This document shows positions 1 to 64,000 of a stretch of DNA of 64,000 bases, one piece after another. The notes beneath the pieces are model-generated. The model ran no database searches, was not told the DNA's origin, and saw only the letters and a list, made by a program, of their open reading frames with translations. The translations under genes were made by a program, and so were the position numbers. The stretch lies in contig CAJNYD010000012.1 in assembly GCA_905331295.1 (NCBI GenBank), positions 186,001-250,000 on the forward strand, read 5' to 3'. How positions within the stretch are numbered: the stretch's first letter is position 1; every line of letters starts with the position of its first letter. Origin of the DNA: Rotaria socialis (lineage: Eukaryota).

Positions 1-468
1 AAATATTGTACTCACATCTATTCCTTAGATGTACTAAGCTAATGCAAAATACCTCGTATGAACAATCTACTTTCCTATGTCTGTAGTGGGGTACCACAAG
101 AATCGAGCTTTTAACGATACACTCACCATGGTTTTCGAAGACATGTGAGCTCCACGGAAATTAGACTAAATAAATTTTTTATGATGCATATTTTCGTCTT
201 TTTGTAATCGATAACAACATATCTGTTGAGGACGTGTGTCGGTATGAGGACGCATGTTATTTAAACTAACACACCCACCCATCGTTTATCAAATGCTTGT
301 CTTTTTCGTCTTATTGAAACAAGCAGAAAATACAAAAAAAAACGATACTGTTTATTTTCCTAAGTTTTGCTTTTTAATAAATATCTCAAGCAAACGAAAA
401 CTATTTTATCTTCCTTTAAACAGTTCTATGCCCACTCATCGATATCCACTTCCTTGTATGTTACTCAC

Positions 469-6299
<5,831 letters not shown>

Positions 6300-8752
6300 T
6301 TTATTTTAATTTTTAAATATAAATCATCATTTAGCACCCTTAATACACAATAAGAAGTTCAAAAAAACTTTTTTTTGTATTAATTCTAACAACGTCCAAT
6401 TACCTGTTCTTTCACATTCATTCATATCGACGAAAAAACGAAATCTTAAATGATATAAATAAAAACAACGTCAATTATATTAATAAAGAACAAACAATGC
6501 CTAGAATTGAAAACAACAACTCATCCCTGTCCTACACTAAACAAATAAGCACATACATATATAGATATATGATGTGTATGTAATATAATATGACTCAATT
6601 TAACAACAACCTAAACGTCAAATGGACAATTATAACCGACCAATAGTCAAACGAGCTTATGGAACATTTCTATAGATGATCGCAATGACATCTAGCTAGA
6701 TGATGAGAGATTATGTATAGGAGAAATAAGGAAAAAAGTAATATTTGCCGTTGGCAGATTCTTTTTTTTCGTCTTCTTTAATCAATATCAGTAATGATTT
6801 ATGTGTAGATATTAATATAGCAGCAGACGTCTGCGAAGTACTTCAATAATTAGGAATTCTATGTGTCGTTGCTGATGTAAGAAACTTATCAAAAGAAGAC
6901 GAGAAAAATAATCAAGTACATGAGGATTTTTGTCTGATCGACAAAGACAAATATTTGAAGAATATTTTATTAGAAAATAATTTTCTATTGAATAATTAAA
7001 TAGTTCTTAAAAATAAAAAATTATTGTTTACTTCCGAAATGGGATAAACATATTGATGATAATGACAATTTTCATTGGTAATAAATTCTAGAACTTATTT
7101 GTTCTGCAAGCTTTTACAACAAACTCTCCTATTTATTTCAATCTAGACAATCGAACCAATAGCAAGCTTATTCTAAGAAGAAATTGACATGACAATGAAG
7201 CTATGTTTAGTTTCAATTAAAATTTGCTATTTAAAGATAAAGCCACTGGCTCGGATAAAATTAAATGGAGTGTAATAAAAAATTAACCGTGTTACTAACA
7301 TGTCTGGGGTTTTCATTCATGCAAACATCGATGCATGAGTAATGAAGGGTGAGGCTTACGTTTTTCTTTTCGGAACATTTAGTATACAAATTTCATCTAG
7401 TAACGAAACCCAATAGAGAATGTTAGTTCTTGATTAATACCTAATTTCGATGTTATTATACGTTATTTTTGATTCAGAGCTTTTCCTAGATTGAATGTAG
7501 TTCGAGAAAAATCGATTTTTAAAAAGCTCAAAAAATCCTTTATTTGGTTCTACTGAAAATTCTCGAGAATAACTGACTTATCTATAATCTTCTTCGCATT
7601 TTTAAAGGCTAGTATATATTTATTTAAACAAAAAACGCCCATTGGATGCACTTATAAATAAAAGATTCCTGTTTCCGTTACCGAGCACTGCCATTATTCT
7701 ATGAAGTTGTCATAGTACATACTTAACATGTACTAAAGGTAATGATGCTCATCTTTAATATCGATTGGTAGTAAAAAATATTACTTTATATGTCATCGCT
7801 CTTCAACTAATATGCTAATAAAAATTAATATTTTGATAAGACGTAGTAGTCATATGTGACAATAAAATTGGATCATATTTATTTTTGCTAGCTATGCATC
7901 TTATTTTTGATTCTGTCTCGTTGTCTGTCTTTCTTCATTCTAGTTTTTGGCCATCAATATGTAGGAAAAGAGAAAATAAAAGTACTAGTCGTAGAACGAA
8001 AAGAAAATACAGAAATGAGTTCATTAAATGTTCGATTCAGTTATTTATCCTTCATAAAATTCACTGGTCGACTATTTTACTTGATAGAATGAACTAGTCT
8101 CGAAATATTAAACCTTACAGAAGGCAGTCCGTCATGAAATGAACGCAATGAAGCAAATATGTGACTTCATCTATCGCGATTACTAGTAGTTCTGATTAAA
8201 ATTTTACTATGATCAACTGAACCAGAGAACAAAAAACAATAACAATTACGTATGTAATTAGTGTAAATTGAAAAAGGAAATTTCTTAGAGTTCCCTATAG
8301 AACATTGCAGTATCTCGACAGAATAATTTTCGCATACTCTAATTCCCAACAATGGGGGCAATTATCATTATTTATGTCACAATGATCGCCTTGTCGGCCT
8401 CGATATATCCTCTTGAATTGCTCTTAGGATCGTGTCGGCTCTAAATCATACCCTCGCTTGACTGAAGCTCGATCGTTTTTTATAGATGACATCGAAGCAG
8501 CTATTTCAACATCATCTAATTAAACATACTGTGAATCGAAAACAAAATAATTTCTTTTAGAATGCAATTGTTATTTTGCCAACAGATGAAAGCAAATCAA
8601 TAGAAAAAAACAATCAAAAGCTGATATAAAAAGTTCATAGTAGAGTGTTGTTTTTTTCCTATCGAAAACAAAGACTGAACCAATAAATATTTTTTCTTCG
8701 AGAGATTTTAGTCGACCAATTATTCAATATTTTAATATCACATCTAATGTGT

Positions 8753-11286
8753 TTATGTCTTCGAAAGACTTTCTTGGGTATTTTCTAGTGCACTATTTGT
8801 TGTTGATATTAATGGTAAACTCGGCGAAGAACCTGTAATTGGTTGTCTTATATGATCGATATTTCGACGAATTTTCTTTTTACGTTCTATACATATATCA
8901 AACAGACGATAATATGGTGTAAGAACGCGCCAATTGGAAATAGTTTTATTATTAAATTCTCGAATGAATTGATCATCGACTTTAATTTGTTTGCTTTCAT
9001 TTTCTTGCATAATCGATGATATCCATTGATCATTTAGTTTATTTAAATATTTTTCTTCAAATTTTACAAATGAAGAAACATTTTCTTGAAAAATTTTCTC
9101 CTTATGATTTTTTATGTTTAATAATAATTCATCTAAATATTTCATTTGATTTAAATCACCTAATTGATCTTTAAGATTTTGCGCATAGACAATATATTCT
9201 TCGGCACGTTGAAAATCTTTTAATTCAAAATAAATTTTCCCTAAAAGAATATTTGCTTCAATACGAAAAAGTTCTTCATTGGATAGTGTTGCATAATCAA
9301 GACATTCATAGGCATATATTTTTGCTTGATCATAATTGGCTAGATTTAAATGCGAAAAACTTAAATATTGATTCACAAATGCACGTTCACTATCCGACGT
9401 TGCTTTGTCAAGCATTTCATGAAATGATTCAATTGCGTCGGAATATTTATTGGCTAATATTAAACTTCGAGCTATATCAAATGCAGCTCGATAGAGGCAA
9501 TTAGCATCTTTTAATGGTACTAGAATTTCATAGGCTTGTTTATAATTTTCAAAGCTTTGATCAAATAATTTTATTTCATTGTAAGATTGTCCTACAAGTC
9601 GAAATGATTCAGCAAGCATCAGACGAGTACGAGAGTCAAGTGTGTTGGAAATATTTTCAGAAGAATGAAGACAATTAATTATTTTCATTGCACGATAAAG
9701 AATCTAAAGAAGAAAAATTTTTAGTGTTCATTTATAGCATCAGCTAGATTATCGTATTCTCTTAGGATGAAAATTTTGCGACATCTAAAAAGTAGATTCG
9801 AGTAAAGAAAAGTCTCATGCTCCAAAAATCAAAATTATCTGACTTCCGATTGATTAGCTTATGACTATACTTTCCGAGTCTTTTAATCAATTAACTTGAT
9901 TGACACAATACCGAGATTCATAACAAAAACTTTAGAAAAAAAGAAAAATCGTTTTCACTTGAAATATTTTGAATAATGCAATATCTAGACCGCTAGGATC
10001 AAACTCGAGACCTTTAGTTATCCTAAATCGCTATGGTTTTGTCTGTTGTGTACGACCAATTCTGATCGGTAATCGGGGCTTGTTATTTTTGACATTTGTA
10101 ATCTGACAGAATAAACATGTAACATAGAGACGGACTATTTTTAGTAGATTTTTCGAAAGTAGCGCAGCAAAACTTTAGTTATCGCACTATCCTACTTAGA
10201 ACAACTAATTCATTTATATACCTCTGTACTCTTCTCTTTCGATGGTAGTTTTTGTAAATACATAAGTTCTTCTTCAGCCATTCGAACACGATTACTACGA
10301 TCTATTTCTGATGTGCATATCATGTTTTCTCGTTTAAGATTTCCGTCAACATGAAGACATTCAGCTTTATCAAGAAATTTAAGTTGAGATTCGATAATCG
10401 ATATAGCTTGATGTGCTTCAGCTTTTGCTTTATCAAATCCAGTAAAACCTTATCAAACAAAAACATTAATTTGTCAAAATTTAAACAAAAATAATTGAAT
10501 ACACCAACCGACAGACGGTTGTTTATCATTATAGAGATTAATTAATAATTTCCGATCTTTTGCTACTTCTATTAAAAGTCGATTTGCTTCTCGGTTTGTA
10601 TATTCTGTTAATGGTATTTCAATCGAAGGTAATGATTTTCGTATTGGCGGTCGATTGAGCAAGTTTGCGTTTTGTTCGATTTGTTTTTCTTGAACATTAA
10701 CTAAATTATTGCTTACTGTTAAATGTACATGTGGATTACATATAGTACATTCAAGAATTTCTGTTGTTTTTCGAATGCCTTCGATACATGTTTGTTGTGC
10801 TGGTTTAACTTTATTAGCACGATGAAAATACATTAACGCTATTCAAAAAGAAAGAAACGTTTGGCTCGATTAAAAGAAAATTTTATTAGTCAACCTAATT
10901 CGAATTCTCCATCAGCATAAAGAACTTCAGCTTTCTGTAAACAAACATAATAAAAAAGAAGATTTGAATTTTTTTCTGGCTCTCCAATTAGATTTAATGC
11001 CAAATCTATATTCTAAAAAAGGCATTAAACTACACACACAAATTTTTTCTCGTGTTTGATTACCCGTATCTTGTTGGGCTTTATTAATACTACCCATTTT
11101 AAGATAAACACGTGAACGATCAATATAAGTAGCTGTATCATCGGGATTCGATGATAAAACTTTACTATATTGATCAAGAGCACCATACAATTGTTGTCGT
11201 TTTTCATAAAAACGACCAACACTTGTCGTCATATTATTTGTTACGGATTTCGATGCACTTCGTGGACGAGCAGTTTCAACTTTCAT
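8753..11286 (-). CDS. TPR protein, ODAD4/TTC25-like (outer dynein arm docking); about 5 exons
   Basis: Spliced N-terminus YIDRSRVYLKMGSINKAQQD...LQKAEVLYADGEFELALMYFHRANKVKP...CIEGIRK and RLLIEVAKDRKLL match the TTC25 N-terminal pattern. The last exon (ORF 8753-9688) has TPR helices. Confidence 0.75.
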
Positions 11287-12081
11287 TAAATAAATTTATA
11301 ATATAGAATATATTCTTCGAGTTAAAATTAGCGCCGATTTACAATATTCGTTTCTATAGTGGAGTAGCGAATATATTAAATATGATCGATATTTAGCCAT
11401 TTGAATAAGCCTAGGTTTTTTTTAGATTATTCTATCGCTATAAATTATCCTCAAGCATAAATACTTTGATCATTGATTTTACTTTTTTTTTAAAAGCTTG
11501 GAGAAATAATATTAAGTGTTTTCAAACTTTTACGAAGCCCGTAAATCAAGTCTCGATATGTTATAGTGCTTCGAAACAATTCAGTGCGAAATTAATTTCT
11601 TATCACGGTAGAGTTTGCTATGAAAATCAAATTAATTTTCTCACGCTGACATGTAATCATTCCCAGGATTTCCTAAAATCCTTGATTCCATGCGAAAAAA
11701 GCTCAATAATCAAGTTTGAACTGTAAGAAAAGACGCCTCTTGAAAAGATTGACTTCTAAAATATAGGCCCTAGAAAAATGCGCATGACATACTCTGAAAG
11801 GCCGTATTGAATGTGTGTTAATTCCATCATCCACTTCTGAAGCGGCGTAATAAAAAGTCAATGGAGACGTTGTCTTATTAGTTTTCAATTACTCAGTCTC
11901 AATCTCAATTGTCGTGTCGAAACAATCCAATCACATTGATTGTATTTATAAAACATACATAAAAAGAAGAAAGGCAAGAGTCTCATAAAGTATACTTATA
12001 AGATTTCTCTTTCAATCCGGCAATCTAATCAAATAAAGTCAGAGAAGGAGAACGTGCAAACGAGAAAGTTACAAATCACAT

Positions 12082-13244
12082 ATGAAGAGGAGCATGAAAG
12101 GTTCAACTGAATTAAGTCCGTGTCAAAGTCAAGCGATGCGTCTTAATAGACTTGAATATCGTCGTTTACAACGTGATATTAATATTATGAATAATGATTT
12201 ACGTGAAAATCTAAATCGTTTACAACGGCAAGCTCAAGATCTTCGATATCGCTATACAAAGTTTGTCCGTCTTGTAAGACCAAATCCATCATTTGCATCA
12301 TGGAAACTTGCGCAACATGGTCATCAAGCAGAACAAAATGAACAGAGGATTTCCTTAGGTTTGCTAATTTTTAAATTTTTATCTAGTTAGAAGCTGATAG
12401 GACAGATCGAAAAATAGCTCTTTTTATTTGCTGTTAGACTTATTTGGCTTCATCATCATTAAAAAAAGTCACCTTCACAGTTGTTATTAATTGAAATAAA
12501 TTGTAAACAACGCTGTTATATGTAGATGTCATGAGCGGGGCTTCGATTTCGATTTCTTTAATTTTATTGTAACACGAATGCATGTTTGTCAAAGTCTTCA
12601 GATTTCGATCGATGGAAACCATGTTTGTTTTTCATTGTATTATTTGTTTATTTTGAAGTCTTTAACTTCTATTGAATCAAAATATTAATTTCTCTGATTC
12701 AATCTATTCATATTTAGAATCAATAAATCTCAAACCAAAACCAAAATCACGAAAACAACAAGTTCCATCAAATGAAATTTCTCATGAAGCAAGTTTGCCA
12801 TTACTGGTATCACTTAAACCAGAAGCTAACGAAGAAGTTCTACCTATTATTGATTTAACTGAAACTATTCTTCGGCCAAGAACGTCACCGGTGAATAAAC
12901 GTTTACCCTATCAACATCGTGTAAAACCCGTGCCAACAACACGTCACAATCAACCTACTATGAATTCGAACAGGACACAACCATCCGATATAAGTTCGGT
13001 TTCTTACGTATCATCAATGGTTTCTTCAATTACTCGAACAGTAGTAACACAAGATAAAAATGTTCCTAAACAAAACGTATCTCATAACGATTCTCCACGT
13101 CGAAAGCCATTACTTAATCCACTAACTCAAAAATCTATTGAACGAACAACTCGTAACGACGCATCTCGATCAGTCCAGAAAGAATCAACAACAAACAATC
13201 GAACTTTTCGAAGAACTCTACGATCGGCTGATGCTCTCAAATAG
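12082..13244 (+). CDS. Uncharacterised two-exon protein: N-terminal coiled coil plus basic, S/T/P-rich disordered tail
   Basis: ORFs 12082-12390 and 12672-13244 can be joined by GT (~12359) and AG (~12718). Heptad-like RLNRLEYRRLQRDINIMNNDLRENLNRLQRQAQDL. Confidence 0.7.
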
Positions 13245-13492
13245 ATATCCATCGAACAATTATATTCAAAACAGAACGTTGCATTTTTTCGATTATCAAT
13301 TGTATCATTATGTTGCAAAATATAAAGAAAAAAAAAAGAAATGCACATCTGGTTTCGATTTGTTTAGTAGAAATATTTCACATGAAGTTTTTTTTCCCCC
13401 CCGAGTGTCATTATATAACCGAATAAGATTGAAATGAAATCAGGTAGATAACTTGCTCGAATCAATATGATAATTTTATTTTTCTAGTTTTA

Positions 13493-16400
13493 ATGAGAAT
13501 TACTTTCTTGTTGATATTCTTTCAAGTTAATAATTCGATGCTGCAAAATTCACGTATAATATCAAATAAAACGTATAATATCGAAGAATATGGAACAGTT
13601 AATTTCGATTGTTCAATCGAAGAACATACATTAGTTGCATGGCGGGTTAGTCTGCACCATGATAATATTTATCGGTAGAATGAATAGTATTTTTCTTTTA
13701 ATTTCATTTTTTTTTTCTGTTGACTAAATTAGATATTATTATATAAATTCAAATTTTCAACAGAAACTCTCCGAACAAAATGAAGATAAACCAAGAGATG
13801 TTTCATTCGAAAACGATTTACGTACGATGATCTTTTCTAATGTAATAATCATGTGTAAATAGTAAACATTTCAATATTTTAGGCTTGATTATTTATCTAC
13901 AGGATGGAATTCTCGAGTAAAGTTAAGAAAAGAAATTGAATGAACAATACTCATAGTTTTAAACCAAAGTTGGAGCGATCGACACCAGTCTGATGACGTT
14001 CGAACAGTTTTCTATTAAGAGTTATTGACTAAATACATATGAAAACAACCATAGAGATTTATAAAGATTTCCTCCTTTTCAGAACATGCCAAAAAGCAGC
14101 TTAGCTATTTAACGACGTCGGATAATGACATCAACTTAAGATGTTTTTAATTCAATCTTCTAATGTATTCTGGTATGGCATGGCCTACCATATTATATAT
14201 TCTCTACACAAAACTAATATCATGATTTTTATATTTAATTCATCCAACTGAAAACTAATACGATAATGGATACGAGCTATTTTAAGGTCAATCATTAGAC
14301 TGCTCAGTTATTAAACTGCAAAACGAGAAAGATCGTATGTCAATATCTTCCTAAGATGCTTCCCTTCGGTAGACAACCGATAAAAAAATTAGGCATCAGA
14401 AATAAATATTAATTCTCTATGCTTCATTTAATATAATTTCAATTTGTTTTTCTTCCCTTGTTTAAGGTACGTCAATGGATAAATAGTGCGTTTGAAAACA
14501 TTCAATGTGTTATCTATAATAGTAAAAAGAACCTTTTTGAAATAACAATTTTCTATTTAAATATTTACGGTTAGAATATTAATTTCAATTTTAATAAAAA
14601 AAAAAATTTTTTTATCTTTCCAGTTGCTCCGTTTCTATTTTCATTAAATATAAACGATACTTCTACGAATGATCAATCTATATTTTGGTTCGATAATAAA
14701 CAACGTATAAATATTCTGTGCGAAACATATTCTTATCCTAAATCGATATTACAATTAAGCTTAAATCATCAAATAATACAAGCCGAAGAAACCATCGATT
14801 GTGTGTATGATGATCTTTCTACTATTTTACTATCAAATCTATTATGTCTTTCACAAACAAATTGGCGTATACGTGTCCGAATAAACACAACATTGTATCT
14901 ATCAAGAGAATACAATAAAAAAAATTTAACATGTTCAATTATTAAGTTCCCGTATGGAAATATATGGAAATACTCAACGAGTATTGAATTGGTTGAAAAA
15001 AAAGGTAAGAGTAGATTTGTGAGAAAAGCGCTCGATCGCTGCTCATGATAAAAGAACACTTCGCTAATGTGAGAACTAATAAAATTCACTTCAGTTTCAA
15101 CACTTATGATTTTCTTTTTCTGCGAGTTCACTGCCATTAGATAGGCGCTATCATTGCATATTGTCATTACTGAACGATTATGTCTCAACGGCAAGACAAC
15201 AAAGTAGGCGTTGAAAATTTTCTTTAGATGAAAATGATATAATATCATTATACGTATTAAAAGAATTGTTTTGATTGACGCAAGTTATTCATACACCTGC
15301 CAATCTACCATTTCCAGATATAATATTCTGTAACAGGTTATTTTCTACTCTATCGATAATCAGATTAATATAATTACTTATTTCCACGCATCTAAGCTAA
15401 AGTGAAATCTTATTGAACGTAGAAGTTGCCAACAAAAAAGAAACGAAGAGAATTCAACAGTCACGATGAAAACTAAAAAATGTCATCGATGAAACCTGTG
15501 GCAACTTATTAAGTGATATTATGAAAACAGACGTTGAAAGCTTTTCAATTGATAAATTGCTTTTTTATGTCTAACTTTATGATTTGTCTGGACTTAGAAT
15601 AGTAATCAATAATTTAAAAAGAATTCATATCCTGTACTTATTGTGCTTTCAATATAGCACAAATCTAGAATATCTATAACTTATTTTTATAATGCCTTCG
15701 AGACAAATTAATTTGTGACTTCAAACTTTCTAAAGAGATGGTCCCTTAGGAGATTATTTTCTGATTGTAGAATACTCTGATCTATTCGGCAATTAATATA
15801 TCAATGATATCGATTTATATGGTACATCGTATGATTGCACTTTTATCTAAAGATCGAATTAGCAACTCGATCTAAGGTATTCTATTCTAGCAGACTTCTG
15901 TTGGTAAACAAACTTACAGCTCGAAATTAAATTTGCTTGAGGCTAATCGTGATACGAAGATCTTTTAAGAGCTTAGAGATTTAGTATTATCACAGCAAGA
16001 ATTTTAAGTAGAGGAACTCGTTGCAAACTATGCATCACTCACTTTTGAATTCATTAATGCGCACACTATCGTGACTCTAAAAGAGCTTATCTGTTGAAAA
16101 GTTCCCCTCATTATTATCTTCATATTGAATTTTTACATTTCTTATGAACTGTTCTCAAGAATCTACATATTTCATCTTTTTTTGTATATAAAAACAGCGC
16201 TTCGTTGGCATCGACATGAACGATATACGATATTCCCTACTGACAAGAAAACAAGGCGAAAGTTGCGTACTTTTCGAATATCTGTTGCGTAGTTGTATTA
16301 TGAGGAAAAAGTAACTCCCAATAAATCAATGTGTACTCTTAAATTATTGCATACTATATTTATTGTTTGATGCCTATAATTTATTTTTTTTACCTTGTAT

Positions 16401-18186
16401 AATCAGAACTTCTTTTTTTTATTAGAATACTTTGAAAATTATCGGATGTTGAAAGCATTCATTTAGTCTATATATTCGATTACGGCTTTTGATTAGTTTC
16501 CGATAATAAAAAGTGCAACATGAAACGCATTAGTGATTGAATAGGATTACTAATCTACGAAGTTGGCAAAAATCAACGAGACTTGTTGGTTTTTCGCTTT
16601 TTTAGATAAGTATAATTATACATCAGTATGGTTTTCATTAGAAGTTTTAGAATAATTGCATAGCATCTGGAAAAAATCTCAATCAATTATTTGACATTTG
16701 ATATTACAACACAGATTTCAAGAATGCCAAAAAAATTGCACTGACATCTAGAAAAATATCATCCTACATTAACCTTGATGATTTATATGATGGCTTTTGT
16801 TTAAACACTAGTTAATCTCTAATCAATATTGATCACTTAGCAAACAAATGATATTAAGAATAAATATCATAACATATTGCAAAGAACAAAATGATGATGA
16901 TTTTGTTTTCTCTTTTATTAGAGAGGATATTACATTAAATAATCAAGTGTACATCTGTCACGTATTTCATCGAGTTTTCTATTTAGTCAATAGAACATGT
17001 CATTTCGTCGCTATGTGTTCTTTCAAACACATTTACACGATCTTAATTTAGACTAGAGATAGATAATTCGAATTTCTATTCAAAAACTAGAACGGGACTC
17101 GTACTAATACTAACGTATAAGAATTAAGAGAATTCCTCGAGGAATTATCGCTTGGACTATTATTTCTATATATTCTTTTTGTGAAGATTTTCGTATCGGC
17201 GCATTTGTAAACAATGCATTTTTGTTGCATATTCCGAATTTATGTCAGGGATCTTTCCGATAATCCGTTGCAGTCAATATATCTCGATAGACTTATGCCG
17301 TAGAAAAGAAATAGAAATTGCTTTTATGTTTATTAATTTGTAAGAAGCCGGAGAAACAGTTTTTATCGATCAGTGCATCATCGGAATAGCAAATTTATCG
17401 ATGGCGTACTCTGTTGTTCTATCCTCACCATTTAGTATACAGAAAAAGAAAATAGACTATAGGCTTTATTCACTCGAACCTTCTCACATCGATCGTATTT
17501 CTTGTTGACATTTGGATGATATATTTTATCGACTTTTTTCTTCTTTTGATTCTTAATAGAAAAATCTACAGAACTAAGCACCTTGTTAATATCATCCTTC
17601 AAGTTTTCCAGGTAATCAAAAAGTGATATCATTCATTGTGAAGCAGCTGTTCTTTTCTTTCTCATAAAAAAAGTAGAATTACAAATCAGCCAATAATCAG
17701 TAAGAATATGGAATAAATCAGTATGATGATGATGATGATGATTGTTATTGTTATAGACTCACCACTTGTGACATCGTCGATCACACAAACTACGACATTT
17801 GAAAAGTCGAAACGGACTATTTTAGGTTTGAATATTCGTTTGATTTTGTTTTCCTTCTCTTTTTGTACAACATGATGAGCTTATCATAGTTATTATGGTA
17901 ATTTACTCTCATCAATATTCTTTTCTTTCATATTATATGTTTTTGTGTAGAGTCTCACGACAGCTTCAATAAGACTATTTTTTTATAAATTAATTTTTAT
18001 GTTATTTTTTTTTTAGGAGATCACTACAAGCAAATTAGTTTTGCATTCATTGGTTTGATTCTACTATCAATTCTATTAGCCTATTCTATTTATAAAAATA
18101 AAAGAACAAAAGGTTGTTTTATTATCTGAAAATAACGTCTAATGCTTACATTTGTTTTAGTTTTTAACGTAGCATCATTTCAATAA
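13493..18186 (+). CDS. Single-pass membrane protein with Ig-like domains and very short cytoplasmic tail; multi-exon
   Basis: Hydrophobic N-terminus MRITFLLIFFQV; V-like GTVNFDCSIEEHTLVAW; C2-like INILCETYSYPKS...LYLSREYNKKNLTCSI (exon ~14624-15004); S/T stalk exon ~17757-17825; TM exon ~18017-18111 (ISFAFIGLILLSILLAYSIY-KNKR); last exon VFNVASFQ* ending 18186. Exon joins between 13650 and 14550 are less certain. Confidence 0.7.
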
Positions 18187-18659
18187 GGAAATATCGTTAT
18201 CTAACGGGTAAGTTAATAAATAGAACTAACAAAAACGATAAGAATATTAAAAAAAAGTGACAAGGAAACGTTTGAGCAGGATTTTTCTTTTTATTGAATT
18301 TCTCAAGTAAAAAAACCGCAAGCAGATTATCGTTCATGCTGTTAATGAGCTTGATACGCTTCCGTTTTTTTGTTTGAACAAATGTCTCATCAAAAAATTG
18401 GCTGACAGCATAGAGCAGAAGAGGGATCGGATCGGTTTTGAAGAGACGCCATTATAGTTTTACTCTTATGGTATTTCAATTGCTCTCTCTTTCTTTTTCT
18501 ACATTAGTTCTGGTTTGTTGTTCTTAACAATTATGTATGATTGTCTCCTATTTCTTCTCTTTTTTTTTCCAACGCTTATTATTTGCTCGGCTTATTTTTA
18601 ACCATAGTAATAATTATTACTCAACATAACTAAAGACCATAGTCATAAATCATAACACT

Positions 18660-20521
18660 ATGTCCGCTATGATAGATCATCCGTCGGAGTATTTTCGAAT
18701 ATTTCTTATTATCTTATTTATAATCATTGTTCTTATCGGTTTAATTGGTAATGTTCTTGTTTTATTATCTGTCTTAACAAATCATATCAAAATTCGTCGA
18801 TCATCAACAAATCTTCTTCTTGTTAATATGTCATGTGCTGATTTGATTATTCTTTGTTTTAATATATTCGATATTATGCAGTTTTCCTATGATCGTTCGT
18901 GGCCAGCAGCCTGGTATCTTGGTTTACCATTATGTAAAATTATACGTTTTTCTCAAGTACTTGGTTGCTATGTTAGTGTGCAAACGTTGCTTATTATTAG
19001 CATTGACAGGTAAATCAAAATAAACAAAAAAAAAAAAGAACAGAGGGAATATGTACATCTTTTTTTCTATAGATATATTGCAATAATTCATGCAGTAAAA
19101 CTTTCACATTCTAATCGATGTAAACGTCTTTTATTAATCGTTATCATAATATGGTCGATAGGAATTATAATGGCATCACCTAATTTGTTCTTACTTGTAT
19201 TACATCCAATTCATGATCGTGCCGAATATTATGTTTGTGGCTTATCCGATGACAAAACATATTCATATTTTGTTCTATTTTATAAATATGCGGAATCAAT
19301 ACTTTTCTATTTTATACCCATATTTTTACAAGTAAGCTTTCTATAGAACAGTCAATACTAAATTTTAAGAAACATTCATCTCGAGCGAAAACTTGCTGGA
19401 AAAAGTCTAGGTGTCAATGAAATCGAATGTATATATTCGAGATTAAGAAAAACAGAATATAAAAGTACGTCTGAGAGGTTTTTATTTCATATTACAAATA
19501 CAAAGAAATACTAATAGAGAACTCGGTATAAAGGTTATGACACCAACATAGAATGTATTTAAGATTAAGGTGATTTGTGTCCTTTATAATTTCAACTTGA
19601 ATGTTTTCTGTTATCGAATTCTCTGCGAGTTAAAAAGTTCGTCTTATCGAGTACGAAGAAATCGTTCTTATGACTAGATAAGCTAATAAAACCAAATTAG
19701 ATTATTTCCATACTTGCTTGCAACGGTTAAGCAAGTGTTCTGTCAGATTTGGATGCTTATTTCTTAAAAACAAATTCTCCTTTTTCTTCCATGACAACAC
19801 GTACTTGGCCCACTTTGAATTCAATGCCATTTTTGGCAATAGGACGAGTTAGATATGGATTTGTAAGTTTAACTGACTATGTGATTAGTTGTATATCCAT
19901 TCTTCAGAGTGCCATACCGACGAAATAGAATTACCGCAGACCTAACATGGCTCAACATGTTCTTTTCTTCTATAGGCAATACTTTATTTACTTATTTGTC
20001 GTAAAATATTCTTGGTCGATCGTGCCGTACAAGAATATTGCCGTGCTGATCAAATACAATATTCCATAAGTAATTCTCATCGACAAATTTCAGGAACAAA
20101 AACATCATCATTGCAGCCGGCACATTTAACCGACAATAATATCAGTTTAGTCCCAATGATACCACCACGTTCACAATCTCAGCTAATGCCAGTATCGACT
20201 TCAATGCATAAAATGGGCGATCAAGCACGTAGACGAGCGATTATTATGTTGCTACTGGTTACTACACTTTATTTTATTGCATTTTCACCAGCACAAATCA
20301 ATTTTATCTATACGAAAATAAATCGTTTACATCATTTATATGAAAATCGTCTGTTTTTTATCATGTCAATATTATTAGTTTTATCATCGACAGCTTTTAA
20401 TCCAATATTATTTTATATATTTAGCAAATTTTTTCGACATAAATTTAACATTATTTTACGTAGTCTATTTCCAATATGTCGTGTACGATCACGAAGATCA
20501 AATGAGTTTCCAATGATTTGA
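18660..20521 (+). CDS. Class A (rhodopsin-like) GPCR, neuropeptide-receptor-like; 3 exons (~18660-19009, 19073-19331, 19977-20521)
   Basis: GLIGNVLV (TM1), TNLLLVNMSCADL (TM2), W.LG..LCK, SIDRY across intron 1, ASP (TM4), RRRAIIML...FSP (TM6), STAFNPILF...FR (TM7/H8). Confidence 0.93.
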
Positions 20522-21607
20522 AAAAATTCTCATTATCATAAATCTTTTCTTGTTGTGTTCTTTTTCTTCGCTTTTTTGCTGTGTGAAATAATTACGTTTG
20601 TAATAATAATAATAATAATAATAAATATGCAAGATCGAGAAAAACAAATCAGAATTTCTTTTTTCTATAGAAAAACAATAATAAATTCAAATGTATCTGT
20701 TGCGAATATCACCGACACCAATCAAAGTGTTCGTTTGAGAGTGTTGAAAAATTATTTCTTGTAAAATAAAGGAAAAAATTCAATTATTTAAAAAACTTTT
20801 TGTATGTCTTTTTTGCTTTCAAATCGATATAGATATCAATTGATCTAAAATTACTATTAGTCATTCTGTAGCAGAAATTTTCGTATAATTTTCAAGGCTT
20901 CAGCTATTTTTAGGCGAGATTATGTCTCCAAAGCATCATTATTATATCCCGAACTGCTAACTATTCAACATGCGTACATAATAAAAAAAAAGCTTTTCGG
21001 CGCAGTCCCGTTGGGGCTAAAATGTGGAACTCACATATTTAGGTCAGTTAGATACTGATAAACTCGAAGTTTTATTTTTTCAGTGTAGTGAGAACATATT
21101 TTGTTCAAAAATAAGATAATAAAACCTTTTTAACATTTGAAGTTTTATTGAATCTGTCAATAGGAAATATTACTAGAGACAACGTATAAAAAACTTTTTG
21201 TTTAGAATATGTCAGTATGTTGAAGTCTTTAGTGATTTCATTGAGAGATATTGTGAATGATAATAGTTAATTTAAACAGTATTTAGGATATAGCTATCAA
21301 TATTGTTGAGAAATTTATATATTTTCGTATTATCAGGTGAGAAATTGACACATGTTTTCATAAACGAAAATTTGATAAAAGCTTCCCAGTGGATGGACAA
21401 GTTGCGAATTGTAAATACACTAAAGTGGATTCAAGCTCTAGAATAAGGTATTTGTGTGAGAAAAAAAAAGATTAAAATCTTCATCTGTTTATTGTACGTG
21501 GTAGAAGTAACGAGTGTAATAGTAGCATAAACTAGTTGCTAGCTTCTGTAGCGGTAGCATACACTCGTTGCTAACGTCTGTAATCAGGGACTCCGATTAG
21601 AGGGGGG

Positions 21608-21707
21608 NNNNNNNNNNNNNNNNNNNNNNNNNNNNNNNNNNNNNNNNNNNNNNNNNNNNNNNNNNNNNNNNNNNNNNNNNNNNNNNNNNNNNNNNNNNNN
21701 NNNNNNN
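21608..21707. other. Assembly gap (100 N)
   Basis: Run of N preceded by a G tract. 100 N usually marks a gap of unknown size, so distance across it is uncertain. Confidence 0.99.
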
Positions 21708-22718
21708 CTAAGTTTTATTATTCGAATGTAGCCAATTACAAATAAGGAGGAATAAGTTATAATTGGTCATTTATAACTACAACGGATCGTAGGATGCGAT
21801 CACTAGGACGCAGTTACGTTGATCTGTGGCCCAGTAAGCGTAGTTTCTTATAGAAATCTTCGCTGCAATCAATGCGCCATAGTTACGCGTAACTCCGACG
21901 CAGAATTGGCTCTGCGCGTAACTGCGACACAGTTGATAAAAAAGCGGCGACATGGGGTAGTACAATTATGCTTGATTCAAAAATTGGAGGAATCTATATT
22001 CACTAAATACAGTGTACTATTTGGTATAGAATTTCAATTGCTATCTTTTGATTAAAGAGGATGTTTCAATCAAAGAAATAATAAAGAAAAACTTTTCAAG
22101 AATACTCATAGGTCAAATTATTCTGCGCAAACCGATATTACAACACAGATATGAGTGTAATAGATAAGCATTTAGAGTAAAGTAAACATTAGCGAATACT
22201 TGATGAGAGTTGTTGTAACCATATAGATTAGGGTCATTTTATTTGTGAAAAGTCAAAAGATCTCCATGCTTCAGTATGATGTCATTTACAATAATATTAT
22301 ACTCATTCTTTGAACGTTACGTCATAAGAAAACAACTTTTCTCTCTAAAAATTACACACAACGCGTTGCATCTGTCTTGTTATGAAAATCGGCTCCTTCT
22401 TTTTTTCCTTTATAGTCAATCAGAAGGAAAGAAAAAATGAAGCATACTACATCAAGCATTCGTCTGGGTATTTTTCACATTCTCTTCGTATTAACTGCCG
22501 TAACACGTGTTTTTACTGACATCTTTTTGTGATAAGAATTCTTCATAACAATATTTGCTACATGCACGAGTAATATTCAGCTTTTTTTTTGTTTTTTTTT
22601 TAACTTTCTGATGTATAAAATGTTTAAACTGTCAGTTAATTACAAGAGCTAGTACCAATGGGCATACTTTTGTGATTCCATTTCTAGATTTTTGTTTCAT
22701 CTGAAAGCAATCGATGAG

Positions 22719-25700
22719 ATGGGCTTCATAAAAAAGCTTTACGAGAAATTTGTCGGCCGAGAAAATTTGAGTGCCCCGTGTACTCTTGTTAGCCATGTTT
22801 TCGATGAAGATGATGAAGCTGAATTGTTCTTTGACTTGGTTTTGGCACGTTTTGAAAATTTTGATCAACAAAATAACGCGGTAGGAAACAAATCGTTCTC
22901 CAGTGATGTTGATTTCATTATTCAATGTACTATGGCAAGTCTGTCATCAACCGAACTGTGTAAAAAATTTCAGAATCGTATCGACTCCTATTTATATATT
23001 TATCGTCGAATCGAAGAATATATCGGAATAGTGAAACAATCAGCTTATTGGATACGAGGCTGGGAAAACGATGTTAAACAATTGAAAGAGAAATTATTGC
23101 AATCATTGTCTCGAGTGTTTATTGAAAGTAAAGGTCTACAACCGAATCTTTGTTTAAAAGACGAACAACAATTACGAAAAATAAATATTGTTCAGTACTT
23201 AATAGCAATGACAGAAATTGGTGCAAAAACAATTGACACATTTTTTGTTTTGATTAAATTATCATTTCAATCATCTATTGTGATCGATAAACATGATCGG
23301 CTACAATGGAAAATTATTATATCAAATATAAAATATTTTAAAATTTCCATACAGGAATTTATTTCTAACTATATTACTTACGAATTGGCATTCCGCGAGT
23401 TTTCACTTGATTTGCCGGGCTTCATTGAACTCATTCGGAAAAATCATCCGTCCAAACATTCTGAAGAATCGCCGTTTCTAATATTCTTACGCCTTTCCAA
23501 AGATTTAAATATCAAAACTGAAGAATTTTTTGATCAATATCGAACATTGTTTGAACGTGGTATTAAGGAAAAGTTTTATTGCTTTTCACACATCGGTGAT
23601 TTATTCACTATCATCGGTCGTCACGATCGCGTCTTTGATGTTTATTTCACAATTTATGCTAACAGTGTGGATCTCGATGATCTATGGACAATGTTCATGT
23701 ATCTAAGCACAAAGAGTGAACTGAATGATATAATTCAAAAACACCTTATTTCCAAACTTAGTATTCGTACAGCAGGTGCACCAATTGATAGTTTTCTACG
23801 TTACACAAAATTTGCAACAGAATGCATGACGAAAAAAATCAAACATGAATATCATCCACGTTTTCTGAGGATATTTGAAAATATATTCGAAGGTTTCATC
23901 GGCCATCAGTTGACTGACGAACGATATTCTTATCGTTTTTCTGAGTCAAATTTAAAAGAATTCTTAAAGATCAGTCTTGAAATGTCAACAAGTCATGATC
24001 TACAGCAACCATCTTGTTTGCTCATCGTTCGACGCTTGATATTTCAAAATAGTACTCGGCAATTGAATACAGCTGATAAAACCAAAGGTTTGTTTGAAAA
24101 ACTAAATGATTTTGATCAAAGTTTATGTGAGAAGAACAATCCCGCTGCTATTATTCAAGACGAATGGTTGCAAGACTATCTTCTACTTATTCCTGAAGAT
24201 TTTTTGCGTTATTTCAACGAAAATGTGTACAATTATTTGTGCAATAATCATTTAAATAATCGTTGGACACTTTATATTTGGAGAAGACTAATATATTTGA
24301 GCATTCTCAAATCAAAAGCTGAGAACACGAATGAAATACTTTTGAAAATGAACGAATGGATGCACATTGTCAAGCATGACAACTACAATATCAATGATAC
24401 TTTGACAATCATTTTGATTATCAATCTATTTGAACTTGTTATTGTCAAATATATAAAATCTGTTTTGTCACTTCCGAAGATCGATATTATCATGAATTTT
24501 ATTGTAAATGCCCGACAAGAACAACTACATCAAATGGATACCAAACAAGTAGATGAATTTATTCAAGGCGCTGAAAAATCAATTCAACAGATCTTACTAC
24601 TACAAGGTAAATTCTATCTCAATTTATAGATACTTATACTTTTCCTGTGATAAATCGCATTTAAATCTAGAAGAGATAAAAATTCATTCTTTGACTAGGT
24701 ACTTCGCAATTGTATTCTTCGTCAAACACTTTCTGTTATAGGTCCTTGCGAAAAATATCGTGATCAATCAAATTCAACAATATTATATTGCTTTATGCAG
24801 TACATGGATTTTAAAACAATCATTACATCCATTGATCCAAACCAATATAAATTTCCTCGTCCTACAGAACAGATTGAATTAATTGTATCACCTATACCAG
24901 AAGATATTTATATCACAGACATTAATATCAAGGAACAATATTTTCAACTATTCATTCAACAAGCGAATGAGTGGCTTCGATGGTTTGATAAATTTCTCTT
25001 AGTATTTTTGCATGTTGTCGAATGGTTGAAGAATTGGAATGTCATTGGAGCTGCTCAATTATTTAATGATATGCGTACAGCGCAAAGTAATTCATCAATC
25101 ACAATGATTCAAATGAAAACAACAGTTGAGAAAGCATTAAAACTACTTCGACCTTTTAATGATCTACAACGACTATGCCATCTACTCAATTGTTTAACAT
25201 CTTTTCAATTAATTGACTCTGGTACACAAGGCAATCAAATTATTTCTGAAAATTATATTCGTGAATTAAAACGATTTCAACCTAACAACTCATTCAAGGT
25301 AGATTCCAAAATGATTGCTAAATGCATAATTCCTATCAATGGTCGTCAAAATGTTCAATGGTGTATTGCTAGTGAGAAACTTGCATGTAATATAGAAATA
25401 AACTATCAAACCACTGACTTGAATGATTCTTCTAAATTTTTATGTCGCAAGGAAAAGGTTTCAATCGATAAATATGTTCTACAAGGAGAATATGAGACAC
25501 AAAGAGCTGGCCAGTTAATGATTCTCGTCAATAATGAAACATTTCCAGCTCCACGTACTATATGGTATCGGGTAATACAAACACCGTTATCAACTTCTCA
25601 TCTATTCCATGGTATATTCAATATGTTTTATCAACAATACTCTAAACAATCAATAAAAACAATTAAGGAGAGTGAATTGAGTAATTTGCTCGATAGAGTA

Positions 25701-28700
25701 TTTACATTTATTGATAACCTCTTGCATGGTACTGTAAGTTTAAAAGATATGGCTGATCTTAAAGCCGTATTTTGTGATAAAAACATTCATGTAAAAGAAG
25801 AAGTAAAGAAGCTCTTTAGTAAACGTTCTTCTGAAGAAGGAACAAAAAGAAAACGATCCACGATTGTTATTCGAACAACGATCGATCCCACTGAAAAAGA
25901 AATTGAGCAAGTTTGTGAATGGCTACAGATCTATCAATATTATAGTCATGTTAATATTATCATAAATTGCATTGAAACATTTGATATACTACCAATCGAT
26001 AATGATGATGAGTTGATCGGTCGACTCAAACGCTTGCGTGATGAAAACTGTTCGCTGAAAGAAATTACGCAAACGTACGAAATTGTAAAACGGCAATTTC
26101 AAAATTTATCGAGTCAACATTTACAATTAATTAAAACAGCACTCGAGTGTTCAAATGCTGTTCTAATGATGAAAAAGTATGATTTATATTCACCTCATGG
26201 ACGTCGTCGATTTCAAGAATTACGAGATAATTTAACAACACAATTTCAATTTCAAGAACGTAATAATATGATTCTGAATTCATGGATTATCGCCTATGCA
26301 TTGTGTGAGCCGTTCGTCCTCAAGGCTAATAATTTCGATGAGTTTCTTAATCGCATTGCTGGCTTATCGAAATTTGAAGAAAACTCTCTCAATCACATTC
26401 AAAGTAAGATAGTTATACATTCAACTAAATGACTAGAATAATGAGCTACTTTTTAAACTAAAATCTGACCCAAGCGAAAGACACGCTTGCGTAAACGCCC
26501 GTTTCAGTTAATATTTTCTGACGCGTAAATAAAATAAATTTTGTTTCTGAGAATCTTTATTTTTCAATCTATTAGTTGTCAATGAGAATGTACAAATTGT
26601 TAATATGTGGCTATCAGCAGAAGAAACAACAGTGTTAGATAATGCTCTTTTAACAATGGAGCATTTGTACAAAACCGGTAAAGTTCAGATACGTCTTAGA
26701 CATTTAATGAATGAACAATCTTATTTTGAAATCATCTATTCTATTGATAAATTGGGAACTGAACAGGTGCGAAGAGCTGATTCACAGGATGATGGCTATG
26801 AACAATATAATGATGAAGAACATAATCAACAAAAGTCTAAAACACTAAAATTTACATTGACAATGAGTGACATCGATGATCATAAACGCCAATTAACATT
26901 CTGTAATGTTGATTTACAAGAAAATATGATTTATAGAAAAATATTATTACAAGAACAATTAAAATTATTGAAAATTGTCGAAAAAATTTATTCTATACTT
27001 GTAAAATTAGAAATGACAGGTCATCCAGATTTTCAACTCAGAGAAGAAGACTATGAAATACATGACCGAACTGGTAAGAAATTTTAACAAAGAAAATAAA
27101 TATCGTTTTTGTTTTTTAATTAATAATTAGGCGAAATCGATACGATTCTTACGGATCTAAGAAAAGATCATCGCTTACGAGCGGATCGATTGAAACGTGT
27201 CGTAAAAACTCGCACAGAGAATTTAGAATCAATCTATCGCGCTTTAGAAACTGCTTATGATATATGGATAACAAATTTGGAAAGATTTAGACAGGACAGT
27301 CGTTTATTAAATTTATTCTCAAATCGTCAAATAATGATCCTTATTATTTTATTAACAACATCGACAACGCAAAATCAAATCAAATGTCATTTTCTGGAGA
27401 AATTATCACTATCAAAAGATATCATCAATCATAAGGGCAAGGAACAAAATCTGACCATTCAGTGTTTGATGCATTACTTACGCTCACTGAAAATACGTGA
27501 TTGTGAATTATCTGAAGCTCATGTATCACGTCTGCATGAAACATACAAAATTGCGTCAAATTCTAATGTTGAAATGAGTCTAAAAAAATTGTCCGAATTT
27601 CTGCGAGATTTGTTGAAAAATGGAAGAGAACTATTCAGAAAAAATCCATCAATCAATGAAAATCAACAGTATCTTGTAACACCAAATGCAATGAAACATG
27701 CAACGGATAAAATACCACTCGAGCATGATCTTGATATGGAAACTTGTTGTGTTCTATTGAGTCTATTCAATGATCGACTACCATCTGTCTATCAAATATT
27801 ATGGTGTTCGATTGCTACAGAAGATGATATACACTTGTTCTTCTTACGAGTACGAACATTTCATTGCATGGTATTTGCTGTGATGGAGATCGATAAAATG
27901 CATCATCGTCTTCGAGAATTATTATTAAACGAACAGGATACATTGACGCGACAAGAACAACCTCATGGGACCGTCTATTATTTTTCAAGAGAATTAACAA
28001 CAAATCGGAGAGGCCTAAGACCGTTTCATATCTTACTCAAACATCGAGATCCGAATCAAATTTATACGCAAATAGTTCGATTATTTGGAGAACACAATTA
28101 CACACAACCACAGATTCAAATCATATATGGAAAAGCTGGAATAGGTGAGTTCCGCTTTAGATTTGCGCAGGATTAAGCAAAAGTAGTATAGAAGATGTTC
28201 AGATTAGAGTTAGAATGATGTTCGTTGTGCCATAATTTTATGTTTGACTATCGTTGGAAATTAGAAAAATATTTTGTAATAACGAAATCTGAAATGTTAC
28301 GATAGTCAGCTAGAAAGTCCATCAGAAAGGACAGAATTAGGATCTTAAGTCAGTACCAGAGATGTCCATCGTGGGCGAGACTCTGCCACGCCGCTGCCAC
28401 GTTGGTTATCGATAAAAATCTGTCACTGACGCTGAGATGGCGAGAACGCTATTGCGCTGCCATGAGCACCTCTGGTTTATAAGGCAAGGTATAGAGTGCG
28501 AAAATGTCTTACAGTACAGCAATGTAGTTTATTTCATTCACTTATTTCTCATATCATTTTTTTTCTATTAGGAAAAACTCATTGCATTAATACAAAATAT
28601 AAAGATCAAGATACATCGTGTTTTAGTATTAATGATACACTAAATTTATCATCGTTGATTAGCTCATTCCTATTGTTTGATTCAAGAGGTCGAAACGAAA

Positions 28701-31700
28701 ATCCATCGGTTTCTTTCAATATATCAATTCATGCACCATTTGAAGATCTAAATCGTACTTTCTTGTCGCTTTTTGTTTGTGGATCATTGACTGATGCGAG
28801 TACTGGTCTCACATTTTCTCTACCAGAAAACAAACAATGGAAATTTGTTATTGAAATTCCTCATACAGACAAATATCATATGACAATCAAAGAAAATTTC
28901 GATAAAATTTTACCTTTGTTATCAATTATATCACCATATACATTAGAAGAAGTCACAGACGAAAATTATCAATTATTTATTAACCGAGAAGAAGAACTTG
29001 TTGCACGATTCTTAAAAGCCTATGAAAATCAAACAATCGATCGTCTCATGACAATAAGTCCAACTGGCAAAGACCAACCTGTAAAATTCGAAAAATTGAC
29101 AAATCGCGATGAATGTCGTCAGCAAATATACAACTGTATGACAAAATATGCTCGCGAAATACCAAGAAATAAAATTTCAGAACTCTCTTTCACTAAATTT
29201 TTATATCGTCGTATTCGATTTTTTAAAGGTCATTATTATCGACTTAACATAACTTCTCAGCATCTCGGTTCAACTGTTATGAAACAAATGATTAACGAAG
29301 CTAAGTTTCTTGCTCATATTGATTTTCGACATAATAATTATCCTCGTATTTATCTTGTTTTCGATCCCTATTTTGCCTTACATCTATTACACGATGATTG
29401 GAATAATGTTTCAAAAGACTTGAAGCAACTCTTCAACAACAAAAATCCATCACTGACAGACGATTTTAAGAACAAAGATTATTTTGCTAAATGTTTATCT
29501 TGGCTCATCGATATAAAGTATGATGATTTCATAAGAATAATGAATGAAACAAAATTTATTTTGACCGAAAATTTTGCTTATAAACTTTTTCATGTTCACG
29601 AACGAAAATTAACTAGACTACCATTAATTATCGAAGGTGATACTGGTGTTGGTAAAACATTTCTTCTTAAATTCTATTCATTATTATTGAATTCGAATGT
29701 AATCAATGGTCCAATACATGCCAATATTGCTTCCATAGATGACCATGCTGTTTCAGATGATGAAAATAGTGATTCAACAGATGATAATGATGTTCCAACA
29801 CATGCCAACATCGCTCCACACATTTTAGAACGCACTAGTCTGTGGTTATTGACAACTATCATAAATAATATTTTAAAAAGTGAACCGAATTTATTGAATG
29901 AATTTCTAAAACGAGTAAAACCAAAATTAATGGGACTTGATGACGAGCAAGTGGATCAACCAGAAGTGCCAAACCTCTACCATCAGTTTGTGCCACAATT
30001 TCAAGATACTGATGATGATGATGATAAAAATTTATCGAATGATATTCTCATCCCTCATGAACTACAGCGGGTTGTTCCAACTCCGATGGCACCAGAAGTT
30101 CGGCCAGCAGTACAAGTGATTGATCTTCCACTATTAGAAAAAATAAAAAGTTCATTAGGAAAGTTTGAATACAACAATGATAGTCTACTATATATTTGGA
30201 AAACGATTATGATTATTTCGAGTGAAAATGCAATGAATACGACTCAACAACTTATCATTGCATTGCACAAGCATGTTACAAGTCAATTAACTAGTTATCC
30301 ATTAGCTGAAGCCAGTTTTCAACTTCAAACTTTACTTACCGATTCCCACTCTCCAACTGTACAAAAGTCGATCGAGATTTTTAATGAATATCTAATGCAC
30401 ACACAAACTAAGCCATTATTTTATCGTCTATTATTACATCCAGGCGTAACTGAAGAACAACTCGAAAATTTTATGTCACCCATTCGTCAGTTAGCCCGAG
30501 AACTATCTCATGTCGAATTCGTTGTTTTTTTCGACGAAGTTAATACGGCATCATGTCTTGGTCTGTTCAAAGAGATGTTCATGGATCGAACATTACACGG
30601 ACACAGTCTACCGGAAAATATCTTCTTCACGGCTGCTATTAATCCGTCTATTAAATTAAGTGACGATACTGTTGTTCATCGACAAAATTATCTGGTGCAT
30701 CAATTGCCACAAGCATTGGAAAACTTAAAAGTTTCTTATGGAGCCTTAGAGCCGGCATCATTAAAAGAGTATATTGACAAAAAAATCGCCAAATTTCGTA
30801 TTAATTCTTTAAATAATAGTCAGAAAGTGATGCCATTAGAAGAATATGCCCGAGAAATGCTTGCTGAATCTATTCTTAATGCACAGCATTTCTGTGAAAA
30901 ATATCTCGGTAAATTATTCATTTTGTATTTGAAAATATTCCTAGCAATTTTTATCTGTACTAGGACAAAATTCTGTGTCCCAACGTGAAATTCAAAGATG
31001 CTTTAATTTAATTGAATTCTTTTGGCATATGCGATTTGATGATGAGATCGAAAATGACGGTAACTTGTATCAACCAAATCCTATCCGATGTATTGCATTA
31101 TCATTGGCTTTGATTTATTATTTTCGACTACCAACAGAAGAAGATAATGCACAACGAAATGATAAACAAACGCCAACACGTGAACAACTTGCTAAATTAC
31201 TTTCTCAAACTATACCAGATTTTGTTGATGTCATTCAAAATGAATTGGATAGATTTGTAAATAGTGACAATTTTGTAATTCCACATGCTGTTGCTATCAA
31301 TCAGGCTGTAAGTATTGAATTATATACTATTTTCATACTACTAAAATCTTTCTACTTTGAAGGTTCGCGAACATATATTCGCTATTGTTGTTAGTATCGT
31401 TACTCGAACACCATTGTGTATAATCGGTGCGCCAGGTTAGTAAAACTGTTGTGTATCAGCTGTAACTATGACGCTAAATATATATTTCATTCAAGGTCAA
31501 TCAAAAACATTATCATTTCAAATTGTTTTACAAAATTTGCAAGGTTCACAATTATCGATAAAACCATTTTGTAAACGTTTACCAGCTATTGATCCATTCT
31601 TTTGTCTCGGCTCGAAATATAGTCGCTCTGAAGATATTGCTTATATATTTGAACGAGCTCTTAAACGTGAGCAACAATACGAACAAAATCGCATGGATAC

Positions 31701-34700
31701 ACGTTGTGTAAGTGCTTTGTTTTGCAATTGGAGTAAATTAATATCTTTAAATTGTTTTTTTTTTCTTCTTCGTAGGTTGTTTTCTTAGACGAAGCGTCAT
31801 TACCCGATGAAAAGAAAATGGTACTTAAAGTTTTACATCCCTATTTAGATGAATGTAAAGTTGCATTTGTGGCTATTGCAAATAAATCATTTGATGCTGC
31901 TAATGCAAATAGAATGATTTGTGTTTATCGTTCATTGCCATCTAGAGATGATCAAAATATTTTAGCTTATGGTTGTCTTGGTCTAAAAATGAAAACTAGT
32001 GGCCAACAAGCAGTAGACAATCGTCTTGAAGCAATAATCAATGGTCTTTGTCAAGGATATCGTCGTATATTAGATACGCCGAGTGTTCCTCACATTTATC
32101 ATGATCGTGATTTTATTTATATGCTGCGAGAATTAAGATTCGAATTAACAACAACAACAACAGATGATCAAGAGACACGCGTCACTGGAATAACGCCACT
32201 AAGTCTTCTACGAGCATTAGAAGATAATTTCAATGGAGTTAAAAGAGATGAATTTGAAAAATTAGTTGAAATATTTTTTCAAGCTGTTCAAGAGCAATGT
32301 CCTGACTTTCGACTACCACCAAATCGTCGTAATGTACCGACTATTCTACGTGAATCAATGAAACTTGATTCACAACATCGCCGTCTTTATGGTCGTTATA
32401 AATTAATCATTGATGAATCCGAAGATGAAAGTGCTGTTCGTTTAATATCGCAAAATGGAATAGTAGATCTGGATCCTAATCGAACAACTGTTTTTCGAAT
32501 GTCAGATTTTGCCGATGATATTCATAATGAACTACGTAATGTTGAAATATTATCAACAATAAAATTATGTATGGAAACAGGTAAAACAATATTGATGGTC
32601 AATACAGGACGAATTCATGGTTCCCTGTATGATGTTTTTAATCAAAATTTTTCAATAATGGCTACTGGAGATATGAGAAAGATCTTTTCAAAAGTCGCCA
32701 TAGGTCCTAAAACAATTGATGTTGTTGTTCATGAAGATTTTCAATGTATTGTACATGTCAAACGAAGTGAATTCGCGACGATTCCAGCACCATTTCTAAG
32801 TCGTTTTCAAAAATATTCCTTGAGTGTCAACGATTTCTATCGAATTCAATTCGAACAACTTTCGATTAATGAACAGACAATTATGAAAAATGTAGAAGAA
32901 AAATTACAGATATTCATTCAACATTTTGGACGACAATATTTTTATGGATTAAATGAGAATACATTATACTCTTGTTTATTATCACTTATTAAAAAAAAAG
33001 AAAATGATCAAAGTTATTTTCTTAATACTTACCAACATTATTCACAATTAACCATTAGATCAAAACATTTTATTGAACAAAATCCAAGTGATATTCAATT
33101 GTGTGTGTTACGTTCGGTAATATCAAAATTGATTCAACTTGTTTCACCCGAATCAATTATTTTGAAATTACCAACTTTTGAAGATAAAATGGCACGATGG
33201 TTATGCACAAATTATTTTCATCAACAAGAGCATTTTCATATTGAGAATTTTATTCAACAATTAATATCAAATCCATCTCTGGGCCTTCAAAATGACGATT
33301 TATTAACCACAATGAATACAAATGTAAATACATTAAATGATATTGGTATTATAAGAAAAGTAATGATATTTACACGAACATCATCTTATATCGTTGGTCT
33401 CAATGAACAATCGAACTATGAACTATTTGGTGGTTTAGATGATAATGAATATTGTGACAAAATTGAAAATATTGATATACTAAATTTGGTCAGTTTTTCC
33501 TATAGACTGGCCAGGTTCACCATGAAAACACTAGTTTTCCCTTCGTGTGCACAATCCCTGTGGGACTAAAACAAGGGGAAAGCGGCGGACTTGAAGTAGA
33601 AAAGTAGTTGTGCAACTTTTATGTAACTTCAAGTAAATTTGAAGTCGAAAAATTCTTCGAAGTTTACCGCTGGAAGTAGCTCAAAGTTACTTCAAGTCCA
33701 AAAGCTCGGCGTTTCCCCTTTGGGTTAAAATATAAAACTGCTTTTCTGGAACCCGTCTACCACAGTCAGTGAGTCTTTGCACATTTTCTATTACGATCTG
33801 TGGTGACCTATGGAGCTTCTCTGACATGATCTGTGGGGCTCAAATGTCTACTCTATATACTTTAACACTCCTTTTAGTTTGTGTCTCACAAAAGATACGA
33901 CTACCAGTTGTCGAGTTAAGTCATATCAATAGTCTCCCCCCCACCCCACACACACCCTTCCACTCTTACTCTAATACATCTATAACAAATATATATCATT
34001 TAGGCTGTCATCGAAAATTCGATGGAACTCGAAGAAAAATTTCAAGTCTTTGAAAAACATGAAACGAAAAATGTTTTAATCGTTATTATCAATGCACGAA
34101 TCATTCAACAACGTTTACACATTCCATACGTACGACAATTAATTGATAAAACAGAATATTCGTGTAATGCACTCGATAGAAAACAAGATAAATATTTTCT
34201 TATGCTGGTACATTCGCCACCACAAGAACAATATCATCAGTCATCTTTTCCCTCCATTTTCTTGCACAGTTGGGACTTTTATTTCTTCGATAGTTGTGCA
34301 CCAGGTAGTGCATTTCATCTCCAAAAGATGTTACAAATTGTATCATCCTCTTTCGATCAACAACAAGAATCATTCGATAATGCTTTATGTGATTTAAATA
34401 TATTATTCGATGATTGCTTGTGGGACTTTTGTTCACGAATTCAAATAGGTTTACAAGAGTTACCACAAGATATGTTTAAGAATAGATTCGCTTTTGAATT
34501 CTACAAATCGCAAACAAGTACATTACGACGTGTACAATGTTTAAAACAGATTCTTCAACAATCACGACAATTACAAAATCACATTGTAACCATTTATCAT
34601 GATCATTCATCGAATAAAAAAGAATCCTCAAAAAAGATTTACAATTCAATTTATCAAATTTCTAAAGATATTGTTTGTGGCAAACGATTCGATGGTCTAG

Positions 34701-37700
34701 TCGAATCTATTCAATCGGAAACTCGGATGTCATTTACAAACTTTGTTTCAAATGTATTTAAATTTATCGTTAACGATTATGGTTTGGAAACTTTATCAAC
34801 ATTATCAAATATGCTAAATGGATATGGTTCAATGTTAGAATTAATCGACTATTCATCGTTTGCAATAGATGAGAATCAAGATAAACTTTCTCCAATACAA
34901 CAAGGAATATTTCAACTCATTACACATTATACTTGTATTCCACAAACACCACTCTATTATTTATTTCATCAACGAATCAAGACCTGTGCTGAAAATATCA
35001 ATTTAAAGCAAATTCTCAAACAAACCAAGCAAAAAGGTTCGCATGAATTTGTATCTTATAAGAATTCTCCGAAGTATTAAGGCAGGACATTTGTATAGAT
35101 TGCTCAAAGTCACATTCCTACTTAAAATTTCATAGAAATATTTCCTCTCTTCTATTTAGGGAAAGATGATGTTCCACGCCAACATTATTATTCCGTTCCA
35201 CCAATTACCACAGCTGATAACAATTGTGATGATGGCGATGATGAAAACGAACAAACTGAATATACATTCGAACAATTTCGATATGAATTAATGAAATCAA
35301 TTTTAAATGATAAAATTTTAACTGATATCATTAATGAAAACATTCTTAATTCTTATTCAAATGATCTTGTTCGAACATTTTGCACCATTGTCGAGAAAAA
35401 TTTCGATGATAATTTTATCCTATGCCAAAAAACAGTCGAATTTGTTTCACGTTGGTTATTACTCGTCGATGATAATGATCAACAATCTCTATCAGAGTGT
35501 TCAAATAGACATATTTGGCTTCTCGCTCATGCTTATACATCATTTGAATATGATCAAAATGATCTTTTTTCTCTATATTCAGCTTGTCGAATTATGGATA
35601 GACTCGATTCAACCCAATCATTTTATGATCGTCTATTGCACGATAATCATATAACAACACGTTCCGAAGTACGTGAAACATTATTTCGATTTATGTTTGA
35701 TTATCTATGGAAAAATCTTTGTGAATTTTGTTCAAAAAATAATACAAACGATGAATGGATTCATATTTATACATTTATTTCGAAATATTATCCATCAGAT
35801 AAAGTTTTACAACGTATACAACTTATTGAAATCAAAGAACAAATTGAATTTATGAATTTAGCATATCTTATTCTAATCAATGATACAACACCTGAACCGA
35901 AAAATCTTATATCTCGTCTATTGAATGATATACATCTTGTTCATATCAATAATAATAATAATATATTTAGAAATCAAAGCAAATCTGTCTATCTGAAATT
36001 ATTGGTCACTATTATTGATTATATTCAATCATATTTAGAAAATAGAAATGCTCAAAATTCAACATTAATGATCGATTTACAACAATGGATAGTTTCCATG
36101 TTAAAATCATCTACAGAATCATGTAAAGAAGAAATTGGAAATCTTTTTATAGGCTTAAATAAATCAAGTTATCGTTTATCATTACCTATGAAACAACTTT
36201 TATTCGATAAATTAGCTAATTTATATTTAGAATCTGTACGACAAAATAGACCAACAACCGATGCTTGGGATCGTCTTATAACACTTTTACCATTGGTTAT
36301 CGAATGTCTAGAAGATGAAAATGTTTTCAATGGATACCAATTGCCTTATCATCCATCGATTATAACTGATGATAATAATCAACGACAACCATTAATCGAT
36401 TTATTCTTTTTCTATCTTCAACGATATTTTCACGATGAAACAATTAAATGTAGTTTTGTTAATAAAATCATACGACCAAACTTACCAAATACAAAATTTA
36501 AATATCCAAAATTAGCGACAGAAATTTTCAAGAAATTAAAAGATTATTTTCTAGTACGATTAACTGCTTTACTTCTATGTCAAACAGATGTATCTCCTGA
36601 TGATCAGCGAATAATCAGTCGAATTACAACGGCAATTATTACTGAATATTTGTTGATTGATCGAACAGCGATTCAACTTACTCAGCATCTTCAAATATTT
36701 CTCTCAACTATTATATCAAAACGATCGTGGAGTTATCTCTTCATTTTATTAAAGTCGGATCATATACAATGTTTGAATAGTCAATGGGCAAATACTCTTT
36801 GTAGTCTATTAGAAATGACAAAGACAACAGAAAATAACAAATATATTCAATTATGTCATAAAATACAGTTCACGTTATCGTCAAATAATGCATCCTCTAT
36901 ATTTCCTAAATTGCATCAAGCATATGAACAGTTGAAAGACATTGTACGTGAATGTGTCACGGAAAATGTCGTTGAAGGACGATGGAAGAAGCTATCGGAT
37001 TGGGTTCAATTACAACAAAACATGAATCCTCCTGTCCTGGATTTGAAAGAAATCAAAATCATGTTATTATTAAATATTTATTATGATTATTATTGCAGTA
37101 ACCAGTTGGAGTCTCTTAATACGCTCATAGTATTCATTGAAAGCACATTGGAACCATTACCAGAAGAATTACAAGTATTTCGTGTTATGTTGCAACCTGA
37201 ACAATTTATGATTGGATACCCGAGAAGAAATGGGAATGTAGAAAATAATTTTCTAAACAGTTTATTTAAAGTTGATTGTCAAGATGAAGACGAATTATGT
37301 ATTCGCCATTCGCTTGTGAATCTCATTGCTATGATTCTAATGGGTGGAAAACAAAGTTTCCTTTGGACATCTACATTCAATCCTTTGAAACTACAGAATA
37401 CATTTGGTAAGTATTCATTTGATGAAATTTTTCTATTGACTGCGGTGTTGACTCTTGCAGTCGACAAATTCTTTCGAAACAAGAAAATAATTTTGAGATC
37501 CAACCAACTCTACACATGTCGATAATCAAAGAAAATAATTTTATTTATTTTCTACATTAGGGTTTGGATCAACAGCACATCAAATCATTCAAAGTAACGG
37601 TGTACATTATGATTGTGGTTGTATTATCACACAAAACGGAGATTTAATGCAATTCGAACGAGCACATGCGAGTGCACTCAATGTGCCAGCTGTTTATGTT

Positions 37701-40700
37701 GCATATTTTTCAACATTTGGTGCTTTAGTAAGTTATTTGTTCATCATAAGCGTATCATCGTTTTCTTAATATTATCATATAGGCTTGGCATTTATTATTA
37801 TTTAGTGAATCTGTTCAAAATCTTCATGGTCCTATATTAGCACGACATGCTATTGCTGATAACACCGCTGAAGGTCGTCTTGCAGGCAATAACGATCGAA
37901 CGAAAGTGTGTCATTTTATTCGTGCTCGATTATTGTCGACGTTCAGTTTCTTGTCAGTACGTTCGAATCAAGATGATGCATGCATTCTTTTGAATCGTTG
38001 CTTTGAACAAATGGCTCTGTTAACTATTAACCATCAACAAGCAGAAAATTCTTGGATTAAACCCGTTTTTAACACGTTAAACGATGAATTGAAAGCTGAA
38101 GAAGAATATCAAAATCATGTATTCTATTTTGTACATGGAAAATTAGCAGAATATAAAGCATACATTAATCATTTGAATTTACAATCACAAATACAAACAA
38201 ATTTACAAAATTTTATTACACAAATGCCAATTACCATTCAATTTCTACATTTTAAAACTGAATTGCACAATCCTATTCATTCTGCGCTACCACTTAAAAT
38301 CTTACGACATGTTCTTGATTCTATGGATTTTCTTAAGATTACTAGATGGATCTATGATCTTAGTCAATTCTATATTCTTCTACATCAAACATACACTCAA
38401 TTAATTGAACAAAATGAATTTCATACAATAACGTTAGAAGAATTGTATAATCGAGGTGAAAAACATTTCAACCAACCAAATAATTTCGAATATTATCATA
38501 GAAACAATAATTATTCATCAATTATTGATAAAGGAATTCAAAGTGTCAATGCCTATCACAGCTTTACTGATGGTCTCATTCGACCGGGTGCTTGTGATCA
38601 AATGCAACGTTTCACCATAATTACACGGGACACACCCATACACTATCTAGTTACAACAGCAAATTATGATGAAGGAGATATTGTTATGCGCATACTCAGG
38701 TATTTCTACTTAGAATCTATTCATTCTATATGACACAATTGTAATTCCATGGGCCATGATAACGAAAAAATCGGATCCCTTTACATACTGTACTTTTTCA
38801 CTTGACTATAATCGTATCTAATAAGCAGTATCACTCCTTGACTAGCTGATTTAAAATATGAGTTGCCCAAAGCATTCAACAAGAAAGATCAATATCTTTA
38901 ATTCACAGTAGACAATATTCTATGACAGAAATCTGTACATCGTTGCTCTACATATATCAACTTTTAGTGATGCGAGCTATCCTTTTTTTGATCCTACCTG
39001 AGATAAACTATTGTTTTTTCCATGATTAAGCTCGAACTCTAGTATCGACTACGGTCTTTTTTACCTCGTATGAAAATCGATCTCTCAATTCTTGTTCTTC
39101 TTTTGATTTCGTAGCTGAAAAGAAAAGTCAATGAACTTCAAGAAAAAGATCATGTATTTCCTAGACTTTTATTAGACTTCGTTTTATGTTGCGTATTTTA
39201 GTGTTCTAATCGACTATCACAATAGTCTATTGAATTCGCTCGAAAAAGAAACGAATGAAAATGACAACAATATGTTTGGTACGTTAAAAAGTTTAGCTAA
39301 TAAATTAACTTCAAAAGAAGTTTCAATTCTTCAAATTATACATGATAATACTGGCGTAATTACATTGACCGACAATGATTGCCTATGGATCGAACAGTTG
39401 TCTTGTGCTACTCTTATCAATGACAACGATGAATACTTTCAAAAAGCTGATACACAAATTAATTTTAATTTTGTCTATCTTCAATCGTATATTATTCGAA
39501 CATATCTTTTATTATGTCGTATTAATTATCGGCATATCATTCAAAATTATCGATGTCATATTAAACGAACACAAATCAGCACCGATGGCGAACTATTAGA
39601 TCTTGACGAAAAGTATTCGATTCAAATGAATCGTGAACAATTAGAAACCGATTGGAATCATTTGAAAGAAATATATTTAGATAAATTATATCATGGTCAT
39701 AATCTACTACGACAAATAGCTATTTTATTGAAAAATAATCAAGACGATTTGTCTCAAGTAAATCTTTATGAATTTATCCAATCATTAGGAGACGATAATC
39801 AGTTGTTCAAACAAACAAAACAATATGAAATTAAAGATTTTCAATTATGTTATATTGATCATGTTCGACAATTATATGCTAATTCAATTAGTGGTTTTCA
39901 ACATTTATTTACTGATATATCTCAATTGCTTCGAACTTCAATTGATTATCAACTTGATGAAGAACTCAGTCAAAACTTAACAGCAACAATAATTAGCATT
40001 GATGATAATAAAGATATTGAGAAAATAAAATCAACAATACAAACAATAACTGATCTATTAACGGATTTGAGATCAGTTGAACATTTTCTACTGCGTCAAT
40101 CGAACCATTCATTAACAAACACGTGTGAAATTTTAGAGATTCAAAATTCTATTCTTGATTTAATACCACATGAAATAAAATGTGAAAATTATGTTGCTGT
40201 TAGCATTCATTTGATTCGCATGCGAACAATTCTTCAAGAAAGAATTGTCAATATCGAAGAGAAGCAAAGTAAACAATGGAATGAAAACTTTGACGTTCAA
40301 TCCAATGACCAACAGCCGGAACAAGAAAATTGTTTTCTTAATTTTCTCAATGAACCATCAACATCGGATACAACACCGAAAAATAACACTGGATCAGATG
40401 ATGATTATGATGATATATGGAGAGGAATTCCGAGTAGTATACCTAATGAACTGATAAAAGATAATTTACTTGGCAAACAAGATTTTCCTCAACAACGTCG
40501 AAATTCAACTATTCAACAAACAACAATCGAAGAATATTTAGAATATTCATCTCTATTTGAATTAAATCTTAAATTTGTTCCGTTAACATTATCAACTTTA
40601 TTCGATCAAATTCATAAACAATTTGAGCAAGCTCAAACCCAAACTGTGGCCTTGAACAAAGCACAAAAATTCGTTGTCACATATACAGACGGAAAGTCAC

Positions 40701-42647
40701 GCGGATCTTTGTGGAGGACTGAAAATTTATTTGAAAAACTCCGTAATTTGTTCGAGAAAGAGAAATTCGATATGAATACATATACTGTTATTGATAAAAA
40801 TGAAATTTGTGTCGATTTCACGAATATAAATGCTCGATTACCGCATGAAATATCTCTCGAATATTTTATTATTGAAAAAACTCTGTTATTTTCAATTCAA
40901 TTTAATTATCAGAAAAAATTATTCGACTATTCCGCTACGTCTAAAAGTAATATATCTACAATAATCGATCGTTTTATCCATGATAATGACATCAAACTCT
41001 TATCAAACAATAACTACCTCTGTTTCTTCGATGAGCATGGGAAAACTATCGAAAATGGAACCATCGCTGATCTAATTAATCAATCAGATCATCCTGACAA
41101 GAAAAAAATTTCGATAACAGTCAACGAAGAAGATAATAAAACGAGCATGCTGTGCGAAATCACTATACGATCGAAACAAAGTAATAAGTTTTTTTTAATC
41201 TTGAACTATACTAATATTCATTGATTTAGATAATGAACAAATCAGTTTATTTGATCCAAACACGCAATGGAAACAGATTGATCAATGGTTGAAACATTTC
41301 AATCAATTCATCGATGCTCCTATAAACGACTATGCTTATCTTCATAAAGAGCTAAAAACAATCATCGATGAAAATCAGTCGATTAGTTTTATCATTGGTG
41401 AACCAACAAAATCAATAATCATCGATGGAGTTAATCGAGGTGCGACAACTCAAGTGACATTCTCCTATGAAACCAATTGTGTATCATTACGTGTACTAAA
41501 GTCGATGAGAATTTGTTATATATTAAATAATGAACGTCTTCTAAGAGAATTGTGTCTTATTGATATATCTCCAAATGATTGTGTTCTTGTATTAGGAGAA
41601 GTCAACGAAAAAGTTTTATCACAGAATGATATTCAACAGCCTATTAGTAATTATTTCCTTAGTGAAGATCAACCAATTCATTTTCGAATATCAATCGCTG
41701 TTCAAATATTGAAATATGATGATGAACAGCCTATACAAATTCTTCTGTCAAATAGAAGTGCAACTATGGAACATGTCTTTCAATTGGCAAAGGCTTCAAT
41801 TGATATCTACAAATATTTAGCTTCGAATTATACAAAGAAGATCGTCGATTTTAGTGAAAAACTATCAAATTTGAGGGATACAAAATTTATTCTTGTCAAA
41901 GAACATGAAACATGTCTCGTAGCAATTGAAAAATCAAAAATAAGTCAATTAATTGATGTCGACGATGAGGCCAACGAATCTTATTATCAACGATTTACTA
42001 TATTTGCTACGATCGGCGATATTTATAGAGAAAATAAAATAGATATCGATCATCAACATCTTCTATGTTCTGAAGATTTTGTTCCATCGATACAAACCAA
42101 GGTACTTTCATTTTCATCCGTCTCACCAATTCGATTTACGTTGATTGATGGAAATTTACCAGTAACAGTAGTTGTTCTAAATAATGAAAATCAAAAATCA
42201 ATCACTTTTAATTGCTCAATGACGATCACGGTGAAGCGTTTGTCATTCATTGCTTGTCAATTGTTCGGTCTTAACAGCAATTATTATCGATTGAAACAAT
42301 CAGATTATGATCTCGATGATGATACTGTTTCTTTAGAAGATATTGATTCCACGATGACTCAAATCGAATTACAGTTAATTTCAATAGCATCCATCAACAG
42401 TTCGATCAAATATGGCAATCAAACAATTGTCTTGCCCTGTTCTTGTGATACATCAACAGCAACAATCATTGATGAAACATTGCAGAAGCTGTATCTTCCA
42501 CAAGAAAGTCATCATATGTATGAATTAACTGCATTGGTTGACGATGGGATCCCTATAGAAGAGGTTATGTCTATTGAGGATATCTATGCATTATTTCCTT
42601 CTCGTCCGACAATGATACCGTTCGAATTAACAAAAAAAATTGACTAG
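22719..42647 (+). CDS. Giant RNF213/mysterin-like multi-AAA+ ATPase, ~5,833 aa, 15 exons
   Basis: Exons read by eye: 22719-24606, 24742-26403, 26576-27073, 27131-28144, 28572-30908, 30964-31307, 31363-31435, 31496-31707, 31776-33488, 34004-35036, 35160-37406, 37561-37727, 37783-38699, 39202-41180, 41230-42647. All introns are GT-AG and in frame; total 17,502 nt. RNF213-type motifs appear in order: RLPSVYQILWC, IYGKAGIGKT, PLIIEGDTGVGKT...VVFFDEVNT...FTAAINP...YLVHQLP...VSQREIQRC, PLCIIGAPGQSKTLS...VVFLDEASL...LKVLHPYLD...VAFVAIANKSFDAANANR, RDFIYML, IKLCMETGKTILMVN...SLYDVFNQNF...VHEDFQCIV...PFLSRFQK. An upstream exon is possible (acceptor-like site at 22687). Confidence 0.92.
28356..28475. 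mobile_element. Short GC-rich MITE-like element in intron 4 of the RNF213-like gene
   Basis: Ends ccagagatgtccat ... atgagcacctctgg are imperfect inverted repeats; no clear TSD. Confidence 0.5.
33502..33760. mobile_element. Fold-back MITE-like element in intron 9 of the RNF213-like gene
   Basis: Internal inverted pairs aaggggaaa/tttcccctt and ggacttgaagta/tacttcaagtcc; loosely inverted ends tagactgg...ccgtcta. Confidence 0.55.
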
Positions 42648-42717
42648 AAATAAATTCGTTTTCTAATTCATTTAATAAGAACTTTCATTTCAACGTTCAC
42701 TTTTATTTTAAACATGA

Positions 42718-43020
42718 CCCAGGAGAATCAGGGTACGTCGGAATCGGTTCCGTTGAATCCCGATGATTTCCTAACTTACGAATTCCGGTCCAAATTTCGT
42801 TGGGACCATTTCCGATCAATTCCCATCGGTTCCATCGATTTCCGACGAATGCCGGGTCAAAATTTTGCGGAACTTAACGGAATTTTTCTGGCGGAAATTG
42901 GACCAGAATCCGTTAGTAGGAAATCGTTGGAATTTAACGGAGCTGTCCGAAAAGCAACGGAATCCATAGGATCCGATGCCGGAAACGATCGGATCCACTG
43001 ATCGGATTGAATCTCCTGGG
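42718..43020. mobile_element. ~300 bp MITE with CCCAGG...CCTGGG ends, 70 bp after the RNF213-like stop codon
   Basis: TIR cccaggagaatca / tgaatctcctggg (1 mismatch in 13). GC-rich interior built of ttccg/cggaa motifs. Confidence 0.75.
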
Positions 43021-43626
43021 AAGACTAAAATTTACCTTTTCAGCCTTTACTATTTTATTCAAATTACATATATACTTGAAGATTAAAAGAATAAAAAAAA
43101 GTTTTATTTATGATTTTTTTCACAAACTTTGCCTACGAATTGCAATCAACGTTTAGCAAATCTAAAGTTGTATAATATATTGCTATAACTACATTTATCA
43201 CTGACGTGTACAGACGCCTAGTTGCTCAACAACCGTAATATTTTTGAAACTATACAAACAGATTTTTCTTAATGAATAGTCATTGAGAATCCATCGAAAA
43301 CTATTTCAATGAAGACAATCTAAATTTTCACTCAAGAAGTTTTGTTCCTCTATAAGATTCTAAGCTCGCAAAAAACTTGAGCCACTTTGAACAGTTTTGA
43401 AAAGAAATAAAACTACTAAAACTGATATTATTTATTATATAATTCAATCCTACATTGTTGCAAAAACAAATTATTCAACAATATTTAATTGAACATAGTC
43501 AAAAAAGATATTTCGAAGACTTTTATTTTGTCCACTGTTTGATTAGACCAATTAGTATTACCATGTAATAAATAGTTTGATCAATCTTCTTTTAGACTCG
43601 AAATTTAAGGGTATTCTTAAAACCCT

Positions 43627-46600
43627 TAATAGATTTTTCTAACCTAATACATACAGAGATAAGTCAAAGGTGAATTTAATCTAAAATACAAAAGTCTCCA
43701 GTTCTTCAATAAAATAGTAACAACATACTTGTACTTTCATTTGAAACATAGAGACATGCCCTAGATGAAAACATCCGTTACGTATATGATCAAATCCAGT
43801 ACTATTCCCGATGCGGTATTGTGGGGACCAAGATTAAAATAAAATACGGTTCGTACACGTACCGTATGTCATCGTAAACGGTCGTATCCGATAAAAATAT
43901 GGATAACCATAACCTTCATCTTGAAGCGTAGCATCTAAAAAAGAACATCATTATGTATGTTAGATACTTTCTTAATAGATTAAATTCGTAAAGAAAACTT
44001 AGCGTTTCTCTTTTATTCGAAATGGTTTTACTGACTTGAAGCATTATATACTCAGTAATTATAATTAAGAATCAAACTCAAAGAAGTAATATAGGAGGCA
44101 TATTAAATTGCCATTTTTTTCTATAGGACATGTTATCGAGCTTGATTTCACGAAAAGATTTCATACGGATGCTAAAAGATGAAAATTTTTGTTGAGGTTT
44201 TAGTGGTATGTTCATTTTTTTAATAATGATGAACAGCTACTCGTTTCTATTATGTTTTATATTAGATACCACAAAAACATCACCTCCTAAACGTCTAAAT
44301 GAAGAAACGACTTCATAACTTAACTTTTCTTAGCTAGATTGAGTTAAAAGATTTATTTATGAGGTTAAGACATAAATATGTATAATGTTAAAATGTTTTC
44401 GTTGCCATGAGAGCTCTTTAAAAGTAGATACTTCTGTAAATCTTGTAAGTGGTTTCAAATATAGTAAAACTCAGTCGAAAATTTTGATGTTCCAATTCAA
44501 CAATAAATGTATTTTCGTACTATTTCTTGAACTGTTTGAACACAGTATGTAGAAAATTATTCAATAGTAATGACTGACATATTATTGAAGACCAACGCTT
44601 AGCACTTTTAATGTTACAAACTAATAACTGATGTTGTTTTCTTATGAGAGAACATTATCAATAAGATTCTCTATTCTACTTTAAGAAATGAACTTTCTGC
44701 TTGAGCTTCCCTCTAAATAAAATTGTCTGCCAAAAATGGCCAACTTAACCTATTTCATCCGTTACTAGAAGACACCAAAACATATGAACAATTAGCGATA
44801 TATGTTCTGTGTTCTTTGGCGCAAGTTTACCACATCAGTCTGTGGTCATTACCTGTATGATTCGTTAGGTTCGACATTAAGTTGAATTATTTTCTCAATT
44901 ACTTTCAATGAGTTCAAGTTGATGATTGTTTTAGAAGACTATGAAATAAGCTAATTGGATCGTTGAAAATAAGTATAGCTTGCAATTACTTTATTTTCAA
45001 AAAATAGTGTTTTTTCTAGAAAAAGATATAAAAACACATTCCTTTGAGAAAAGCAAGGAACTTCTATGTACATACGCAAAATCTATATTGAATTCATACA
45101 ATTAGTAGTCTCCTGAAGTATGAAAGAAAGCACTGAATATAGCCTATCGGATTAACTAGTATCTGCGTATATTATAACATTATGTAGAGAAGCCAATGCC
45201 AATTGTTACTGGTCTACATGATATTCTTCTTAAAATAATATCTACTACAATTTCTAGATTTAATCTGTCTCCTTTTAAAAACAATATTCTGAATAAGCAT
45301 GATGGCAATCGTGCGATGAACATAAGGATACAGCGAATAGAATGATGTACATGAAGTGAACCGTAACGGTAAAAACTGTTACAGATAGTATTGCTCATGA
45401 ATGTATGTGTATGATTCGGATATATATTCCTATACAGTATATCATGGTTGTGATGTTGGAAATGTGAAGAAAAGTTTGGTTGTAACTGTAAAGGACAAGG
45501 GAGCTTATCGAATTACTTAATGCATATTGATGTCAAATGATAGGCGATAAACAAAACATGGGTATTGATTGTTTTTAGTTCACTCTTCCTATAGAGAAAT
45601 ATCCAGGAAGTGCCCTGAAAGACTTCATATTGCAGACGAACATCTTGGTATTGAAACCATTAATTTTAAAGATCACGATGCAACCATAAAAATTCTTGAA
45701 ATGATGCTTTCTTAAATAAAAGAATCAAAAATTCTTTTACGTTCGTGAACGTGTTCATTGTTTATTAGAAGCAGCTGGTTTCGGGTATGCTAAATCTCTT
45801 TTACATAGAATCGAGCTTTTTCTTTCAATTTAGAGAGACGTATGCATAAACATTGGAAAATGTGTCTAGAAAATATTTTTCAGTTGAATCGGATCCAACA
45901 TTAGTTGTTTTAAATCATATTCAGCTGAGTTAAATATCTGAATGTTACCACAAATTCGATGATAACGAGTCTGAATCATTGCAATGCTAATTTATTTATT
46001 TTTCATAGTTGGAATAAACATTGGAACATTGTGTATTCCTCAAGAGGAAAAGACTGCATTGTAGATTGTCGACAGCTTTACACATCTATTCATAATCGAA
46101 ATGAAGTTTTAGTAATGCATTTTCAAATTCAACTGACTATATGTAATAGAACGAAACTGCTAAATTTCAGATACTAATTTCTTCAAAGGTGCTGTGGATT
46201 TAGAATTTATGAATTATTACATGTTCCAAAGGAGCGAAGTGTACTGTAGTCGATCGAATTTTTTCGTGATGGAAAAACCATTAGTTTTATAACATCAAGG
46301 ATGCTATTTTCAATGATGTATTGGATTTGAAATTTAGTTTCTTCTTTCGTTCGGTTACCAAAAATATTGCTTTTTGCGAAACAGATTGAAAAATGTGTCC
46401 TCTCCCACTCTCACAGCCTGCTTGCTTTGAAACGGTAAAAACCACTTAGTGAGTTATTCTTTTCTCTGTTAAGTTCCTACGGTCTGATAAGTTTTGAACA
46501 AATAACATGCATCGATCGAGCTCATGCATTACAATTGCTAGAGAGAATGACTGATGTTCTTTCGAAAAAAATTCCTGTACAAATTTTTCTTTTGCAAAGT

Positions 46601-48235
46601 CAAAAACCGGATATGAAAATATTCGATAAAACTGATTTCAATGGTGATTATGATGTTTTATACTTCGGCATGTTTTGTTGTTAAAATTCGATTTATTTAC
46701 TGTGATAGTTTTGAGAATTACAGATAATTGCTATTTGACTTTTCTACTTTTACAGGTTCGTCCTGTGAAAATATGTTTCGTACGAAATTGAAAGTTCGAT
46801 AGAATTAAAAGTCGACAACATACTCTAATAGCATTTAACATTTGTACAAATACCTTTGCACCGCATGTTAAATAAACGATCTCGAAGTTATCTTTCGGCT
46901 GTTCATTCTGACAAGAATTTCGTTGATTGTTTTTGTAATAAAAGAATCTTTCGATAACAGCTTTCAAAGTGAATTGTTGAAATAAAGCAATTCAGCAATC
47001 CTGATTTTGTTTCTAACAAAAGCGACTAAGAGACCTTATTTTTTGTATGAAGACAAGCTAGTTAACGAGTGTAATGTCGACAATTTCTACTGCTTGTAAA
47101 CTGTAAGTATCAATCGCTTCGATAAAGAATTCATATAGTTTAATCATTTTTGTATCTTTCATCAATCAAGTATCGGCCTATCAGCGTATTTTCATTTTTC
47201 AAAAAAAAATTCAAATATTTCGTATTCTATTTATCTATCCTCCAATGAATTTTCATTGTACAGAAATACGAATGTTCTGTAATAGAAAATTCTTTTGCAC
47301 TTGTAAGTGTAACTTAATAACAAAATGATGACATCGAGCGAAAGCCTCTCTGTTGCAAGGCTTCTTTTACTATTATGATGAAATTCCTAAGGTTTGAATA
47401 ATAACTTCGAGAGGCAATTATTTAGTTTCTATGTATGCAGCAGTGAATTAAATCTTAGGTTCCGATCATGGATATAACGAGTTCGCTACCTTCTCTATCG
47501 TTTTCATCAGAGAAATATCGAAAGTCATTAGCTCAAGAGTGTTTTACTTTTTCCAATTATTTTAGTGATGAAACCATTCTTTAACAGTTGTTGCTTTATT
47601 ATTGTTTACCATCGAAAACTGAATGAAAGCGTAATATTTTATTAAATTTGCATATCTGTTTGGTCTATTAGAGTAGGCATCATGACAAATATCTTTTTAG
47701 TTAAAAACATTTTTCTTGAAATTGACGAAAACATTGCATAATTAACCTATTTAACTATGATACTCTTTGGAAAAAAACGAAACCATTTCCATATTGAATT
47801 AACTTAGAAACCTACATCGAACAACGTCATTCGTATGCCGCTTGAGCTCACTTGTTCGAAACTTCATCAACTATTCCTATGCATTTCCACCACAATCGAA
47901 TGAGTTAGAAAACAATTTAACAAACTTATTTGAAGAACTCGCAATCGAAATAGACAGTGCACAGTTTTTGATCGGTTATCATTGATTGAAAATATTTTAT
48001 TTTAAGCAGATCGTATAAACTAACATTTTCACATGAGCGATGGATCTTAGTTGGCAGCGCTCGGCATATTGGCATAGAACGCGGCCTTCTTATTTTAAAT
48101 TCGATATAACAAGACCATCATGATCAACATTAGATGATGTATAAGATAAAAAATCATTAAGCAGTCCTTCATTAGAAGCCTGATAAAAAAAAAGATTGAA
48201 CTTTTGAGAGCCAACTGATTTCCCAACTTTAGCAA
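43627..48235 (+). repeat. Arm A of long inverted duplication (pairs with 54690-59116)
   Basis: Starts taatagatttttctaacctaatac, reverse complement of 59093-59116. Mirrored ORFs 45180-45398(-)/57345-57563(+) and 46731-46967(-)/55789-(+). 4 mismatches in a sampled 60-mer; ~170 bp at ~47035-47205 is absent from the other arm. Confidence 0.95.
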
Positions 48236-48240
48236 TCATC
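44560..48240 (+). pseudogene. Decayed, unidentified, probably multi-exon protein-coding gene within arm A (mirror copy on - strand in arm A')
   Basis: Protein-like frames broken by stops, e.g. YVEKPMPIVTGLHDILLKIISTTISRFNLSPFKNNILNKH, NQKFFYVRERVHCLLEAAGFGYAKSLLHRIELF, YGLISFEQITCIDRAHALQLLERMTDVLSKKIPVQIFLLQSQKPDMKIFDKTDFNGDYDVLYFG, HERWILVGSARHIGIERGLL. Acceptor-like ttttctacttttacag at ~46755. Confidence 0.45.
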
Positions 48241-48341
48241 ATGTAGCTGCTATTGAAAACAGGAAGGCAACATATACTGGATCATTGCATTAACTTCACT
48301 CAGAGTAATACGATATATATAAAAGAACCACCGTCAATTGA

Positions 48342-48981
48342 ATTATTCACTTTTGAAACCTTAGATTTTAGCCACGTGTAAAAAAATGTGTTTTTATACT
48401 ATTCTCATTATTTCTTTTTTTTTCTCAAGCAGTTTATTTTAACCATAATGCAATAACACTAGATACATTTTTCTGTAACTACAGTGATTGAGTCATGCAA
48501 AGTATTCTACAAAATATCTTATATTATTGAATAACAGACGATAGTCTAATTATTACCTATATATTCAAAGTAATTATGTCTTAATGCTACTAAAATATTT
48601 GAAGCACATTAAAACGAACGAATTCTTTCTAGTTAGAATTATTTGTTACACGAAAAAAAATAATGAATACTTCAAGAAAAATAATTCTAGGGCTTGGCAA
48701 TCCTTGATCTGTTGTTATGAAAAAAAAAACCTTTCACTATTATTCGAAAGTAAAAATAGTTATTCGATCCTTTTTTTGTTGTTGTTGCTATAATGACATT
48801 AACCTGTGAAAAATACCTGCATTATTTCATCCTGATGATATTTGATGAATATTGAATTCAAAAACAAACTCTTGCTCGTATCATGAATTATTAATTGCAA
48901 AGTTTCTTTTAGAACAAGCTCGATTGGTTATTACCGATGTAGACAGCTTTTTCCGATCATCGATTTAAATCACCAAGCGTT
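48342..48981 (+). repeat. Segment B, inverted copy of 51137-51775
   Basis: attattcacttttgaaaccttag ... caccaagcgtt; ORFs 48584(+) and 51365-51628(-) share LLKYLKHIKTNEFFLVRIICYTKK. Confidence 0.95.
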
Positions 48982-49009
48982 GGACCCCCACCCCCCTACT
49001 TCACTCTCC

Positions 49010-49280
49010 NNNNNNNNNNNNNNNNNNNNNNNNNNNNNNNNNNNNNNNNNNNNNNNNNNNNNNNNNNNNNNNNNNNNNNNNNNNNNNNNNNNNNNNNNNN
49101 NNNNNNNNNNNNNNNNNNNNNNNNNNNNNNNNNNNNNNNNNNNNNNNNNNNNNNNNNNNNNNNNNNNNNNNNNNNNNNNNNNNNNNNNNNNNNNNNNNNN
49201 NNNNNNNNNNNNNNNNNNNNNNNNNNNNNNNNNNNNNNNNNNNNNNNNNNNNNNNNNNNNNNNNNNNNNNNNNNNNNNNN
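49010..49280. other. Assembly gap (271 N)
   Basis: Run of N flanked by C-rich and G-rich tracts. Confidence 0.99.
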
Positions 49281-50500
49281 GGGGCTCCAGGTGTTAAAAA
49301 TTGATTTTTCATGAAATACGAAATAAAATTGGAAAATAATCAGAATTCAATGATGATTTTCAAGCTAATAAAATTATGTGCAGGTTTTTTTTACCAAGGA
49401 GTATGGCATTTCGTACAGTGTTTTTTTGATACCTGAGACAAAGCAGAAGCTGTACAAATGAAATGGTGATAAAATGAAAAATAAACTTCTGAAAAATAAT
49501 CAGAGCTCAGTGTTAGTTCTTACAATAATAAAAGAAGGATCAAATTTTTTGGTATATCATATTGCAATTTGATATACGGTTACTTTCGAAGGATGGTTTT
49601 CTTTTTCTGTTGACTTTTTTATTCTGAAATAAATCTCATTCAGATTTTGTGAATAATTCAAGAAAAAATTCACCTCTACTATTGAAAATGAAAGTAGTTT
49701 TTCCGATTCATTTCCATACGGTTGAACTAAATCTCACTATAGAAAAGGTGCTGAAGTGCTGGGGGTTCCGAACCTGCACTTTCCCCCTTGGGTACCTGAG
49801 GTAAAATTATTATGAAAATGAGCTGAGGAGGAGTACGGGAAAAATTTTTACGAAAACTGTTTTGATATGAAACTTATGGTATTCGACTGAATTTTTTATG
49901 CTGATTCCGGATATCATATGCATTTTATTTTCTAATGAGCGTTGGATGCTCAAAACCTCAAAGCAGGAGTGCATTTTTCAATACTTTGCGACACCTGCCG
50001 AAAATCATTATTTTCTGAGCATTGAAGAAGAGCAGAAAAGCAGAAACACTCTAGTTTTTTCCCTGGCATCTGGTGGTTCGAATCATATGCAAATGAAAAT
50101 TCTATCTATTAGAACAAAAAGTTAGATAGGTTTGCAAGATTGGGTGGTCGGCGTGGGCCAAGGGACATCAGTCAATTTTGTGTACCGACTGAACTGTCAT
50201 CAAATTAAATTAAATCAAACCAAATATATTTACTTATACTCAAAATTTGGTGCTGAATCCAAATAAATTGGATTAAAAAAAAACGTTGCGTCGACAAATC
50301 GGTTAAATGGTAATTTCTTTCATTAGCAGTAAGATTTTCTACTTTTGTGTCTCGACTAGTACTTCAAAGATTGTTCAAACAAAACTTGCTCCAAAAAAAA
50401 TTAAAAACCAGATATTCGGAATCCGCGTCCCGAACTCTATCAGAGCATGTATAATTCGTTGAAAAACAAGAGTGCTCTATTTTTGGCCTTCGTGCACCTT
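49281..50500. mobile_element. Possible non-autonomous transposon remnant(s) next to the gap
   Basis: Non-coding, patchy GC, G/C tracts and motifs such as ggtattcgactgaattttttatgctgattccggatatc and tggtgctgaatcc/ttcggaatccgcgtcc that look like TE internal repeats; termini not identified. Confidence 0.3.
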
Positions 50501-50626
50501 ACAACCGAATACAACCATATACATGCGAGTAGATGCTAGTACATGAATTGTAGAATTCTAGGTTTTTGGGGAGTCATATGTGATAGTAAGTGCTAGTACA
50601 AGTTGTACCCGTACTTGCGCACCCCT

Positions 50627-51024
50627 CCACTCATAAGTTAACGATTATGCAGTACGTTTGAAATGGCGTATCAAACGGGTTAATTTCAGTATTTTATACA
50701 ATTCACCATTATGATCATATAAGAACATCTTGAACGTGAATAGTGAAACGTCTGCACTTTCTCATCGTATACAATCGAAATGCTGAGTGTGTGCTTAACA
50801 ACTTTTTGTTTGGTTACCTTCCTAAAATGTATCACAGTAACTTCATAAACAAAATAAACCCTGATGATTTCTATTCTTGTCAAATTATCTGCTAATCCAC
50901 AGTAGAGAAAATAGTGTATTTACCATAAGGTAGAATATGCTAGAACAATCTTTGAATTTATTGATTATTAATAAGTACATACCATATATATTTTACTTGA
51001 AGATGGTCGTGGTGTTTGTAGACA
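50627..51024 (+). repeat. Segment C, direct repeat of 54293-54688
   Basis: cataagttaacgattatg ... ggtgtttgtagaca; near-identical ORFs 50686-50883(-) and 54352-54549(-). Confidence 0.95.
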
Positions 51025-51136
51025 AGTTTCTTAAAAATGAAATTCAATATTATGTTTTTCTTTTCAACTGATATTCGCATGGAAATGTGTTCATTTATAT
51101 ACTCACGCAGGCTCTCTCGTTTGTTGTTCGAAGCCT

Positions 51137-51775
51137 AACGCTTGGTGATTTAAATCGATGATCGGAAAAAGCTGTCTACATCGGTAATAACCAATCGAGC
51201 TTGTTCTAAAAGAAACTTTGCAATTAATGATTCATGATACGAGCAAGAGTTTGTTTTTGAATTCAATTTTCATCCAACATCATCATGATGAAATAATGCA
51301 GGTATTTTTCACAGGTTAATGTCATTATAGCAACAACAATAAAAAAAAGATCGAATAACTATTTTTACTTTCGAATAATAGAGAAAGGTTTTTTTTTCAT
51401 AACAACGGATGATGAATTGTCAAGCCCTAGAATTAGTTTTCTTGAAGTATTCATTATTTTTTTCGTGTAACAAATAATTCTGACTAGAAAGAATTCGTTC
51501 GTTTTAATGTGCTTCAAATATTTTAGTAGCATTAAGATATAATTACTTTGAATATATAGGTAATAATTAGAGTATCTTCTGTTATTCAATAATATAAGAT
51601 ATTTTGTAGAATGCTTTGCATGACTCAATCACTGTAGTTACAGAAAAATGTATCTAGTGTTATTGCATTATGGTTAAAATAAACTGCTTGAGAAAATAAA
51701 AAGAAATAATGAGAATAGTATAAAAACACATTTGTTTACACGTGGCTAAAATCTAAGGTTTCAAAAGTGAATAAT
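51137..51775 (-). repeat. Segment B', inverted copy of 48342-48981
   Basis: aacgcttggtgatttaaatcg ... ctaaggtttcaaaagtgaataat. Confidence 0.95.
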
Positions 51776-52407
51776 AAGGTACTTGTTGTTGAAGTGCTTG
51801 TTGTAGAACTGGTGGTGCTGGTACTGGTACTAGTCGTCGAGGTACTTGTTGTCGAAGTGCTTGTTGTAGAACTGGTAGTGCTGGTACTGGTACTAGTCGT
51901 CGAAGTACTTGTTGTTGGTGTCGATGTCGATGTTGTTAATGTTGTTGTTGTAGAACTTATTGTTGATGTGGTTGATGATGTTGTGCCAACTGATGTTACT
52001 TCACTTGTTTGTGGCGCTCCGGTTGAACTGCATTGACATGTGCAAGAAGCATCGCAAGTGATCGTATTCTTTGCGTCACGCCGGTAACGTTCTCGAAGTT
52101 CCTCAAACGAGTTTTTTATCGGTGAAATTTCTATTATTTAGTGTGAACATTTTTTAGAAAAAGCAGGTCGTGTAATGTAAAACATACTCTCAGTGGTCGG
52201 AAATGCATTAACAAGATCCCAACTGGCAATAATTAGAAACCACAATAGGTATTGTCGAGTACCCTATTAATCAAAACAATCGTTACAAGAGTAGACCTTT
52301 TATTCTAACTACTTATAACTCAAATTGGGAAGAGAAAGCAACTGAGTATTTACATTTGTCGTTGTGTTAGCTGCATCCACATAACCACTGTGGCTATGTA
52401 CATTCAT
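51736..52407 (-). CDS. Small secreted Ser/Thr-rich (mucin-like) protein, ~174 aa, 3 exons; apparently truncated at a repeat junction
   Basis: Exons 52407-52354, 52263-52188, 52130-51736 (GT-AG, in frame): MNVHSHSGYVDAANTTTN-GTRQYLLWFLIIASWDLVNAFPTTE-KISPIKNSFEELRERYRRDAKNTITCDASCTCQCSS..., then a long T/S tract, ending LLFTFETLDFSHV*. The Val-rich + strand ORF 51767-52036 is its antisense shadow. Confidence 0.7.
51778..51917. repeat. 63-bp tandem repeat (~2.2 copies) encoding the T/S tract
   Basis: Unit ggtacttgttgt(t/c)gaagtgcttgttgtagaactggt(g/a)gtgctggtactggtactagtcgtcga. Confidence 0.9.
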
Positions 52408-54292
52408 AAAAACTAACTAATTTACATTAAAATAAATGAATTTATATTGTTTTTGCCTTCTCATATCTGACGACGTAAAATAAGAATCAAATTATGGAAT
52501 CATGTGCATTAATGTAATTTTTTTCACAAATGTTGCGTAGAAATTCTCCTGGAATTTTATTAATTAAACAAAAAAATGAATCAACTTGTTTTGCGCATAA
52601 TGTGAAATGAATTTATATTTTTTATATTGGTCATAAATGTTTCCTTACTCTACTGAAAGTAAGGTATATATTTGTACTAAATTCGATCCAGTCCCTACAC
52701 TCCAGAAAAAAATTAATTCAAAAGGTGGTAACACATGCATGTCCATGGCAAGGCTTCCTGTGCCTGGGCAACAAATAATGTGTTGTGACAAAATTAATTC
52801 AAACTAACGGCTTGGGCAAAAGTTTGGCATGAATTTTGTTTTTGATATAACTCTGAGATGAAATGTCGTAGAGACTTGACTTTTTTTTTAGTTTTAATGA
52901 GCAAATTGTTTGACTTTAGAAACACTTTCTATAATTAGACAGTTTATCTTTTTATTCGTCTAATCTATATTTTAATATGTAAGGATAGAATGCTATTGCT
53001 GTAGAAAAAAAAGAACTTTTCTACATGTTTTATAACAGTCGAACGAACACTTTTGAGATATCATCTAGGCCACAGAATTTTCATTATTGGCGATAGTAGT
53101 CGAAAAATAAACTCTATTCTGAGTGAGAGACTACCAGATGCTATATGTTTTATATGAAAAAGAAAGATTATTGAGTGTATTGCCAAATGATATTGTTTGG
53201 AATAAGACACATTTTATCTGTCAGATATTCAGACAAAAGTTTGTTTTCGCGTTGGAACGTCAAATTTGAACAATGATCTTTTTAAATAAAATTGTCGTCT
53301 GTTCATTCCCTTGTATGCTCTACCAATTATTTTAATATCAAATCAAAGCCTTCATTGTAGTGAAATATCAAAAACAAAATTAATGGAACACTATTGCCTC
53401 ATCCGTTAATAGGATGATAGAACATAATTTACTCATATCAAGTCTACTAAATGTTCAATTTATCTCATTTCAATATCTGATTTAAATAATAACCGAATAG
53501 TAGCGAGAGGCATTCCTAATAAAATCTACATTAGTCGCTTCAATGATTATTAATTTCATTGAAATGGAATCTCGAACAATATATCAATGCAATTATCTCG
53601 CAATTTCTACCTGAAATTTCGGACATAACTTTCACAATCAATACCATATTTCGTCTTATGAAGAGCCGTACTGGTTAACTGCGGCCCTTCACTTGACATA
53701 TCGATGGATAAACTAAGTAAAAATATAACGTAGAAGATAAACAGCGCTCTACTGCTCTTATATCGATCAGTTAATAACATGGATGTTTTATAAATTCGAA
53801 AATATCCCTCAGACGTTGTCTGTAGGACACTTTAATCGTTTGCAAGTATTTGAATACTATTTCGCTCCTCAGTATAAAGCAATAGTAACCACTATAATGA
53901 TGTTTTTCTTATCAGAGTGTGTCAACATAAATGGAAACCCAGTGAAAACAGCCCATAAATTAATACAAGAAAAAGAATACTTCTTAGTGAGACGATTCAT
54001 TTTTATTGGCTATTTTGCCACTCAGAAAAAATAAAAATAAGAGTCAATAGCCTTGTAACATTATGTTGAAAATGAATATTTTCATATTTTTGTTTAACAT
54101 TTTTATTGGCAACGTTCTAATACTCTGATTTTTTTGTAAATTAATAATATTTTCTAACTTCATCACATCGCATATTCAAATACGGAATGGGTGTGATTAT
54201 CTAGCTAGTTCATTTTCATATTATAAATTCTGAATGAGCTAGGTTCTAGTACAGTAAGCATAAGCTCTATTGTCGGTAAATACTCCAGTAGG

Positions 54293-54688
54293 CCACCCAT
54301 AAGTTAACGATTATGGAGTACGTATAAAATGGCGTATCAGACGGCTTAATTTCAGTATTTTATACAATTCATCATTATGATCATGTACGAACATCTTGAA
54401 CGTGAATAGTGAAATGTCGGCACCTTCTCATCGTATACAATCGAAATCTTGAGTGCGTCCTTAACAATTTTTTGTTTGATTATCTTTCTTACATGTATCA
54501 CAGTAACTTCATAAACAAAATAAACCCTGATGATTTCTATTCTTGTCAAATTATCTGCTAATCCACAGTAGAGAAAATAGTGTACTTACCATAAGGTAGA
54601 ATATGCTAGAACAATCTTTGAATTCATTGATTATTAATAATTACATACCATATATTTTATTTGAAGATGGTTGTGGTGTTTACAGACA
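54293..54688 (+). repeat. Segment C2, direct repeat of 50627-51024; ends at a single N (54689)
   Basis: Direct similarity; junction tacagacaNttgctaaaattggg. Confidence 0.95.
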
Positions 54689-54689
54689 N

Positions 54690-57600
54690 TTGCTAAAATT
54701 GGGAAATCAGTTGGCTCTCAAAAGTTCAATCTTTTTTTTTATCAGGCTTCTAATGAAGGACTGCTTAACGATTTTTTATCTTATACATCATCTAATGTTG
54801 ATCATGATGGTCTTGTTATATCGAATTTAAAATAAGAAGGCCGCGTTCTATGCCAATATGCCGAGCGCTGCCAACTAAGATCCATCGTCCGTGTGAAAAT
54901 GTTAGTTTATACGATCTTCTTAAAATAAAATATTTTTAATCAATGATAACCGATCAAAAATTGTGCACTGTCTATTTCGATTGCAAGTTCTTCAAATAAG
55001 TTTGATAAATTGTTTTCTAACTCATTCGATTGTGGTGGAAATGCATAGGAATAGTTGATGAAGTTTCGAACAAGTGAGCTCAAGCGACATACGGATGACG
55101 TTGTTCGATCTAGGTTTCTAAGTTAATTCAATATAGAAATGGTTTCGTTTTTTTCCAGAGAGTATCATAGTTAAATAGGTTAATTATGTAATGTTTTCGT
55201 CAATTTCAAGAAAAATGTTTTTAACTAAAAAGATACTTGTCATGATGCCTACTCTAATAGACCAAACAGATATGTAAATTTAATAAAATATTATGCTTCC
55301 ATTCAGTTTTCGATGGGAAACAATAATAAAACAACGACTGTTCAAGAATAATTTTATCACTAAAATAATTTGAAAAAATAAAACACTCTTGAACTAATGA
55401 TTTCCGATATTTCTCTGATGAAAACGATAGAAAAGGTAGCGAACTCGTCATATCCATGGTCGGAGCCTAAGATTTAATTCACTGCTGCATACAGGGAAAC
55501 TAAATAATTGCCTCTCGACGTTATTATTCAAACCTTAGGAATTTCATCATAATAATAAAAAAAGCCTTACAACAGAAAGGCTTTCGCTCAATGGCATCTT
55601 TTTGTTATTAATTTACGCTTACAAGTGCAAAAGAATTTTCTATTACAGAACATTTGTATTGCTGCACAATGAAAATTCATTGGAGGATTGATAAATAGAA
55701 TACGAAACATTTGAAATTCTTTTCTCTTAGTCGCGTTTGTTAGAAACAAAATCAGGATCACTGAGTTGCTTTATTTCAATAATTCACTTTGAAAGCTGTT
55801 ATCGATAGATTCTTTTATGTTACAAACAATCAACGAAATTCTGGTCAGAATGAACAGCCGAAAAATAACTTCGAGATCGTTTATTTAACATGCGGTGCAA
55901 AAGTATTTGTACAAATGTTAAATGCTATTAGAGTATGTTGTCGACTTGTAATTCTACCGAACTTTCAATTTCGTACGAAACATATTTTCACAGGACGAAC
56001 CTGTAAAAGTAGAAAAGTCAAATACCAATTATCTGTAATTCTCAAAACTATCACAGTAAATAAATCGAATTTTAACAACAAAACATGCCGAAGTATAAAA
56101 CGTCATAATCACGATCGAAATCAGCTTTGTCGAATATTTTCATATCCGGTTTTTGACTTTTTAACACAAAAATTTGTAAAGGAATTTTTTTCGAAAGAAC
56201 ATCAGTCATTCTCTCTAGCAATTATAATGCATGAGCTCGATCGATGCATGTTATTTGTTCAAAACTTATCAGACCATAGGAACTTAACAGAGAAAAGAAT
56301 AACTCGCTAAGTGGTTTTTACCGTTTCAAAGCAAGCAGGCTGTGAGAGTGGGAGAGGACACATTTTTCAATCTGTTTCGCAGAAAATCAATATTTTTGGT
56401 AACAGAACGAAAGAAGAAACTAACTTTCAAATCCAATACATCCTTGAAAATAGCATCTTTGATGTTATAAAACGCATGGTTCATCATGGTTTTTCCATCA
56501 AGAAAAAATTCGAGGGACTACAGTACACTTCGCTCTTTGGAACATGCAATAATTCATAAATTCTAAATTCACAGAACCTTTGAAGAAATTAGAATCTGAA
56601 ATTTAGCAGTTGACTTTGAAAATGCATTACTAAAAACTTCAATTCGATTATGAATAGATATGAAAAGCTATCGACAATCGACAATGCAATCTTTTCCTCT
56701 TGAGGAATACACAATGTTCCAATGTTTATTCCAACTATGAAAAATAAATAAATTAGCATTGCAATGATTCAGACTCATTGTCATCGAATTTGTGGTAATA
56801 TTCAGATATTTAACTCAGCTGAATATGATTTAAAACAATTAATGTTGGATCCGATTCAACTGAAAAATATTTTCTAGACACATTTTCCAATGTTTATGCA
56901 TACGTCTCTCTAAATTGAAAGAAAAAGTTCGATTCTATGTAAAAGAGATTTAGCATAGCCGAAACCAGCTGCTTCTAATAAACAATGAACACGTTCACGA
57001 ACGTAAAAGAATTTTTGATTCTTTTATTTAAGAAAACATCATTTCAAGAATTTTTATGGTTGCATCGTGATCTTTAAAATTTATGGTTTCAATACCAAGA
57101 TGTTTGTCTGCAATATGAAGTCTTTCAGGGCACTCCCTGCAGATTTCTCTATGGGGAGAGTGAACTAAAAAAAATCAATATCCATGCTTTGTCTATCACC
57201 TATTATTTGACATCAGTATACATTCAGTAATTCGATAGGCTCCCTTGTCCTTTACGGTTACAACCAAACTTTTCTTCACATTTCCAATATCACAACCATG
57301 ATATACTGAATAGGAATAGATATCCGAATCATACACATAAATTTATGAGCAATACTATCTGTAACAGTTTTTACCGTTACGGTTCACTTCATGTACATCA
57401 TTCTATTCGCTGTATCCTTATGTTCATCGCGCGATTGTCATCATGCTTATTCAGAATATTGTTTTTAAAAGGAGACAGATTAAATCTAGAAATTGTAGTA
57501 GCTATTATTTTAAGAAGAATATCATGTAGACCAGTAACAATTGGCATTGGCTTCTCTACATAATGCTATAATATACGCAGATACGAGTTAATCCGATAGG

Positions 57601-59116
57601 CTATATTCAATGCCTTCTTTCATACTTCAGGAGACTACGAAATTGTATGAATTCAATATAGATTTTGCGTATGTGCGTAGAAGTTCCTTGCTTTTCTCAA
57701 AGGAATGTGTTTTTATATATTTTTCTAGAAAAAACACTATTTTTTGAAAATAAAGTAATTGCAAGCTATACTTATTTTCAACGATCCAATTAGCTTATTT
57801 CATAGTCTTCTAAAACAATCATCAATTTGAACTCATTGAAAGTGATTGAGAAAATAATTCAACTCAATGTCGAACCTAACGAATCATACAAGTAATGACC
57901 ACAGACTGATGTGGTAAACTTGCGCCAAAGAACACAACGTATATCGGTAATTGTTCATATGTTTTGGTGTCTTCTAGTAACGGATGAAATGGGTTAAGTT
58001 GGCCATTTTCAGCAGACAATTTTATTTAGAGGGAAACTCAAGCAGAAAGTTCATTTCTTAGAGTAGAATAGAGAATCTTATTGATAATGTTCTCTCATAA
58101 TAAAACAACATCAGTTATTAGTTTGTAACATTAAAAGTGCTAAGCGTTGGTCTTCAATAATATTTCAGTCATTACTATTGAATAATTTTCTACATACTGT
58201 GTTCAAACAGTTCAAGAAATAGTACGAAAATACATTTATTGTTGAATTGGAACATCAAAATTTTCGACTGAGTTTTACTTTATTTTAAACCGCTTACAAG
58301 ATTTACAGAAGTATCTACTTTTAAAGAGCTCTCATGGCAACGAAAACATTTTAGCAATATACATATTTATGTCTTATCCTTATAAAGAAATCTTTTAACT
58401 CAATCTAGCTAAGAAAAGTTGAGTTATGAAGTCGTTTTTTCATTTAGAAGTTTAGGAGGTGATGTTTTTGTGGTATCTAATAGAAAACATAATAGAAAAG
58501 AGTAGTTGTTCATCATTATTAAAAAAAAAATGAACATACCACTAAAACCTCAACAAAAAGTTTCATCTTTTAGCATCCGTATGAAATCTTTTGGTGAAAT
58601 CAAGCTCGATAACATGTCCTATAAAAAAATGGCAATTTAATATGCCTTCTATATTACTTCTTTGAGTTTGATTCTTAATTATAATTACTGAGTATATAAT
58701 GCTTCAAGTCAGTAAAACCATCTCGAATAAAAGAGAAACGCTGAGTTTTCTTTACGAATTTAATCTATTAAGAAAGTATCTAACATACATAATGATGTTC
58801 TTTTTTAGATGCTACGCTTTAAGATGAAGGTTATGGTTATCCATATTTTTACCGGATACGACCGTTTTCGATAAAATACGGTACGTGTACGAACTGTATT
58901 TTATTTTAATCTTGGTCCCCACAATACCGCATCGGGAATAGTACTGGATTTGATCATATACTTATCGCATGTTTTCATCTATGGCATGTCTCTATGTTTC
59001 AAATGAAAGTACGAGTACGTTGTTACTATTTTATTGAAGAACTGGAAACTTTTGTATTTTAGATTAAATTCACCTTTGACTTATCTCTGTATGTATTAGG
59101 TTAGAAAAATCTATTA
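54690..59116 (-). repeat. Arm A' of long inverted duplication (pairs with 43627-48235)
   Basis: Begins ttgctaaaattgggaaatcagttggctctc (reverse complement of ~48206-48235) and ends ggttagaaaaatctatta. Confidence 0.95.
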
Positions 59117-59419
59117 TATATGAATTTTATTTCTAGACATAGATCACAATGACTATTTGGTTTTCATAGCGTAAACTCCAGCAGATAGATCACATATAGG
59201 TAAATTTTAGTTCAGAGAAGTTTATTCGTTTCTAGGAAATGCAATCTCGAGATGTATTGTCAATACTGTGTGAATCGTTAAAATATGTCTAAGATACGTA
59301 AAGATCTAGTTCAGAGAGCTAATGAATGGCGTGCTGGAAGATGAGGAAAATGCTCCAAAATACTCATATTTATATTAATTTTAACTAGAGATTCAATAAT
59401 TTGTAATTGCAACTAATAT

Positions 59420-60630
59420 CAGTGGCGTAGCCAGGGGTGCGGAGGGGGAGCATTAGTCAATTACCGAATGATTTAAAAGTTGTTGCCCAAGATTTTTCGA
59501 AATATTAGCATTTGCCAATGCAAAAAATCTTGATAGACGTGCATGTTCGAAGCTCCAAGAGATGTTAGTGTAAAGCAGTAACTATGGTTTTAATCTAATC
59601 AAGTGATCCAGGAAGATGAAACAATGGTGTTTTTCTTAAATGGGTGATCGCAATAATTAAAGTTCATTGGTGTTGTTGGGTGAAAATGCTCGATATTTCA
59701 CTTAACTCTGCTTCTGGAAAATGTGACTGAAAGCTCATCAATCTCTTTAAGCATATACAACTATATCGAACGGAAGTGACTGAAGTAATTTCAGTGAAAT
59801 CATTCCCCTAATCCACTTTCCCCCGACGACTCCGCGAGGATTTATCCGGGGAGAATTGATGAAATTATTTTAAATTAAAAAAACTTTTTAACTTTTTTAA
59901 CTTTTAAAAAATTTAGATGAATTTATTAGTAATTAGATATTTCATCAATTTTGGCCAGATAACTCCCCGGAGAGTCCCCAGGGTGTCCCCGCAAAAGAAC
60001 GAAATCCCTAGGGACTCCCTGGGGATTCTTCTAGGGAGAGTTGACTAGGGTTGAACTTTAACGAGGTAAACAGTGACATCACTTATATAACTTCAAAATG
60101 AAAAAAGTTTACAGAAAACATAAAAAATGTAGCTGAAAGCGAAGTCAACATGTATATGATAGTTCTTCGAAAACAAAATCAGAAATTTCGAGCAATGCCA
60201 ATGGAATACTCATGAGTGATTTGAAGAGCATATATGTGTATTTAAATCAGCATCAATAACGCATAGAAACAATTTTTCAGATGTGGCAGTATGTATGTTT
60301 GTTCGTGATTTTTTTGTTTTACTTTTGTATAACTAGTTCATTTTTGTTCTACTCATACTTATTGGAAATGTTGGAGTTGGAGTTCTATTGATACTTTTTG
60401 ATCGAAATATAAATGTTGACATATGAGAATAACGAATATGTTGGTAAAACAGCGCAAAAACATTAAACAAGCTCGCCTCGTATTTAAGAATAACGAGTTT
60501 TCCTCCAGCAAAGTGATAAATTTTAAAAATTGTAGCCCAAGTAATATTCAATTGCCCATTGCTGCCCAATGCTTAAAATATTTCGGCTGGGAAACGGACC
60601 ATGAGTCAAAAACACCTAGCTACGCCACTG
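59420..60630. mobile_element. Non-autonomous hAT-like DNA transposon (1,211 bp)
   Basis: TIR cagtggcgtagccagg / cctagctacgccactg. 8-bp target duplication actaatat (59412-59419) / gctaatat (60631-60638). CAG-start TIRs and 8-bp TSDs are typical of hAT; no transposase ORF seen. Confidence 0.88.
59806..60050. mobile_element. MITE nested in the hAT-like element
   Basis: TIR ccctaatccactttccc / gggagagttgactaggg; internal inverted pair aattgatgaaat / atttcatcaatt. Confidence 0.7.
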
Positions 60631-61143
60631 GCTAATATACTTGTTGGATTTGTTGAAAGAATATTTAAAATTTAAATTCACCGTGGGCTTTATTTTTACT
60701 GTTGGCAACAAGTAAACCACGATAACTTCGTTCATTATAAAAGCGTAACAAATTCTCTTTTTATTTTTATGAATTCACGATTAACTCGATCAATATGTGT
60801 GCACAAATTATGTTCAATAGAAAGATGATAAAGAAAGTTTATGATTGTCAATTTCTAAATTAATAAAAAAATGTGAAAATCCATAAATTCTGTTTTTAGA
60901 AACAAACAGTGGGTACACAAATTATTCAGGTCAATCCAAAACTTTAAGCAGTCGTTTTTCTGTACTATTTAATTACTCTTTAAATTGTTTCATAATAACA
61001 AGATTTTTAAAAAAAATTTATGGAAAACAATGTGAAACTACATTTAATCGAATATAGTATATTTGCTTTTTTGAAAGAATGTTTTTAAGCTTTTTCTGTC
61101 TATCTTATTCGAAAGAAAAGCGACATCTTGAGTTATATACAGC

Positions 61144-61437
61144 CCCAGGTCAATGATTCCGGAGGACGGATACTGTAGGAATCGGCCGGAAAGATGCGGA
61201 AAAATCACCGTATCTGGCCGGAAAGCACGGGAAAGCACTGGAAGTTACCGGATTTTTTTCCTGTGGATTCCGGTCAGTTTCCTGTGTTTTCCGGTCAGTT
61301 TTCTGTGTTTTACATCTGGAAGTTGATCGGAATCTACAGGAAAAAAATCCGGTAACTTCCAACTGGAATACTGCTTCCAGTTTCCAGCGCTTTCCTGTGC
61401 TTTCCCGCCGTTTCCCGCCGTACGTCCACGACCTGGG
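61144..61437. mobile_element. ~295 bp MITE with CCCAGGTC...GACCTGGG ends
   Basis: Perfect 8-bp TIR; GC-rich interior of ccgg/ggaaa/tttcc motifs with inverted pair accggatttttttcctgt / acaggaaaaaaatccggt. Confidence 0.75.
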
Positions 61438-63488
61438 AGGCAATCTTTTAATGGAAGATCTGAAATGATGCACAAGTTTAAGGTGTTTAAAATAAATTAT
61501 TCAGCAGTTTTATATATTTTAGTCGAAATGTTAAACGAGTTTTCAAGGCATTTCTCTCAAAAAAACAACATTTTTTCTACAGTTAGAAAGTTTATTAAAG
61601 AAATTTTTGACAACATAATACGGAATCTTATTACTGACTGTTCGAGACATCTTTATCTGTCTCTTAAAACGATGAAAGCTACAGGTCTCTATCTGTTTTC
61701 TATCAAGATTTATTTTAAAAGAAATTATCCATTTCGCCACTCAAACAGCCATCAGCATAACCTTAGCATATGACACGAAAATAGGCCTTATCGGAAAATC
61801 ATAGTTATCATAGAACTTGAAGAATTATGTTATAAAACAGTGAAAATATCTCAACTACTAGTTTTAGATAATTCAAAGTGCATTCAGGAATCCATTAGTC
61901 AATGATGTTACAAATGATTGAGAACGCTTGCAAAAATAAAATAATCACCGTAGCACGTATCAACGATGGATTAATTATTATCGATACCAGATGCTAACTA
62001 TGAAAAGAAGCAATTATTATAACTGATGAATACATTTTTATTTTGAATCAACTATTTTTCCTTAGTAGAGACGACATATTTACACCATGTAAAGATCAAG
62101 CAATACGGTATGTGTAAACCAGCATTCATAGTTGATTTATGTCAAATAGACAGATTAAAAGGGTATGCCAGCTGTTTACGCATTATGTATTAACCGCAAA
62201 CATCCCTATGTGACAAAATTAACGTGAGAATACAAATGTTAGTAGCTATCTATCGATGTTTTTCTGTTTATTATACCAAAAACTCCAAGCTGAAAATAGA
62301 ACAACAACGAAAGATAATTGTACAGATAATAGAAGTTTTCATTTAAATTATAATAATCTTTGAAATCTTAATTATTAAATAACTATTTTAGATCGTTCAG
62401 CATTTATTTTCGTTTAAATACTTTTCGACTGATAAATAATTTTGTTACTAAGTTATTTTCAATATGACTCGCTCTCTCCCTGAATAATTTCTCTTCTAGA
62501 AAACAAGGCAAATACAGATAAGAACATTATACATAAGTGAGCACAGAATGTAGGCTAAAGATTTCCATGTACTAGTATATTATTTACTTTCGAGCCATCT
62601 CTTTCCGTCGATTTATCTATCTTCACTGTATTACCAACATATGCTAATTAGATAACTGACAGACATAAATGAATGAAAAGAGTTTGTCTTTAACAACATA
62701 GAAATAAACGTACTGTCACTCTTAAAATACCTCTATGAAAAATGAGTTGTCAATCGAAAATATACCTAATCAGTTGAGATTACTTATATCTACGTTTTTT
62801 TTTTTGAATGATTTTATTATAAAATATATTTCGAATTATATCGATTGAAAATGTACTACTTTAAATATCAATATAAAAGAAAACATACAATAAATGTAGG
62901 ACTTTTTGTGGAATACTATCGATATTTCATTTATAGTTGAACTATACAATCGACGAATGGAATACCCGTACGTGAAAAAAATTCACATCTCCACAGAAAC
63001 ACTCATCCGATCAAATGTATATAAATAATTTGATAATCTATTTTTCTTTTTAAAATGTTTTCTTCTTGTGGAATAAGATTCTCTAACAAATATTTCCTTT
63101 TTAACACCTCTGTCATCATACATATTTCATTAATAAGTAGATAAACAAAGATGTATAATTGATACGTTGGTTAGATTCGTATGACATCAATCTTGATGTA
63201 AATAATCATATGATTGATTATAAGAAAATAATTATTAGTTAGATATGAATATCGGCAAGATAGTTTGGAGGCGAAACCAAGCTGATTCGCTCTTGTCTGG
63301 TTCGACAGCTGTTTATTGATATGTTTGGTGTGAATGGCATTTGGCTCAATTTCAAAGAGTATCAATAAGAAAAATTGCCTGTTTCTTTGTTTTTATACAT
63401 GATCAAAAGTTACCAATGAAGATAACAAAACAAAAAACAAGAAAAATACACTGAAAGAAATTGAATCTCATAGATCATTCTAAAATAA

Positions 63489-64000
63489 TTATCTGTTGAA
63501 AATTTTTTCTTTTTGTTTACCATCCATTGGAATATCTATGTTAGTAATTAGTGCTTGTTTTACGTCTTGATCGTTTTCTTTTGTTAGATTATGATTATTT
63601 TCATTAATTTCAGTATGGAACTCAGTTGTATGCGGAATATACACCAATGATGATAATGGAGTTTTTCGTTCATAACATCCTGGATCATATAATGGTTCAT
63701 CGTTGGCCGGTGGTGGATTGGATGAATCTTTTAGTATACTTAAACGACGTATATTATAATCTGCATTTGATAAATTTGATGCAGAATGTGATGGAATCGA
63801 TACAATCGAGCCATTTTTTTTTGCACGATCAATCGCTTCTTTACGCTTTAAAGCCTTTTCACGACGTAGCTGTTCTTTATAATATTCAGCAAAATTATTA
63901 ACGATAATTGGGATTGGTAAAGCAATAACAAGCACGCCGCAAACACAACATACGGCGCCAATTAGTTTACCCCACACCGATTTCGGATAGATATCACCAT
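63489..64000 (-). CDS. Shab: Voltage-gated K+ channel, Kv2/Shab (KCNB) family; pore exit, S6 and C-terminus only, 5' part beyond the right edge
   Basis: [67 protein letters not shown]; the PIP S6 hinge and following sequence are Kv2-specific. Confidence 0.95.

Follow-up and report, generated by a model that had tools for sequence, protein, structure and literature searches.

In a window of 64,000 bp, the whole stretch of Rotaria socialis DNA analysed in this work, we identified a gene (22719..42647, + strand) encoding a 5,833-aa giant AAA+ protein of the RNF213 family. The AAA core, E3 core and CTD of this bdelloid rotifer protein are homologous to those of RNF213, and the RING and RZ fingers have been lost. 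Sequence comparison places the gene in an old finger-less family, sister to the human antibacterial E3 ligase RNF213, with a conserved Asp-Cys loop at the site of the RZ finger.

Gene structure and the AAA core

The spliced model of the gene consists of 15 exons on the + strand (22719-24606, 24742-26403, 26576-27073, 27131-28144, 28572-30908, 30964-31307, 31363-31435, 31496-31707, 31776-33488, 34004-35036, 35160-37406, 37561-37727, 37783-38699, 39202-41180 and 41230-42647) and has a single terminal stop. All 14 of the 14 introns are GT-AG, with sizes of 49-515 nt, which confirmed the claim of the initial annotation that 15 exons splice in frame, without stops, into a product of about 5,830 aa. 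The product coincides at all 5,833 positions with CAF3171488.1 (P0083; 'unnamed protein product [Rotaria socialis]' in NCBI); this entry is a gene prediction, possibly made from the same DNA, and therefore does not count as transcript evidence. Every exon junction is spanned by homologues, mostly without gaps (ungapped homologues: aa 630, 2/2; aa 2581, 27/27; aa 4341, 17/18; aa 4396, 14/15; aa 4702, 13/14; aa 5362, 7/11). The weakest support was obtained for the junction at aa 3592, located in a low-complexity stretch, with 12 of 22 homologues ungapped. A pseudogene or a chimeric gene model was rejected.

The stalk or linker and the start of the AAA ring are encoded at 25599..28128 (+) and are homologous to RNF213 by hhalign (aa 915-1650; probability 97.1, E 5e-11, 594 columns). 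They are followed by AAA2 (28129..28579, +), whose Walker A motif GKAGIGKT (aa 1683-1690) is split by intron 4; by analogy with the RNF213 role described in the accessible part of PMC7311170, this ATP site is likely to be a structural one. AAA3 (29636..30538, +) was assigned from motif spacing and a PDB sequence match. It contains the Walker A motif GDTGVGKT at aa 2043 and the Walker B motif FFDE at aa 2340, separated by a partly acidic insertion of about 230 aa. The Walker A-to-B spacing is 296 aa here and 176-317 aa in the seven other clade members measured, versus 56-64 aa in four RZ-type proteins. In AAA4 (31426..31793, +), GAPGQSKT at aa 2603 is split by intron 7, and VVFLDE is located at aa 2677.

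The Walker motifs of AAA3 and AAA4 are intact and conserved, and the spliced model retains the RNF213-type order of motifs first noticed in the DNA (GKAGIGKT, GDTGVGKT with FFDE, GAPGQSKT with FLDE). Thus, as is typical of the RNF213 family, the protein has a dynein-like core in which AAA3 and AAA4 carry catalytic motifs and AAA2 a nucleotide site. Exon 9 matched human RNF213 with E 7e-20 in a PDB sequence search, and at E<1e-3 the PDB sequence matches were to RNF213 only, so that the proposed RNF213-type identity stands. Midasin or dynein identity was rejected, both being absent from these matches and dynein appearing only at Foldseek E>1 with the E3 model.

The E3 core and the Asp-Cys loop at the RZ site

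The region at aa 4200-5055 (36983..40261, +) forms an E3 core and CTD scaffold and is homologous to the RNF213 E3 module. Its homology is visible solely by profile-profile and structure comparison: sequence-based PDB searches (phmmer with a 3,139-aa homologue, hmmsearch with two E3-region profiles) gave no RNF213 match, and the ESM Atlas gave no usable match to the E3 region of one paralogue. By hhalign, the region aligned with RZ-type RNF213 over 719 columns (probability 99.5%, E 2.5e-22). Foldseek with the E3 model returned RNF213 at all of ranks 1-9, and VIA comparison with 9JWG gave Z 21.2 (483 aligned, rmsd 29 A); all three methods point to the E3 core and CTD scaffold of RNF213. The geometry of the pocket is not established by this model, since its pTM is 0.51 and the RNF213 matches have TM 0.22-0.24 and rmsd about 30 A. 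The E3 back or shell is a helical region of matching length and place, with an hhalign probability against RNF213 of just 0.1.

No RING finger was revealed by Pfam on the large exon ORFs or by a Cys/His pattern in the full product; the same pattern recovers the RING in catfish rnf213-alpha (P0341). Similarly, no RZ finger was found by Pfam on the large exon ORFs or exon 12 (E<=10) or by a Cys-motif pattern. According to the accessible parts of PMC11549300 and PMC12075652, the RZ finger is defined by three Cys and one His zinc ligands with a Cys/His dyad; hhalign and Pfam did not reveal this set in the rotifer protein. The absence of a C3HC4 RING and a canonical RZ finger noted initially was thus upheld. 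The claim of a rebuilt architecture was correct in part: the extra modules are real and the fingers are gone, but the E3 core and CTD scaffold, alignable with RZ-type RNF213 as described above, is not rebuilt.

Exon 12 (37561..37727, +) encodes a short loop, which the profile alignment sets against the RZ finger. It contains the motif HYDCGC (37605-37622, +), in which Cys4359 (codon 37614-37616) is a candidate catalytic cysteine. The motif is invariant in 36/36 segments of close homologues (at least 40% identity), and only one other invariant run of at least five residues, WHLLL, occurs downstream of the AAA ring. Among 78 distant homologues, Asp4358 is present in 72 and Cys4359 in 62 (2nd and 5th among the profile columns), values inflated by the use of motif-containing profiles to collect the set. 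A Cys follows the Asp within three residues in 69 of the 78 and is absent from the loop in nine; the commonest replacement of Cys4359 is Ser (5 of 78). After thinning to 46 sequences of <45% identity, the Asp was present in 41 and the Cys in 35. The distant homologues with the loop include sponges, diplonemids, a malawimonad, Picozoa and heteroloboseans. The motif region had no significant match in Seminavis, Prymnesium, Chrysophaeum, Pelomyxa, Nowakowskiella and Polysphondylium, six long members of the clade.

Judging from its conservation, the cysteine loop may be a different catalytic site. This reading is favoured by the position of the conserved Asp-Cys opposite the RZ finger and by the low pLDDT of the loop past Cys4359 (60-66), as expected of a mobile element; the RZ finger of RNF213 is itself described as mobile in the accessible text of PMC12075652. 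Several observations weaken it. The hhalign partner of Cys4359 is the first RZ zinc ligand, not the RZ nucleophile; nine of the 78 homologues have no Cys, and the six clade members mentioned above have no motif match. A general-base His near Cys4359 is not conserved (His4356 in 19/78). A CTD Trp of RNF213 (mouse W5097) docks the E2, and its removal abolishes activity, as stated in the portion of PMC12075652 available; its column, in a MAFFT and hhalign alignment rather than a structural one, is occupied by His5003 here and by Gln, Asp, Ser and others in relatives, so the E2-docking Trp is not kept. In addition, the part of the protein past the motif is <600 aa, too short for a CTD, in eight of the 59 distant full-length relatives; these mostly retain Asp-Cys, and some are possibly truncated gene calls.

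Retention of Asp-Cys in relatives without a CTD would also fit other thiol chemistry, which we consider unlikely: the Cys could form a metal site together with Cys4361 or Cys4667, act as a redox switch, or be the nucleophile of a reaction that does not involve ubiquitin (with another Ubl, with an acyl group, or protease-like). Bdelloids retain H-x-D-C-x-C, and 40 of the 58 distant homologues in the alignment have Cys4667, but that column is also Cys in RZ-type proteins, and Cys4361 (28/78) and His4356 are too rarely kept for a common metal site.

Modules at the two ends and a proposed mechanism

The N-terminal part of about 800 aa (22719..25265, +) has a fold without a match: it gave no Pfam match and an hhalign probability of 0.1 against RZ-type N-termini. 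It is among the most variable parts of the protein, with 36-56% identity to five bdelloid homologues. CBM20 was revealed in the N-arm by neither Pfam nor profile matches. The N-arm also includes a GOLD-like beta-sandwich (aa 805-915; 25266..25598, +), a domain predicted from a weak profile match: Pfam GOLD_PATL1_C (PF25099) was matched by 9 of 13 aligned members (best E 3.3e-6), and the window's copy alone was unmatched. The GOLD-like profile matched bdelloid members only (0/59 distant full-length relatives) and had no matches among PDB sequences. Between two Rotaria species, divergence is highest in the N-terminus and GOLD-like part (86-89% identity vs 92-98% elsewhere), echoing the fast evolution of the RNF213 N-arm described in the accessible part of PMC11549300.

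The C-terminal region (40652..42644, +) is predicted to be a tandem ubiquitin-like beta-grasp array, from an AF2 model of P0082 (94% identical; pLDDT 83.6). By Foldseek, the model most closely matched linear tetra-ubiquitin (E 2.5e-14) and the UBL array of USP7, and VIA comparison of the tail domains with single Ubls gave Z 10.4-11.9. The tail comprises seven predicted ubiquitin-like domains, and probably eight in all with the first repeat, which we infer because it lies only partly inside the model. No GG occurs within aa 5150-5833, and [RL]GG is absent from the last 700 aa of all 10 paralogues checked; a cleavable polyubiquitin precursor or conjugatable modifier was rejected, there being no di-glycine after the repeats. 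The extra modules claimed in the initial annotation were thereby identified as the GOLD-like insert, from the Pfam matches in 9/13 members, and the modelled ubiquitin-like tail.

We tentatively propose, as a possible reading, that the protein is an ATP-switched cytosolic defence scaffold in which the loop Cys replaces the RZ nucleophile and the tail mimics polyubiquitin. By analogy with RNF213, ATP binding at AAA3/AAA4 would gate the E3 pocket. The variable N-arm, with its GOLD-like domain standing in for CBM20, would select a surface, of a membrane or of a microbe, that the protein would then coat. The immune machine suggested in the initial annotation is likewise extrapolated from RNF213 and is a putative one. 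The Asp-Cys loop would then act as a zinc-free candidate catalytic cysteine for ubiquitin-type transfer, and the predicted tail would be a built-in polyubiquitin mimic. The ATP switch is favoured by the intact Walker motifs of AAA3/AAA4, where RNF213 requires ATP binding for its E3 activity (PMC12075652, accessible part), and the mimic by the best structural matches of the tail and by the precedent of OASL, whose tandem Ubls mimic polyubiquitin (PMC6019448, accessible part).

An E3-dead scaffold, which we regard as somewhat doubtful, would account for the missing E2-docking Trp and general base, the zinc-ligand position of Cys4359 and the 7-8 predicted Ubls. Here the protein would be an ATP-driven coat or signalling platform, with a loop that is either a structural element or a remnant of the first hairpin of RZ; its tail would give a 'ubiquitylated' signal or bind the proteasome, p97 or autophagy adaptors. 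In line with this, RNF213 with a dead RZ still coats Toxoplasma vacuoles (PMC11549300, in the part accessible). However, the tail occurs in 0/59 distant full-length relatives and so cannot account for the ancient family, and a purely structural role does not readily explain why the Cys of a poorly ordered loop is invariant.

Distribution, origin and comparison with known systems

In the phylogenetic tree, 13 RZ-side rows were separated from 41 others by a branch of 0.78 (SH-aLRT 100), and FastTree with 131 rows gave the same split (support 0.963). An ordinary, vertebrate-type RNF213 orthologue was rejected, as the protein has no RING and its clade is apart from RZ-type RNF213. Since the distant homologues form one such clade, the finger-less design is ancient. 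The initial suggestion that it is lineage-specific did not hold, as the clade includes sponge and many protist members; Diplonema papillatum has both an RZ-bearing (P0342) and a finger-less (P0155) type. Among the relatives examined, the GOLD-like insert and the predicted ubiquitin-like tail were each seen in bdelloids alone, and accessory domains elsewhere vary (SPRY, SAM, VWA, SH3, FN3). Several paralogues were found in bdelloids, with expansions in sponges too. No bilaterians besides bdelloids are among the named clade members in the best 120 of 204 matches, and horizontal transfer was therefore considered. The AU test did not reject a single clade of bdelloid and nearest named sponge sequences (p 0.36), so that transfer and loss elsewhere are both compatible with the data.

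The literature search, with subscription journals mostly outside it, revealed no paper on the finger-less RNF213 clade or on RNF213 in bdelloids. RNF213, RN213 and mysterin had no matches in 12 of the 16 supplementary files of PMC11258130 on fungal infection; the genes may be listed under other ids in the remaining files. Two number matches in these supplements are unrelated orthogroup ids.

A housekeeping rather than immune role, in lipid-droplet, membrane or organelle quality control, seems improbable. It would suit the presence of the family in free-living protists, and the GOLD match is to patellin-type domains, so the GOLD-like domain could be a membrane or lipid anchor. Against it, the patchy distribution, the bdelloid and sponge expansions and the variable accessory domains would be typical of conflict systems. 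It can be hypothesized, though with considerable doubt, that the clade is an ancient, undescribed second class of RNF213-type E3 distributed over the eukaryotes, with the zinc-free Asp-Cys loop instead of RZ, which was expanded and fused to a polyubiquitin mimic in bdelloids. If so, the machine would reach its target already 'ubiquitylated'.

To our knowledge, RNF213 is the only protein with this scaffold that has been studied well, and it is regarded as wholly RZ-dependent. Another old clade, in which a different Cys is conserved at the RZ site, would make one residue, Cys4359, a test of the scaffold's ability to take other catalytic plug-ins; it also bears on what the AAA-to-E3 coupling does without RZ. 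The seven or eight ubiquitin-like domains predicted in the fused tail are relevant to the question of how ubiquitin promotes cooperative growth of the RNF213 coat. The genes also form a candidate defence family of bdelloid rotifers, whose members are present in databases only as unnamed proteins.

Comparison with known systems revealed that the rotifer protein has the domain order of vertebrate RNF213/mysterin (6TAX, 7OIK, 8S24, 9JWG; catfish P0341), from the stalk through the AAA core and E3 core to the CTD. In both, AAA2 has a Walker A motif, and AAA3 and AAA4 each have Walker A and Walker B. The rotifer protein differs in lacking RING, RZ, a CBM20 match and the E2-docking Trp, and in having the Asp-Cys loop, the ~230-aa AAA3 insertion, the GOLD-like insert and the 650-aa predicted ubiquitin-like tail. 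As in the RZ-finger transthiolating E3s (RNF213, ZNFX1), the scaffold has a single conserved Cys at this position, within an element that is likely mobile, while the four-ligand zinc pattern and the RZ-defining general-base His are missing. The RZ-bearing RNF213 proteins of fungi and protists (Rhizophagus P0333, Gymnodinium P0324, Diplonema papillatum P0342) are also RING-less and have a common scaffold with the rotifer protein, but they keep RZ, have a short AAA3 and are separated from it by the deepest branch. Finally, the predicted tail resembles tandem ubiquitin-like arrays (linear polyubiquitin, USP7 UBL1-5, OASL, FAT10/ISG15) in its head-to-tail beta-grasp domains; unlike them, it does not exceed about 20% identity with ubiquitin-like chains, is fused to an AAA+ machine and, having no di-glycine, would not be cleaved or conjugated in the usual way.

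Gene structure and genomic surroundings

Six-frame translation of the window revealed a run of large ORFs on the plus strand, extending from 22.7 to 42.6 kb in DNA of 31% GC. An exon model based on scored in-frame GT-AG junctions and corrected by hand predicts a gene of 15 exons (22719..42647) with a 5,833-aa product and a single stop at its end. The stop-free 15-exon gene proposed in the initial annotation was thus reproduced as a gene prediction, and its product is identical to P0083 (NCBI CAF3171488.1), a predicted Rotaria socialis protein that carries no name. In comparisons of predicted proteins all 14 junctions are bridged by homologues, mostly without gaps, and transcriptome-derived records of the distant relatives Gefionella, Sulcionema and Diplonema contain single ORFs of 5,000–5,900 aa. 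The observation of the gene is real; the protein is already public but nameless in databases, and a literature search of open-access text found no publication on rotifer RNF213 or on the finger-less clade, the group including the query that is sister to the RZ-type RNF213 proteins.

Ordinary genes are located at 867–5479 (-), 8756–11295 (-), 18630–20518 (+) and 63492–63998 (-). Pfam identified TPR proteins and a rhodopsin-family GPCR among them, and by eye we recognised what we take to be a ROCK/MRCK-type kinase and the end of a voltage-gated K+ channel. No defence cluster was found among the neighbours in the window. Two short stretches (42654–43030 and 61153–61500) are richer in GC and contain inverted repeats; they look like MITE-type insertions, and one of them lies immediately past the stop codon. 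Directly downstream of the gene lies a large inverted duplication (43627–48981 and 51137–59116), whose arms total about 5 kb with 92–98% complementarity and flank an N gap near 49.0–49.3 kb. It has no long ORF inside, and either a genuine palindrome or the merging of two haplotypes by the assembler may account for it; a Thr/Ser-rich, mucin-like tandem-repeat ORF (51736–52137, minus strand) is inserted in one arm.

Relation to RNF213 and the exon 12 loop

Every P-loop (three) and Walker B motif (two) listed in the initial annotation was found in the spliced query, and its RNF213-type identity was upheld, with exons 5 and 9 matching only RNF213 entries in the PDB at E<1e-3. The stalk aligns with RZ-type proteins (hhalign, 97.1%). 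For aa 4200–5055, modelled with AF2 from 56 sequences (pLDDT 86.9, pTM 0.51), the suggested Foldseek check placed RNF213 at ranks 1–9 (E 9e-11 to 5.5e-7; next match E 0.24), with a TM to RNF213 of just 0.22–0.24, and VIA gave Z 21.2 against the human RNF213 E3 module (rmsd 29 A for 483 aligned positions). Because of these matches and a profile-profile alignment of the E3 region to RZ-bearing proteins (99.5%, E 2.5e-22, 719 columns, reaching the CTD end), we conclude that the E3 scaffold of RNF213 is kept.

Opposite the RZ finger, the profile alignment contains a gap and a short exon 12 loop bearing HYDCGC (Asp4358, Cys4359), which is invariant in 36/36 distinct segments at no less than 40% identity, a set including near-copies. 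Searching 1.8 billion representatives with a profile yielded 304 matches at E<=0.001 (best 150 listed); starting from a sponge homologue, the search yielded 204 (best 120 listed). The profiles recruiting these distant sets contained the motif, so the following figures lean upward: of 78 distant segments, 72 retain Asp4358, 69–70 Gly4367 and 62 Cys4359, a Cys lies at most three residues after the Asp position in 69, and a thinned set (n = 46) retains Asp in 41 and Cys in 35. Motif carriers among the matches listed include the sponges Oscarella and Sycon, diplonemids, the malawimonad Gefionella, Picozoa, Pharyngomonas and Willaertia, although the Cys has been lost from a subset of the sponge paralogues. 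Residues ~1610–1650 of the unnamed relative P0034, at the expected Asp-Cys region, form a Cys-rich finger that looks like an RBR RING2. Together with Pfam PF22191 and PF22605 in the homologue P0326, this suggests a third plug-in.

Phylogeny and bdelloid additions

The tree was built from 668 AAA-core columns (quick IQ-TREE without bootstrap, 54 rows chosen from 131) and rooted on fish RNF213 only. Its RZ side comprises 13 rows, 10 of them with RZ, from fish, Glomeromycota, ciliates, a dinoflagellate and a diplonemid. A long branch (SH-aLRT 100) splits them from the 41 others, in agreement with a FastTree of all 131 rows. The divergent subfamily proposed earlier therefore stands as a separate group, but its finger-less motif carriers include sponges and protists. 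The motif region is present in 31 of the 41 rows; of the rest, six are long records without it and four are fragments or shorter sequences. Since both types occur in Diplonema papillatum, the tree, rooted as it is on fish RNF213, points to an old duplication. A long AAA3 insertion is common to the finger-less clade (Walker A to B spacing of 176–317 aa in 8 members vs 56–64 in 4 RZ-type proteins).

Bdelloid sequences form one clade (support 100) with several paralogues per species, including R. socialis records such as P0083, P0044 and P0263 and six records of A. steineri, counts that pool alleles and ohnologues. The AU test does not reject a single clade of bdelloids and the nearest named sponge sequences (p 0.36), and either transfer or loss in other animals may explain the distribution. 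Accessory domains (SPRY, SAM, VWA, SH3, extra AAA units) vary among clade members P0152, P0236, P0035, P0294, P0036, P0264 and P0306; A. steineri P0056 has N-terminal Ig/FN3 domains ahead of the AAA core, which may be a gene-prediction fusion.

A GOLD-like insert (aa 805–915) matches PF25099 in 9/13 aligned members (best E 3.3e-6), the query copy alone giving no match. In a model of P0082, which shares 94% identity (pLDDT 83.6), the final 650 aa are predicted from the secondary-structure pattern to form seven complete beta-grasp repeats and a partial one. Linear tetra-ubiquitin and the USP7 UBL array gave the best structural matches to this tail; three repeats searched separately, the final two and one from the middle, match Ubls with Z 10.4–11.9, and no di-glycine was found in the tail. 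It is reached by 21 of the 25 bdelloid proteins of at least 4,200 aa (two non-bdelloid rows excluded from 27), and of the four that stop before it, three do so at an exon boundary. None of 59 distant full-length relatives matched the tail or GOLD profile.

Possible mechanism

According to RNF213 papers and a ZNFX1 preprint, ATP binding at AAA3/4 of RNF213 switches on transfer to the RZ Cys from a CTD-docked E2, a His acting as the general base (PMC12075652, PMC11549300; 10.1101/2025.09.05.674436). By analogy, ATP binding at AAA3/4 would gate the query as well. The best candidate to replace the RZ nucleophile is the Cys of the Asp-Cys motif, which is nearly invariant and sits where the RZ finger would be, in a loop of poor order. 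The evidence opposing this role is substantial: the E2-docking Trp of RNF213 is not kept in the query, no conserved His was found near Cys4359, Cys4359 falls opposite an RZ zinc ligand and not the nucleophile in the hhalign alignment, and 8 of the 59 distant relatives lack the length for a CTD, most of them still having the motif. Our tentative preference, at less than even odds, is for an ATP-switched scaffold combining a replacement-nucleophile Cys with a polyubiquitin-mimicking tail. A scaffold dead as an E3 is only slightly less probable, other thiol chemistry by the conserved Cys is unlikely, and a non-immune role of the protein seems distinctly improbable to us. The P-loop and Walker B set fits the RNF213 layout, in which, according to PMC7311170, the AAA2 site is structural and AAA3/AAA4 are catalytic. 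The tail, as modelled, could imitate polyubiquitin in the manner of OASL, whose two Ubls are reported to do so (PMC6019448).

What the first reader, a model, noticed from the sequence alone, without database searches (positions are those of the whole stretch)
37340..37800. RZ finger replaced by a compact HYDCGC motif on its own 167-nt exon
Seen after splicing: SFLWTSTFNPLKLQNTF|GFGSTAHQIIQSNGVHYDCGCIITQNGDLMQFERAHASALNVPAVYVAYFSTFGAL|AWHLLL. By recall, the flanks match RNF213's 'F.P..M...FLP' before and 'LPPVVF.LIRLLTHLALLL' after the RZ finger (Y.CPNGH....GECG.PM...C..C...IGG), but only His-Tyr-Asp-Cys-Gly-Cys lies between them. Known: the RZ finger carries the catalytic cysteine for RING-independent ubiquitin transfer. 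Inference: a minimal Cys-based E3 active site of a different type, or a relic.
Basis: partly seen in the sequence, partly recalled or inferred. Interest (0 to 1): 0.78.

Follow-up and report, generated by a model that had tools for sequence, protein, structure and literature searches.

The report
Zinc-free cysteine loop in RNF213 relatives
In a rotifer's giant relative of the human immune enzyme RNF213, and in a deep branch of such proteins that also includes sponges, amoebae and algae, the catalytic zinc finger is replaced by a short loop with a near-invariant aspartate-cysteine pair, which is likely a different, zinc-free site for attaching ubiquitin.

Summary
The window carries a bdelloid rotifer RNF213-like gene of about 20 kb. 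HYDCGC lies on a GT-AG-bounded 167-nt exon. It sits in a loop of about 36 residues that occupies the RZ-finger slot of the E3 shell (profile match 97%; predicted fold versus human RNF213 Z 19.1). It is not a relic. Among 67 bdelloid homologues, 46 carry the motif (45 HYDCGC, 1 HYDSGC). Of 35 aligned non-bdelloid proteins (sponges, amoebozoans, a stramenopile, a jakobid, Picozoa; median identity about 18%), 28 keep Cys directly after an Asp. The His and second Cys are not conserved outside bdelloids. No set of zinc ligands remains, and the loop shows no detectable homology to RZ. An ATPase-core tree separates these proteins from zinc-finger RNF213s (100/99). The E2-docking fold is kept; its aromatic contact patch is not. 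Best reading, untested (0.5): a zinc-free catalytic cysteine for ubiquitin transfer. Main rival (0.27): a structural loop in a finger-less scaffold. I found no paper describing this branch.

The parts
22719..42647 (+). Multi-exon RNF213-like giant AAA+ gene (about 5,700 aa by collinearity; start codon inferred, stop at 42645-42647)
   Evidence: tblastn collinear over 12 HSPs with 5692-aa Adineta vaga P0052; 82-97% identity to Rotaria magnacalcarata P0048; ends
28129..28579 (+). First Walker A motif, split by an intron
   Evidence: unsplit GKAGIGKT in bdelloid homologues
29636..29659 (+). Second Walker A motif (GDTGVGKT)
   Evidence: only weak AAA_22/AAA_5 Pfam hits
31776..33566 (+). C-terminal part of the AAA core
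   Evidence: phmmer to human and mouse RNF213 PDB chains, E 8e-20 to 5e-13
37061..37406 (+). E3-shell helices upstream of the RZ slot (3' end of the upstream exon)
   Evidence: HHalign to RZ-clade profile 97.3%; predicted fold vs 9jwg
37407..37560 (+). Intron, 154 nt, GT-AG, phase 1
37561..37727 (+). 167-nt exon: most of the loop in the RZ slot plus the start of the next shell helix
   Evidence: predicted secondary structure
37605..37622 (+). HYDCGC; family-wide core Asp (37611-37613) + Cys (37614-37616), candidate nucleophile; second Cys (37620-37622) invariant only in bdelloids
37728..37782 (+). Intron, 55 nt, GT-AG, phase 0
37783..38699 (+). E3 shell/core exon downstream of the slot; holds the Glu (38098-38100) conserved in both the DC and RZ branches
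39202..40235 (+). Hinge and C-terminal domain (the fold that docks the E2 in RNF213); end approximate
   Evidence: HHalign DC vs RZ branches 99.2%, E 1.1e-19; coordinates
41229..42647 (+). C-terminal extension absent from mammalian RNF213, possibly ubiquitin-like (beta-grasp) repeats; a lead only
   Evidence: Pfam PI3K_rbd E 0.007 and TUG-UBL1 E 0.1, both below cut-off; Atlas hits 0.77-0.81, below its 0.9 bar

Best explanation
The loop replaces the RZ zinc finger in a deep paralogous branch of RNF213-like giant ATPases, and its conserved Asp-Cys pair is likely a zinc-free catalytic site that would take ubiquitin from an E2 enzyme and pass it to a substrate. Shown: the RNF213 architecture (ATPase core, E3 shell, hinge, C-terminal domain), the position in the RZ slot, the absence of RING and RZ zinc ligands, and the extreme conservation of Asp-Cys. 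Predicted: a compact ordered loop packed on the shell. Inferred from mammalian RNF213: an E2~ubiquitin docks on the C-terminal domain with its active cysteine facing this slot, the loop Cys forms a thioester, the invariant Asp positions or activates it in place of the RZ histidine, and ATP binding in the AAA core gates the step. A role in cell-autonomous defence is inference by analogy only.
For: (1) Slot: HHalign 97.3%, E 2.5e-11, both flanks aligned. The AlphaFold2 model of an 85%-identical homologue (pLDDT 92.9, pTM 0.93) matches human RNF213 4369-4695 at Z 19.1, rmsd 3.2 A over 237 residues; next hit Z 6.5. In mouse RNF213 the E2 cysteine faces this slot (PMC12075652 section 10). (2) Conservation: Asp in 31 of 31 and Cys in 28 of 31 non-bdelloid proteins after four Cys-less Sycon paralogues were set aside (28 of 35 with them), at median identity 18%. 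Site-rate ranks 1 and 4 of 296. Another shell Cys column is only 20 of 31 and takes V/I/F/M. (3) Among the 31 and the bdelloids the Cys is replaced four times, by Ser three times (P0005, P0077, P0080) and Leu once (P0089), each time with another Cys 1-2 residues on. The mouse C4462S mutant keeps autoubiquitination (PMC12075652 section 11). (4) No other Cys/His column is conserved enough to complete a metal site. (5) The RZ nucleophile is itself preceded by Asp/Glu in 10 of 18 and followed by Gly in 16 of 18 RZ fingers (alignment). (6) The C-terminal E2-docking fold is kept (99.2%). Two members are fused to a USP deubiquitinase domain (P0106 E 2e-40; P0112). No RING was found by pattern in 45 DC-side proteins or by Pfam in 11.
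Against: (1) No activity data. (3) No conserved histidine base: His in 9 of 31, Lys in 11, Arg in 4. (4) The aromatic E2-contact patch (mouse F5093, W5097, Y5106) is not conserved in the 30 non-bdelloid DC proteins, although the Trp also varies among non-vertebrate RZ proteins. (5) No register of the motif on the RZ finger beats a column-shuffled null (fractions 0.49-0.91), so catalysis cannot be carried over by homology; two aligners gave different registers. (6) Four Sycon paralogues lost the Cys at that position, and 5 further proteins on the DC side of the tree have E3-core sequence but no recognised loop. (7) Human C4516S failed to ubiquitylate pathogens in cells (PMC11549300 passages), which weakens the Ser argument.
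Confidence: 0.5

Rival explanations
1. Structural plug: this branch lost the finger, and the Asp-Cys loop caps and packs the shell helices. The protein acts as an ATP-driven scaffold, or as an E3 only through a RING-type partner or direct E2-to-substrate transfer.
For: Loop predicted rigid, with a short helical turn on YDCG. E2 patch not conserved. No His base. Unchecked earlier notes describe small RING-like partner genes beside other RNF213 relatives.
Against: Packing cysteines normally drift to Ala/Val/Thr at 18% identity (own knowledge); here a neighbouring shell Cys does so (20 of 31), while this Cys is replaced only by Ser or Leu with another Cys 1-2 residues on, outside the four Cys-less Sycon paralogues. 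No RING was found among 20 other window ORFs scanned (not all ORFs and no short exons).
Confidence: 0.27
2. The Cys binds a metal or is a redox or acylation site; in bdelloids H-x-x-C-x-C could be part of a zinc site.
For: HYDCGC in 45 of 46 bdelloid proteins that carry the motif. Cys-Cys in 13 of 31 non-bdelloids. HHalign lays the motif on the second zinc knuckle of RZ.
Against: Only one Cys is conserved family-wide, and no other Cys/His column completes a site. The knuckle register is not above chance.
Confidence: 0.1
3. The Cys is catalytic but for other chemistry: transfer of a ubiquitin-like protein, or an isopeptidase or acyl-transfer reaction.
For: Same conservation data. Divergent E2 patch. 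Possible beta-grasp tail (weak).
Against: The scaffold's only known chemistry is ubiquitin transfer; there is no positive evidence for another modifier.
Confidence: 0.1
4. A decayed relic of the RZ finger without function.
For: It resembles the D/E-C-G of the RZ nucleophile. Stygiella P0123 has a Cys-His segment ahead of the motif that looks like a first knuckle.
Against: These are among the slowest-evolving sites of the domain across several eukaryotic supergroups.
Confidence: 0.03

Closest known systems
Mammalian RNF213 / mysterin (PDB 9jwg, 7oik, 6tax, 8s24, 9g08)
   Same: AAA core (E 8e-20), two Walker A motifs, E3-shell fold (Z 19.1-20.3), hinge and C-terminal domain, a conserved Cys in the same slot
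   Different: No RING and no RZ zinc ligands or Cys/His dyad; short loop predicted ordered; aromatic E2 patch not conserved; long extension after the C-terminal domain; separate branch in the AAA tree (100/99)
RZ finger (Pfam PF20173; RNF213 and ZNFX1)
   Same: Same slot; an acidic residue before the Cys and often Gly after it
   Different: About 36 residues against about 70; lacks the equivalents of C4505, H4509, C4525, C4528 and H4537; no register above chance; no Pfam RZ hit in 38 of 38 stretches
Other transthiolating E3s: HECT, RBR (Rcat), RCR/MYCBP2, bacterial NEL (features recalled, except the MYCBP2 Cys/His remark)
   Same: A single conserved Cys proposed as ubiquitin acceptor
   Different: The site is a short loop on an RNF213 shell; no sequence or fold match to these families was listed, which does not exclude a weak one

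Membership tests
RNF213-like giant AAA+/E3 family | Dynein-like AAA core with two Walker A motifs | tested here: met
   Walker motifs in homologues
RNF213-like giant AAA+/E3 family | E3 shell/core fold | tested here: met
   predicted models of two homologues vs 9jwg: Z 20.3 and Z 19.1, rmsd 3.2 A; HHalign 97.3%
RNF213-like giant AAA+/E3 family | Hinge and C-terminal E2-docking fold | tested here: met
   HHalign 99.2%, E 1.1e-19, 44 vs 15 sequences
RNF213-like giant AAA+/E3 family | Aromatic/acidic E2-contact residues (mouse F5093, W5097, Y5106, E5108) | tested here: inconclusive
   not conserved in the DC branch, but also variable in non-vertebrate RZ proteins; mapping is by profile alignment through a fish protein
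Vertebrate-type RNF213 (orthologue) | RING domain | tested here: not met
   no Pfam RING in 15 gene ORFs; no RING pattern in 48 bdelloid homologues or 45 DC-side proteins
RZ finger (PF20173) | Four zinc ligands C-x3-H ... C-x2-C | tested here: not met
   no such conserved columns; no Pfam hit in 38 stretches
RZ finger (PF20173) | Catalytic Cys homologous to C4516 | tested here: inconclusive
   MAFFT puts the Cys on the C4516 equivalent, HHalign on the C4528 equivalent; no register beats the null
RZ finger (PF20173) | General-base His (H4537) | tested here: not met
   no GG-x-x-H segment; the nearby His is in 9 of 31
Transthiolating E3 ligase (function) | E3~ubiquitin thioester on the Cys; activity lost in the Cys mutant | not testable with these tools
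   needs biochemistry
HECT / RBR Rcat / RCR catalytic domains | Family fold or profile match | tested here: inconclusive
   none listed in Pfam or fold searches; the loop was not folded or searched alone

The most novel reading that the evidence does not exclude
A pan-eukaryotic sister branch of RNF213 (bdelloids, sponges, amoebozoans, stramenopiles, jakobids, Picozoa) uses a zinc-free Asp-Cys loop as its ubiquitin-accepting active site: a new class of transthiolating E3 catalytic centre, and evidence that the RNF213 shell is a socket for exchangeable catalytic plug-ins.
Probability: 0.45. Interest if true: 0.88.

Novelty: new variant of a known kind. Interest (0 to 1): 0.73.

Why it matters
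Few kinds of cysteine-based E3 active site are known, and the RZ site has resisted structure determination because it is mobile (PMC12075652 section 10). A naturally ordered, zinc-free Asp-Cys site on the same scaffold would add a catalytic class that current Pfam models miss. It could also make the E2-to-E3 handover and its ATP gating visible. Even if the loop is structural, it marks a deep, apparently undescribed sister branch of an immune enzyme, with many paralogues in bdelloids and sponges.

Tried and rejected
No genome is held for the window. No RNA holder was listed, and the one run offered laid 0 contigs; neither says anything about expression. Sequence searches of the E3 region against the PDB gave no RNF213 hit: single exons, a 17-sequence profile, a 38-sequence profile. 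Pfam gave nothing relevant for the gene ORFs or the 38 stretches. The Atlas gave no usable hit for the loop region. The first fold (17 bdelloid rows) left the loop below pLDDT 50; only the deeper alignment resolved it. The wide fold search listed nothing at Z 8 or more and did not list RNF213 (best Z 6.6, dimeric dUTPase, taken as a common helical arrangement). Foldseek for the second model ranked RNF213 first but only at E 0.04. I first read the motif as the RZ catalytic D/E-C-G and dropped that as a homology claim after the shuffle test. I first took the second Cys as the invariant one (bdelloids only) and dropped that. The search of the 1.84-billion-protein library never ran (queue full on 10 tries), so the family's breadth rests on one word-based search. 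No complex prediction was run, because no eukaryotic E2 or ubiquitin sequence was available from the tools. Whether bdelloids also have a zinc-finger RNF213 was not tested. The paper that defined the RZ finger was not retrieved.
Full report
Observation. The splice model is correct: GT-AG introns of 154 nt (37407-37560) and 55 nt (37728-37782) bound a 167-nt exon, and the three exons give 1122 codons without a stop. HYDCGC is at 37605-37622. The exon is phase 1-0 and also encodes most of the next helix, so it is neither a cassette nor a module boundary. About 36 residues separate the two flanks. No RNA evidence was obtained for this locus.

The gene. It spans about 22.7-42.6 kb on the + strand. 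It is collinear with a 5692-aa Adineta vaga protein and 82-97% identical to a Rotaria magnacalcarata protein, so the window is bdelloid rotifer DNA. The AAA part hits RNF213 structures at E 8e-20, and both Walker A motifs are present.

Position. I built a profile from 45 proteins with this loop and one from 12 RZ-bearing RNF213s found. HHalign aligned both flanks, with probability 97.3% and E 2.5e-11. A first AlphaFold2 model (P0008, 17 bdelloid rows, pLDDT 63, loop under 50) matched the human E3 module at Z 20.3. A second model used 38 diverse rows, with a stretch of P0037 as target (85% identical to the window over 270 aa). It reached pLDDT 92.9 and pTM 0.93, with 96 over the motif. It matched human RNF213 4369-4695 at Z 19.1, rmsd 3.2 A over 237 residues, the next hit being Z 6.5. 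That range contains the RZ finger (ligands C4505, H4509, C4525, C4528; nucleophile C4516; base H4537; PMC11549300, passages). The loop therefore occupies the RZ slot, and it is predicted to be compact and ordered.

Conservation. Of 67 bdelloid homologues, 46 contain the motif: 45 HYDCGC and 1 HYDSGC. Many are near-duplicates. Those of the other 21 that I looked at are fragments or gene models lacking this exon; I did not check each. A search with the AAA core listed 120 of 124 hits, 89 of them non-bdelloid. In a tree of the AAA core, which does not include the loop, 51 of the 89 fall with the bdelloids and 38 with zinc-finger proteins. On a reduced set of 47 rows that split has support 100/99 (P0123 is a long branch). 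Of the 51, 35 align across the slot, 5 have E3-core sequence but no recognised loop (P0075, P0091, P0092, P0113, P0116), and 11 have no E3 match, most being too short. Four of the 35 are Sycon paralogues without the Cys; I set them aside before the column count. In the remaining 31, Asp is 31 of 31, Cys 28 of 31, the His two before Asp 9 of 31 and the second Cys 11 of 31. The four keep the Asp, one of them with an unstable alignment. Median identity among 30 non-bdelloid stretches is 18%. Asp134 and Cys135 rank 1 and 4 of 296 sites for slowness; the second Cys ranks 57. Named sources are Oscarella pearsei, O. lobularis, Sycon ciliatum, Endostelium zonatum, Mastigamoeba balamuthi, Pinguiococcus pyrenoidosus, Stygiella incarcerata and a Picozoa genome; the rest are unnamed. 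The conserved unit is therefore Asp-Cys, and it is ancient or widely transferred.

Is it a shrunken RZ? MAFFT put the Cys on the RZ nucleophile, and HHalign put it on the last zinc ligand. An ungapped profile scan along 18 RZ fingers found no register above column-shuffled controls (fractions 0.64, 0.91 and 0.49 for three windows). Homology to RZ is thus not shown. What remains is a chemical likeness: an acid precedes the RZ nucleophile in 10 of 18 fingers and Gly follows it in 16 of 18. No further Cys or His column is conserved enough for a metal site.

Mechanism. In mouse RNF213 the E2 docks on the C-terminal domain, its active Cys faces the RZ slot, and RZ supplies the nucleophile; the Cys-to-Ser mutant keeps autoubiquitination (PMC12075652, sections 10 and 11). 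This branch keeps the C-terminal fold (99.2%) and shows no RING. The four replacements of the Cys outside the Sycon group are Ser three times and Leu once, each with another Cys 1-2 residues on. Two members carry a fused USP domain. I infer a zinc-free transthiolation site, probability 0.5. Against it: the loop is predicted rigid where RZ is mobile; no His base is conserved; the aromatic E2 patch is not conserved in this branch, though the Trp also varies among non-vertebrate RZ proteins; human C4516S is inactive in cells; and I could not see the model's coordinates, so the Cys may be buried. The structural-plug reading gets 0.27, metal or redox 0.10, other chemistry 0.10, relic 0.03.

What is known. 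Paper searches: RNF213 + bdelloid, 0; RNF213-like + invertebrate, 0; RNF213 + AAA + eukaryotes + lineage-specific expansion, 0; RNF213 + rotifer, 1 unrelated review; RNF213 + Dictyostelium, 6; three broader searches. No listing described this branch; beyond the three papers below I saw listings and abstract openings only. I read passages of bioRxiv 10.1101/2025.10.14.682297 and PMC11549300, and passages plus sections 10 and 11 of PMC12075652. I opened no supplements; their alignments, and the paper that defined RZ (not retrieved), could show finger-less homologues. Subscription journals are not covered. Unchecked notes of this scan report an RBR-like finger in the same slot in protists. I did not verify them, but my own set shows varied zinc modules in the slot on the RZ side.

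Verdict. Real, correctly placed, strongly conserved, and broader than reported: a sister branch of RNF213 defined by an Asp-Cys loop in the RZ slot. It is a member of the RNF213-like family, not of the RZ-finger family. New variant of a known kind; a new class of E3 active site if the Cys proves catalytic. Interest 0.73.

Noticed in passing
window 41229-42647: A tail of about 470 aa after the C-terminal domain, with weak beta-grasp (ubiquitin-like, Ras-association) signals in Pfam and the Atlas, all below their bars. Most members of the branch have long C-terminal extensions.
   Followed up: partly
P0106 residues 3189-3537; P0112 near 4883-5135: USP deubiquitinase domain plus SAM fused behind the RNF213-like body. 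P0112 shows Cys-box and His-box motifs; a Cys box was not found by pattern in P0106.
   Followed up: partly
P0123 (Stygiella) near residue 3790-3803: A Tyr-x-Cys...His segment directly ahead of the Asp-Cys motif resembles the first RZ knuckle, and the protein branches deepest on the DC side (long branch): a possible intermediate.
   Followed up: no
P0117, P0118, P0122, P0124, P0132, P0133, P0135, P0138: RZ-side proteins whose slot holds altered zinc modules, several apparently without the catalytic-Cys loop.
   Followed up: no
P0096-P0099 (Sycon ciliatum): Paralogues that keep the Asp but lost the adjacent Cys; possible pseudo-enzymes.
   Followed up: partly
AAA tree: The bdelloid group's nearest rows are unnamed P0083 and P0093 (97/95), not the sponge proteins, and the sponge proteins fall in several places: old paralogy with loss, or gene transfer. 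Not tested.
   Followed up: no
P0108, P0046, P0113, P0085: Variable extra domains on members of the branch: glycoside hydrolase 31, fibronectin/Ig, VWA + WWE, SH3.
   Followed up: no
window 4798-5148 (-), 8756-11295 (-), 18630-20518 (+), 63492-63998 (-): Ordinary neighbours: protein kinase, TPR protein, rhodopsin-family receptor and ion-transport exons.
   Followed up: no
window 21608-21707, 49010-49280, 54689; 51777-51915: Assembly gaps (runs of N), which explain the multi-frame ORFs near 49 kb; a 63-nt tandem repeat.
   Followed up: no

Follow-up and report, generated by a model that had tools for sequence, protein, structure and literature searches.

An RNF213-like giant protein of Rotaria socialis with a predicted C-terminal array of eight ubiquitin-fold domains

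The 64,000-nt stretch of Rotaria socialis DNA analyzed here (the window) contains an RNF213-like gene on the forward strand at 22719..42647, to which all features described below belong. The gene was modelled with 15 exons and introns of the GT..AG type, resulting in a stop-free spliced reading frame of 5833 aa. Exons 1-5 were placed at 22719-24606, 24742-26403, 26576-27073, 27131-28144 and 28572-30908, exons 6-10 at 30964-31307, 31363-31435, 31496-31707, 31776-33488 and 34004-35036, and exons 11-15 at 35160-37406, 37561-37727, 37783-38699, 39202-41180 and 41230-42647. Annotated bdelloid proteins of 5.6-5.8 kaa were colinear with the window protein from end to end. Contigs from a run that is probably RNA contained two of the model's exon junctions; in one of these contigs, 41180 was joined to 41230, the splice between exons 14 and 15. 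The RNA nature of the transcript runs was guessed, and stretches without coverage were counted as no evidence. The intron at 41181-41229 (49 nt, GT..AG) interrupts the C-terminal array within its third unit.

That the tail belongs to a separate gene or adopts a fold other than beta-grasp is hardly credible. The exon 13/14 junction was seen in none of the contigs of the probable RNA run and exon 14 is the start of several database models, which, with runs only guessed to be RNA, would suit such an artefact; exon 14, however, encodes the CTD, the linker and units 1-2 in a single frame, the 14/15 splice was observed, and the body and all eight units are joined in 20 of the 28 long rotifer models, one of them a chromosome-scale Adineta vaga gene. 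The earlier note on this DNA had considered that exon 15 might form a separate transcript, and the contig joining 41180 to 41230 speaks against this.

RNF213, the main moyamoya gene, encodes an E3 ligase acting broadly against pathogens; its activity needs the RZ finger and the CTD, which ends the protein. In the window protein, a dynein-like AAA+ core with the Walker A and B motifs of AAA3 and AAA4 (29507..33047; aa 2043, 2338, 2603 and 2677) was located by orthologue alignment and motif positions, and exon 9 matched RNF213 structures in a phmmer search (E 7e-20). An RNF213-type E3 core with CTD was assigned by HHalign to 36992..40273 (start approximate; about aa 4203-5060). This region was aligned to RZ-bearing RNF213 proteins with a probability of 99.8 and an E-value of 1e-29 over 730 columns, reaching their C-termini. 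The score was 259 for the real profile, compared to 20 for the reversed one and at most 20.7 in 15 shuffles. By these alignments, the AAA core, the E3 core and the CTD were shown to be homologous to RNF213. Sequence searches of the PDB with exon 14 and with a profile of the E3 half found nothing, an Atlas search with the E3 core of an orthologue gave only unrelated helical repeats (all <0.9), and no Pfam match to CBM20 was obtained in exon 1.

The AAA core with its AAA3 and AAA4 Walker motifs, the colinear E3 core and CTD, and a similar size and spacing are shared with RNF213/mysterin. Unlike RNF213, the window protein is devoid of a RING, its RZ finger is reduced to an HYDC loop, and about 770 residues are carried beyond the CTD. 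The array starts directly behind the sequence aligned to the RNF213 C-terminus. A fusion of diverged beta-grasp domains to an RNF213-like protein, as claimed before, was supported by the fold models and by HHalign and phmmer. New here are an E3 core and a homologue of the E2-binding CTD that run colinear with those of RNF213, and the position of the predicted array just behind the usual RNF213 C-terminus. The CTD of RNF213 is described as the E2-binding site in PMC12075652.

A RING pattern was found in none of 12 proteins (the window protein and 11 long rotifer relatives), Pfam RING matches were absent from the exons scanned, and the entire window protein contains one CxxC. An intact RZ pattern was likewise found in 0/12, and exon 12 had no Pfam match. 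The RZ finger of RNF213 comprises four zinc ligands and a catalytic Cys/His, according to PMC11549300. In the profile alignment (HHalign) the N-terminal half of the RZ finger was gapped, HYDC stood opposite the RZ CxxC, and the catalytic cysteine had no aligned counterpart. At this level of comparison, the RING and the RZ finger's first half were shown to be lost. The HYDCG motif at the RZ-finger position (37605..37619, with Cys4359) forms a short loop that is likely a remnant of the finger. HYDCGC was kept in all 28 long rotifer proteins; across 51 aligned family rows, Cys was present in 39 and Asp in 47. The distance from the AAA4 Walker A motif to the Cys is 1756 aa (1615-1895 aa in eight RZ-bearing proteins). 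Equating the HYDC cysteine with the RZ catalytic cysteine, on the look-alike NG-H-Y-DCG, was dropped because the profile alignment places HYDC on the zinc CxxC. The designation as a putative E3 was not established, since the window protein and 11/11 relatives have neither a RING nor an intact RZ finger and the catalytic half of the latter was unaligned. If the protein transfers ubiquitin, Cys4359 would be the best candidate nucleophile, which singles out one cysteine for testing.

Behind the CTD follows a poorly conserved acidic linker (40274..40657, aa 5060-5187; mean identity 35%) with 21 D/E versus 8 K/R in 128 aa, in agreement with the acidic linker noticed previously. The array comprises aa 5188-5833 (646 aa, 40658-42644) and holds exactly eight units of 70-85 aa. 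Their number is within the six to eight proposed in the earlier note, but their size is not the 80-95 aa given there. Secondary structure was taken from a model of window exon 15 for units 4-8 and part of unit 3, and from a 71% identical orthologue for units 1-3; all eight units were predicted as strand-strand-helix-strand-(strand)-short helix-strand. Unit 1 (40658..40879) was delimited by secondary structure in the orthologue model, with Foldseek coverage only in multi-domain alignments. In the same model, unit 2 (40880..41134) matched SUMO 3v61 (Z 10.0, rmsd 2.0, 74 aligned), and unit 3 (41144..41438), across which the splice was seen, matched the PLC-epsilon RA domain 2c5l (Z 8.5, rmsd 2.8, 84 aligned). 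Unit 4 (41442..41693) was assigned by secondary structure, with no single-domain row among the matches listed, and unit 5 (41694..41903) by secondary structure and its position within the tetra-ubiquitin alignment (model 155-471). Unit 6 (41907..42149), from the exon 15 model, has a low-confidence acidic insertion in its first hairpin. The most ubiquitin-like is unit 7 (42153..42389), superposing on FAT10 (Z 12.4, rmsd 1.7, 77 aligned) and on ubiquitin (Z 11.9, rmsd 1.4, 72 aligned); its top match in a PDB profile search was ISG15 (E 0.44). Unit 8 (42393..42644) forms the protein end without Gly-Gly and matched the IDOL FERM domain (Z 11.8, rmsd 1.7, 78 aligned).

AlphaFold models of the array reached a pLDDT of 85-86 and a pTM of 0.74-0.79, with strands that run on across the unit borders; neighbouring units are predicted to pack tightly. 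In structure searches the models resembled linear polyubiquitin, USP7 UBL arrays and ISG15. Foldseek gave E-values of 4e-16 and 5e-8 for linear tetra-ubiquitin and of 3e-12 to 1e-10 for USP7 UBL arrays, which were among the top rows. Solved UBLs superposed on units 2, 3, 7 and 8 individually (Z 8.5-12.4, rmsd 1.7-2.8); among the rows listed, which were taken by units 2, 7 and 8, units 1, 4, 5 and 6 aligned only inside multi-domain matches. The array is thus predicted to consist of eight beta-grasp (ubiquitin-fold) domains, a fold that the earlier note had suggested from peptides, all of which are present. The Pfam scan covered ten window ORFs (exons 3, 6, 7 and 8 left out), 17 homologues and further proteins, and all beta-grasp matches were below threshold; for RA, RBD, TUG-UBL and ubiquitin the best scores in the window, the 17 homologues and protein P0159 were 17-18 bits, under the curated cut-offs. 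Of the former label UBL/RA-type, the fit of unit 3 to the PLC-epsilon RA domain is retained, but no RA/RBD or ubiquitin cut-off was reached. Linear polyubiquitin and the tandem UBLs of ISG15, FAT10 and OASL share the head-to-tail beta-grasp arrangement and are the best structural matches; the window units differ in being dissimilar to each other, in lacking both Gly-Gly and a linker of the LRGG type, and in an identity to these proteins of at most 23%. Single units match adaptor domains (RA/RBD, FERM F0/F1, PB1, UBX) at Z 8-12 and in Pfam at sub-threshold level, but stay below every family cut-off.

Order 1-8 was intact in 57 of the 190 proteins with any unit match, the 57 full-order bdelloid sequences including near-identical alleles; most of the remaining proteins are fragments. 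None of the 190 had more than eight units, and the array spans 609-664 aa among relatives. An internal unit was absent in 12/190 protein models, which may reflect units that are not required or errors of prediction. Unit number, whose comparison the earlier note had proposed, and unit order were shown to be fixed among these sequences. Units are 45-54% identical to their counterparts in other proteins, and within the array only 4 of 28 unit pairs exceeded the best of 140 shuffles, which together indicate old, specialized units. Recent tandem duplication as the origin of the array was rejected on the latter count and on the absence of any BLAST self-match among the units. A terminal Gly-Gly was present in 0/100 sequences ending in unit 8, as claimed before, and Gly-Gly at any position in 1/49 tails. 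Among the folded parts, the tail shows the lowest conservation (mean identity 43%, AAA core 72%), and its identity was below that of the N-terminal part in 10/10 proteins having both. Such low conservation is also compatible with an arms race.

In the tree, the clade of the window protein is separate from the RZ-bearing proteins. Long tails group in one RZ-less clade (support 0.993), and RZ-less relatives without an array were also found. The long tails of sponge relatives are likely to be similar arrays, on weak evidence. Against shared tails, the rotifer unit HMMs gave no match at E<1e-3 in 71 non-rotifer long relatives, deeper unit HMMs reached at most 11.4 bits versus 7.7 in controls, and the whole rotifer tail HMM at most 4.3 bits. 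As the sister of the rotifer clade was supported at only 0.13, no claim of horizontal transfer was made. A scan of metagenome contigs found no relatives, and searches of the openly accessible literature returned no publication on an RNF213-like protein in rotifers or sponges or with a ubiquitin-like array.

Concerning function, the array may be a non-cleavable docking arm for partners or targets that tunes the enzyme like the UBLs of USP7, a reading considered evenly poised between right and wrong. It rests on the USP7-like fold matches, the fixed order, the missing Gly-Gly and the array adjoining the homologue of the E2-binding CTD. The eight-domain array behind the CTD would bind partners or targets and modulate the RNF213-like AAA+ giant. 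Gating of the protein would lie with the ATPase ring, as in RNF213; on its flexible acidic linker, the arm could extend to the E2-docking CTD or to the surface of a target, and the units would each serve a separate partner or structural purpose. PMC4457826 describes binding of viral and cellular partners by the five UBLs of USP7. USP7/HAUSP shares C-terminal tandem diverged beta-grasp domains without Gly-Gly and a host protein of the ubiquitin system; the window array differs in having eight units instead of five, about 10% identity and, in the models, a different overall geometry (rmsd 17-30 Å), and its host is an AAA+/E3-like giant instead of a protease. A common fold by itself is no proof of function.

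A built-in polyubiquitin mimic, in which ligase chemistry was lost and the protein, coating a target, would use a pre-built chain-like tag to recruit autophagy receptors, p97 or the proteasome with no ubiquitin transferred, is unlikely. The catalytic half of the RZ finger is without a counterpart and long tails cluster in the RZ-less clade, but the E2-docking CTD and a cysteine stay conserved and RZ-less relatives without array occur. Linear tetra-ubiquitin tops the Foldseek rows; it would be expected first for any tandem beta-grasp array, with rmsd 14-18 Å here and an identity to ubiquitin-family chains of no more than 23%. Units 7 and 8 fit ubiquitin-type domains at rmsd 1.4-2 Å. In what we take to be the Ile44 and Val70 columns of these units, the position in unit 8 equivalent to Ile44 carries I/L/V/M/F in 67% of the 78 sequences (register by eye), whereas its Val70-equivalent is hydrophobic in 17% and the Ile44-patch column of unit 7 in 43%, with Lys in the window protein. 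Improbable to the same degree is an integrated decoy or sensor, whose units bait pathogen enzymes directed at ubiquitin or UBLs and switch the ATPase/E3 on upon contact. The tail diverges faster than the remainder of the protein, bdelloid paralogues are numerous (27 clusters), and positive selection on RNF213 in simians is described in PMC11549300; yet unit number and order are constant and not accordion-like, and a deubiquitinase would find no Gly-Gly to read.

The Ubl domain of parkin acts as an inhibitor in cis. By analogy, one or more units might fold onto the CTD or E3 core and keep the E2 from docking until they are released by ATP or a target. The flexible linker tying the array straight behind the CTD-homologous region would permit this, but a single domain would be enough and eight distinct conserved units would be left over; such a cis regulator is judged distinctly unlikely. 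Among the mimic, decoy and adaptor roles offered in the earlier note, the adaptor fits best, and the other two are weakened by the missing Gly-Gly, the variable Ile44 patch and the fixed unit number.

A wider proposal is regarded as doubtful: an undescribed and ancient sister clade of RNF213 (bdelloids, calcareous and homoscleromorph sponges, further eukaryotes) would have given up RZ ligase chemistry, and its encoded eight-unit UBL chain would make it either an ATP-driven immune coat with a built-in 'eat-me' flag or a ligase that uses one cysteine as a novel active site served by the arm. The lineage combines an ATPase ring, E3 core and CTD with eight predicted ubiquitin-fold domains and has neither a RING nor an intact RZ finger; this offers a natural experiment on the RNF213 scaffold without its known catalytic site, and an expanded candidate immune gene family is flagged in bdelloid rotifers. 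Across eukaryotes, the slot of the RZ finger is exchangeable, and so is that at the C-terminus; in distant relatives, the latter is occupied by other modules, including SAM and USP families (precomputed annotation).

The C-terminal tail (aa 5188-5833, window 40658-42644) is a real array of units with a predicted ubiquitin-like (UBL) beta-grasp fold, as the earlier note proposed. AlphaFold predicted exon 15 with a pLDDT of 84.7 and a pTM of 0.74, and units 1-3 of an orthologue (71% identical) with 86.1 and 0.79. The top Foldseek match of both models was linear tetra-ubiquitin (E 4e-16 and 5e-8), followed by USP7 UBL arrays, di-ubiquitin, OASL, ISG15 and FAT10. Single-domain superpositions were obtained for unit 7 on FAT10 (Z 12.4, rmsd 1.7, 77 aligned), unit 8 (Z 11.8, rmsd 1.7, 78 aligned), unit 2 on SUMO (Z 10.0, rmsd 2.0, 74 aligned) and unit 3 on an RA domain (Z 8.5, rmsd 2.8, 84 aligned); units 1, 4, 5 and 6 were assigned from secondary structure and multi-domain alignments. 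Pfam gave only sub-threshold matches on the array. Two Adineta steineri relatives are labelled 'Ubiquitin-like domain-containing protein' in UniRef, so one domain had already been caught by automatic annotation.

The estimate of six to eight diverged units was narrowed to exactly eight, visible in an alignment of 49 tails. Comparison across relatives, with counts that take in redundant alleles, showed fixed number and order: all eight units occur in order in 57 of 190 proteins with any unit match and in 20 of 28 long rotifer models, more than eight in none of the 190, and an internal unit is missing in 12, the remainder being mostly fragments. Each unit is 45-54% identical to its counterparts, and the units within the array show hardly any mutual similarity (4 of 28 pairs above the best of 140 shuffles). 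The lack of a terminal Gly-Gly, as noted before, held in all 100 sequences. Among 18 relatives, some covering only part of the regions, conservation of folded regions is lowest in the tail (mean 43% vs 72 for AAA, 52-68 for the E3 core, 55 for the CTD and 52 for the N-terminal part). Unit 3, or units 3-5, is missing from the intron position onward in models of two Rotaria species (P0012, P0013, P0047, P0049, P0050, P0016 and P0060), either by true exon-level loss or by shared mis-prediction. In the relative P0159 about nine copies of the CTD's final helical part precede an intact eight-unit array.

Long open frames (window 22.6-42.6 kb) were spliced into 15 exons (22719-42647, +) encoding 5833 aa without stops. 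The closest named protein, from Rotaria magnacalcarata, is 92-97% identical across aa 1-4480; exon 9 matched RNF213 structures (E 7e-20), and both AAA3 and AAA4 retain intact Walker A/B motifs. An additional intact Walker A upstream of AAA3 (aa 1683-1690, window 28122-28145 joined to 28572-28580), kept in 8/8 rotifer relatives reaching that region, may be a third nucleotide site. A separate transcript for exon 15 (41230-42647) is contradicted by a contig joining it to exon 14 (39202-41180), with 41181-41229 (GT..AG) spliced out as modelled (38 nt on the shorter flank, at depth 2.7); another contig lacks 37728-37782, matching the modelled intron. Both come from a probable RNA run, its RNA nature being a guess. 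No contig covers the exon 13/14 joint, but the CTD, the acidic linker (40274-40657) and units 1-2 share one frame in exon 14. An extra A in one low-depth contig (41101, exon 14 A-run) is probably an error. Assembly gaps lie at 21608-21707, 49010-49280 and 54689, none within the gene.

The host protein departs from a standard RNF213, and as an E3 it is at most a candidate. RING or RZ patterns were found neither in the window protein nor in 11 long relatives. A profile of 54 RZ-less proteins aligned colinearly along 730 columns with a profile built from 9 RZ-bearing RNF213 proteins, reaching the C-termini of the latter (probability 99.8, score 259; reversed control 20, 15 shuffles <=20.7). The E3 core and CTD are therefore present, and linker and array begin where RNF213 ends. 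In RNF213 the CTD binds the E2 (PMC12075652). The RZ position is a short loop (Cys4359, window 37605-37619), with HYDCGC in 28/28 long rotifer proteins; its cysteine is conserved in 39 of the 51 rows of the family alignment, which include sponges, Naegleria, Paratrimastix and a dictyostelid. In an uncertain loop alignment, HYDC lines up with the second pair of zinc ligands in the RZ finger, and a gap takes in the first pair together with the catalytic cysteine; the RNF213 residues in question are C4505, H4509 and C4516 (PMC11549300). Because of this uncertainty the loop cysteine may be a remnant zinc ligand or a new nucleophile. A rough pattern match placed RBR catalytic RING2-like Cys-rich motifs in the E3 region of 3/98 long relatives (P0092, P0116, P0126); P0092 also carries HYDCG. 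Such motifs would fit the RZ place being a swappable slot.

In an AAA-core tree (FastTree, 80 sequences, 706 columns, 10 of 29 rotifer rows kept, rooted on animal RNF213), rotifers, sponge and further proteins formed one clade (support 0.993), with all 11 RZ-annotated proteins outside. Long tails, often behind an acidic linker, occur in 18 of its 29 non-rotifer members, including Oscarella pearsei, O. lobularis and Sycon ciliatum. There is modest indication that these are related arrays: an HMM from the 18 tails scored 10-21 bits on 40/49 rotifer tails (reversed <=5.9), tail profiles matched with probability 20-35% and score 40-44 (reversed 16-18), and sub-threshold beta-grasp Pfam matches fell on 3 of 6 tail pieces (best E 0.0013). 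Searching non-rotifer tails with rotifer array HMMs was negative or weak. More distant relatives have SAM or USP domains, read as C-terminal; RZ-less, RNF213-like P0120, P0123, P0137, P0139 and P0132 end in SAM, USP-type or additional AAA domains. The C-terminal slot is thus variable.

That the tail is an artefact is highly improbable; body and tail are joined in models annotated independently for Rotaria, Adineta and Didymodactylos. A built-in polyubiquitin mimic is unlikely: the patch positions, given in ubiquitin numbering with the register set by eye, vary among sequences. The suggestion of a pathogen decoy is likewise unlikely, and so is inhibition in cis, by analogy with parkin as model. 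The best reading, with about an even chance of being right, is an arm for docking and regulation that is not cleaved; it is supported by the constant order of the units, conservation specific to each unit, their tight packing in the predicted models and the missing Gly-Gly. Such an arm would resemble the C-terminal UBL array of USP7 (PMC4457826), with a putative partner on the rotifer side.

Literature searches at the level of listings found no published description of the combination, the RZ remnant or the clade; host and array are each of a known kind, and these three appear undescribed. Just upstream of the RNF213-like gene lies a spliced rhodopsin-family GPCR gene (window 18.7-20.5 kb, +), whose ORF at 19976-20521 (+) matched 7tm_1 under the cut-off (E 1e-4), and a TPR-repeat ORF is at 8753-9703 (-; TPR_12, E 2e-8). 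A GC-richer element past the stop codon (~42717-43000) occurs once in the window, and diverged contigs from two runs match it; it is probably a dispersed repeat or a small transposon.
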